From Nageia nagi (Eukaryota; Plantae; Pinophyta), in contig JBITNC010000001.1 of the NCBI GenBank assembly GCA_050084985.1, forward strand, positions 215,822,001-215,886,000: 64,000 nucleotides of DNA. The letters are read 5' to 3'. The position numbers were made by a program, and so were the translations under genes. The notes beneath the pieces were generated by a model. That model had not been told where the DNA came from, ran no database searches, and worked only from the letters and a program-made list of their open reading frames with translations. Shown here one piece after another: positions 1 to 64,000 of the stretch (positions within the stretch are counted from its first letter, which is position 1; the number at the start of each line of letters is the position of its first letter).

Positions 1-270
1 CCTCACCATTTCCACAATGGTTCCATTTCTCCTCTCAACAACTCCATTTTGTTGTGGTGTATACAATATGTTCAACTACCATCTAATCCCATTCTCTTTT
101 GAGAATGTAGAAAAATCTTTTGATACATATTCTCCCCCTCGATCTGAGCATAGTTTTGTGATATGATGGCTTGTAGCTTTTGCCACAAGAGCCTTAAACT
201 CTTTGAAACACTAAAAAGTTTCATCCTTTGTTCTCAACTAATCATCAACAAACAACAGAAAAAAGGCAAT
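1..270 (-). pseudogene. Ty1/copia integrase fragment
   Basis: Translates to FLLFVDD...FKEFKALV...SDRGGEY...YTPQQNGVVERRNGTIVEMVR with in-frame stops. Confidence 0.85.
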
Positions 271-274
271 AGAC

Positions 275-747
275 TGTGATGGTGCTAGTCGCGCCGCCCC
301 TAAGAGACAGCCGGCCAGCTTAACCGCCCGGCCCTTGACCTGACACAGTCCACACCGTGCCAATTGCCCAAGGTTCCGCCTTGCATCATCCAACCGGTAC
401 AACGGGTCTTGGTCCAATCTAGCCAACCATAGGCCGACGCCGCTTATCGAGATCCAACGGAGAGTGGCCTGAGGCCACCTTGCTCGCCGACCACGGTTCC
501 CTCGTCGTGGCACTCCCATCTGCCCTCGAGCATAGATATTCCATGAACTTCGTTGGCTCCCGAAGCACTAACCAAGTGTTCCTGGCCTTAGACGTTCCGA
601 CAAAGGTGGGACTATGGTGACTAGTCCGGCCCAACCAACCAGTACGTCCTAGCCGTGCTTCGAGGCGCCATGCCCACATGCCAACTCGTGCGCATGACCC
701 CCTTGCCCCACCATGAGAGGCGTACCCTCTCATATTCTCCCCCACTT
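275..747 (-). mobile_element. GC-rich ~458-bp LTR (275-732) with polypurine tract, inserted into the copia fragment
   Basis: TGTGA...TCTCA termini; minus-strand AAGTGGGGGAG tract at 737-747 just before the LTR; sharp GC shift. Confidence 0.55.
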
Positions 748-759
748 AGAGATGTTGAC

Positions 760-1259
760 GGAAAGCCAAGTGGACTCTAATGATACTCAAATCCCTAAAA
801 GCAATCAAAGGATTCTACAGAGTGCCTCGAAGAATCAAGATGTAGGACAAAAACATGTTGGGTGACCAAGTGAGGGAAGAAGAGATTAGAGAATCTAAAA
901 CCGCTAAGGAAGTCATTGACGGAAAATAAGCGACTCTCAATGGTTTTGAAAGAGGATTCGTCTTAAAAATATGAAGAAATAAGAATTTTGTGAAAGGATG
1001 TTGATCTACATACTATGGTTTCCGTAGTACATTTACTCATGGAACAATCTAATAGTTTAAAATAGGTAGGAAAATGGTGTCCAACGGTGTATATGGGATA
1101 CCAAGTAGAATTTAGAATGATCAAGTGTATAATATAAACCGTGGCAGGATGTTGCCTAAATTCTTTTTAAATTTGTCATATTTTTAGACAGGTTGGGTTC
1201 CTGTATAAAGAACAATTCTGCCATTTTTTTGGTAATGGATTTACCCTTATCAAAAAAAA
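760..1259 (+). mobile_element. Internally deleted LINE (L1-like) remnant
   Basis: ORF1-tail-like peptide (AKEVIDGK*ATL) and a 3' end TTACCCTTATCAAAAAAAA of the plant L1 type. Confidence 0.4.
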
Positions 1260-1476
1260 GGATGTAGTTTCAAATTACCCATAAACTATTCACAGATGTT
1301 TTCAAGATGAAACGAATTTGCATTGCATTACTATACAGAATCTACTAAATCAAGAAATTTGCAGTCATAAACAGAGGAAATATCTGAGATGACGTCAAAA
1401 TGATGTTATCATCTACCAAGCAGCAAGAAAATGTCTTATAATTAAACAAATATAAATAAACTTATTATAATCATAC

Positions 1477-1549
1477 TTCACAGTTCTCAGGTTGTAGTTC
1501 TGCAATTATATCCTTCACCAAGTCCTCACGATTTCCTAGAACCCATTCA
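1477..1549 (-). CDS. Host gene exon (SEWVLGNREDLVKDIIAELQPENCE)
   Basis: CAG/GT borders, 73 nt; continues directly from the exon at 32894 across a 31.3-kb intron. Confidence 0.9.
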
Positions 1550-4500
1550 CTGTGACAATGTACATCAAAAGCAGAATCAGGGAAGAGCTGACACAGAAAA
1601 CACAATGTAATGCATTACATCAAAAATGTCAGCATCATCAAAATCAATGGAAAATCTCTATTCCAAAGATAATCATTTATGAAAGATTCTTCACTGAGGC
1701 AAAACAACATCAGCATACTCTACTTGGAAAAATATATCTTGGAGTCATCACTTAAGAATCTTTGAACAGTAAAACATTGAGACAAGTTCATAGTAAGAAT
1801 CTTTACAACTCACATGCTAATTTTCATGCTGGTGGATGCAATACTGTCATAATCAAAACTTTGGAATTGACTTGAAGGGATACATTAATAAAAAAATTCA
1901 ATCCTTTGAACAATTGAACTTTAATTCTAAGTTTCTAAACAGTATTTCATATTTAACAACCCAGCACAAGCAATATATCATTTAGTGTCAGGAACCTTCT
2001 ATAGCTACTTCACTGATGATGTGAACATGATTTTGGAGGGTTTGGATGCAATCCAGTTAGTGGTTTAAGCCTTACTTTAACTTGATGACATAAATGTTAG
2101 CATATTTAATAAATAACGAACAAAAGAAAACCACTGATAATGCCACAGTTCATTAACTATGGCAGTATATTAACCCAACAAATGTTGACATGTTAAAGAA
2201 AAATCTGATTATAAGGCTAAGCCCTCATAAGCAACCCGTGATATATGCAAGAGAGATAAACATCTAATGCAACAAATCTATTAATCACATTGGAGTTCAA
2301 TCATGCCAATTATAGCAGTGAAATTCCGATTCAGCCAGTATTTGTTTGGTTTGAAATTTTAAAACATAGATCTTTCGAAGAATATTGGCAAAAATACAAC
2401 AAATTAGAAATTTAGAATGCAAAAAAATACTAAAATTTACAAAAACAAATGTATGAAATGCCGATTATTTGGCATTTAATCAGCAAAAGCTGGATATTTG
2501 ATGCATTTTATGTAAATTTGGTATTTTTTGCATAAGTTATTTATTGTTTTCACTAACTCGGAAAATATTCTACCGCATAAACGAAAAATTTGCCAAATTT
2601 TGTATCTATGATGTCAATCATAGTTAGTACAGTCTGCAATTAATTGAAAAAGAGACAAATACACTTGTTATCATCCTGAAAGAGTACTCATGTCTGAGTC
2701 ACAAGATTTTGAAGTTGACCAAGATTTGACCCAGATGTTTTCCAGGTTTTAATCAACTCCCAAATTTTTGAAAGTTCTCCCAATGTTGTAACCTTTTGCC
2801 AGTGTTTTGTTAGATCTTATTTAAATAAACTTTTGATTGCCAAGTTTTCAGCAATTCCAAGCCTTTTACCAAGTCGAAGCCCCCAGAATTTGCCGAGTCT
2901 GATTCCGACTACTATGGTGGACAGCTAGTGAAGGAGAATTACAAATGATGTAATAGCAACAAGAATTGTCTCATTTATGACCATCTGACATTATTCTTTC
3001 TCCTTATAGGCTATGATAATTCTTTAGCTATTCCTCACCACCAAACATTTCCCCATTCCTCAGCTATCAGGCAGCTTAATATAGTCATTGTCTTTCCACT
3101 GTTTGATAAATAGCATAACATCTTTTACATAAGTCTCTGACAAAACATCTTTTCTCTGGTGTTTTCTAAAAATTCTTCTAAATCAATTGTGGGATCACAG
3201 CGTGTGGTTTGTGATCCATATTCATTGGGAATATTTCCCTCAATTGGTTTGTGATCCATATTCGTTGTGGGCTCAAATCATATGTCTGTTTTAAAATTTT
3301 ATAAAAAGAACTTTGCTTCAAGTTTTTAATTACTTTTCACATTCTGAAGTACCTTACAGGCTTACACTACAATTTTATTTTATCACAGGCAAATTTTCAA
3401 GTCCGATTGACTTGTTATCCTTCCACTGATAACTATCTGGAAATCTGCTGACATGAAGTGGCATATAGGAGCATAAAGCACCTAATATTTCTCTTGGAAT
3501 ATTCCCATGTTATATTGAGAGTATTTTCACTCTGATGCTATCTTTGTGAACTTTCTTTTATTAGCTCTTTCATTTCAAGTGGTATCAAAGGAATGATTTT
3601 AGTTACCTAAGACTGGAAAAATCATTTTTTTTTTCATTTCTGAAGGCCTAAGTAAAACTCAAACATCTTCTGCATCCATGCAAATTTTCTGATGAAATTT
3701 CGAGGCCTGATAGAAAACAAATAAAGGATGATGAGGTCCAAAGACAAAGATATAACGGACGATTAAATGCCAAAAAAACACAAAACACGCAAAAACATCC
3801 AAAAAAATGTGAAAATTATAAAATGCAGAAAAACGGAAAAAAAAAACATCTTTTTTACAAAAAAACGTGCAAAAAAAGCCGAAAATACCAAAAAAAGTTA
3901 GTATTTTCACTTAAACCCATCCCCACCATACCCATCATTTTTTAGGGGAAAAAACATGTTTAAACTAACAAAAAAGGCCAAAAATGCCACATAAATGCAG
4001 GCTTGTAAAGCCAAAACGTGTGAAAGACGGTAGGCAGGGGAAAAAACGCATTTAAACTTGAAATAAATGACAAAAAATGCTGTGAGTACATGAGATGCGG
4101 CAAGGCGTGGGCTGCACTTCAAAATGGGGGTTTGAGCTCATTTGTTACTTGCAGGCTTGGGAGAAGGAGAGGGGAGTGTTGTGCCCTACACAACTTGCCC
4201 AAAATTTCGCAATTTTGGGGACCCTCAACAACTTACACTCATGTGACACCAAGTTGGCACGATCCCTCCTTGTCCCCGACTGTGACCTAAAACCACATCT
4301 ATCTTCCCATCACCTAAGCGAGTCCAACCGTCCAATCTTGGTCGTGTCATGATAAAAAGCTAAAACCCTCGAAAATTAGCTAAGTCTAGAAAATCTAATT
4401 GGAGTTTAGGTGAAACTGGGAAACTTGAGTCGAGTCGAAACCAAGCAAAGCGAGTCTGGGTCACTCCTAAGCCTAGCGCATCCTCCAAGAAGACAAAATT

Positions 4501-7500
4501 CTGTCTTTCTGGGACGTGCACTTGAGACAAGAAGACGCCGGATTTGGAGTTTAAGTCCGCAAAAACGAACTGGGTCACTCCTAGACCCGGAACATGCCAT
4601 GAAAAGACAAAATTTGATCTTTTTGGGACATGCACCAGGCTCAAGGGGATGCCAGAACAAGTCCGGGAGATGAAGGATCAAAACACACTCACCCAAAAGG
4701 CTGGCGCATGCCTCAAAAGGACGAAATTTTGTCTTTTGGGAGCATGCACCAAGGGCAAAAAGGCACCCAGTTGGATCAAAGCATGAAATTTAGCTAAGAC
4801 ATGGAGCCTCAAAGCTCGGATCTAGCTCTAGCAAGACCAGAGAGGCTAGCACATGCCTCAAAAAAACAAATTTTTGACTTTTGGGAGCATGCACCAAGCC
4901 TGGGAAAGCATTAGGACGGAGAGAACTTGAAAATCAGCCAAGTCCCAAGAGAAGAAGACCAAAACAAAGCAATTCTAGCCACCTGCAACCCAGCACATGC
5001 CCCAGAAAGACAAAATCTTGAATTTCTGGATCATGGGCCCAAACTGGAAGAGTCAAAGAATTGGGTGCACATTTCGAAAAGACAAAATCTTGTCTTTTGA
5101 AATCATGTGCTCAGCCTGGGGGAATTCCAATTGAGTTCGTTGGACAAATTTGGCTAAGGCACGAACCCCTCAAACTAGCATCCAACTCAGGCATGACCCA
5201 AGGAGTTGGGAGCACAATTTCAAAAGATAAAATCTTGTCTTTCTGTAGCATGCTCCTAGCTCAAGAGAGAGTTGGAAGCACCGTTTCAAAAGACAAAATT
5301 CTTTCTGTAGCATGCTCCTAGCTCAAGAGAGAGTTGGGAGTATCGTTTCAAAAGACAAAATCTTGTCTTTTTGTAGCAAGCTCCTAACCCAACAAGACAC
5401 CAGTTCTAGGCAAATGTGAAAATTTGGCCAAGTCCCACTTGGTAAAGCCCCGAGACAAGACAAACTAGGCAAGAGCGACCCAATGCATGCCTCATAAAGA
5501 CAAAATCTTGTCTTTCTGGAGCATGCACTCAAGCTAGCACGACTAGAGAATTGGGAGCACCGTTTCAAAAGACAAAATCCTAACTTTCTCTGGCATGCTC
5601 CAAGTTCAAGGCATACGCCCAAGACGGCCAAATTTAAAAGACAATCCCAAGTCATCCCAGTGATACATGCAGGCTGCTAGATTGTCCTTGCATGTGCCCA
5701 AAAGCTGAACAGGTCAAGTCCAATGTTGCAGAGGCCAAGGAGATGCCCGAGCCTAAGAGTACCAGAAGAGCACAGCGGCATGTTGTTGCAGTCGCAACAG
5801 TTTTATTCTATTTTATTTAGTTAATTGCAATTTTACTTTAAATTGGATTTCAAAGACTTTTTAAATTTTGTACAGCCTTATGATGAATGAGGATTTGCTC
5901 CCACAAGTGCTGGAATGAATCTTGTAATGCCATGTGGAACTTTATTATTAGACCACATTATTTTTTTTGGAACATGTAATTAGGGTTAGGGCAACATTGA
6001 TGGTTGCTCCAAAACTATTTACACCCCATTTTGATTCATTTGTAGGGGGGATTGACATTTTAACAAGTTGAAGGAACTTTTGCTTGCAACACAAAATTTC
6101 TCTAAATTTGTTAAATGTGGTGTACGTGAATGCAATTATATTTATATGCTCTCATATTGTAATGCCAAATTTGAAAGAATGATTAACAGTGCTGTCTAGT
6201 TTGTTCTATCACTGCTTTGTGTTAACTCACATCACTTGGCGCATCCTGTAAATTCCAATGGGGGTGGACAAGAGAATGCTTGGAGATTTTATGAAGTGGT
6301 TGATTAGCATCTTGTTTGTGATATTTTAACATTTGCAATCTTAGGCTTGGATACTTCAAGATGTCTTGTTGATGTTGCTCACAGTAGCAACTTCACCCGA
6401 GTTGTTGAGTGTTGCTTTCACCCATCCTATTCCATACTTGCCACAACTTCATGCTCCTTCCACTAGACCATTCATGTTGGCTAGTGGGACGGATTGAGGG
6501 TGCGTAGAACCTACGCCAAGACCTAGCAAGTCGACTTTTGGGGACTTTATCCCAAGCCCATGAGTACACATGCCTAAAGTTGTATCCCACTACCCACATT
6601 CTTTCCACCAATTTTTCTTTATTTTATTTTACACTTTTTTCCGTGATTTTCGAACCTCCCATTTCCCTTTAGCATTTTCCAGAAACAATTTTGTCTAGCC
6701 ACAAAGACAATCTGAGTCCTTGATCCACACATGATATTCATGTTGGTGGCAGCTTTAAACATCTCAACCATCCCCTTGCATCTTTGTAATTAATTATGGA
6801 ATCTAACGGATTCCCCTTTGTATTATATTTTATTATTATGATGTGTTTTAAGTTGATACTTGGGACAGAAGACTTAATGGGTCCTTGGACCCCACTGTAA
6901 GCCCCAAGTGGGACATCTCCCTCCCAAGAATCGATTAGGTGTCTTAATGTACTTGGAGATCCCGATCATGATTGTGAGAATCCCAAGGCCGGATGGATGA
7001 GCACTTATGTACTTGCACCAGCCTTGGGGAGACTTCTAGACCCCCACATTGGCCCATGATGACACCTAGCCCCACGCATGACTCTTAGACCCACATTAGG
7101 CATGCGTGGCACTCCAGATCCCCACATTGGCATTTATGGCTCTTGAATACCCAGTTTGGGCATGCCTGACCCTTAGGCCCCCACATTGGACATTCTGGGC
7201 CCCCAAGAGGCTAATTTTGGATTAGAGGAGCTAGGTGATGACTCCTAGGTGAGATCCAAATCAAGTGATGTGTTATAAAAAGGCATTGGAGCCTCATAGT
7301 TGGATATACTTGATTATTATTACATTTGATATCATCTAGAGGACAAGATATTTAGCACAGCGCTAAGCAAACCCCTAGGTGTAGCATCTAGGAGGATTAA
7401 CATGCTAAAGGATCATGTAAGTCTACGGCATTGGTGTAGCACCCTTGCCCATCTGGTGGTATTCCGAGGTTGCGCTTCTACCTTTAGTGGTTTTCAGAAT

Positions 7501-10500
7501 TAGAGGGCTCCTTCAGTGGAAAGGATTCAGGTTCTGAGAGAGCAAGACTGTCCCATCCGTCTGTCCAGTTTGAGGATACACATTGTACCCTAGTTGGCTC
7601 CTTTGAGGCTAACGTCAACCCTATTGGGCCTGGTATTGTATTGTTGATCATCATTTATCTTATATATAGTCGTTGGGCATTGGATCACCATATTTATCTT
7701 CTGTATGCTTTACTACTGCAACATTGTGGTTTGTTTACTCATTCATGCATGTATGAACCAAACGTTGGCATTGTTGTGTTGTGGAAGTTTGTAATTGATG
7801 CCCTAAACCTAACGTTGGCATTGTGAGGGTTTGAATACTTGTATTTGCACTTCTACGCTAGACATGGGTATTCGCTTTGTTGAAATTGCTAATTTGCACT
7901 TGAGATTGTAATTGGTTCTTTACAATGGTCTCAGAGCTCAGATCTGGCCAACCTATAAATGATACTTGCAATTCACCGCTATTACACCAAATCCACCATT
8001 CAGAAAGAGATGGCATTTGCCAAGAAGAGCGGAAAGTCAGGCAAAAGACACACCTTCTAGAGCCATCCAAGAGGAGGAGCATTGGCCATGGATGAATGAA
8101 GTGCCGAATGAAGGGGATTTCGAAGAGGAGAATGATGCGCCAGGAGGGAGATTGGCATCGACCAAGAGGAAAAGCCCCACTCTGGTTCAGGAATCCACAC
8201 CTGAACGAAAGTTCAATGAGTTTATCTCGACCATTCATAGCATGACGGGAGCCATCACCACCATGTAGAGACAATCAAACAGACATGTGGGAGTTCGAGA
8301 GGAGCTAGAGGCACATCAGCCCCCACGTCCTATTTCGGACGAAGAAGAAGGATGACATGAAGAGAACAGGGAAGAAAGGGAGGCGAGTATGAGATCTTGT
8401 AGTTTGAGAGATCAGGAATCCATCCATCACGGATCTATGGGTCGTTCAGAACCCACATTCTTGAGATCCCATTCACACCAAGCACCACAGGGTACTAATT
8501 CTCTCCTAGGGAGGTGCCTAGATGAGGACGTTGGCAAGATTGGGGAACAGCCCATCATCCCCAAGATATCCAAACCCATGTTTCCCAAGAAGTCAAGAGA
8601 AGAGGCGAAGAATAGGGTTCCTGACCCACTAGAGCTGAATCAAATTTTCAAGGAGTATTCAATGTTGGATCCGGGATTAAAAAGAGATGTCAACTTCAAC
8701 GTCTACTTGGATATCCTAGGGTTGAAGGGGAGTAGTACACACAGTCCACACACCCCAAGTAGCTCGTGGGGAGATAAGAGAGACCTATAGCAAAAGATAA
8801 ATAAAATGTAAGGTGCAAATGTATGATGGGAAGAGGATGACTGCTAGGGCATGGCTACATCAACTGCAGACCTACTTCACCTTGAGCCCAAACATGGTAG
8901 AGGAAGATGCAATTCATTTTGCATCATTACATTTTGAGGGTGATGCTCTCGAATGGTGGCAACATGGAGTAATCGACCAGGATTACTCACTCGTTACCTC
9001 CTTTGATGAGTTTTCTAGACGATTAGTGAAGAGGTTTGATCGAAAGAAGGAGAATGACTAATTCCAAAATTTGACAACATTGAGACAACAGGGAGCAGTA
9101 GATGAGTATGTGTCGAAGTTCCAAAAGATTGCAGTCATGATTCACCACATTCTTGAGGAGCAGCTGACATTCCTCTTCATAGAGGGACTGATGGAGACAT
9201 TACAAGGAATGGTCAAGGTATCCTCATCTAGGAACCTTGATGATGCCATCTGAGCCGCATATGCCCTAGAGTCGACCATGAAATCCCTCAAGGGAGCGCA
9301 AACGTACAAGAGGCCAGCCACCCGGAAGACTTTTGCGGACAAGGAGGGTTCTAGCGAGGCCAAACCCTTTCCCCAACCTTGGACTAATCAATTGGATGCA
9401 AACACTCGAAGAAAGTTGAGGGAGGAAGGCATGTGCTTCTACTGCAAGAAGACTTGGGCACTAGAGCACGTTGCCAAGGCAAGGGACAGGTGCACTACAT
9501 AGAGGTGTTTTCGAAAGAGTCAGACGATTCAGACTTGGATCTGGGCATGGATATATTGGACCCAGAATCAACCAAGGTGGAAGGCTCATTAGGAAGCATG
9601 ATTGCTTCACTCCATGAGGTGCAAAAGTACCTCACATTGAAGGTGGTGGGGCAAGTAGGTGGACAGGATGTGATGGTCCTAATTCATCTAGGAGCATCCC
9701 ATAACTTCATCGATGCAGGCTTTGTAGAGAAGAAGAACTTGAAAACTAAGGGGTTCAAAGGATTCAAAGTTTCCAATGCCAATGGGAAACTCACGCTTGT
9801 GGATCACATTATTGAGAGGTTTGGAATGAGGTTGCAAAGTTACAAAGTGAGGAAGAACTTCTATGTTTATCCCTTGAAGGGGCATCCTCAAATTATCCTA
9901 GGAGTGCAGTGGCTATTTGATTTAGGCGACATCCACACCAACTACCAGAAACTCACTATGAGTTTCAAGATCGATGGGAAGACCCATATGCTGCAAGGAA
10001 TTCGTGATGATTGTCCGCAAGTCCATAACAAGCGAATGGAGGTGATTGAGTGGTGCCATAAGGAGGAAGCTGAAAATGGGGCCACGTTGGACGTAAAGGA
10101 ATTTGGGAAGGAAGCGAGGAGCGTTGAAGAGCTCCATACCCAACATTGCATCCTAGGAAGCTTGGAGGTGGCACATTGAGCTTGGAGGGTCTTCTATGCA
10201 TCACATTGGGCCTTGGGAAGGTTGGACACCCCACATGGAGAGCCTTGAGGAATCTCTATCCCCACGTTGAGCACCAGGGTGGTTTGTCATCTCATATTGG
10301 GCTTCAGGGAGGGTTTCCTCCCAACGTTGGACCTGAGAGAGCTTCTACCCCCCACATGGAGTACTGAGAGGACTGAGAGGGGGATGATGACATTGAAAGA
10401 GCTCTGCTTCCCCACATTGATTCAGGAGAGCTACTACACCTCGCATGGGCGGATGAGAGAAGTTTGTGCATCATGATAAACACAAAGGGGTTTGGACACC

Positions 10501-13500
10501 CCACATTTGGTTTGGAGGAGCCTGATAACCCTACAACTAGATCGAGGGAGTGTCGGTTCCAAACATTGGATTTGGGGAGGTCTGTAGACTTGATATTAGG
10601 CTAGAAAATAGCTTGGTACCCCACATTGGAGGAGGGGGAGGTTTCTTGTTTCACACTGGTAATTGAGGGAGTTTGGGACTCCATGTTAGGCTTGAAGGAG
10701 GCTTGGCCTCATACATGGAGCAAAGGCTCCACTTGTTTATACTCACCCATGATTTACTTGAGGGTTTTGCAGGTACAGCCCCACAAAGACATACATACAC
10801 TTCCATGTTTGATGAGAACAACCATGGAGCAGCTGATGAGGAGTGATAGTTGGTGTATATCAGAATTTTTGCATGCATTATGGGTGCATGAGGATGCAGC
10901 TTCAGCAGTTTATGCAAGGCCTACATCATGGAAGGGATATATTGAAGTTGCATTTCACTTTGGCAGATTGCAATCTATAACATTGAAAGATTCTTGGAAG
11001 ACAATATGTTGCAGCCTTCCACCATTGCTTGGGGGCAAGCAATTTGAGAGGAAAGGCTTTGTGACGTCCCATTTGCATCTTTGTAATTTATTATGAAATC
11101 CAATGGACTCCCCTTTGTATTAAATTTTATTATTATGTTGTTTTTTAAGTTAATACTTGGGATAGAAGACTTAATGAGTCATTAGACCCCACTATGAGCC
11201 TTAAGTGGGACATCTCCCTCCCAAGCATAGGTTAGGTGTCTTAATGTACTTGGAGATTTCGATCATGATTGCGCAAATCCCAAGGCTTATTTAGCACTTA
11301 GGTGGATGGATGACCACTTATGTACGTGTGTCAGCCTTGGGGAGACTTCTAGACCCCCATTGGCCCATGATGACACCTGCTGGGTGGTTTTTCTTTCCTA
11401 CCCTAGAGTAGTGAGAAAAACTCCAACAACTCAAGTGAAAGGACGTTACTCCCTCCCGCTATCGAGACTGATTACCTCAAAGGTTAGCTTCACGACTTGG
11501 CAAAGATAACTCAGGGAGTGGTTGAGATGTTTGAAGCTACCACCAACATGAATGTCATGTGTGGATTCAAAGGACTCTGCGTTATGTGTTCGGGCTTCAA
11601 CTAGGTTGTTTCTAGAAAATGCTGAAAAGGGAAATAGTAGGTGCGACAATCACGGAAAAAAATGTGTAAAATAAAATAAAGAAATATTGGTGGAAAGACC
11701 GTGGGCAATAAGATGTGATTATGAGCATGCAAACTCACGGGCTTGAGACAATATCCTCGAAATTCGACTAGTTGGGTCTCCTTATAGGTTCCAAGCACCT
11801 TCGATCTATTCCACTAGCCAACAACATGAATGGCCTAGTGGAAGGAGCGTGAAGCTGTGGCAAGGATGAAGTGTGATGGGATGGAGGTAGGAGTAAAAGA
11901 TCCAGGTGAGGTTCCTACGGTGAGCGATATCAATAAGACATTCTGAGGTATCCAAACCAAACTACAAATGGTAAAGTATCATCAACAAGATGCTAATCAA
12001 TCACTTCACAAAATATTCAAACACTCTCTTGTCCACTTAAGGAAATTTACAAGATGTACCAAGCGATTGAACCAACACAAAGCAATGATAGAATGAACTA
12101 GATAACACTACCAATCATTCATTCAGATTCACCATTCCAACATGAGAAGCATATAATCACAATTGCACTAACATACACCATATTTAACAACTTAGAGAAT
12201 TTTTGGCCTTCCAAACAAATATTCCTTTCAATTGTTAAAAGTGTCAATCCCCTCTTACAAATGAATCAAAATGGGGTATAAATAGTTTTGGAGCAACCAA
12301 AAGTGTTGCCCTAACCCTCATTACCAGTTTCAAGAAAATAAAAGGTGGTCTAATAAAAATATGCCACATGGCATTACAAAGTTTCTTCCAAACATGTAGG
12401 AGCAAATCCTCATCCTTCACAAGTCTGGGAATAACATAATACTATAAAATGTCTTGCTGGAAATAAATAAGATTTTCTTGAAAATAAGATAAACTAAAAT
12501 AATGACTAGGCCAATGGTAGGCCCAAGCCTACAACTCGTTCTTCAAAACCCTCATTCAAGAATCTCGCCGTAAGCTCCAATCTGTGAAGCATCTTTGAAA
12601 ACTTCGGCTTCCTTGCAACAACACTATAACCAACCTCGTCGATTAGCCTCTGCATCTCACTCTTCCATGTTTGGGTTCGCAGCATGTGTCTCAAATGACT
12701 TCCAAATTGATAAGAATTCACGTCCTCTGTCATGATATAACTGTGAAGAAGATGTCTGACCTCTATCACCACTATGTCAACCTCTCTGTCGGTGGTGTCC
12801 TCTTCTAAGAACTTCACTTGGAAGTCCATTTGCTCAAGGCATGAGTTGGCCTTATCATTGATCAAGGCCACATCCTTCTTGGTCTCTTGGAAACGGGCAA
12901 GGACATGATTAATCATGCCTAAGTAGAACCAGTAGTCTTCACAAAATTTAGCATCTTGAAGCCTCTAGTCCTACGTTGCTTTGAATCTCAGTATCATAGG
13001 CTTTCGGGAATCCAAAATCCTAAGAAGTCGAACCCTTTCGGTCACGGTGTTTTGCAGCTTCTCTTCCTCAAGTGAGACTCTGTGAAGGGCATCAATAAAT
13101 TGCTTCAGCACTGCCAAAACCTCGTCGATCACCTCCTGCTTTACTTCAATCATACCTTCTTTGAGAGGCGTCACCTTCCGAAGCTCCTTTGTTGCCACTT
13201 TGGCTGATTCAATCTCACGAGTCAATCTCCTCTAGGTGCTTAAATCCTCCTTGAGGCTCTTTATTTCTTTCTCCTTTAGCAACCCATCCCTTGCGATTGC
13301 CTCGATATTTGAAATAATTGTGTGCTTCTTTCCAACAACACCAATAAGACCTGTGTTGACGATCTGATTAATTTGCTTCAGGTTGTCTAGACATTGAGGG
13401 TTGTCCTTGTCAGCTACTAAGGTCTTGACATATATTGCATTGTCGATCATGTATACGTAGGTCTAACTCTTTCCTAGGCCAGTGGAGCTTTCTCCGATTT

Positions 13501-16500
13501 CATCATTGACTTCCCTTGCTCCAAACTCTTCCCCAACATCCATGTTAAAGATATCAAGGCTCTCATCCATGTCCACGCCCTATTCATGATTGGATGAAGG
13601 TTGGTGGGTCTCGACAATTATTTCTACAATGTTGCTGACGTTCCTTTGGGTCCTCTTCAAAGGTCTATCTTCTTCCGCAACCTCCCCAGACGTTGTTGAT
13701 GATCGAGACTGAGATCCCATTTTCAATTGTGCCCTCTTTGGCACTAATTCAAAGGTTGGGCATGTTGACATGACTTTCATTCCCCCCCATGGGAAACAAC
13801 ATGACAATGATCAGGTTGCGTTACTTACCCCCACTTGAAAGGACTTTAAACCCAAGGTTTATCCATCTTCAAAGCTGAAAGGAGCCTCCCGTGACTAAGG
13901 AAGAATGTCCTAGCAATTGGTGTTCTTTTCTCACGGAAATGACTCAGATGAGGATGTGCTTAGGGTGGTTAACTCACAATTTATTTACGAACCTAATGGG
14001 CTTTCTCTACAGTTTTCTTTGTCTACGTGATGGCACTTGAAGAAAAAGGATATTAGGAAGAAGTAAGGAGGGTTTGATAGTTGATGGTGAGATAAGTGAT
14101 GATTATGTACCGTCGTACACGGTTTGGGGCTTTAGCTTTCGGATTTATTAGAAATTTCTACTAGGAGTATCAAGAAGGGGACGAAATGACTTGGTCCAAA
14201 TCTTTCCCAAGCAAGAGCACGAGGCAATACTCACGAAAGAAGTGTGAACTATGGTTGATCATTCAATCATCCATTTCCCAACAAATAAGACCAATCAAAT
14301 ATCATAAAAGCAGAGTAATCCCAAAATATTACAACTTTATGCAGATTATAGAAGCGACCATTCATCCATCTAAGAAAAGTATTCAATCATCTTACCCTAA
14401 AGTGCCAAACTTTCAAAGGAAATGCTTGTAAATGCATAAATGATACAACATGATCCTCACATCATATACGCAACTACAATCCCATGAAATAAACAATCAT
14501 ACTTGCATTAACAACAAAGTTTTCCAGAATGATAAGTCATACATACATGCAGTGGAAACCTCAACTCCAAAATATACTTTCAAAAGATTTGCATTCAGCT
14601 CATGAAGAAATTGCTATATCTTGTACCTCCATAAATATATCTCTTCATCTACCTCTATATCTTTATATCCATATCCATCTATATCAAAAATGATGCGGTT
14701 AAGGGTACTTATAGTATGCATCTAACAACTTCATAAAATGAAACATCGCCCTAACATTAATTATAGAGTTTCCCTAAGCAACCATGCAACCCTAATACCA
14801 TATTCAAAAAAGCATAACCATCGACAGAAAGAAACTGCAGCTACAAAACACTGCTTAAACGTCACATCATTATTTGATCACACCAGATTAGATCAGATTT
14901 CATCAATCTATCTATTTACAAATAAAAGTGTATTCGAGAATGCAAATAACTAAAATATCTACAGTCCCAAAAGATACATATATCTATTTGTAAATTCTAA
15001 GCTAACGGGTAGCAATTTATAACAAGACAAGCTGATATAGAAGATAACAAATAACTGGAATCAAAATGACATTACCAAAAAAGACTGAATTTGTGTACTT
15101 ACCTTGCGGAGCGTACCTAATATGAATGAACGGAAGATACTGACGAAGCCTCAACAACGAATGGAGTTGTGAAGTGAGATGATCCAAAAAGAGGGCCGCG
15201 GGTGGTCTATTTCGTGCTCGGAAGGAATATCGACGGTCTGCTTTCGTCTACAAGGAGCACCGGCAGTATTCGTTAGACTATAGTCCGTTCTGAACTGACT
15301 CTGTATGCACCTCTGCCAAAGACCTTTATGATAATATATGGGCCAACCCAATTTAGCTTAAACTTTTCTTTAAGTTCATCTTTTGCTGTAGTAATAGAAA
15401 CATTCTCTTGAAGAACCATATCTCCAACCTCAAATGCTTTGGGCACCATTTTCTTTCCATAGGCCCTCTTTATTCTTTGCTAATATGTTCTAAGATGTTC
15501 TAGTGCATTAATTCTCTTCTCATCTAATGCCTCTAGCTGATTTAATCTTGCTTCCCATTGTTGTGGTCCCTTCATGATATCTTTGAGTGCAATTCTCAAA
15601 GAAGGGATCTCAATTTCAAGTTGAATGACTACTTCATCACCATACACAAAAGAGTATGGAGTAGCACCTGTTGCTGTTCTTTCGGTTGTTCTATATGCCC
15701 ATAAGGCATATGGTAATTGATCATGCCAATCTCTACCATTCTTTTTGATAGTTTTTGCCAATATCTTCTTAATTGTTTTATTTGTTGCTTCCACTTGTCC
15801 ATTCCCTCGGGGATAGTAAACTGAAGAAAATCTTTGTTCAACCTTCATCTTTTTACAAAATTCTCTGATATCTTTTCCTATGAAATTCGCACCATTATCC
15901 ATGATCAGCTTCTGAGGTATGCCAAATCTGCAAATGATATATTCCTTGATGAAATTGATAACATGTTTTTGTATAGTTGTCTTCAAAGGAATTGCCTCAG
16001 CCCATTTAGTGTAGTATTTGGCGGCAACCAAGATAAATTTCTGCCCTTCACTAGATGGAGGATTGATAACACCCATGAAATCCAAAGCCCACATTGAGAA
16101 AGGCCATGGTGATGTGACATAGTTCAACTCTTGAGCAGGTGTTAATTCTAAGTGTGCATGCTTTTGACATTGCTCACACTTCTTGACATGTTCATAACAA
16201 TCATATTCCATGGTGGGCCACTAATAACCCATCCTAATCAACTTGCCATAGACTGATCTTCCATTGAAATGACCTCCACATGCTCCTCCATGAGCATGCT
16301 CTAATGTTGTTTCAATCTTCTCATCATGAAGACATCTCAAAAGAATACCATTAAATGATCTTTTATAAAGTATATCACCAATAATAACATATTTCGAAGC
16401 AAGCCTTTTTATTCAAATCTATTCTCTCTTATCAAGTGTAGCATCAATAAAGTTATCCCTCAAATATCTGAATATGTGTTGGTACCAAGGACTTCCCTCA

Positions 16501-19500
16501 TAACCAACCTTTTGAGCCACACATACCATTTTCAAGTCAACCTTAGCAATTGATGGAGTTCCCGAGTTGTTGATAGTGAAAGTAGTCTCCCTACTTTCTA
16601 TCTCAATTGGTATAAGTGAAGCTGCACTTGCCATTGCATCAGCCAACCTGTTATTGTTCCTTGGAATATTTTCTAATTGATACTCTTCAAAACAAGCAAG
16701 GAGTTTTGTAACAAGAACTTTATATGAAATAAGCTTTTCATCCTTGGTGTTATAGATTTCATTGACTTGATTCACTATCAGATATCCTCTTCACCATTTG
16801 CTTCCACTTTATCTCCTTATAAATCTGGCACTCCCACCCGTCATTCCTCATGGCATAATAGTTCCATCTGGACTCTAGCCACCACTTGGGGTAGGCTCTC
16901 CATACAACATTCTTAGAGTTGTTCAAGACTTCCATGTCTACATGGGCCAACTTTCTATTTCTGCCATGGAGGAGAAGAAAAATGAGGTAGGAATTCATGT
17001 AAAATTTCTTAGAGGACCCAATGTGAGCTAGCTAGAATAAGAGGGAATCACTTATCACCTTGCTCCACTTTATTTTCTGCCGGTTTTCGATCACAGCAAT
17101 GAATCTGGTAAATTCCTTTCGGAATTTAAAATCATCATCTTTGCCAGTGACCCTGGACAACATGTTGATGATCCTGGACACTATGGGGTAGAAGTGTTGC
17201 CTCTTTGCATTCATCAACTTCTTCCCTGTAAATCCCTTTCTCTCATTTTCAAGCTAGTCTCTAATTAGATCCACGACTCGCGAAGACTTCTCATAGTAAT
17301 ATAGGGAATCCTTCTCAGTGTAGATGACCCCCTCGCCACTCCATTTGAAAGCCTCCTCGATCCCTTGTGGAGAGAAGTTGAGGATCTTCTTGTCATCGGT
17401 GTCATAAAGGGCACAGTCTTTGAAGTTAGCATGCCTGCCCACTTTGTAACACAGCTCAGGAAAAGGGGCAGCAAAAGGAATTAGGGTGGTCGTGGCTAGT
17501 CCTGATGTGCATATGACCTCTTTGAGGATTTGAAATTTATCTGACTCCCCAATAGCTTGTAACATCCGGATTGGGTCAATATGTAACTAGTTGGTGTCTC
17601 GAATGTTGGTGAAGTTGTTTTTGAATTTGGCCTACCTCAAAGGGTCCTCAAGATTCTCTTTAATCAACTCGATCTGAATGGGCTCGGTCAATCTGGCTAA
17701 CTACAAGTCTCTAGTTTTCCTAGTTTAGAGTTTATCTTTGACATCTCAAACCTGCACAAGTAGACCGGGTTAGTAACAACTAGGCTCAACAAACACAAGT
17801 GGGCTATACGGACGTGGTGCAAGAAGAATGCGGTGCCTGGCAGACATGTATACAAATGCAACAAACTTTGACAATAAATGTTTGTGACAAAAAAGATGGT
17901 CGGCCTTCCCCCACACAAAGTTGTTAGAAACATGACTTAAATGATCAATGCATGAATGCGTCCATTTCAGCCATCTTGTGGGACCCGATTTAAATAAACA
18001 TGCAAATATTCATGGACCTAGTCGCACTAAATCAGAATGTTATCTTTCTAACTTAGGCAAATGATACGACAACAAGGGTTGACCTCAGGTGACATGCAAA
18101 ATGGAAGGGGGACAATGCGATGCAAATGCCTGACTAACTAAAAACAAAAACAAAAATCTAACGCATGCATGGATAGATATTGGGACACAATGCATTTACG
18201 ATTCAAGTGACCATGCAACAAAATTTGACTTGATTGATGCAAATTTAGTGGTCACATTAAATTTAAGAGATGGACATCTATCTTCTTGGAATCATGCGAC
18301 CACATGCAAGAATGATTAATGCAAGGTGGGGTTAATGCAAAAACACAAGGAACTGAATTTGATGCAAAAGAGGGTGGTCGCATGCTTTTGGAGAGATGGG
18401 AATGTAACTTGATGAAACCATGTGACCAACATAATGAGACAAATGAAGTGTTGAATTGGATTAAGTCACCCCTGGTTCTCTTTTATAGATGCTTGAGGTT
18501 GCCAAGTGGCGAAGTCTTAAGGTGAGGATAAGTTTTTCAACAAGTGTCCATCTTTATGCAAAAGAAGTAAAGTGGTCACTAGTTTCAGAAATGATGCAAA
18601 TGTATCCTTGCGAAACCATGCGACCAAGAATAGGTGAATCAATGCGTTAAACTTGACCCAAAATGAAGTCAAGAAGGTGGTCGCAAAAACCTTCAAAAGA
18701 TGCAAATGTGACTTGTTGGGACCATGTGAACACTCCTTAAGTACTTAACCAAATTTTGGGGGGCGGAATTCTAAGCATGAGCTGGTCACATCTCTCAGGA
18801 AAGATGGAATTATAACTTCTTTGAACCATGCGACCACTTCAGATGCTAAGTTGACTTGGTAAAAATGAGTGCCTTTTTCCTATTTTATAGTACACACATC
18901 CGCCAAGTGTCCTTGATTGAAAGGTCAAAGTGAAGGGCCAACAAGAATAGGACAAGCTTCTTCAACATATGCTCAATGTCTGGGAGAGGGTGGTCGCACC
19001 ATTATCAAAAGATAAGATGCTATCTTTTCAAAACCGTGTGAACACCTTTTTGGGAGCTCTTTGATCAACACTTGACCAATTTAGAAGCCAAAATACTGAA
19101 AAATGAAGTGGTCACAAGTTTCAAACCTTGCGACCACCTTGGGGGTTGCACGCTGGGTTCACTGAGGTGAAAATGGGCGACTTTCCCTTTTATAGTGACC
19201 TTGCTTACCAAGTGTCTCCAACCATACGACCACAGTGAAGGCCCAAAGAGACTAGAACAAGTTCCTTCATGCATGTTCAACATCCAAGTGAGGGTGGTCG
19301 CACATTCCAGAAAGATGAAATTGCAACTTTTGCAAACCATGGAAACATAGACCTTTTTGAGGCTCCAATCTTGGTCTGAGAGAGGTGGTCGCATGGTTAC
19401 AAAAAGATGGATTTGTAACTTTCCAAAACCATGCGAAAACCTTCAAAATAGATCATTTTCTAATTTTTTAATCTTTGTTTCTCAAGATTGGGCTGAAAAA

Positions 19501-22500
19501 GGATGGTCACATGTTTTCCGAAAGATGGAGATGCAACTTTTAAAAAAACATGCGAAGGCCTTCAACATGGAGAATTTTTGGGGACTTAGTCATTTTTTAC
19601 ATTGAAGCTAGCTTAGACGGATGGTTGCACCATTCTACAAAGATGAAAATGTAACTTTTCTATGCCATGCGACCATCTTTGGGAGACTAAAAATGATCCA
19701 TGACTTAGCAATTTTTTTCTTCTTTTAAGTTTCATAGTGATTTTGAGATATCATGCACCAAATGAAAGAGGGAAGCCTTTGCAAAATTAATGTAAAATTC
19801 CTGGCTACTCATATAATCTTACTGATTTTGGCCATTTTGAGCATGATTTGAACTTCATTCTTGTCCCCAGAGATGGGTATTTCAGAAAGCATTTTCTTTG
19901 TTATAAGCAAGTCTTTTGGGTGCATTTTAAAGTTGCACTTCGGGCTTTTCTGATTAGCTTTCTCTTTATTATCTCTTGAGATGTTCCCTGGATCGAGCCT
20001 TTTGAGGCTCCTAATCTTCTTTCTAGACTTCGGGTCCCCACCGTTTTTTGCAAGAAAATGAGAGGGATGTGTTGAGGTGTCAACAGGGCCTTTACCTTTC
20101 CTTTGTGACATTGAAGGCCCCGAAGAAGCAAGTTTGTGGACTACATCCAAAATCTCTAAGGTTTTGTCATCTTTCTGTGCATCAGGAATATCATCGTGAG
20201 GACCCGTACTAGCTGCATCTTCATTCTCTGGTTCTTCCTCCCGTTCCTCCTCCAATTCTTCTCTAGGCAGGCTTTCATATTCCCCTTCCTCAAGTTCATT
20301 CTCATGGACATCATCCTCGTGCTCATTTTCTTATTCTCCTTTAGGGCTGTTGTTAGGCTCATACAAGGGGCCAAAAGATGCAGACCTAGATGGTGGAATG
20401 GTTTGGGATGGCTGTGAAGTTGATCCTCTAGATGGTCTTTGAGGAGGTGATGGATCCTTCTCCCTCTTTCTGACACACCTCACCATCTTGTCGGCTACCA
20501 CAAGCTCCAACTCTCTCATATCATGCTCATCCATTGTATCCCTAACTTGTTGCACCACCTGCTCAACTGGGTTCTTGCCATGCATGGATGCGTATTGGTC
20601 AACAGCTTCCTCAATCGTCGGGGGAAACTGAGTGACTATGGATGTAGATTCTTGTGGTCTTCTCCCTCTAGATTGTGCAACCTCTTGTCCATGGTGGCCT
20701 CCACTGTCCGTTGTTGCTTTTGAGCCTCTTCTTGCATCTTAGCACAGATTCTCTTCATTTCCACCTCACTGCTTACATTCCTGAACGAATCCTCATCTCT
20801 AAGTGGTTTATGTTCATAAGTCTTCTCTCTCTACTTCATGTTGAAACCGTGGTTTTTGTGCTTAGGATCATAGTGGCTTGCGACAGGCATATTCTTAAGT
20901 TAAACTTCCCCAACTCCTCTATCATCGAATTCACATCCGCCCAAGCTCTACATTGATAATCTCCCACTACGATCAGCAGATTCAAGATGACCGATTTCTT
21001 CTGCCATACGTGCTCATGCAGGTGGGTCAACTGCCTCATCATCTCCATCAAGAGCAATTTGTTACTCATATATCGAGGCAATTGGTACGGCTCTACGGCT
21101 GACCCATAAAGTCGAATATAGGAAAAGTAATGGTGATGGACGAAGAAGTCTCCATGCTTCCTCAATGCGTCTTGGGTTGAGTTTGAGATTCTAGCAACAA
21201 TGATCTCTCCCTTTAGCTCTTTATAGATTTCATACACCGATCCATTACTCTTCATCGCGAAATTATCCCATCTTTTTCCATTCTCCACTTAGGGTAGCAC
21301 TTCCACACAACATATGTTCCCTTTTGAATCAGGTTTGCCTCCCTAGAGCCTGTCTATACTTCCCATGAAGCAACAAGTACACCAAATAAGAGTTGAGATA
21401 GAACTTGCATGTGGTTCCTGTTGGGGTGTTTTTTCTTTCCTACCCTGAAGCAGTGAGAAAAATGCCAACACCTCAAGTGAAAGGACGTTACTCCCTCCCA
21501 CTATGGGGACTGGTTACCCCAAAGGTTAACTTCGCGACTTGGTGAAGATAACTCAGGGAATGGCTAAGATGTTTAAAGCTGCTACCAACATGAATATCAT
21601 GTGTGGATTCAAAGACTCGGATCGTCTTCGTGGCTAGATGGAGTTGTTTCTGGAAAATGCTGAAAGGGAAATAGGGTGCAAAAACCGCGAAAAGAAAGTG
21701 TAAAATAAAAGAAAATAAAGAAAGAAAAGATGGTGGAAAGACTTGTGGGTAGAGGATGCAACTATAGGCATGCAGACTCACGAGCTCGAGATAAGGTCCT
21801 CAAAAGTCGACTTGTTGGGTCTCGGCATGGGTTCCACGCACCCTCAATCCATTCCGCTAGCCAACAACACCAATGTTCTAGTGGAAGGAGCATGAAGCTG
21901 TGGCAAGGACGAAGTAGGATGGGTGAAGGTAACACTCGATGATTCGGGTGAAGTTCCTACTATAAACGACATCAACAAGACATCTTGAAGTATCCAAGCC
22001 TAAGATTGCAAATGACAAAATATCACCAACAATGTGCTAATTAATCACTTCATAAGATATACAAGCACTCTCTTGTCCACTCCACACAGAATTTATAGGA
22101 TGCACCAAGTGATGTAAATTAACACAAAGCAGCAATAGAACAAACTAGACAGCACTGTCAATCATTCATTCGAATTTGGCATGACAACATGAGAAGCATT
22201 TCATCATAATTACACATACTTACACCACATTTAACAACTTAGAGAATTTTTGGTCTAGCAAGCGAAAATTCCTTTCAATTGTTAAAGTGTCAATCCCCCC
22301 CCCTTTACAAATAAACCAAAATGGGGTATAAATAGTTTTGGAGCAACCATCAGTGTTGCCCTAACCCTAATTATGTGTTCCAAGAAAAATAAACGTGGTC
22401 CAATAATAAAGTGGCACATGGCATTACAAGATTTATTCCAACACTTGTGGGAGCAAATCCTCATCCATCACAAGGTTGTACAAAATTTAATAAGTCTTTG

Positions 22501-25500
22501 AAATCCAAATTTAAAATAGAATTGGAATAAATAAAATAAAATAAAACTGTTGCAACTGCAACAACATGCCGTTGTGCTCTTCTAGTACTCTTAGGCTCGT
22601 GTATCTCCCTGGCCTCTGCAACATTGAAATTGACCTATTCACCTTTTGAGCACCTACAAGGACAATCTAGTAGCCTACGTGTATCACTGGGATGACTTGG
22701 GACTGTCTTTGAAATTTGGCCATGTTGGACGTATGTCCCAAACTTGGAGCATTCCGGAGAAAGACAAGATTTTGTCTTTTGAAACGGTGCTCCCAACTCT
22801 CTCTTGAGCTAGATGTGACCTAAACTTACTCGTTTTTGCTCGTCCTGGTGTCCCAACTTACCGATTTTGCACAACGTACTAACCCAAAGGCCCCTCCCAA
22901 CCTAGTGCATGATTTCAAAAGACAAGATTTTGTCTTTTTGAAACTCCCTCCAACTTCTCCAACTCTTCCAATCTGGGCGCATGGTTTCAAAAGACAAGAT
23001 TTTGTCTTTTTGAAACTCCCTCCAACTTCTTCGGCTCTTCCAGTCTAGGCGCATGGTCCAGAAAGTCAGGATTCTATCTTCCAGAGGCATGCGTTGGGTT
23101 GTAGGTGGCCAGATTTGCTTCGTTTGGGTCTTTTGCTCCTGGGACTTAGTCAAATTTATAGTTCACTCCATTTTGGTGACTTCCTAGGCTTGGCGTATGC
23201 TCCCAAAAGTCATGAATTTGTCCTTTTGAGGCATGCGCCAACCCCTCTAGTCATGCTGGAGTGGGATCTAGGCTCCGAGGCTCCATGCCTTAACCAAATT
23301 TTCCACTTCATTTTGTTTGGAAGCCTTCCTACTCTAGGCGCATGCTCCCAAAAGACAAGATTTTGTCCTTGCGCTCACCCTAGGGATGCTTGCTCTTCAT
23401 TTTCCATTTCTCCACGCTCCCCACTCATCCGTCTCGACCCTTCATGTTCATGATGATACCTGAACTTGTTCATTTTTGCCCTTCTTGGTGTCCCAAGTTG
23501 TCAAATTTGCCCAACGAACTGGTCTAGAACACCTCCCAGGCTGAGCACATGATTTCAAAAGACAAGATTTTCTCTTTTCAAAACATGCACCCAACACTCT
23601 GGCTCCTCCAGTTTGGGCGCATGATCTAGAAAGACAAGATTGTCTTTATGGGGCATGCGTTGGGTTGGAGATGGTCAGATTGATTGAATTCTGGCTTTCT
23701 GCTCTCGAGACTTAACCAATTTTTCGTGTTTCTTCTATCTTGATGTCTTCCCAGGCTTGGTGCATGCTCCCAAAAGTCAAGAATTTATCTTTTTGAACTA
23801 TTTGCTAGCCCCTCTAGTCCTAATGAAGATGGATTTGGGCTTCAAGGCTCCATGCCTTAGCCAAATTTTGCAATTTGATCAAACTAGATGCCTTCCAACC
23901 CTTGGTGCATGCTCCCAAAAGACAAGATTTTGTCTTTTTAAGGCATGTGCCAACCTCTTGGGTGGGTCTGTTTCTCTTTTACGGCATTCAAACTCATCCA
24001 GGCGGCTTCCTAGCTTAGGTGCATGCTCCCAAAAGACAAGATTTTGTATTTTTGAGGTATGCGTTGGGCCTAGGGGTGGCCCAGTTTGCCTTTTCAAACT
24101 TAGATTCAGATTTGGACGTCTTCCCTACCTGAGCGCACGTCCCAAAAAGACAAGATTTTGTCTTCCTATGGCATGCGCTAAGTCTAATAGTGGTCCAGAC
24201 TCACTTGGCTTGTTTAGACTTGACACGGGTTCTCCTATCTCAACTAAACTCGATTTGAATTTCTAGACTTAGCTATTTCTTTTGAAGGATTCTGGTTTTC
24301 ATTTTGACATGAATAAGACCGAGCAGTTAAACACGCTTAGGTGATGGGATGATAAACATGGCTCCGAGTTAGACGGAGTCAAGAAGAAACAAGGCAAAAC
24401 ATGGTGTTGCATGAGTGTGAGTTGTGGAGGGTCCCCAAAATCACAAGATTTGGGGGTGAGTTGTGTAGAGCACAACATTAGCTAAAACAAAACAACAACA
24501 AAATGGCAAAGTGAATTAGACTTGACATATAACAGGTGACAACAAATGATGAACATAACGACACAACATCCTACTACAAAACCTAAATAGGTGGATACAC
24601 AGTGACTTGTGTCGTCCACTAGGAATGAACTTGTGTCAGCACTATCACTAACGACTGCATTGCCGATTTCATTATAGTGAGTGAACTCTCACTAGCTATT
24701 CGAGTAGCCATCAGGACACCTGCATTGCAATCTAGGTCCAGGGACATCAAGTTCATCGTTCCAACTATAGTCTCCAGAGAAAAGGACGATCCGTCCCTAA
24801 GCTCAATCGCTCTACAAATGTGTTCGTTACCTGTTACAGAAAATAACCAAGTTAGCATCACCCAGAGTGTCTGTTCCAACTGTAGTCTCTGGGAAAAGGA
24901 TGATCCATCCTTGAGCTTGGTCACTCTATTTAGGTGTTCCCGATGATATTCTTAAAGCTCGTATTTTTGTTCTTTCCATTTTTTTTCTCTTTTTTTTTTT
25001 GTGTTTTGTAGGAAAACTCAAAAAACATAAATTACAATATGGTACACATCCGAAGACGATAATTACGATTGAAAATAGTGCTTCAGATGCTTGCCATTAA
25101 CAGGCAACGTTAGTTATTCTCCTGTAAGATGCCTTAGCTTGAACATGGTAGGGCTTACCAAAGATGCAATCTGGAGAGGACCAAGCCAGAGTCTGTCGAA
25201 TTTCGCATGCTTTCCTTTGTCCACATGAGCCTTGTCCCATAGAAGGACTAGGACTCCGATTGTGAAGCTCTTCACTTGAGTGTTCTTATCGAACCATCTC
25301 TTGGTGTCCTGTTGTTGGCGAGTTAAGTTCTAAAATGCTCGCTCTCGCTTCTCCTCCAGATGAGTAAGGTTAACTAATTTGGTCTTCGAAACTTCATCAG
25401 CTTCCAAATAATCTGTCATTAATTGCATTGTGCTGATTTTCAGCTAGGTCGGCAAAACCGGGTCCGTTCCATAAACTAGTTCAAACAAGCTCATTTCGAG

Positions 25501-28500
25501 CGCATTTTTCACCCTAATACGGTCTGCCCAAAGAGCATACTTCAACTTGCTACACCATTCTCTCTGATTCTTGTTTAGTAGCATTTTGACGACGGTAAGC
25601 AAGTTGTTGGTCGACTCCGCTAGGCCATTACCTTGAGGATAATAGTTGGCAAAGTACTTGATATCAACATTATGCTCCTATGCCCAAGCTATCAGCTTGA
25701 GTGAGCTGAAGCCGAGACCGTTGTCACACACTATAGAAAATGGAGAGCCAAACCATGTCAAAATGAAGTCTTCTAGGAATTGAATGACCACTTCAAAAGT
25801 GGCTTGCTTTGTAGCTATGGCTTCAGTCCATTTTGTGTAGTAGTCTGTGGCGGTGAAGATGAATTGATGCCTCATAGAGGAGGAAGGGTTGATGACCACT
25901 ACGAAGTCCAGTCCCCACTTGGCAAATGGCTTTGATTCTAGGATTGGCTGTAGGAGCATGAAAGAACACTTCTCCCTTCCTATCGTGGTTTGGCAATCAT
26001 GGCATGTTTTTGCATAGTGGTGTGCATCTCGGAAGAGGAAAGGCCAATAATATCCAGCACGGAGGATTTGGTGTTCTAAAGTGTTCCCCGGTACGTGGCC
26101 TATTCAACCTTCTTGATTGTGAAACTCCTCTAGTATCCTGTGAGCCTATTCTTTCTCTAGGCATCTGAGGTAGACACCGTGATAGTTCTTCTTATAGACA
26201 ACCCATCCCTTTATCATAAACTTTGTTGTTCTGTACCGAAGGGCTCTCTTCTATGCTAAAAAAAAGTTTAGGGATAAGCACTTGAAGTTATGTAACAGGC
26301 AAGGTCTACGTACCAGGAATCTGGTGGGATGTCATCCGACAAACTTGGAGAGATATGTTGATGGGTTCATTGGATGATGGTGGCACTATGTTATCTCGGC
26401 AAGAGGCTAATGTCTTGGTGAGTCCCTACTCTCTCACAATCCTCATAGGCTGAATTGACAAATCGAACTCTTGGAGGGTTGAGATCCAGTTTCCTCTTTG
26501 TACACCCACTTCTTATTGGGCTAAAAGATTCTTTACTGTTGGATCTGGGACAATGGCAATCACCTCACTACACAAGATGTAGTGTCGGAACTTCTTGACT
26601 AATTTTACGAGGGCATAGGACTACTTGTCTAGCTTGGGATATCTCAATGTCGTGTGTCTCAAAAGAGCGGTCATGAATGCAATAGGTTTCTCCTTTTCTT
26701 CTTCGTCCCATTGTGTTAAGACTCCTTCCACTAAGAGTTTTGAAGCAAAGGAGTACAGGTAGAACGACTTCTTATAATCTGGGCTAGTAAGAACAGGTGC
26801 CTTGGATATAGCCTCCATGTCGTGAAAGGCCTTTTTTGCTTTGTTCGCCAATTTGATCTTTGCATCTGTCTTTATCATCTCATTGAGTGGTTTCACAATT
26901 TCAGCATATCCAGAGATAAATTTCCGAACGAAATTGATCTTTCCCACGAAAGACCTAAGCTTCTTTGGTGTAGCAAGGTAAGGGATTTTCTGAATGGCTA
27001 CTACCTTTTCTGGGTCAATGGAGATTTCTTCTTCTGAAATAATGTGACCAAGCAATCTACCCTTTGTGACCCCGAAGATACATTTCTTCGGGTTGAGAGA
27101 AATTTTGAATTCCCTACACCTCTAAAAAATTTGCCTCAAGGGTCGGGGATGATCATTTACATGTTTGGAATAAACAGTGATATCATCCATGTAAATGACT
27201 ACGTTTTTGCCAACCAAACCTTTGAAAGAGAAGTCCATTGCTCTCTGGAATGTGGCCCCGACATTGATCAATCAAACAGGCATGCGACTATAAGCAAAAG
27301 TGCCCGATTTCGTGGTAAAGGCGGTCTTCAGTCTATCCCTCTTATCCACCAGGACCTGATTATACCCGTAATAACCATCTAGGAATGACATCATTTGAAA
27401 CCCATTCACCATTTGCAGGACTTCGTCTAGGGAAGGTAGGGGGTAATTATCCTTCTCTGAAGCTCGATTCAAATGTCTGAAATCTATGCACACTCTGATT
27501 TCACCGGACTTCTTCCTCACTGGGACAATATTGGCTACCCATGTGAAGTGCCTCACAGGAAAAACGATCCCTGATTGAATCATTGGTTCTAACAAAGGAT
27601 TCAGCACCCTTTGTTTCTACCAAAACGGTCTTATCCCCAGCTTGAAAGGAATGGTATGAGTGATTATCCCTGGATTGTAAGTTTTCAACTGGTCATACAT
27701 CTAGGAAATCATGTCAATATATTCTCGACAGGCTTTTATGATTTCTCTTCTCAACTTGCTTGTACAAGATTTCCTGAGAAGGATATACTTCGGGTCTTGT
27801 TCTGTCCCTAGATTGATCTTCTTTGTTTCCTCTGCATTCATATGTTCCTTAGGTCTGTTCTCTTGGATCACATCTTGATCAAACAGGAAGTTGGAGGTAA
27901 CCATCAACATATTCATCTTGTTCACCTAACTGATCATCAAAAGATGGTTGCTCTTGTTCTTCTCCGATCTGCTAGGAAATGAAGACCCTTTGGCTAGCCA
28001 TAAAGTTCTTTATGTGCTTGTCATCATCAAAGACCTGAATTGCTTCGATGTTACTAGCACAGCAGGGGTATACAGCATCTGGATAGTGAACTTCTTTAAC
28101 TTAGTCCCTTCCACTGGATGGAAGGTACTTGCAACCACTGTCTATGAGTCTGCTACCATGTTGTACTTCCTCGAAATAGTCATGATGTTAAAGGCCTTGA
28201 AGCCCTCTATGAGATTCCACACTCGACTGGTATTGGTTCAAACAAGTGTCTTTGCAATGTTACATCCATATTGATTTCTAACATTCCTTGTTTGATTTCT
28301 TCTGCAAAGGGATGGAAGGCTAACTAGCGCTATGATCATCACTAGGCAGGGGAGAGTCGACAACATCTACACAATAGACTCCTAGATCTTCCTCTACCAA
28401 GGCCACTTGATTGGTTATGTTGTACTCTGTGATAGGGTTCATCAAATATGGCTCACTTAGAACCTTAATTTGATTTGACACCCCTTCCAAGGGAGCCACA

Positions 28501-31500
28501 AATGCTTGAAATCTGTAGACCAATAACCATTCAAGGTATTTGACCAGTTACAACTAAGTAACAGACAATACTTTTGGTGGGATCTTCACAACCTGGACGT
28601 CAATATCCCTTATGATATGAGGCTCTGAAGCAATTTGTATTCTTAGATTGTGTATCATTCCCACGACTTTTACTAGTGTTTCATCCAACTGGGTGATCCC
28701 TTGTGGGCTCTTGGCAATTGACAAGTTCAAGGCTTGACAAATCTCAAGGGGCATGATATTGGCACCCGCTCTTGAGTCCATCATACAATTGTGTAGATTT
28801 TTCCCAACCACTCTCATAGCGACTAAGAATGGTGGTATCATTTTACTACTCATGTATGTCTGGGCCTTGTCAAGAGAATTTGGATCTATGCTGGAGTGGG
28901 TTCTTCATTTGCATTCGCGGGAACAACTGGAGTAGCATTTGGTGTGCCTTGTTTTAACTTGCATGCACTAACTCCATTAAGGTAACCCAGGAGTTGGTCA
29001 TGCACTTGGTCTATCTCCATAGCTTCAAGGAAGGTGATATTTGCTTTAGGATTCCTCAACGCCTCAATAACATCATAAAAAAGGCTATGAAACTCATCAT
29101 TGAGTGAAGTTGTTTTCTTCCGTTTCCCCACATCTTTGTTTAGTTGCACAGGTGCTTTTTCTACCCTAGGAGATGTCTTCTATAGCTAGGGTTGAATATT
29201 TCTGACATGAGGAACTCGACCAAGTGGAGGTGGATTGTTGGATGAAACTAAATATGTTTTGGAGGATTTGGTTCTATCAATGGTTCTCTCGTCCTAAAGG
29301 TATACCCAAATCTCCTAGGATTCTCGAGTGTGACATAGACAGGTTTTGAAGCTACATATTGGGGTTCGGACAGCTCGTCCTCCACCTCTTCATTATTCCT
29401 CGTGTGATAGACCTCAAACATCAGTGTCTCCTCTTGATTGGCATGGGTACTTGGCTCATCGTTCGAATAAACTTCATAGTTATGTTGCACTTCTTGCTGG
29501 ATGATGTTGATTGGTGCAACAAACTCGGGATAAGAAGATTCAGGATTTGTTGTGTTATGGACCCTGCACCAAGTGGTTAGTGGGATGCCTGCCAAGTCCA
29601 AGAAATTGGCTTGAGACTGATTCTTGTCCTTTGCCAACGGATTGGGTATATTGCCTATGCCATTGTTAGGGCCGGTATTCCATGGTCTGTTTGGCCTTTG
29701 ATAGTTAGGATTGTGTTGTCTTTCATTATTCTACACATGATTCTGGTTGAACCCCGCATTAGGCTGAGGGACCCATATTTGCTAGTTTATTCAGCAAGGT
29801 TCTAGTGTCGTTTTGTTCTTTTTCCCTCCTCACCAACTACTCATCCCTTTTGATCAGTTCTTCCTCCCTCTTGGAGAGCTCTTAGTCTTTCTTGAGGGCT
29901 TCTGAATTATGAGGTTCATTGGCGGGCTTCCCTAAGACTTGACATAAAAGATTGCCAAAGTCCCCTTGGCTTGATGATGGTTGTGGAAGATTGGGATAGG
30001 CGGGTTGTGTTATTTGACCGATGAATTGAGCTATGAGCTCAGAGTTTAATAGAGTGGATTGTGAGGGAGTAACAGGAACAATAGCATTGGAGGTGGTGGG
30101 CATGGAATGAGAAGTGTATGTGAGAACCAAGGGGTTTGGCTGAACTATATTTGTCGTCATAGGGATATTGGGTAATTGAGGGGAAATAACATTTAGGAGA
30201 CTAGGTTGCAATGGAGACTGTGAATTATTTAGATTCAAGTTTCCTAACAGATGCATTAGGTTCGTAGCTCTTTTCCATGGCAGCGGCTACAGTATAAGCT
30301 TGTCGTAAGGTCCTAATGCCTACTTCTCTCCGTAGAAAGGCTGCGGTGAAGGAGTCGAGAGCTCTGAAATATATCTACACTGCCAACTGCTGATCCACTA
30401 TATGCGGTTCATTCAACTTGGAGTAGCCTCTTGAAACCAATCATTGAAGTTTCTTACAAGCTCATGAGGAAACTTCTTTGTATGGATGAATTGTTCAAAA
30501 AGAATGTTAGGGTCCATGGGTACTTGGAATCTCTAAGCCTCTTCTAATTGATCCCATGAGGTAATGGACCTAGGCGTTAGATTGATGTACCAGTCTCCTG
30601 CTTGGCCTTGTAGAGTATAGGGGAACAATCTGCAAGCCACATCTTCATGCTGGATATGTAATCTAGTCAAAGGATCAATATAATATTGGATGTGGTCCTC
30701 TATCGATGTGAGGCTATCAAGATCAACTTTCGGGAGGTGTTTCTCGTAATTGCGAGGTAGCTCGTGTTGTTCACTAGAAAAGTTAATAGGACTTATTCTC
30801 AACCATCTTGGAGGTGCCTCTTCTTCCATATTAGTTTCTTCTTGTGGAACGAAAGGGACAATTATTCAGATAGCATCGTTGTCTGGTGGTTGAGATGCTT
30901 CTAGTGCGACACTCGGTTGTGTAGGATTCAAGAATAGAATCGAGTGCTTAGGACTAGTGAAGGATGTGTTAGACAAGGTTAATGTAGAAGTGTCTCCCAG
31001 AACTCGACATTGAGCTTCGTCAGAGTCTTCGGATAATGACTAGTCTCTGGTTTTATGTTGGTCCTTTCTAGGCCTCAAATTATATCCAGCTAGGCCTTTC
31101 TTAGGTCCCAGCTTGGCGAGGTGTAACAAAGAAACAACACTGGCTTAAACACAAACACAATTTCAAAGGCCCTCCTTCTAGCGCCAATTAATGTTGGATG
31201 GTTTTTCTTTCCTACCCTAGAATAGTGAGAAAAACTCCAACACCTCAAGTGAAGGGATGTTAGTCCCTCCTGCTATGGGGACTGATTACCCCAAAGCTTA
31301 GCTTTGCAACTTGGAAAAGATGACTCAAGAACTGGCTGAGATGTTGGAAGCTGCCACCAACATGAATGTCGTGTGGATTCATATCAGATTATTATTTAAT
31401 TTTTTCCATTCTAGTTTCATCCCTGTCTCGGTGTATATTCTTGATGATTCAAAATTTACAATAAAATCAACAATAACCACTATTGCAATATAATTTGAGT

Positions 31501-34500
31501 GTTTCAAAAGAAGACAAACAATATTGGCATTGCTGATTGTGGAGTTATCAAGAATGCAATAAGACACATTGGATCCAAGCCCAGTTCAGGTCAGAGTATT
31601 AAGAAAATGCTAGACCAATTTCTCACGCACAAAGCATCTTTGAGTAATTTAGATCTCATTTGTACCTGTTACTTATTCTTGGAAATTGACCAATATTTCC
31701 AACTGGTTACAGCTAGATTTCATTTGAGTATATATACACACTCCCAAGAATGCCTGGTGAGCAGTGGTCTTCATCTTAAGCAACACTCACAAGTCTATAG
31801 TGGAATATTATTCTGTTTGAATTAAAAGCAATTAAACGTAGGCTGATAACACCTGAAACCTTGAAAAACTCCAAAGTCCTCTACCCAACATGGTACAAGG
31901 GACAAAACAGGAAGCCACAAAGGAATTAGCAACATAGTACCCACAATTAAGTTAATATAAAATTATCCCAAATAGCATGTACTTTAACATGAAAATCTTT
32001 ATTAAGTATTCTAAAAAATAACAAACAATTTGTACTGATATTTAAAATTTTGAATTAGTATAAAGCACAGCTCGTACTTATTATACTATTGATGTTATGG
32101 AGACAAATGGATTTGGTTATTACAGTTGTAGTGCATAGATTGGTTGATCATTCATTGATAATTTTCCTAAACGGCTGCTCCTATGTTGCAATCAAGCATC
32201 TGATTACAAGCACGAAACCATAACAATTGCCTCACAACACCGTTGCAAAAGGTGTTCCATAGAGAATCTGGCAATGAAACAAGTTTTCCAACAAAGTTCA
32301 ACTGCCAAACTACTAACCATTCTAACCACAAATACAAGTTTTCCAACAAATTCAACTGGCCAACTACTAACCATTCTAACCACACGAGTAACTGATAACT
32401 AATCAACTACCTAACCAACCCAGCTACAGAACTATGTGCTCTTTATAAGACATTTCCCATACGTTCAAAATTTTCCCGCAGAAAAATGAACTTCTTTCTC
32501 GAGGTGAACTCCACAAAGCGAAGAATCATCACATATGATAATCAGGCTCATGGCAACAAATCTAAATTTCTAATAAATTGCTGTAACAACAAAATATAAT
32601 TTTCAACAAAAGTAATTTTACTTTGAAAAGAAGCAAACAGAAATCACAAATTAGACCTGATATTTAAGTCTCATTTAATTGACCACAACAGTTACTCTTA
32701 GCCATTAGAATTCAGTTCTATGAATTCTAAGGTTATTTACTCATGCTAGGCTTGTAGCCATGTATTCCATGTATAATACATCAAAATATACACCACATGA
32801 CAAAAATAGACAAATCATTTGTCGGATAAATAAGAATTCCATAAAATAGGAAATCAAACATGACCACATAAATTGCAAAATTCATAAAACAACCTTGTAC
32901 AGTAAATTTGGGTGTGGGGTCGTAAAAAGCCCGGAACTTTCACAAATGCCTCAAACGTTCCAGGTGCTAGAGGAGCATCACTAGGACCTGCATGAGAATT
33001 ATAAAAAACAATTCACATAGACGTGTCTTTTTCAATCTAAATAGAATCATTGTAACATAAATAATGTACAATGTCTACAACTTCTTCCGTAAGAAAAAAA
33101 ACTTGAGAAGTAGAAATTTCAAAGCTTTACAGTACAATATTATATGCCAGTTAACTAAAAGCAACATATTCTTGAAGTCAACATTTTAGAAATAGCCCAT
33201 TAATCTGTGGTCTAGATGCAACACACAACATGTTCTGTGCTAGCAACACAGGTTCAAATCCTGGCAAGCTTCTATATTAGGCTGACTGCAAGATGGATGA
33301 ATGGCTTGACAACCTTGATGATATTTTGAAGCAACAAAATTTGTAAGAAAGGAAAGATCATAAATAACAGACCTTGTTTTTTGAAATGCATAGCAACATG
33401 AAAATTACGTGACCATGTAATGCTTTATCACAAGCTTTCAACTTTCATTCAGCATGCACTTCAGCAGGAATTTGGAAAATAACTTGTTTACTATTAACTG
33501 CATGCATTATTAAATGTCTTCAAATGTACAATGAAGGCCCATTTCAAAAGCTTCATCTTCACAAGTAACATACTTGCATAAGCCCATCTACTAAATCTTT
33601 AGAAAGCTGATCCTGTTCTATTATATCACATAGTTATTCACAGTGTTCCACGGGGACGTGTTCCCCCTCCTGGAGGAGTCGTTCTCGGCGTTCCCAAGAT
33701 TTGGAAACTTGGGGATGCCTGGGGAAACGTTTCCCAGTTGTTCCCTTTTTGGGGGACGGCTGGGTGACGTCCCCAGGATGGGGGAAACATTCCCCGACCA
33801 TCCAGCCAATCAAGAACGGCCAAGAAATGGCTGGCCGTCCCCGGGAACGGTTGGCACTCCCCCCACGGCTAGACATGGAAGAATTGGAGAAAAAAAAACA
33901 ACTTTGGGCTTGAAAAAAAGCACAAAAAGTGCTTTATGATGGACCCCATCCATGTTTGCACTCCCTCTAACCCTAAAAAGGTGCTCTAAAAGTGATTTTG
34001 TTATCACTTGTCATTGTGTAGAGGAGAAAAAGAGCAAGGAGGAACAAAAACACAACAGTAGAAAAAAAGGACAACAATGAAAAGAAAGAGAGCAAGGAGG
34101 AACAAAAACACAGCAGTAGAAAAAAAGGACAGCAATGAAAAGAAAAAAAGCAAGGAAGCAGAGAAACACAGCAGTGTAGAGGACAAAAGCCAAGGAGGAG
34201 AAGAAAGTTACCTAGCACAATCCAAGGTTTTTTCTGTTTCTCAGTGTCTTACTCCCTACTTGTTTAGTTTAAACTTTAAACTTTACTAGTAGTTGTTTTC
34301 TAAAAATAAAAACCAAGATGAGTGAGGTTGAGGAAGAAAATCAAAGCTATGAGGTAGAAACAGAAATGGGAGTTGAAAATGAGCAAGAAAACACATCAGT
34401 TTTTGATTGCCCATCCACAATGTTAACAGGTTTTGCTGAAGGGCCATTTAATCCTAAAAAACCTTTGTTGCAATTCGTCACAAACCTAGATGCTAGAAAA

Positions 34501-37500
34501 AAAAATGAAAAGGGAGCAAGAACTTATAAATGTCACATTTGTAACTCTACATTTAAAGGGAGTTATACCAGGGTTGAATCACATTTGACTTATAAACAAG
34601 GGACAGGGGTGAGGATTTGTAAAGAAATGAATAAATTTATGTTTTCAAAAGCTAGTAGGCTTGCGCAAGAGGCTTACCTTAAGAATCATGGGCTGCCCAT
34701 TCCTAAATCTAGCCAAGCCTCCCATGTATCATCCTCCTCATCAGCTAGAGAAAAAGAAACTGGACTCTCTTCTAGCTTGCCAAGTCCTACATTCCCCTCC
34801 AAAAAAAGATTGAAGCATTAAACTTGCAGCAGAAAGAAAGAGCTAATGATGCAGTGGCAAAATTATTTTATGCACATGCCTTGCCTTTTCGTCTTGCATG
34901 CTCACCTTAACTGAGGGCAGCATTTGAGGAAGTAAAGTTGGTTGGGCCTTCATATGTACTACCTGGTGAGACTAAACTCCATACTTCTCTTTTGGAGAAG
35001 CAGTATATTAGATGCAGTTTGATGATGCAGGAGTTGAAGGCTACATGGGTGCGTAGCGAATGTTCCATTATTATGGATAGATGGATTGACATTCGTCAAC
35101 GTCCACTCATCAATATAATGGTGTCATGTTCAGAGGGTCCTTATTTTCTTCGAGCTATTGATTGTTCAGGGAAAAAGAAGGATGAAGAGTTCCAGTTCCT
35201 CCTGCTGAAGGAGGCTACTGAGGAGGTTAAATCCTCCAATGTTGTCCAGGTAATCACTTTACTAGGTTTACTTTTAGTTTTTAAATTTATTTTTTGTTGT
35301 GCAAATGCCAAATTTTAATGTTTTAATTTTTTTTGTACAGATAATTACAGACACAACCCTTGTTTGGAAGCGTGTAGGAAAATTGATAGAGGGCACTTAC
35401 AGGCACATTTTTTGGACCCCATGTTGTGTTCATGCATTGAATAATGCATTGAAGAACATTGGGAAATTAGATTGGGTGAAGAATGTGGTTGCAGAAGTGA
35501 GAGTTTTGCAAATGTTTATTTGCAACCATCATACCTTATTCGCCCTCTTTCGCTTCTTCTCAAAGGAGTTTCTTAAACCTACAGATATGAGATATGCCAC
35601 TTATTTCATCCTATTGCAAAGGATAATTAAGGTGCAGGAGGCACTACAATCCATGGTAGTTTGTGTAGAAGGGAAGAGGTGGCCAAAATCTCAAACACAG
35701 GAGGGAAAAAGACTTACAAATAAAGTCTTAGATGAGAATTGGTGGGCTTACGCCAAGTAACAAAGTTTGAAACTTTCACTATTGTAGTTTGAATTTCAAG
35801 TTGGATTGGTCACTAAGTAATTGTTCAATTAGTTCTAAGATTTTCAACTTTTTTTTTATTGAATGTAGGTACATTGTATTTTTTATTTCCCCAATTTTTT
35901 AAGTGATAAGGTATGCCGATACAGATTCTCCTAATTTAGGGGAGATATATGAGACCTTTGATAGCATGCTTGGGGAAATGAAAAAAATAATTAATGCCAA
36001 AGATCGTTCTTTTTATGAAGGCCATATTAGACCCATCATAGAGAAGAAGTAGCAATTATTGATTGTTGACTTTAGTTTCAATTTAGTTTGTTAACTTCAA
36101 TCTTTGAGTTTATTAATTTTTTTTTTTTTGTAGGTGGAATAAGATGAATACCCCTCTCCATATGGCTGCCCATGTGTTGAACCCAAAATGGTATGCACCA
36201 AAGATTGGGAAAATGGCACCTAATGATGATATTGAGTTGAAAGATGGGTTCATGAACTTCCTTGCCAAGATGTTTTCAAAAGAGGATGGACATATAGTTA
36301 AAGAGCAGTTTGTAAAATTTGTGAGACTTAAGGGTCCTCATTTCAGCATGCTAAAGTGCAAGGAGGATAGGACTACCATTGCCCAAACTGATCCCATTGG
36401 ATGGTGGAAGCTATATGAAGATGATACTCCACACTTGAAGCATCTTGCAATTAGGCTCCTTTCCCAGGTTAGTAGCCATCGGCATGTCATTAAGTATTGT
36501 ACTATTGTCTATTGACTATAGTCTATTTGTGAATTTGAAATTTGAATGATTGTTTGAAATCTTAAATTTCTCTTTCTCACATAATTAGAAATCTAATTTG
36601 AATGATTATTTGTAGGTTGGTAGTTCATCTGCTGCGGAGAGAAATTGGTCTACCTATGGCTTCATCCATTGTCTTCGGAGGAATAGACTTACTTCTCGTA
36701 GAGCAGAGAAGTTAGTTGTAGTCGATAGCTCTCTTCACCTTTGCAAGAGAGTTACGTCAAAGTATAGGGCTAGTCCAGTTGCATGTTGGAACGTTGATCC
36801 AGTGGAGGCAAGCCAGCTTGAGGTTGATGATGATAAGACTGATGAGTCAATGTTTGGATTGCCATTGCATACTCTTCATTTGGATTATGAGAGCTCAGCA
36901 GATGAGGAGGATATGGATACACAACCATTAGCACATGAGCCTATAGAGCCATAGGGCATAGAATATAGTGGTTATTTTGGCATGTTCATTTTGTTATTCA
37001 GATACTTATTCGACATACTGATGTCTCCTCTATGTATTTGATTCAGTCTTTCAAACCTATGACATTATGATTGTGTTATCATATTAACCCTTTTTTTATG
37101 ATTCTGTCTTGAAGTTGAATTTCTATTTTCAATTCAATATTTTTAATTTGTATACATGATTAAATTTGATAATATGATCATTCATTATAATAATAATAAT
37201 GAATTGGAAACGATAAAATCTTAAACATCTAAAAATTCTGATAATTTTTACTAGTATTATGTTTGTTGTTCCCTAGCCATTCCCCAAAAATGACCCTATT
37301 TTTTCCCCGTTCCCCGGTCATGTGAAACACTAGTTATTCATTACTGATGAGAGTCAAAATAGTTACCACCCAACATTGATAAGAGTTAAAAACAAATGCA
37401 TGCAAAAATGAGTTTCATGGCATTTGTGAATTGACCAAAAAAACAGAAAACAAATCACAAACCTGTCATTTTCAAGCAGAAGCCATGTATTGATTCATTA

Positions 37501-40500
37501 TGAATTTATTTAAAACAACTTCCAATGAAGCAGCACCCTGAAACAGTCTTTCAGGTGATGAAATCTACTGAAGCCTCAAAAGTAAAACCTCAAAACAGCA
37601 TGTGTTGCATGTATCATCTAAACCGCCCAAAACGGTTACAAAAGTTTTCTATAAAAGGGACACAAAGTTTGTGCCTAAAAGAACTCGATGCTTCCTCTTC
37701 ACTGACAGTGGCATCATGGAAAACATCTTAGGTACAAATAAAAAAATAGAATTGGCCCTGGGGTACGCCCGAACATATGTTCTCTCTTTAATAACTGTAA
37801 GACAAACCACAATTCTAGACACAACTACAAAGTACTAAATATATGAGTGACAAGCAATCAATTTACATTTTGGAAAGACTAATTCTAATAAAGCTAAAAA
37901 GTAGAGAATAATTTAAATTCTCATTTGTATTATTTTACATAAAGTTTACTCGTTTCAAGTATTCTAACATCTCTAGTATTCATGTGACACACCCCAGCAA
38001 ACCATACACATGAAACAAATCGTAAGAAACATAGAAAATACTCTAAGACAAATTCCAGGTAATGGTGTCCAGTCCCTTTTTATACTATCGAGACTATTTA
38101 ATCCATGTAATGGTGCAGAGTCCCTCTTATACTGTCAAGATTATTTATTCCATTTGATGGTGTGCAGTCCCTCTCACATTGTCAAGATAATTTATACAAA
38201 ATCTATTTCTCTATGAGGAACCTCATTGACTTTGACATGTTAGTTGTGGCATTTATATTTTGTCAGACTTTTAAGTGCCACTTACATCACTTCATGTAGG
38301 AAATCTGATTTTGTATCGGTATGTGTGTTGCGTGTGTGCACACCATATCAGATTTGATGCCTTTAGGGCAACGCTTCTAGTGGCCTATTTATACCCCATC
38401 CTGGCCATTTAGAAGGGGATTTTAGCATTTGGAATATTTGCATTGGAGGAATTTTGCAACTTTGCACTTGGAATACTGCATGATATTATGTATTGTTGCA
38501 TATGTGAAACTCTGCACTTAATGGAAACATTGCATATTGACGATCTTGCATTTTGGGATGCTAGCTATAAGTTTTTATGTGTGTAAGATTTTCTAAGTTG
38601 TTGCATCCTTAAGTATTTACATTCCATTGCATAGAGGTCCGTTGCATAAGGGGTTCTATGCATGTTCATCATTGAATATCGTTATGAATGTATTTCTTTT
38701 GAGGAATGAATTATAAAGTCCATACTGTGAAGCATGTCATTTGTGGGGTCATGCATATATGAATAACTTTCTCCCCTGGGAGTTGCATACTAAATATTCA
38801 TTGAAGTCGTTTGAGTTTTCTTCGCATGGTTTGCATGCAAGTGGATGTATTCTAAGGCTTATAGCTTGTCCTTATATCATTCGGTTAGGTCGTTGCACTC
38901 ACGCCTTCACTTCACTTATTTTTCCCACCAAGTCTTTTACCAAGACCCTACAGCTTCCTGCTCTCGTCGGGTAGTGATTTGAGCGTATATTGTTATTTGT
39001 TGCTCGGCTTGATAGTGAGTACATTGACCTTAATGAATTTGAAGATGACCTACCGAGACACTGCATTATTGGTGATACCTCAATAAGTTCATCCTTCCTT
39101 GTATTCCTTTGCATTTATCCCTGTGTTCTGTCCCTGCATTTGTGATCTTTCTTCGCTTTCGTTCACATTCGTAGTCTTTCCTTATTTTGGAAAGAAACTC
39201 CGGCATTGTATTTCCCTTGTATATGGTTAACAACATGCATCTCTGACTACTGAGCCTTAAAGACCATATTCCATGTGAGCACTTAGGGTAACCAGTCCTT
39301 TCAGGTGGAAACAAGTAACGTTGTTTCCTCCAAGTCTTGTGCATGTTTTGGACTAGGAAAGAAAAACATACCAATAGGCCTGCCTCCTTGTTCTGCAACA
39401 TCGTCGGATGTCACCGACAATCTGGATTGAGATCCCCTCTTCAATTGCACTCTCCTTGGTAATGACTCAGGGGTTGGATCTTTGTTTTTCCGTCGAGATG
39501 TTGAAGGCTCCAAAATGTCATAGTTGTCGACCTCCTTCAACATCTCAAGAGATAGCTCTTCATCTTGGGCATCCTGAATATCGTCTTCGGGAATAGTACT
39601 AGTTGCATGCCCATTCTCTGGCTCTTCATCGGATTCATCTTCAACTATGCTCTCATATTCCCCTTCTCAGGCATGCTCTGACGATCATTGTCTTCCTGCT
39701 CACCTGCGCGTTCTCTCTCAACAGTGTTATCAGGTTCGTACAAGTGGTCTGAAGATTTTGACACTGACGATGGGGCGATCTAAGATGGACATGACACTAT
39801 TGTTCTTGGTGGCCTTTGGGGTGGCGACAAATTTGCTTCTTTGTTCCTCTTCCTCACACATCTCACCACTTTATTGGTCGCCACATGCTCTGATTCCCTC
39901 ACATCATGTTCATCAACTGTATCTCTAACCTACTTGCGCTACTTGTTCAACTAGATTCTTCCCGTGCATGGATGCATACTGTTCAACAGGCTCTTCAATC
40001 GTTGGTGGAAAGTGAGTGACTCTAGAGGTGGATTCTTGTGGCTTCTTTCCTTGAGACTGAGAAAACTTCTTATCAATAGATGCCTCCACTTCTCGTTGTT
40101 GCTTCTGAGCCTCTTCCTGCATCTTGGCACGGATCTTCTTCATTTCCACTTCAGTGCTGACGTTTCAAAATGACTCCTCATCTCTAAGTGGCCTATGCTC
40201 ATAGGCCTTCTTCCTTTCCTTCATGTAGAAGTCATGGATTCGGTGCTTAGGATCATAGTGGGTGGCGGTTGGCATCTTCTTGAAGTTGTACCTTCCCAAC
40301 TCCTCTATCATGGAATTCACATCCACCCATGCTCTGCACTGATACTCTCCCACTATGATCAACAAATTGGAAGTGGCTGACTTCTTTTGCCAAACATGCT
40401 CATGTAGGTAGGTCAACTACCTCATCATCTCCATCAAGAGCATCTTTTTGCTCACATACCAAGGCAGTTGATATGGCAAGTTTGCCTCCCCTAAAGTTGT

Positions 40501-43500
40501 AGGCCTTTGCTTGCTGTGAAGTAGCAGGTATACCAAATAAGAGTTGAGGTAGAATTTGCATGTGGTTCCCACTAATGACAACTGGTCCATGATGCTACCA
40601 CTCAACACCTTACTCCACTTGATCTTCTTCCCTATAGATATCTCTACGATGAAGCCAAAGAACTCCTTCCAGAATTTTGGGTGCATCCTCCTTCCCGAGA
40701 ACTCTTGACAACATGAGGATCATTAATTCCACAGACGGATAGAAGTGGGAACGAGGGGCATTGATGAATGCGTTGCCCTTTAGGCCATTGTGTTCGTCCA
40801 GCATCCAACTCTTGATCACCGTGGCTGCCCTATTTGTGTCTCGATAGCATGCCAACGACTCTTCCTCCGTATACTCAAATTTGCCCTCTGAATTCCACTA
40901 AAATATTGTCTTGATGGCTTCAAGGCTGAAGTCCATGATAATATTGCCTTTGATGTCATGGAGCACTCTTTCGCCCTTCTTCCAATGCTGGCCAATCTCC
41001 AAGCACAACTCTGGGAACGGAGTTGTGAATGGGACAAAGGTGCAATTTGAGAGCCCAGAGAAGAAGACAATGTCTTGTTTCAACTCACTGATTGACATGT
41101 TCCTGATCGTCTCCCTCATCTACATTGGATCCACCTTTTGCCAGTCTGTGTCTCCGATGGTGGTCTTGCCTCTCACAAATGGTGATGATACAATCCTGCC
41201 TCAACCTCTCAAGGTCCCTAGCAAAGTCTAAAGTTGAATTACCCTTGGAGGAAGTCATGATGTTCTAACTTGCAACGTTGCTCCTCAAGAGTGGTGCGCA
41301 GGTTTCTAGGCGAATAAGACACCCACGTTGGAGTAGCTTGCCTCCCAAATGCTTGCGCAAGCCCTAGGATGCATGAATGATGGAATTTGAGCACAAAGAT
41401 CTGCAACGTGCTGCTATTCTGGTGTAAAAATGGAAGAGGAGCGAATTCTAGATTTGAAAAAATGAGGTCCCAAGCTTGTATTTATAGCCCAACTGGCTCC
41501 CAACTTGCCCTAGTCGGCTAGGGTTACTGGCAAACATCATCTCAATCCTCCATTTGGCCGACCTTGAGATGTGTGCTAGCCCAAAAATTCATGAAAAACT
41601 GTCTATTCCCAGACGTTGGGGATTTGGAGCTCAAAGTGGCTTGCGCATGACAAAAAAAGACAAAATTGTGACTTTTTAAATCATGCGCCAACCTTGGGGG
41701 TGAGCATGCTCCCAATGTTAGGTCTCTTGCTTGCTTGCTTACCTGCCTTGATCACCAACTTACTGAGTCACCTGATTTCTCTCGATTTTTGGTCTTCCTA
41801 TCGACTGGACTTGATAATTTTAATCTTTCATCTCAACCTGGGCAACCTATAAGCTTGGCACATGGTTCCAAAAGTCAAGTTTGTGACTTTTTGAGACATG
41901 CACCAACCTTGCCTGCTCGTCCAACCTGATCACATGGTTCAAAAAGACAAGATTTTGTCTTTTTGAATCATGCACCAGCCTCCAGATGGCCTAATTTTCG
42001 TGATTTGATACTTAAGTGCTCATGCCTTTGCCAAATTTTTATCTCTCTGGGACCCTAGAGGCTTCCTAGGCTTGGTGCATACCTCAAAAAGTCAAGAATT
42101 TGTCTTTTGAGATCATGTACCAACCCCCCTAGGTGTGCTTGAGCTGATCTTGAGGTTTCTAGGTCCATGACTTGTCGAATTTTTCCCTGTTGCTTGAACT
42201 GGAAGCCCTTCTAGGCTTGGTGCATTGTTCAAAAAGACAAGATGGCATGCGCCAGCCTCCTGAGCACCTTAGGTTCATTTCCCGACTCTCGAACTTGATC
42301 AATTCCTCCTCCTGGCCAGGTCGCATGGTTCAAAAAGACAAGATTTTGTCTTTTGAAACCATGTGCTAGCCTTGTTATGCCCTTGCCTTAGACTTTTCGT
42401 GCTCCACTTCATTCCAGCCTGCTTCCTGTGCTTGGCGCATGCCCAGGAAAGACAAGATTTTGTCTCCCCAAGATTGCATTTTCAAGTCTCACTTCCAATT
42501 GACGGCCTCCAGGCCCTATTGCATGATTACAAAAGACAAGAATGTCTTTTTGAACCATGCGCCAACCCTTGGAGATGCCCAATTTGAGTTGGTTAGGCTC
42601 CGAGTCTTCCTAGACTCCCTGGTTCACCTAAGGTCAACTTTACACTTTCCAGACTTAGCCATTTTTTTAGGAATTTCAAAATTTCTAACTTGGTATGACT
42701 AACCCTAGGCGTAGAATGAGGCTTGAACCAAAGAAGAATTGTCTATGAATCTGGGTCTTTGCGGCACAACTTGGGTGGGACAAGACGACGACACAACGAA
42801 GTATATACATCACAGGTTAAGGGTTCCCAAAATCACATGATTTTGGGGCATGTAGTGTTTTAGTCACAACACAAAGGAGTATACAAGATCACATGTAAAT
42901 GTAGTACTAGTACATCATACATTGATCAAATAAGTAGACAATGTAATCCAGGGCAAGGGAACATAGTGCTGATCCACAATGTAATAGAATCCATATGTCT
43001 GCCTTTACAAACATGCAAACATAACAAAATATCACAAGCACATTGAACATGTTAAAATGTTGGCCAGGTACAATAATTTCAAGGAATAAAGAATCCGAAG
43101 CTCAAAATCAAATTCAATCTGAATAATATCAACAGGGACCAAGGTCTTAAAATCAGTAGGGTCTAGCTTCCGATTATAATTTAATCTTCAAGCAAAGTAT
43201 TAAATATGAAAAGCTATATCATGAGGATAGTAATTATTAATTATTGAATATTATTGGGTGACTATGCCTGTTGTGGTTTTTCTCAAAATTGACTTAATGT
43301 CATCTATATTATTTTCTTAACCCTGCGAGTCTACCAACAGGTCCCACAGATTCGACCCAAAATGTTAAAGCTCTTATACTCTGATGCAAGATCGCCAAAA
43401 ATCATGTATCAAATGATTAGTATTCTGCCTTCAGAAGAGCCATTGGACATCACATTTTTTATCTCTACTCACGAACCTTTATGATTTGTAAGAACACAAA

Positions 43501-44776
43501 TATATTTTGTACATAGTACATTAAAATATCAATAGCATTTGAATTCCTGAATGCAAAAATATATCACTGTTTATAAAGCATGTTAAGAACTACTAAGTAT
43601 GGGATTGTTATCTTTTACATAGAAAGAAAATTGTCCGCTCCTATTTTCAATGCATCTTTTTCCCCAACAACAGTGTTTCAAATAATTCATACAACCTGCA
43701 ATTAGAATCATAACACAATGGAGCCTTAGAAAGAAAAGGCAGACGACAGAGTTCTATGAAACTAGGACAGTGAATGATAGAAGCATGATCTTGGACATCA
43801 AAGGAAAATCAGAAGAGGGGGCTATAACCAACAGAAACGAATCTCACCCCTTGTCCGATTGTATGTTGAAGAACAATCTATGTACCTTGTTAATTGTTTC
43901 AATAACTTTGTTTCCCTGATATAACCCAAAAAAGTGACCTTTAATCCGTCTTGGACATAGTTGGACCAGAGTCTCATTTATTATCTACAACATGAGCCCA
44001 TGATTCTCAAATTTCATTGTTTTTATTTTATCAACTGAATACTCTGTTAATAATTTCCAATATCCACTGCGCTAAATAGAAGTTTCAACAGAAAATATGA
44101 TCTCCAGCATGATAACTGGCCTTGAAGAAAGATAATTTAATGAGCAGTAAGGTTTACTTCAAGAGGGAAATGTCTTTTCCCTATTTTGACCTCATGTAGC
44201 TTGATTGTTTCAACCATTAAACATTGCACACTCAATTACAAGAAAAGGCATGATAGGTATATGATTATTCTAATGACAACTGGAATGTATCCAGATTAAC
44301 AATGATGCTCTTCCATAAACAAAAACACGATTTTTATGATTTTAATTTTTTAATACTAAAATGTTTCATTCATTCATACTAAACACATCGACATGTTTAT
44401 TTCAAGGGGATAAATATCTTTTTCCTATTTTGATCTCATTTTACCTTGTTTTTTCCATAGTTAAACTGTGCATATTCAATTACAAGAAAAGCTATGATTC
44501 ATAAGGTTTAAGGATCGGTTTATGATTCTTCTAATGACAACTGAAATTTATCCACTTTAAAAATGATGCTCCTACATAAACAAAAACAGAACTTATGATT
44601 TCAAGTTTTCTAAAATCATACATAAATGCTTCATTTTCATCCCTACTAAATGCATTGCAAAGCATATAAAGTAACACAATTTGGCAAACTGCTTGAACTC
44701 TAGTAAGTATATGCTAGAATTACAGTAAAAGATTCATAGAAAGACAATAACTGCACTGTCTTCAGGAAACCAGCTC

Positions 44777-44839
<63 letters not shown>

Positions 44840-47800
44840 TCATTAACTTACCACAATAATAGGTAGTCAGAACACGAGCATCTGGAGCAAGTGACCTTAT
44901 TTCAGTTGACATGATACGAATCATGTCATACTGTTCCAAATTTAATGGCTGACAAACGTAGCACAAATTGAGTTTTAGATAATTCATTATCATGTAGAAC
45001 ATTAAAAGATAAATGTATCAATGGTCAATCAAATACAGCAATACAGCTAATAATACAGATATCAATCTAATTAATTCAGATATCACCCCATAAAATAGGG
45101 ATTCCAAGTGCTTAATTCAACAGTTTGAATTGCTAGAGCATACCTCATCCCATAAATAAAAATACGACTTCTTCCAATGTGGCTTTGTCTTTAAAACCTC
45201 AATTTCTTTCCTCAATACATCTTTGGCCTCATAGGTACTTGAATAATAAAGGAACAATTAATCAGTTTCCATTAATACTTCAACATGCATTTGTTACATA
45301 AAAACCAAACATTTGAGGAATTTTGCAACGCAACAATTACCTTGATAGAACAGGAGCATAAGGTACTGCATAAACAGCTAATCTTGGATCAGAATAGTAT
45401 TCTTCCGCTTTTGGATGATCAGCTAGCAAACACAAAAGGGATGATTTAATTAACAAAACAAATGGTATTTTCTCAATTTATCTTTCTGTGAAAAATAAGA
45501 AAAATTACACATACAAGAATTTTGTATATATTACCAGGCCAGGGACAAGTATATGTCAGAACACGCATGTTGTCACCCCATCTGCAAAAAAAGGGACTTA
45601 TTCTGTACTGCAGCAGCCACTTATAATGCATGTCTAGTGACCCATACCAGGCTTCACTTCCATGCTCCAAACCAAAACGATCTTCAATCACAGTCTCAGA
45701 TATCTGGATTAAAATAGTCAAGCAAACTCTATATAGAACTGCAAATCTCAATGTGACAAATGTTTCAAACCAAAATAGAAAACATGACATTTGTTCACTC
45801 CTTGTCATCCAAGCATTTCCTTTGACAAGCAAAGTGCTCAAGTTGTTACATGTGCATGCAGATTCTTAAGCAAGTAAACTTCTTAAAGTATAATGAATTC
45901 ACAAAAAAAGGTATCATAAACAGCTATATCCAAGGTACGTTATAAGATCAGTGCACATGAATGTACAAGACAAGACATATGAATAACCATATACGAAGTA
46001 CGAAATAAACACAAGGTAGATAGACTAGATACTACCATGCACTATTTGTTCGCAGATTATGCCTGCTAGCATCCTCATCAATGAACATCATCAATGGACA
46101 TTTACACAATACTGCAAACCATATACATATGGTGTATCAGATTGTCCATATTAAACCCTACTCATAGCCCCCCTTTCAAGCCCACTAACCAGCATGTTGT
46201 TAATAACCATGACAAGAACTTGTCACCATATCCAGCAGAGGGCCAAAGCAAGATATGCTTGAGACATACCATACGGAGTACATTTTGCAAAGTACAACAT
46301 TCAATAGCAGGTGAGCTTCGGACAGATACCCATACACTTCGTTTTTTGACATGAGATGCAACACATTTCAAATTTTCTGAAGACACAGCACATCCTTCTT
46401 TTTTTCCATGTCAAAAGATAATCCAATTATTAAAAATATGCTTTGACAAATTGTGTTCAGTACTACAGTTACATGTGATGTGTTAAGAAAGCGCCTCAAT
46501 CACACACCTTATTGAGTTTAGTGTGGTTTATGATGTCGTCTTGTGCCTAATTTTGGAGAATATTCTTTCAGACTCTTTGCCCTAGAGCTAAATACACAAA
46601 CTAATTTATAAAATTCACTTCCATCATTCTATTTTTGTAAAACAAATTATGAAATTATTTACCTTGGGAACATATATCAAGTAGGGTTGATAAGGCACTC
46701 CGCATGTAACACAGATCTTAAATGTTTTTGATTTGTGCCTTCAATTCTAGCAAATACATATGCAAAATTGCAGATACTACTTCACAAATGCCAATGAACA
46801 TGACAGACCACAATACCAGTAAAAATTTGCTTGCAAATACCTGAGAGCAATACCAAGCTTAAATATGTTAAATAGTAAACCATGACATAGAAGCACAAAG
46901 ATATTTCAGCTCCCCCATGGGCTGATGCTGGATGGAGGCCATCCAGGCAGCTCATGTAGCATCTCCTGACATTTCTGCAAATGCCTCACAACATTCTGTG
47001 AACTTCCACATTGCCCCGCCAAAGCCGTTATATCTAAAGAAAATGATTCTGTTTGAGTTTTGCATCATAAAATCCATTCCATCTTTAAAATGTTTTGTTT
47101 CCTGATTCATTATATGGCCTTCAAGGATTCTATTGCGTTTACAGCTTGTAAATCATATTGTTTTCCTTTAGAGTACTTCAATCCTGTGCGGCATATCTAT
47201 TTTAAACATAAAAGGATTTCATATTCAAACCAGTTTTTGTGTCTTATGTTATCAACTAGTGACAGTTCCATTGTAAATATAATTATAGCAGTATATTAAA
47301 TAGAAATATTTTTTAAAAAATCCAGAAAGACCATCCGAAACAAAATCATTTACATTTTGTACTAAACTTACTGTCTGCATGTAACCAGACTAGATACCCC
47401 ATCGTTACTCATTTCAATATTTGTATATATCATCTCTCCGTTCCCAAATATCATTCTCAAATTATTTTTTCATGTCGTGGTGTATTATATCTCTCTTCTT
47501 TTGGAGTTCTATATTGCTCATACATATTTATCTTTGTTTAATGCTCGGTTAATGGAACTGCTGAATGTATGATATAAATTTGTGATTATCATTCACATTA
47601 TAGTTTCCTGTCAAACATCAGAGTTCCAGATTTCCACATCTCTAACAAATCAAGAACTTGCAGAGACCTCCTTGTGATTTTTTTCCACGTTTAGGGAAAA
47701 AAGGGACGTTGACTTTGATCATTGAACTGTATTAGGATAGAAGTAAAAAGGCTTCATCTGAAATTTCAGTCAATTTGGTGTTTAGTGGTCGAAATTTCAG

Positions 47801-50800
47801 TAGAACCAAAAGGAATTTTTATAAATAATCTGCATTTTAAGAATCTATGCTAAAATGAAAGGGTCACCATCTCTTGGCTTTGCAACTGTGGCAGCTCAAT
47901 CATGGTATCGTGTCTGTCAAATTAAGTGTGCAGATCAATGCTTGTCACAAGAAATGGTGGATTGAATCCTTTTTAGATCAGTAGTGCGACACCTTCAATA
48001 TTTGACCAATAATGGGACCAACATTTACTCTCTCTTACCTTTCAAAGTTTCAACAAGACCCACATGAGTCACATTAGAGAGTGCCCAAATGTATTGAGGT
48101 ATGTGAAGAAGGCCTATCACAAAGACATCTTCACAAGAGGTAGAACTCCCACATTTGTGGAACGCTCAAGTTATAATTGAGGTGATGACCAAGATTATTG
48201 GATGTCAACTAGTAGAAATGTGTTTTCTTTTGAATCTGGTCCTATAAAATGGTTGAGCAAAAAGCATAATGCATGTTCCTGGTCCTTTGTCAAGGCCATC
48301 TATCAAAATGTCATGGAAACTGGTTAGGAAGCAGTGTGGTTCAGATAATCATTGCACAAGGTTAGCTTGCCTCAGGATATTTGGTTTGTGGGTGCATTGT
48401 GTTGACGTGATTTTGTTTACCCGCCCATGAAAAACAACACCATAAAGAGTGAGGTAGCGTTTGGTGTTCTTTTGTAACAGAAGTGGCTCAAGTAAGAATA
48501 TGCTCAGGGTGGTTAACTCACAAAGTAATTACTTACCTCCGACTATATGCAGATTGCAGAAACGATCATTCATCCATTTAAGAAAGGCATTCAATCATCT
48601 TTCCCTAAAGTGCTGAACTTTCAAAGGAAATCCTCGTAAATGCATAAATGATACAACAACATGTACTTCATGCCATATGCGCAACTACAATCCCATGAAA
48701 TAAAAAATCACAATTCTATTAATAACAGAGTTTTCCAGAGTGATTAATCATACATACATGCAATGGAAACTTCAACTGCAAAAATATGCTCCAAAAATAT
48801 GCTCCTTAAAAGATTTGATAAAAGCAACTACAAAGTCTCTATGCTCATATCCTTCATCTATCTATGTAGCTCTATCCATCTATCTATCTCTGTATATCTC
48901 AAAAATGACCCGGTTATGGGTACTAATAGTATGCCTCTGACAACTTCATTAAATGAAGCGTCGCCCTAACATTGATTATAGAGTTGCCCTAAACAACCAT
49001 GCAACCCTAATACTATATCGAAAAAACACAAAAACCATCAACAAAAAGAAAAACTGCAGCTAAACAACACCGCTCAATGTCACGTCAATCACATCAGTAT
49101 CTGATCACACCCGATCAAATCAGATTTTATCCATCCGTCAAATCAAAAGTCTTTTTGCAACTATTGAAGCAAAAACTCATCCGTCACAGTGCAAAATTTA
49201 AAATATGAAAGTTTTAACAAAAAATAAAAATATGCATTTATCCAATCATCCCTCTGTGGGACTGATAGCATGGGCAACAGCAAAGAAATCCTCAAGAATC
49301 CCATGAGACTTGTCATCAAAGAAGGCCTTGGCCTTGGCGAGTGCTACAGTGAGCGCATCCAGCAACTCCTCATCCTTTCTGTTGCGGAAGTCAAGGATGA
49401 ACTAAGAGGTGGCCTCCATCTAAAATTTCCAGACGGCCAAACTTTGTTGATTCTCAATGTGAGTTCCGGCTCTCAGCAAATTCACATCCTTTGTGAAGAT
49501 GAGCTCCCATATGATGTTTTGATTTTCTTGTACCACGAGCTCAACTCGCCTTGCACTTCCATCTTTATTTATAAAGCTAATTGGCTGCACGAACTGGCTC
49601 ATCTGAAAAGTCAAGGCAAACATCAATTCAATCCTTGCCTGTGTGAGATTGGCACATTCCCCCATAGCGAACCTTAACCAATGCAGATGATAGGCAAATT
49701 CCTAACAATACTGAACTCGACTAAGCTGTCCTTCCAATGCTTTTTTGATGTTTTGGATAGCATGCTCATGATTTTGAAAGTCATGCAGTAGCTGGGAGAC
49801 AGCAACTGTCGTACTCTCTTTTGTCTTTTGTTCGTCTATAAGGGAAACTAGCCGGAGCAAGAGCTCATTGACCACCCTCATCACTGCATTGACCAAAGTC
49901 TCCTTGGTTGAAGTTATGTCAATGTTTAGTGAGGTCTGCACTTTAATATCTTCAATGGTCATCTTAGCAGCTTCTATCTCTTTTACCAACTTGTTCTTCC
50001 AAGCCAGATCCTTCTTCAATTCTTTGAGTGTATTTTCTCTCTCGATCTCCTGTTTGACCATCTCCTCTACATTGTAATTAATAGCATGCTTGCGATCACC
50101 CCACCCAATCTACTTGACCTTGAACTCCTCGGTGTGGACCCGCACGTTCTACAAATCCTGTGGATGTTTCTTCGTGGAGTAGCATCGGTTTATGGTCACT
50201 TTATCAATCTTCATAGATATGAAAGTATCGATTTCTTCAATGGGAGAATCTTCTGACATATCTTCTCTCCTTTGGCTTGATTCATCATCATCGCTCTTAT
50301 AGCTTGTCTGAAGGTCTTTAAGGATTGCATCGATATCAAAATCATACTCCTATTATCCTGAGCTAGTTGCAACGTTGGTCAAAGTGGTGTCCATGTTTGT
50401 TGGAATGGACTCTCTGGGGATTTCTTCAATTCTCAGTTGTTGGCTCTTTACTTCAGCTAGTTTCTTCTTACTTATCAATGACCTACGATTGCCATGTTCT
50501 TGTTGCTTTCTTTTCTTTCTTTGCTCCTCACTTTCACCTTTATCCTCCTTGTCTCCCCCATCTCTAGTTGCAAAAGTTTTGCTTAGCTTTGAAGGCTTTC
50601 TAGGGGTCGTTAGAGAAGTCTCTTCCTAGGGGATGACGTTCTCTTCCTTCGTGGAGTGGCAGATTCTGAAGAAGCAACCTGCTTCACTAATGCCAACCTT
50701 GTGGGCAAAGCCTCGCCAATCTTCTCTGTCTCGGACTCCCCTTCATTGTCCACAATTTGGGTATCCTTCGTATTGGACTATGAGCCTTCGCCATCCTCAT

Positions 50801-53800
50801 GCTCCTTTTCAGTCTCTCCTTCTTCTGAATCCAATTCGTGCAAACCACAGGATTCAAAGGATGTCTCAGAATCGGAAGATGAGCTTGAAGGGTCAAGGTC
50901 TGCATGTTGGTTTGTAGTGGAAGCGTTCTCCTGGGTTTCAACCTCAATGGGCTCTAGGAATGTGTTTGCTACGTGTTCCTCGACAGGCATCAAGAGATTC
51001 GGGAGAGCCAAAGGATTCTCAACCCGGACAAGTACAATAGGCATCATGGGGACGTCCCTGGGGATGGCTTTCTCAAGCTGCTGGAGTGGGAAATCCGGAT
51101 ACCTTGTCTCTTTCATGATAGCTACATCCTTGGTGATCTCTTTGACAACAGTGTGAATCCTGAACTTAGCCCCACCCAAAGTGGTGTGCTCTCCTATTTG
51201 TCTCTGATGTTTCCTCACTCTCAAGGAGGAAGTGGATTTATCAGCTGAGATGGCCCGAGGATCATTCAGGCTTTGAATTCTTCTAACAATTCGTCCCTCA
51301 GCTACTAAGATCTGGTGAATATCCTAAATCTGTTTCTCCTCCCTCTTATTCATGTATCTCTCCTTATCTCCAAGAGCTCAATGCTCATAGATTACAGGAT
51401 TTCTAAATGCCTGTTTGTAGAATCACTGAATCCTTCCTTCAAGATTGTAGTGGGAGGTTGTCTCTGACTCTCCCCCTCACTGAAATGATAATAAGACAAT
51501 TCATTGCCCATCTCCTTAGCCTCCTGCCAAGTTGAGCAAGTGTATTCCCTGATTGAGATGGGGAGATTTGTTGTAGCATTCTTCTTTTTCCATACATTCT
51601 CATACAAAAATAATAACTGTCTGCAAAACTCCACAAGACTGAGGCAATTGTTGGCGTACTTGGGTAAGAGATAAGGCCTGACTTCAGAGACATAGACCCG
51701 AATGTAGGTGTGTGTGGGGTCTTCCAGCAAGTGATCTGCATGCCCCCGAATAGCCTCAACGGCAAGATCAGATATCCTCTTCACCATTTGTCTCCCCTTT
51801 ATCTCCTTGTAAATCTGATATTCCCATCCAACATTCCTCATGGCATAATAGTCCCCTCTTGACTCTAGCCACCACTTGGGGTAGACTCTCCATACAGGTT
51901 TCTCTAGATTGTTCAAGATCTCAACGTCTGTGTGGGCTGATTTCCTATTTTTGCCGTGGAGGAAGAGAAAAACTAGATAGAAATTCATATAAAATTTCTT
52001 TGAGGAGCCAATGTGGGCCAATTGGAACAAGAGGGAATCACTTATCACCCTACTCCACCTGATTTTCTGTCGATTCCTGATCACAGCAATGAATCCGGTA
52101 AACTCCCTTCGAAATTTGAAGTCATCCTCTTTGCTAGTGACCCTGGACAACATGCTGATGATCTTGGACACTATGGGGTAGAAGTGTTGCCTTTTTGCAT
52201 TTAGCAACTTATTCCCCGTAAATCCTTTGCTCTCATTCTCAGAATCTCGAGCCAATCTCCGATGAGATCTGCGACTCGTGGATATTTCTCATAGTATTCA
52301 AAGGAATCTTTCTCCATATAAACGACCCCCTCGTTACCCAATTTGAAGGTTTCCTCAATCCCCTGTGGAGAGAAATCGAGGATCTTATTGCCATCAGTGT
52401 TGTAAAGGGCTCAATCTTTGAAGTTGGCATGCCTACCTACTTCATAACACAGCTCGGGAAAAGGAACAGCAAAGGGAATTAGGGTGGTAGTAGCTAGTCC
52501 GAACGTGCATACCACTTCTTTTAGGATCTGGACCTTGTCTAATTCCCCAGTGGCTTGGAGTGTCCGAATTGGGTTAGTATGTGACCAGTTGGTATCCCGG
52601 ATGTTGATGAAACTATTCTTGAATTTAGCTTGTTTCTGAATACGATCAGTCAACCTGGCCAATTGCAACTCTCTGGTTTTTTCCCAACTTGGAATTAATC
52701 TTCACCATTCAGAATCTGCTCAAACAAACCAAGTTAGTAGTGATTGGACTTTGACAGATGTCGAACGTGGTGCAAGAAGGATGCAATGCCTGGCGGATCT
52801 TTATGCCTTTGTATGGATGCGAACTTTGGACTATGAATGTTTATGACAAGGTGGTCAACCTTTCCCAAATGCAACGTTGTTTATGATATTACTTCAATGC
52901 ATGAATGTGTGCACGTCGACCAGCCGATGGCCCTCTTTTTAAAATGCAAATGGACTTGAACCTGGTTGCACCAAATTGGAAGGATGCTTTCCGAACTTGG
53001 GCAAATGATGCTACTGCAAAAAGATGACTTCATGCAATGCGACAAAATGGAAGGTTCGACTAACTAAGACAAAACAAAAGACTTAACGTATGCATGGACC
53101 CACTTAGGACAAAATGCAGCTGCTACTCAAATGGCCATGTAGCGAAATTTTACTTGATTAATGCAAAAGGTGGTCACGTCCATTTAGAATGATGGACATC
53201 TATCTCCTAAGGACCATGCGACCAAATGCAATAATGAGTTAATGCAAGACACAAGGAATGCGACAAAACACAAGGTGTCAATGTTAATGCAAGGAGAAGG
53301 TGGTCGCATGCCTTTGGGAAGATGGATGTACGACTTAATAAAATCGTGTGACCAATAATGAAGTATCAAACTTGACTAAGTCACCCCCCTCTTTTCTTTT
53401 ATAGGTGCTCACGATTGCCAGATGGCAACTTTTTAGGAAGGAAACAAGTTTTTCAACAAGTGTCCCCTTTCATGCAAGAGTGGTTGCTAGCTTTTAGAGT
53501 GATGCAATTGTAACTTTGCTAGAACGTGCAACTAGACATAAATGAACTAAAGTGCCAAACTTGATCCAAAATGCAGTTAGGAGGGTGATCGCCCATTCTT
53601 CAAAAGATGCAAATGTGACTTCTTAAAACCATGCGATCACTTGAACCGGACTTGAATGCAAGGGAGGGGTGGTTGCATGTCTTCTAAAAGATGCAATTGA
53701 GACTTGCTAAAACCATGCGAACACTCCTAGAATTTGTTTGAGCTAATACTTAGCTAAATTTTGGAGGTGAAAGGGGGATCAAGACTTTTACAACAGATGA

Positions 53801-56800
53801 ACCTGTAACTTCTCTAAACCATGCGACCACTATAGATGCCAAGTTTGACTTAGTACAAATGAGCACTTGTTCCTCCTTTTATAGTTTCTTGCTTGACAAG
53901 TGACCTTTCTTGAATGGTCACAGTGAAGGTCAAATGAGAGCAAGACAAACCTTCTTAGTGCATGTTCAACGTTTGGAAGGGATGGTCGCATGCTTTGCCA
54001 AAGATGGGTTTGCACCTTCTTGAAACCATGCGAACGCCTATTGGGAGCCCTTCGATCAACATTTAACCAATTTCAGAGCCCAAAATCTTGAGAAGAAGGT
54101 GGTCGGATGGCTTTTGAAAGATGCAAGGGTGACTTCTTCAAACCATGCGAACACCTTTGGGGAGTTGTCAGCAAAAGTGAAATAGGTAAAACAAGTGACT
54201 TCCTCCCTTTATACTAGCCCTACTTGTCAGTTGTCCTCATATGTACGGCTAGGGTGAAGGTAGAATGAGACTAAGGCAAGTTCATGCATGCATGATGAGA
54301 CGTCCAACTGAGGGTGGTTGCACGTTTCATGAAGGATGGATTCGCAACTTTTACAAACCGTGCAAACACCCTTGAAGGAGAAGTTTTGGACACTTAGCTG
54401 TCTTTGAAGCTCCAATGTTGGCCTAAGAGGGTTGGTCGCATGCTTACAAAAAGAAAGATGGATTTGTAACTTTCCAAAACCATGCGAACACCTTCCAAAT
54501 GACCCATTTTTCTTGTTTTTAGCTTTGCTTCTTCAAGAGGTGGTGGTCGCATGATTTTTGAAGGATGGTAATGCAACTTTTTGAAATCATGCGAACACCC
54601 TCAAGATGAAAAATTTTGAGGACTTAGTCATTTTTAGGGGCTGAAATCTGCTTGAAGGGTGGTCGCACGATTCCTCAAAGATGGATGAGTGACTTTCCTA
54701 TACCATGTGAACAACCTTGGACTTGGCCAATTTTTTGGTGACTTTCTGAGATGCGAGATGCCATGTACCTGAAGACTCAATGCAAATTCTCATGACTTCT
54801 CAGGAACTTTGCTTGTTTACAATATGAATTTCACCTTCGTTTCCATGGATGGATTCTTCAGAAGGCTTTTTCTTTGTTTCAAGTAAGCCTTTTAAATGCA
54901 TTTTTAAAGTTGCACTTTGGGCTGTTCTGACCAACTTTCTTCCATTGCTTCCCAAAATGCTTCTTGGGTCAAGCCTTCCGAAGCTTCCACTTTGCTTTTA
55001 AAACTGAGGGTCCCCGTCTTTTGCAAAAAAAAGGAGGGGTGTGTTGAAACGTCAACACATTGAAGGTCCACTAAATATTATACTGAATAAGGAAAATGTA
55101 ACCTCCTAAATGTCACATCAGAACAAAGAGAAAGTAGAGAAAAATCATGGAAAAACGTTAAACTAAATCAACAAAATTATTCTTATTGGAAATAAGTATG
55201 ATGTATCCCTAAGAACAGATATAAGACTATATGAAAAGAGTGAACAATCTCCCTTGGTGGTGTGTGACACTATTGACCGCTTCTTTCACACCTATACGTA
55301 TTCAAATCACAAGAAATCCTAATTTTAAATTTTTTTGTAAATACTACTCTTTTTGTTGGAATTTTGAGGGCCATCTACAAAAGTTCTAACATTTAAGAGA
55401 AAATAGCAATACAGCTCCTTAAGACTATGTATGTCCCAGATGTCTTCAAGAAGTTCAAGATGGAAGACTGTAAACCTGTAGCTACACGCTTGGCATATGG
55501 GACAAGTCTTGTTACTATAAAGGTTGGCCGGAAGGATCCTTAGTTGGATGAGACCCTTTGTACATCAAATCTGTAAAGCCGGAACCTATTTGACTGATAA
55601 CGGGCCCAATCTTTCCTTTATTGGGTCTTACCTTTCAAGGTGCCAGCCAGACCCACGAGTCACAGCACATCGGCCAAAACTAAAAGCATTGAGGTTTTAG
55701 AAGCAGACCTGTCACAAAGGGATCATCTTTCCCAAGGCAGCGCTCCCATTTTTTTGTGATAACTGGAATTCTGATTGGGGTAGTGACCAAGATTGTCAGA
55801 GGTCCACTCCTGAGGTTATGTTTACTTTTGGAGCGATCCTATAGCATGGTTGAGCAAGAAATGGGTCTGTTGCCAAGACTATGCATCAGGAAATCAAGAC
55901 AATTGATGAAGAGGCACCATGGTTCAGCCATTGTAAGAACTTGAATTTCCTTGAGCTATCGGGTTCATAGGTGCACTGAAGGTCCACTAAATATTGTATA
56001 CAATACCTACAAACTCAAGCTCCTACATTGTCCACTAAAAAAAGAGATAACAGGACAAAAACATGGAACCTTTCAATACACACAAGAAGAAATATTGAAC
56101 TAAATCACAAAAATTAATTATATTCAAGCTATATGCGATGTATCCCTAAAAATAGATGTAAGGATATATATAACTAGTAAACTTGAAATTCCTTGGAAAT
56201 ACGTTACTCTTGGCCTATTTTTCACACCTATACCTATTCAAATCACACAAAATCCTAATTTTATAATTATCCTACTTGTCTTTATATTTAAAAATGTTGA
56301 CACCCTCTGCAGCATTTTTAAGCAAAACCAATAATACTGCTGAATTTCTCCTTAAGACTAAGTATAATCCAATTCTCTTGAAGTTCAAGAGGAAGATTCT
56401 AAGCCTGTATCTGCACCCCTTAAATATGGGGCAAATCTTGTTAATATAAGGGATAGCCTGAAGGAATTCAATATATACAAAGAGGAATATTAAACTAAAT
56501 AAAAAAAAAAATTTACTCCTATTGGCACTGTGAACAACGCATCCCTAAGATCAGAATTTCCCTTGAAAATGTGAGACTCCTAAAATTTTATTTCATACCT
56601 TTATCTATCCAAATCACAAGAAACTCCTAATTTTACAATTCTTAGTACATCCTACCCCTCAAATTATTTGAAATTTTTGAGGGCCTTGGTAGAATTTTTA
56701 ATGCAAAGCAAATGATAGAGGTAAATACCTCCTTAAAGTATGAACACAATTTATACACCCATAAATGATAACCACATTCTAAGATTTCCAACATATTTTG

Positions 56801-58327
56801 AATGATCAGAAGCAGAGACTAAAGTGCAAGCTTCTGCTTTTCAACAAATTAGATATGTCACCTTGATAGTTCCGCTAGTCAAGCAAGATACACTTTATTT
56901 TGAATAAATGCTTGGAGTTCATTTGCCAACAATAGACAGAATATACACCAAAAACAGCTATAAAATCAAGAGGCACTTCAAATTTTCTCAGAAGTTACTC
57001 TCATATTGAACAGTTAACAAATGGATCAAACAGTTAACAATATTGAAAGATACACCAAATACAGCAGGCAGGGAAGGAGTCACTGGCAGTACAAAGTCCC
57101 AAACAGTAACACTAAGTTTCACACAAATTGCAGAAGCTTCCTGATTGTCTTCATCCATATCCATGCTACCATTTGCACCCGAAACTGAAAGCATTGGAGA
57201 TTGAAGCAACCTCTGCAATCCTTCAGTGACAGCTCTTAAACCTTTCAACTGCAAGAAAAATAGTTTCATGCAACAATTATTTATCTTAGGATATAACAAA
57301 GGATATATTTTTGAAAAAATGTCAAATGAATAGGCAATGTTAATGGCATACCATTTCATGGGCAGGTTTTCCTTGAGATGAGTTGGCTATAGCTAGTGAA
57401 TTCTCTAATTCTCTTCTAATTTCACTTTTGTCAATTTCAACTACTCCATCCTCTGTAAAACTGCATCAAACGATATCCACACATAATAATCCATGGAAAT
57501 GATGTTTGGACAAACCTGAAGATTCCAAGCAAATGACACTGCAGACTAACATATAGACTCATTTGACCCTATACAAAATAGACTAACAATCCTAACCACT
57601 ATCCCTGTATCAACAAACATTAACCACCTCCAATACCAACTGACCTCTAGAAGGCAAAACAAGCTAGAGTATTACTCTGCATCAGCCTTCACAGCAGTGA
57701 TGAGTATTTCCCCCTCATAGAGTCCAGGAGGTTGTGCTGCAGGAACATCCACAGAGACCCATAAAGCAGAAGTTTCTCTGCAAAACAAAGAACAACCTAA
57801 TTGAGGAATAGAGTGTTACTACATATAAGGAAATCAGAAAATCTCAAATATAGTCACTTCAATAAAGTAATAATCTGTCAATCAGAAACACATATCCCTA
57901 AGAGTGATCTTATATCTGAGTGCTCAAATATACCATTACATTCAAATAATTATTGGGGAAAAAACAATCTACCCAGGAAGCAAGCTAATCCGTGCACTCG
58001 GTGAGCTCACAGGAACAAGAGCATCAGGTACACCAAGAATTGGTACCACTCGCCTAAGTGTCAAGCATTTCCCAACTTCTAGTCTGTTTAAAACATTAAC
58101 CAAAAGATAACAAATTATGAAGGATACCAGCCTAGAAATGTTACTAGAAAACTAAAGAAGCACTACAATAACCATATTTGGATTGCAAACCTGTCGCCAG
58201 AACTAGAACACAAGTTCGTACAATGAACTTGCACATGACCTGCAGCTCCACCAGTAGCCCATGAAACTTTTGGACGCATTGCAATCTGTGCACTTTCCTT
58301 CTCATTTCTTGCTACAAGCATGGAAAT
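1477..58327 (-). CDS. Partial multi-exon host gene: At1g45150-like DUF4091/glycoside hydrolase 123-like protein (11 exons visible, 421 codons; N- and C-terminal exons outside the window)
   Basis: Exons 58327-58191, 58083-57973, 57777-57676, 57460-57352, 57248-57054, 45703-45535, 45422-45341, 45237-45144, 44948-44852, 32987-32894 and 1549-1477 all have AG/GT borders with compatible phases (total 1263 nt, no stops). The peptide (ARNEKESAQIAMRPKVSW; RRVVPILGVPDALVP; WLLQYRISPFFCRWG; YFYLWDEPLN; RVLTTYYCGPSDAP; CTSEWVLGNREDLVKDI) matches the At1g45150 family as recalled. Confidence 0.9.
2365..2916. mobile_element. Two degenerate MITE-like remnants (CATAG...CTATG ends)
   Basis: CATAGAT (2365)...ATCTATG (~2610) and CATAGT (2619)...ACTATG (2916); no convincing target duplications. 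Confidence 0.3.
4159..6775 (+). mobile_element. Family A Tat-type 3' LTR (4177-6775), ORF-less form, 3'-truncated, preceded by PPT
   Basis: PPT GGGAGAAGGAGAGGGGAG directly before TGTTGTGCCC at 4177; colinear with the reverse complement of 21419-24477; last ~140 bp missing. Confidence 0.85.
4476..5602. repeat. Array of 11 ~48-bp palindromes (consensus GGYGCATGCYYCAAAAGACAARATYTTGTCTTTTGRRGCATGCRCC)
   Basis: Core GAC at 4492, 4606, 4720, 4865, 5009, 5081, 5226, 5292, 5354, 5499, 5571. Confidence 0.9.
7926..7937 (+). other. Primer-binding site (tRNA-iMet type, TGGTCTCAGAGC)
   Basis: One mismatch from canonical TGGTATCAGAGC, 1 nt after the LTR-terminal CA. Confidence 0.8.
7966..10179 (+). pseudogene. 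Decayed gag-protease of element B
   Basis: Retrotrans_gag motif (ASLHFEGDALEWWQ), zinc knuckle (CFYCKKTW..EH), protease with degenerate active site (VLIHLGASHNFI, ILGVQWL); many stops and frameshifts. Confidence 0.85.
10080..10720 (+). repeat. ~30-bp-period degenerate tandem repeat (CCCACATTGG core), about 20 units
   Basis: Core recurs near 10230, 10261, 10291, 10321, 10351, 10411, 10501, 10561, 10621, 10651, 10681. Confidence 0.7.
12506..13762 (-). pseudogene. C-terminal part of the family A LTR-encoded protein (coiled-coil-like region plus EDVNSYQFGSH domain)
   Basis: Consecutive ORF fragments 13450-13232, 13225-12971 and 12916-12506; homologous to 60688-61137 and 49420-50061. Confidence 0.75.
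15295..16781 (-). pseudogene. Tat pol fragment: archaeal-type RNase H C-terminus followed by integrase
   Basis: IPRNNNRLADAMASAAS; zinc finger (H..ACGGHF...CEQCQKH); WALDFMG, IMDNGANF, GNGQVEATNK, WAYRTT; NWVGPYII. Confidence 0.9.
16777..17744 (-). pseudogene. N-terminal part of the family E LTR-encoded protein
   Basis: MSKINSKLGK...PFAAPFPELC...KIKWSKVISDSLLF..FYMNSYLIFLLLHG...YPKWWLESR, nearly identical to 51780-52708. Confidence 0.8.
18248..19680. repeat. Family E U3 array of ~11 inverted-arm motifs (GTGGTCGCATG..AAAGATG..ACTT..CATGCGACCAC)
   Basis: Recurrent ~55-bp units with complementary arms, separated by non-repetitive spacers. Confidence 0.8.
20086..21418 (-). pseudogene. Middle part of the family A LTR-encoded protein
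   Basis: KFYLNSYLVYLLLHG, YPKWRME, PYQLPRY..LLLMEMMRQL, HYDPKH, then an acidic/Pro-Ser-rich tract. Confidence 0.75.
21419..24477 (-). mobile_element. Complete family A LTR, ORF-less 3.06-kb form
   Basis: TGTTG...CAACA termini; telo-box-like CCCTAACCCTAA and TATAAATA at ~22325-22370; flanks GTTCC/TTAGC do not match. Confidence 0.9.
22745..24180. repeat. Array of 12 family A palindromes
   Basis: Cores at 22763, 22921, 22993, 23065, 23209, 23354, 23561, 23633, 23776, 23921, 24035, 24149. Confidence 0.9.
25063..31100 (-). pseudogene. Decayed gag-pol of the family A Tat element; order GAG-PROT-aRH-RT-RH-INT
   Basis: Gag (HEDVACRLFPYTLQGQAGDWY); protease (MMDSRAGANIM); aRH remnant ~28100-28290 (RVWNLIEGFKAFNIMTISRKYNMVADS); RT (RVCIDFRHLN, FLDGYYGYNQ, YMDD); RH (FYLYSFAS); INT (KWGLDFV, VCDNG, YPQGNG, WLGP); ends HLKHYFQS*. 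Confidence 0.9.
31170..31186 (-). other. Primer-binding site complementary to tRNA-Asn(GUU) (TGGCGCTAGAAGGAGGG)
   Basis: Plus strand CCCTCCTTCTAGCGCCA equals the plant tRNA-Asn 3' end with CCA; 5 nt from the LTR-terminal CA. Confidence 0.8.
31192..31381 (-). mobile_element. Remnant (U5 end) of the family A 5' LTR
   Basis: Matches 21419-21611 and 11378-11570; abuts the PBS. Confidence 0.85.
32279..32385. repeat. Two-copy ~57-bp tandem duplication
   Basis: ACAAGTTTTCCAACAAA.TTCAACTG.C.AACTACTAACCATTCTAACCACA occurs twice. Confidence 0.7.
32894..32987 (-). CDS. Host gene exon (GPSDAPLAPGTFEAFVKVPGFLRPHTQIYCT)
   Basis: CAG/GT borders, 94 nt; not in the ORF track, found by manual translation. 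Confidence 0.92.
33641..37332 (+). mobile_element. hAT DNA transposon, 3.69 kb, with both ends
   Basis: TIRs CAGTGTTCCAC / GTGAAACACTA; perfect 8-bp TSD GTTATTCA (33633-33640, 37333-37340); subterminal TCCCC/GGGGA motifs and a ~60-bp tandem repeat at 34020-34200. Confidence 0.92.
34318..36954 (+). pseudogene. hAT transposase (BED finger, DUF659, dimerisation domain) with 4 introns, disrupted
   Basis: YKCHICNSTFKGSYTRVESHL; IIMDRWIDIRQRPLIN; FWTPCCVHALN; WWKLY...LAIRLLSQ|VGSSSAAERNWS; introns 35250-35340, 35757-35868, 36049-36133, 36468-36615; premature stops. Confidence 0.88.
37983..39376 (+). mobile_element. ~1.4-kb LTR of a family related to A (solo or recombinant)
   Basis: Starts TGTGAC; TTAGGGCAAC...CTATTTATACCCC promoter block as in family A; ends GGAAAGAAAAACATACCAATA like the family A U5 end; no matching TSD. 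Confidence 0.6.
39377..41258 (-). pseudogene. N-terminal two-thirds of the family A LTR-encoded protein
   Basis: IGDTDW..PFTTPFPELC..RSHFYPSV..MLSRVLGKED..KIKWSKVLSGSIMDQL..KFYLNSYLVYLLLH..HYDPKH; homologous to 51392-52708. Confidence 0.8.
41645..42565. repeat. Array of 8 family A palindromes
   Basis: Cores at 41659, 41874, 41946, 42091, 42236, 42337, 42451, 42535. Confidence 0.85.
44157..44660. repeat. Diverged two-copy ~245-bp tandem duplication
   Basis: CCTATTTTGA..TCAATTACAAGAAAAG..CTAATGACAACTG..ATAAACAAAAACA repeated at ~44180 and ~44425. Confidence 0.75.
44780..44836. repeat. (TA)n microsatellite, about 28 units
   Basis: Direct reading. Confidence 0.95.
44852..44948 (-). CDS. Host gene exon (PLNLEQYDMIRIMSTEIRSLAPDARVLTTYYC)
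   Basis: CAG/GTAAG borders, 97 nt. Confidence 0.92.
45144..45237 (-). CDS. Host gene exon (TYEAKDVLRKEIEVLKTKPHWKKSYFYLWDE)
   Basis: AAG acceptor, GT donor, 94 nt. Confidence 0.88.
45341..45422 (-). CDS. Host gene exon (ADHPKAEEYYSDPRLAVYAVPYAPVLS)
   Basis: TAG/GT borders, 82 nt. Confidence 0.9.
45535..45703 (-). CDS. Host gene exon (ISETVIEDRFGLEHGSEAWY...RVLTYTCPWP)
   Basis: CAG/GT borders, 169 nt. Confidence 0.92.
47965..48399 (+). pseudogene. Very degenerate Ty1/copia RT/RNase H fragment (target of the family E solo LTR)
   Basis: LQYLT, PHESH..LRYVK, STS..VFSFESGPIKWLSKKH motifs. Confidence 0.65.
49246..52708 (-). pseudogene. Full-length (~1,150-codon) LTR-encoded accessory protein of unknown function, disrupted by stops and frameshifts
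   Basis: ATG at 52708 (MVKINSKLGK), fragments 52668-52411, 52255-51392, 51224-50778, 50061-49702, 49665-49420, stop at 49246; homologous pieces in four other LTR copies. Confidence 0.8.
53168..54715. repeat. Family E U3 array of ~12 inverted-arm motifs with three interspersed TATAAAAG boxes
   Basis: GATG cores at 53191, 53321, 53501, 53606, 53690, 53796, 54003, 54120, 54335, 54457, 54564, 54680; minus-strand TATAAAAG at ~53400, ~53880, ~54210. Confidence 0.85.
55063..56745 (+). repeat. Degenerate tandem units (~0.9 kb plus a shorter third unit) containing copia RT/RH fragments
   Basis: GAAGGTCCACTAAATATT at 55062 and 55978; KFKMEDCKPVAT-like segment at 55450 and 56380; CCCTAAGA..AAATCAC..AAATCCTAATTTTA three times. 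Confidence 0.65.
57054..57248 (-). CDS. Host gene exon (LKGLRAVTEGLQRLLQSP...TVWDFVLPVTPSLPAVFG)
   Basis: CAG/GT borders, 195 nt. Confidence 0.9.
57352..57460 (-). CDS. Host gene exon (FTEDGVVEIDKSEIRRELENSLAIANSSQGKPAHEM)
   Basis: CAG/GT borders, 109 nt, restores phase 0; less conserved segment. Confidence 0.8.
57676..57777 (-). CDS. Host gene exon (ETSALWVSVDVPAAQPPGLYEGEILITAVKADA)
   Basis: CAG/GT borders, 102 nt. Confidence 0.9.
57973..58083 (-). CDS. Host gene exon (LEVGKCLTLRRVVPILGVPDALVP...LLPG)
   Basis: CAG/GT borders, 111 nt. Confidence 0.9.
58191..58327 (-). CDS. Host gene exon (ISMLVARNEKESAQIAMRPKVSW...CSSSGDR)
   Basis: CAG acceptor, GT donor, 137 nt, in frame with the next exon. 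Confidence 0.9.
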
Positions 58328-59621
58328 CTGCATGTGTAAAGATCATTTGTATCAGGAAAAAGCATTTAAGAAGAGTACAATAGCACACAAATCAAGAATG
58401 TTACAACGAACAAATGCATTACTGATTAAATTATTCAGCTAGTACATGTTATTGAGCTTTTGTTTAATCTTAAATCCAATGATCAATGGCCTTAACACAG
58501 ACAAACAAATTAAAATTGTACTTGAGTACTACTTGTACAGGGGATAAAGTAAAATGTTCTGGAAATTCTAAATACAATAATTCCAAGGCACATTATTCCA
58601 TAGGATTGGGCAAGTTTCACAAGGCTATTCCAGAAGGATGAACCTTTTGAGATCTAAGTAGCCTTGAGAAAATTTGTTTTGAGTTCTAGGTATTTTGCCT
58701 TGAAAATTTTCACCCAATTTCTCTCTTCATTACAGCTCAATTTCCATCCCAGTTTGCTTTTTTAAGTGCCAAATTGAAATGCATTTTATTTTCGAGACAT
58801 AATCTTCCTCCTTTTTTGGGCAAACATACATTTTCCCGACTTACTTATAATTCCACTTTAATGTCCATGGAAGCAGTAAGATTATTTGTATTGTTAGGGG
58901 GGGTACAAGTAACATACAGTTCTTTAAGGGGGGAATTCTAAATTTCTAATACTTAATGGATTTCAATGGTTTTCCTATGCAAGATATGTTTCCAGTAACT
59001 ACCTTGAGTTGTGTTTGTAGACTCAAAAAGTTTTTGTTCCTTGGCTAGAAATAGCCATTTCTACTTTTTAATAAGTTCTTGTGTTCTTTTACTTTTCTTA
59101 TTTTATTGCCTCAAAAAAGCAAGGTGTACCATTAATATATATATATATATATAAAGTTTTATTTTAAATATTATAATGTAATTTGTAACCTAATGTATTT
59201 AATATTATTAATTAGTTTTCTTTTAATTGCAAATACTATTAAAAAAAAGTGTTCTAATTTAATATAAAAATTTATTCAAATCATAATTTGCATTGCATCT
59301 ATATGTATAGAAAATTTCATATTTATTGATTAGGATTTAGAATATATATATATATATATAAAAGTTGGATGGTTGATTTTGAGGATCCAAGAACCTTCAC
59401 ATATCATCCAAATATGAGCATTCAAGCACTTCCCTACCATTTCAAAACATGCCAAAATAGGAAGGTTCTCCCTTCCATTTACATCAAACTACAAAACAGG
59501 ATACTACTGCATTATGCTAAAAAACAAAGACAGAAAACAAACACAACATCCAAAGCATCACTCACTCAAACCGCCTTCAACCAACACCTTAATCTTCTCC
59601 AGCCTTTTGGTTGCTTCCATG

Positions 59622-61275
59622 TGTTGGGTAGTTTTTCTTTCCTACTTTGTTGATAGGCAAATGACTTGCAAGGCTCATAAAGAATACCAATACCTTAGGT
59701 GAAAGGGTGTTAGCCCTTCCTGCTATGAGGACTGGTTAACTCAAAGACTGGCTAAGATGTTTAGAGCTGCCACCAACTCAAATAACATTTGTTTGTCAAG
59801 GAATTAGATTGTCACAATACCTGAACAAGGGTTTTTTCTTAAATGCTACAAACAAAAGAGGTGCAAAAAGTCGCATGAAGAAAGTGTAAAATAAGAAAAA
59901 AATGTATGATAGACAATGGGTATGTGAATTTAGTACAAGTGTATGACTTCTCACCGACAGGTGCAGGGTCTGGAAGTCAACTCTCCCTGGGCTTAGTATA
60001 GGTTCTACGCACTCCTAATCCACTCCACTAGCCAACAACACAAATGGTCTAGTGAGAGAAGCATGAAGCTAAGGCAAAGATGGCAAATGGTGAGACGTGA
60101 GCAGTCCTTAATAAATGGAGTAAAGTTCCTAAGTTAAGTGACATAAGAGAGCCATTCCAAAATACACAAGTCTATTATGCAAACAATGACCTATTGCTTT
60201 CAAACACTACTCAAATCACTTCAAAAGATGTTCAAGCACTCTTTCATCCACCTTATACAAGATTTATGAAATGTTCCAACCAGCTCAAAGGAACATAAGA
60301 TAGCAATAGCATTCACTTAATCACTTCAGATATATCATCACCATTCATTCATGTTCATAGTCACAAAGAATGAGAGCATACACACAATTTAAAAAATATA
60401 CCACATTCACAATTAACACAAAATTGTTTGCTAAGAAGTATTACTAAGTTCTGTAATTGTAAAATTGTCCAATCCCCCCTCAAAATGAGCCTTTAGGGGC
60501 TATAAATAGTTTTGGTGGCAACCCCAAGCGTTGCCCTAACCCTAATACAAATTCCAAGAAAATAAACAAAGGTACGATAAAAATTCACCACATGGCGTTA
60601 CAAGATTAACTCCAGCACTTGTAAGATCAAATCTCCACCCATCACAACGCCTAAAAAAAAATATAATTATTTGAAGTTTAAAAATGATTATAGCTGAAAT
60701 AAAATAATAATAATAAAAATAATATATGGTCGTTGCGAAAGAGCGGCAACATGGTCCTCGAAATCATTATCCAAGTATCTTGCGACGAGTTCCAACCCAT
60801 AAACTATCTCACTGCATGCTTCCCTATTCCTCTCAATGAATTCATCCACCTTACAAATGGTCCACTCCATCTCTAGCTGCCAGGCATATACCTTCATCAT
60901 ATGCTCAACATGGCTACCGATCTGATAAGCGTTCACATCCTCTATCAGAAGCAAACCTCCAATCAAGTGCTTTACCTCTACGATCACTTCACTAGCCTCT
61001 TTGATCACACCATCATCTTCGAGGAACTTCACTTCGTATTGCATTGCCTCCATCTGAACATGTACCTTATATTTTACCTTCAACAGCTCCTTGCTCAACT
61101 CTTGACACCAAGATCCTGACTGTCGTAACCATCCCACATGGAATCAATACTCCCTACAAAAATTAGCATTTGCTTGACTATCCACTACCACTGGTTGAGA
61201 TCTTGTAATAACAGGTCTTTGTTCCTCCAATGAAGTGACTAGGGTTTGCTTTATGCCTTGGATTGCTATTTTTGA
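59622..61275 (-). mobile_element. Diverged family A-like LTR 3' part with the C-terminus of the LTR ORF
   Basis: TGTTGGGTAGTTTTTCTTTCCTAC end; colinear with 11378-12450; TATAAATAG and CCCTAACCCTAA at ~60500-60545. Confidence 0.8.
60688..61275 (-). pseudogene. C-terminal domain of the LTR-encoded protein (EDVNAYQIGSH)
   Basis: Aligns with 12506-12916 (VKFLE.D, V.EV.HL, EDVN.YQ.GSH, LEL.AR.L). Confidence 0.75.
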
Positions 61276-61289
61276 TGTTTTAGAAGGTT

Positions 61290-64000
61290 GGAGTGGGACT
61301 CTGTGCCAAAAGTATGGCCAAAAATCATTAAAAAAGTCTTATTTTTTACTATATATGCCCAAAACATGTGCCCAACCCCAGAAATGCATTTCCAAATTTG
61401 AAAACACGACCGAAAACACGATATTGGAGTTTCGTACCAGTACCCACGTTTCAAGGAGTTTACGATACTGGTACAAGGGTTGGGGGGCAAGTTTCCTACA
61501 ACTTAGATACAAAGGCATTTTTTATTTTTTTGTGCTTCTATATTCTTGCAAGCTTGCAAAAAAAAGGACTTAGGTCTGTGGGCGTTTGTGCAAGTGCGGA
61601 TCTGTGATTGCGAGAAGTTAAATGCTGATTTGTGAGTTTTGTCCATCATGAGTAAAGATCTTTGTGGCTAGGTTTCTTCATTTCCTTGCATTCTACATAG
61701 AAAATCGTCCATAAAATGCCCAAGGATGGATCCATTCCAGCAATATGCAACACAAGTGGAGGGCGAGCTAGAGAAGGTGCAATGTAACATTTGTAAAAAA
61801 GCTTGTGTCTGAAGAAATCTATAGGTTTAAAATCATATTTTACAAGAATGGGGAGAGATGTAGATATTTGCCCAAATGAAAATGCAAATCTTGCCATAGA
61901 AGCAAGCAATCCCTACAAGTTGCAACAAATAAGAAGATTAAGACTCAAGAGGGCTGCCATTCAAACTGAGCTAGGGGTAAATGCTTCGTGATTTCGGATT
62001 CCTATTGATATTTCTAATTCTCCCAGTCAACAAGGTTCTCCATTTTCTAGAATTTCTGCCTACTTTGCACCATATACACAACTTGGAGCCAAACTATCTA
62101 TTACAATATTGTTGAATAATAATAAAAAAAAGAGCTAAAAGTGGCCAAGATGGTATACTATAAAGGTCTTCCTATCAACATTGCCAAGAGCCCACTTGGG
62201 CAGCCAATGTTCAATGCAGCTTGTTTGATTGGGGCTGGGTACAATGCACCTACTTACAAAGAAATGCAGGAGCCTCTTGTGCGAGACATCAAGCAAGAGT
62301 GCTTAAATATGTATATTATATTTTTTAAATTGTTTCTTCACTTGTAGTTTTTAATTATATTTTTGTATAGTTGTATTTTAATTGCCTTTTTTTAGGTTGT
62401 TTGAGATTCAAGAATCTAGGAAGGTAATAGATTATACCAGTGTTTGAAAGTTCGCTCCTCGCCACTCATTGTTTTCCCTGCTGAGGAGATTAATCGGCGA
62501 TTCGGCAAAAATTAGGCAAAAGTTCGGCAAAAAAAAATGCAGAAAAATATATCAGCAATCATTTAATTTTTTTGTTTTAAATATCACAGCAGCCTTTGCT
62601 ATTGTAGTAGTCATTTGCTATTACAACAATCATTTGCAAGATAGGATTTTAATATCACCAAAACACATTACAAAAACACAGTCATTTGCTATTACAAGAG
62701 TCTTGAAAACTGAAAAGTAGGTGCTATTTTCTATTACCAAAACACACATGATATTGCATTATAGATGAGGGCAATATGTTTTTCGTATCAAAATACTGCA
62801 TAGTGCATAGGTTGCATACTAACATAGTAAGTACATAAATTTCAAAATACATTTGGCAATGTTTCTTTGAATGTGCAAAAAACAAAAAAAGATCCCTCAA
62901 AAACATCAAACATCCAAATATCCGGCAAAAACCGGCGATTATCCAACAAAATCCAGCAAATATTCGAATATTCTCCAAGATGCAATTTTTTCTGGATTTT
63001 TGGCGATTATTCGTTTTCCCCCTCAATTGCAATTATTCGCGGATAATCACAGGTTTTTAAATCTATGGGTTATACTATAATGTTTGATGGCTGTCCGTAT
63101 TGGAAAGGTAGAACCATAATCAATTTCCTAATGTATAGGCTATGAGGCACCATGTTCATGAAATCCATTATTACATTTGTGCATACAAAGCATGCAAATA
63201 GATTGTATTACCTTCTAGACCAATTTGTGCAAGAGGTGGGGATGGAGCGTATTGTCCAAATGGTCACAAACAACGCTGCCAACTATATTGCAACAAAGAA
63301 CTTACTTATAGATAGGTTTCCTACCATTTTTTGCACCCCATGCACTGCTCATTGTATTGATCTCATTCTGAAGGACATAGGCAAACTAAATTGGATGAGA
63401 GTTGGTTGACCAAAGAAGTTCAATCAGGAAGTTCATTTATAACAAAGAATAGCGTGATGAGGCAATGTTTATTTCTAGCAAGTGGTATGCTTCCCCGATG
63501 TGTAAGAGGCCAAAGGGCACAACAATGGCTTCCTTGATAGGTCAAGAGAAATTTTGAGTGGTGGCCAGAAAGATTTGTTTAGTTGTTGAGCCACTTCTTG
63601 TTGTCCTCCACTTAGTTGATGAGAATAGGCCTGCGATGGGCCACTTATATGAGGCCATGGAGAGGGCTAAGAAATCTATCAAGGCCTAGTATGTGGAGCA
63701 CGTTGTGGATGATGAGGATTTTGAAGACAAGTACACCATCTTTAAGGACATCATTGATCAATGATGGAACAACATGCTCCATCACCCTGTTCATGCAAGG
63801 GGGGTTTTATTGAACCCCAACTTCTTATTTGCAATTTTGCACAAAACTCCACGTACATGACTAATCCTAAGGTTTCGAAAGGTTTTGTTACATGCATATG
63901 CAAGATGATGACCAATCTAGCATACGTAACCGTGACATGTACAAAGATGCAATTAGCTTCTTTGGCTTTAATGTTGCTAGGCATGCACATAGTGAGCTCT
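61290..64000 (+). mobile_element. Old, decayed hAT transposon (BED finger and DUF659 remnants)
   Basis: KVQCNICKK; GYNAPTYKEM; TIMFDG; IVQMVTNNAANY, FCTPCTAHCIDLILKDIGK; PAMGHLYEAMERAK. Confidence 0.8.
62438..63067. mobile_element. MITE (hAT-type) inserted in the decayed transposase
   Basis: 8-bp TSD GATTATAC/GGTTATAC; removing it restores ESRKVIGYTIMFDG; CAGTG.../...CTATG ends. Confidence 0.7.

Follow-up and report, generated by a model that had tools for sequence, protein, structure and literature searches.

A gene with a predicted VANC-like fold and family-specific spaced palindromes inside the long terminal repeats of a Tat-lineage retrotransposon

The 64-kb stretch of DNA analysed here (the window) contains arrays of spaced palindromes together with long open reading frames (ORFs), raising the question of whether an LTR retrotransposon encoded a protein that acted on its own regulatory DNA. 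The original prediction had proposed such a pairing; it overlooked that the gene lies inside an LTR and that many LTRs carry an array without the gene. Both array and ORF, together with a 3′ end region, are contained in E2 (48400–55057, minus strand), a 6,658-bp sequence with the ends TGTTGA...TCAACA. E2 is flanked on both sides by CATTG, a 5-bp duplication, and neither a primer-binding site (PBS) nor an internal LTR pair was found within it, nor any direct repeat outside the array. The depth of contigs from three public runs (329, 781 and 2,431 contigs placed) was confined to 48400–55057, falling to near zero at the edges, and locus L004 is colinear with E2 up to the same end. Together, these observations indicate that the interval is one solo LTR with an internal gene.

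The 12 units of the E2 array (53168–54716, minus strand) have the arms GTG(G/T)TCGCATG and CATGCGACCAC, with CGs 44 bp apart and 84–215 bp from unit to unit, and TATA-like boxes lie among them near 53404 and 53884. The ORF (49255–52710, minus strand), about 1,150 codons long and in sense orientation inside the LTR, contains several stops and frameshifts. It is laid out as an N-terminal domain (about 52700–51200) predicted, from the fold of relatives, to be VANC21-like, an acidic low-complexity linker and a conserved helical C-terminal region (about 50340–49255). The order of array, TATA, ORF and LTR 3′ region was found piecewise in L002, L003, L005, L009 and L010, with L003 scrambled by inversions.

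Coding remains in the window comprise RT, RNase H and integrase (rve) in that order; together with an additional aRH domain, a tRNA PBS at 31186 and the 5-bp CATTG duplication, this is the organization of the Tat lineage. The ends of family A are LTR ends: the PBS begins 5 nt past the end at 31192 and is followed by gag, RT, RNase H and integrase, and a purine tract ahead of 4177 also marks an A LTR start. For family E, the ends are identified as LTR ends by an aRH–integrase fragment between the ends of the E1 copy and by one contig with a PBS-like stretch past an E end. The RVT_3/aRH fragment inside E1 scored above the Pfam cut-off (E 3.5e-06), and because of this additional aRH domain we place the elements in the Tat lineage of Gypsy, following its description in PMC6317226. 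A weak aRH-like stretch between the protease and RT of the A element (pairwise E 5e-04, no Pfam match) would fit TatII, which is described from gymnosperms. The aRH of the A element thus seemingly precedes RT, unlike that of the E1 pol fragment (15300–16790, minus strand), which lies directly before integrase, the order given for angiosperm Ogre/Retand (PMC6317226). The LTR gene may be common to two Tat sublineages.

All copies in the window are dead. E1 (13763–20085, minus strand), a deleted E element with the flanks GGGCA/GGGCC, sits in an A-clade ORF and retains a 5′ LTR part (20085–16777), the aRH–integrase fragment (16790 to about 15300) and a 3′ LTR part (14908–13763). Its array (18246–19678) comprises 8 profile matches as well as gapped and core-deleted units, with TATA-like boxes interleaved, and only the N-terminal part of its ORF is left (16777–17750), with four stops; it breaks off where it shares a 5-nt microhomology with the aRH fragment. 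A2 (11378–21412, minus strand) is a gene-bearing A LTR split by insertions, with ORF pieces at about 21412–20086 and 13762–12500 and its LTR 3′ region at 12427–11378. A3 (39400–42871, minus strand) starts with TGTTGTG, is truncated by a clade-C LTR end and contains an A array (41639–42568), a TATA near 41490 and a broken A-clade ORF (about 41210–39400). The internal part of an A element (25050–31381, minus strand) includes a 5′ LTR end (31381–31192), the PBS (31186–31171) and remains of a broken gag, protease, the weak aRH-like stretch, RT, RNase H and integrase. Downstream of this gag-pol lies a 3,059-bp A LTR without the gene (21419–24477, minus strand; array 22743–24182), and a truncated one (4177–6776, plus strand; array 4472–5604) is preceded by the purine tract, 18 nt long. 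With one such LTR in L006 and two in L008, five A LTRs have an array and a 3′ region and no gene. At 59621–61242 (minus strand), an ORF tail followed by the LTR end remains from the 3′ part of another A-like LTR that bore the gene. The expectation that arrays lie directly upstream of ORFs therefore held for three window arrays (E2, E1 and the A array at 41.6–42.6 kb) but not for the A arrays at 4.5–5.6 kb and 22.7–24.2 kb, which are in LTRs without the gene; the element with the latter array inserted into another LTR, and it is to this other LTR that the piece of ORF below 21419 belongs.

Other features were observed in and around these LTRs. They are repeatedly inserted in each other's genes and LTRs (window 13763, 21419 and 39377; L006 1688; L008 3004 and 13742–16324). 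An A LTR is interrupted by a separate Gypsy element (6776–11378, plus strand) that has LTRs of its own, a protease and, near 7926, a tRNA-Met-type PBS, and a broken hAT-like transposase with a DUF659 match lies at 34273–36954 (plus strand), with a similar second stretch at about 63100–64000. Each of the LTR starts (55040–55057, 20070–20085, 42853–42871 and 24460–24477) has a short TGTTG...CAACA hairpin, then a CCCC...GGGGACCC motif. Contig cover was very deep over about 50 bp (13813–13862) located some 50–100 bp short of the LTR end; similar words occur at the LTR ends of E, A and C (near 21480–21530, 31260–31300 and 39280–39330), and the stretch is likely to be a conserved U5 signal. A LTRs also have, about 30–50 bp ahead of their TATA, a single copy of another type of spaced palindrome, GGTCGGCCA...TGGCCGACC (window 41500–41565; L005 about 4104–4152; L003 about 2315–2362). 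The LTR 3′ regions (22320–22430, 12270–12320, 60495–60545 and 48960–49010) contain CCCTAA repeats resembling teloboxes and a TATA-like box in antisense orientation; teloboxes are described as co-occurring with MAIL motifs in Arabidopsis (10.1101/2024.09.27.615353).

We searched for the palindromes with ungapped profiles. E units had been predicted from 53168 and from 18248 onward, and both places were recovered, with 12 units at 53168–54716 and 8 at 18246–19678 (20 in all), whereas the E profile had no match elsewhere in the window or in 10 metagenome loci. Of the 46 A units, 25 belong to the window and 21 to the metagenome loci. Neither profile matched in 10 mononucleotide-shuffled windows and each scored below zero on the other family's units, these being in-sample scores of profiles trained on the same units. 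A relaxed E pattern gave 17 matches within 53170–54714 and 18248–19559, with spacers of 34 bp in 14, 35 bp in two and 38 bp in one, and 2 strays elsewhere with different spacers. A family-blind scan found 7 spaced inverted repeats in E2 (0–3 in shuffles), 6 in E1 (0–2), 8 in L002 (0–3) and 6 in L005 (0–4); in this strict scan, the decayed A arrays of the window showed no excess (2–3 versus 0–4 in shuffles).

The E unit is about 56 bp long, with 11-bp arms as inverted repeats and a partly symmetric core, and across arrays the units are spaced dyads of 54–60 bp. The distance between arm CGs is 44 bp in E, 42 bp in A and 44 bp in a third motif, D, in agreement with GCATG/CATGC arms predicted to stand about 40–45 bp apart in E and A. 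Because the outer arm (CGCATG) and the inner arm (AAAG) are common to E and A, which differ by 2 bp and in their cores, we regard them as variants of one design; the palindromes are family-specific, as proposed, but are not unrelated motifs. The D motif, CTAGGCGC...GCGCCTAG, has no CATG arms and forms 8 full units with a period of about 183 bp, compared to about 114 bp in A arrays. Within the D array (L002 455–1985), the interval is 182–184 bp in 7 of 8, close to the nucleosome repeat length. A spacing near four helical turns is retained while the motif sequence changes. Between E1 and E2, identity is 217/275 in arms, 153/197 in cores and 521/763 in linkers (p 0.0008 and 0.011, a partly circular comparison). 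That motif positions are kept better than linkers is, together with the constancy of spacing, better evidence of function than a match between motif and protein clade.

The ORF protein is predicted to have a VANC/PMD-like fold. VANC21, an anti-silencing factor, ranked first in two models at 8% identity and was the only structural match; a viral structure library yielded none. Relative to VANC21, the ORF protein has an extra C-terminal subdomain. A sequence search against the VANC21 chain gave no match, and a Pfam search of 20, 30 and 9 sequences detected no DUF1985, PF10536 or PF04195. The gene is under purifying selection, and the ORFs behind the E and A arrays are homologous, as had been claimed.

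A tree of ORFs from the ten metagenome loci (10 of at least 581 candidate stretches) and the window copies contained five clades, of which E, A and C were fully supported and D and F are single rows. Distant relatives (P0031, P0044, P0046, P0071 and P0082; 21–29% identity) extend the family beyond these five. When protein and motif phylogenies were compared, as the original prediction suggested, motif type matched ORF clade in 7 of 7 copies with native upstream DNA (two E, four A and one D, the last with the third motif), three clades being informative. The clade-C copy L010, whose single unit carries D-like arms, makes a strict one-to-one correspondence less secure. Furthermore, array and ORF are copied together in one LTR, and therefore clade-specific motifs are expected even without binding and co-evolution is not proven. 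The proposed analogy to VANC thus gains from the VANC21-first predicted fold, purifying selection, better-kept motif positions and motif–clade agreement, but its lock-and-key component stays hypothetical, since linkage suffices.

With the VANC21-like predicted fold and the palindrome array in the same LTR, it is likely that the element encoded a DNA-binding switch for this array. We give an even chance to the reading that the self-encoded protein bound its own family's palindromes, so that the promoter in the LTR stayed active despite silencing by the host. A dimer or oligomer would contact two CG-containing half-sites 42–44 bp apart (about four helical turns); once bound, it would open or demethylate the LTR and feed back on the promoter of its own gene, sustaining it, and LTRs without the gene could use the protein in trans. 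The arrays might instead be enhancer repeats for host transcription factors, with sites of the B3/RY, DOF or ARF type, with the VANC-like protein having another job and the pairing arising from the shared LTR. We consider this unlikely, although it explains equally well the five A LTRs that retain an array without the gene. In its favour, the arms contain CATG and the inner arms AAAG, linkage accounts for the clade-specific motifs, and family-specific tandem arrays are reported to be common in Tat-lineage elements (PMC11963269). However, exact CATGCA is confined to 1 of the 20 E units and 14 of the 46 A units, the arm dinucleotide is most often CG, with main variants (CA/TG) as expected of methyl-C decay, and D keeps the 44-bp spacing without CATG arms. 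RY/CATGCA-binding B3 proteins, the alternative named in the original prediction, are therefore a poor fit, and a fixed-length 54–60-bp dyad would exceed the needs of short host sites.

Binding could also have served self-repression or copy-number control, looping between two LTRs, or integration tethering. PMD-fold host proteins are described as both silencing and countering silencing (PMC5418596; 10.1101/2024.09.27.615353), the elements are often nested in each other's ORFs and LTRs, and protein bound to the E units could block the TATA-like boxes interleaved with them. Nevertheless, VANC21, the sole structural match, counters silencing, repeat-rich DNA commonly contains nested elements, and none of the insertions observed was directed at an array, which makes these roles improbable. 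The lowest probability that we assign is to the units acting as hairpins in the genomic RNA, close to its 3′ end, for packaging, export or protection from small RNAs, possibly protein-bound. The units do fold better than shuffles (median z −2.4 for E, −4.2 for A and −4.2 for D), and in 35 of the 46 A units the inner arm swaps GACA/TGTC to GTCA/TGAC jointly on its two sides, but such symmetric swaps would also be expected if a dimer bound the DNA, and their distribution largely follows the copies. The two strands fold equally well, and the most frequent asymmetry of E (T opposite C, 8 of 20 units) gives a wobble pair on neither strand. In addition, the loops of E and D are fixed in length, their unpaired sequence is conserved, and the matching fold was solved on double-stranded DNA.

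It is possible, if on balance doubtful, that a plant (probably gymnosperm) Tat lineage carries in its LTR a complete self-activating anti-silencing cassette, consisting of a VANC-fold gene and an array of four-turn palindromes, with protein and motif co-diverging by family. If so, each solo LTR arising by recombination would continue to supply the trans factor, and LTRs without the gene would be parasites of this factor. Survival of a gene inside a 6.7-kb LTR through solo-LTR formation bears on element spread in very large plant genomes, and the locus also bears on the origin of the VANC/PMD fold. In the literature outside subscription papers, we found no description of a gene inside an LTR coupled to clade-specific four-turn palindromes, nor of sequence-specific anti-silencing in an LTR retrotransposon; the known systems in the literature surveyed are from DNA transposons, and the main text of a preprint on transposon-encoded regulators (10.64898/2026.08.24.746577) does not mention LTRs or retrotransposons. 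The cassette would also provide a function for Tat-lineage extra ORFs, which, like the repeat arrays, have no established function according to PMC11963269 and PMC6317226. With a candidate protein, a candidate site of fixed geometry and several natural protein–motif pairs, the locus makes specificity testable in vitro.

Several known systems share parts of this arrangement. The MMTV sag gene lies within an LTR and has its own promoter, and foamy-virus Tas is a self-encoded DNA-binding activator of its LTR. Our locus similarly has a gene inside an LTR and a proposed self-encoded activator, but those are vertebrate retroviruses, and the viral library gave no structural match. Closer in lineage are the antisense TRP28 ORFs that accompany tandem arrays in Retand (PMC11963269): these too are Tat-lineage extra ORFs with a proposed DNA-binding regulatory role and family-specific arrays. 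As described there, however, they lie between pol and the 3′ LTR, contain PF04195 and belong to elements with LTRs of 0.3–1.2 kb, whereas the ORF here is sense, inside a 6.7-kb LTR and without PF04195. A VANC-like fold would not by itself be a novelty in a Tat element, because Gypsy-encoded PMD-A proteins are known (PMC5418596) and PMD structurally resembles VANC (10.1101/2024.09.27.615353; PMC13547354); PMD is present in 57% of Ogre elements (PMC6317226). Like PMD-A ORFs of Gypsy/Ogre, and with the host PMD-C proteins MAIN, MAIL1 and MAIL2, of which MAIL2 associates with a palindromic motif (PMC5418596, PMC6317226, 10.1101/2024.09.27.615353), our Tat-lineage extra ORF is predicted to fall in the VANC/PMD structural neighbourhood. 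It has no PF10536 match, and PMD-A is described from angiosperms, in accounts that give neither a target motif nor a position inside an LTR. VANC proteins of VANDALs, which are Arabidopsis Mu-like DNA transposons, bind family-specific motifs amplified by tandem duplication (PMC5735166; PDB 9lnk). The system here is not a member of VANC/VANDAL because it has no DUF1985 match and its host is an LTR retrotransposon (TG...CA ends, 5-bp duplication, PBS, gag-pol) with the gene inside the LTR; its motifs are 54–60-bp spaced dyads, and its protein differs in identity and by the additional subdomain. What it shares with VANC/VANDAL is an element-encoded accessory protein of similar predicted fold and, in the E, A and D arrays, family-specific tandem motifs in non-coding DNA near the gene.
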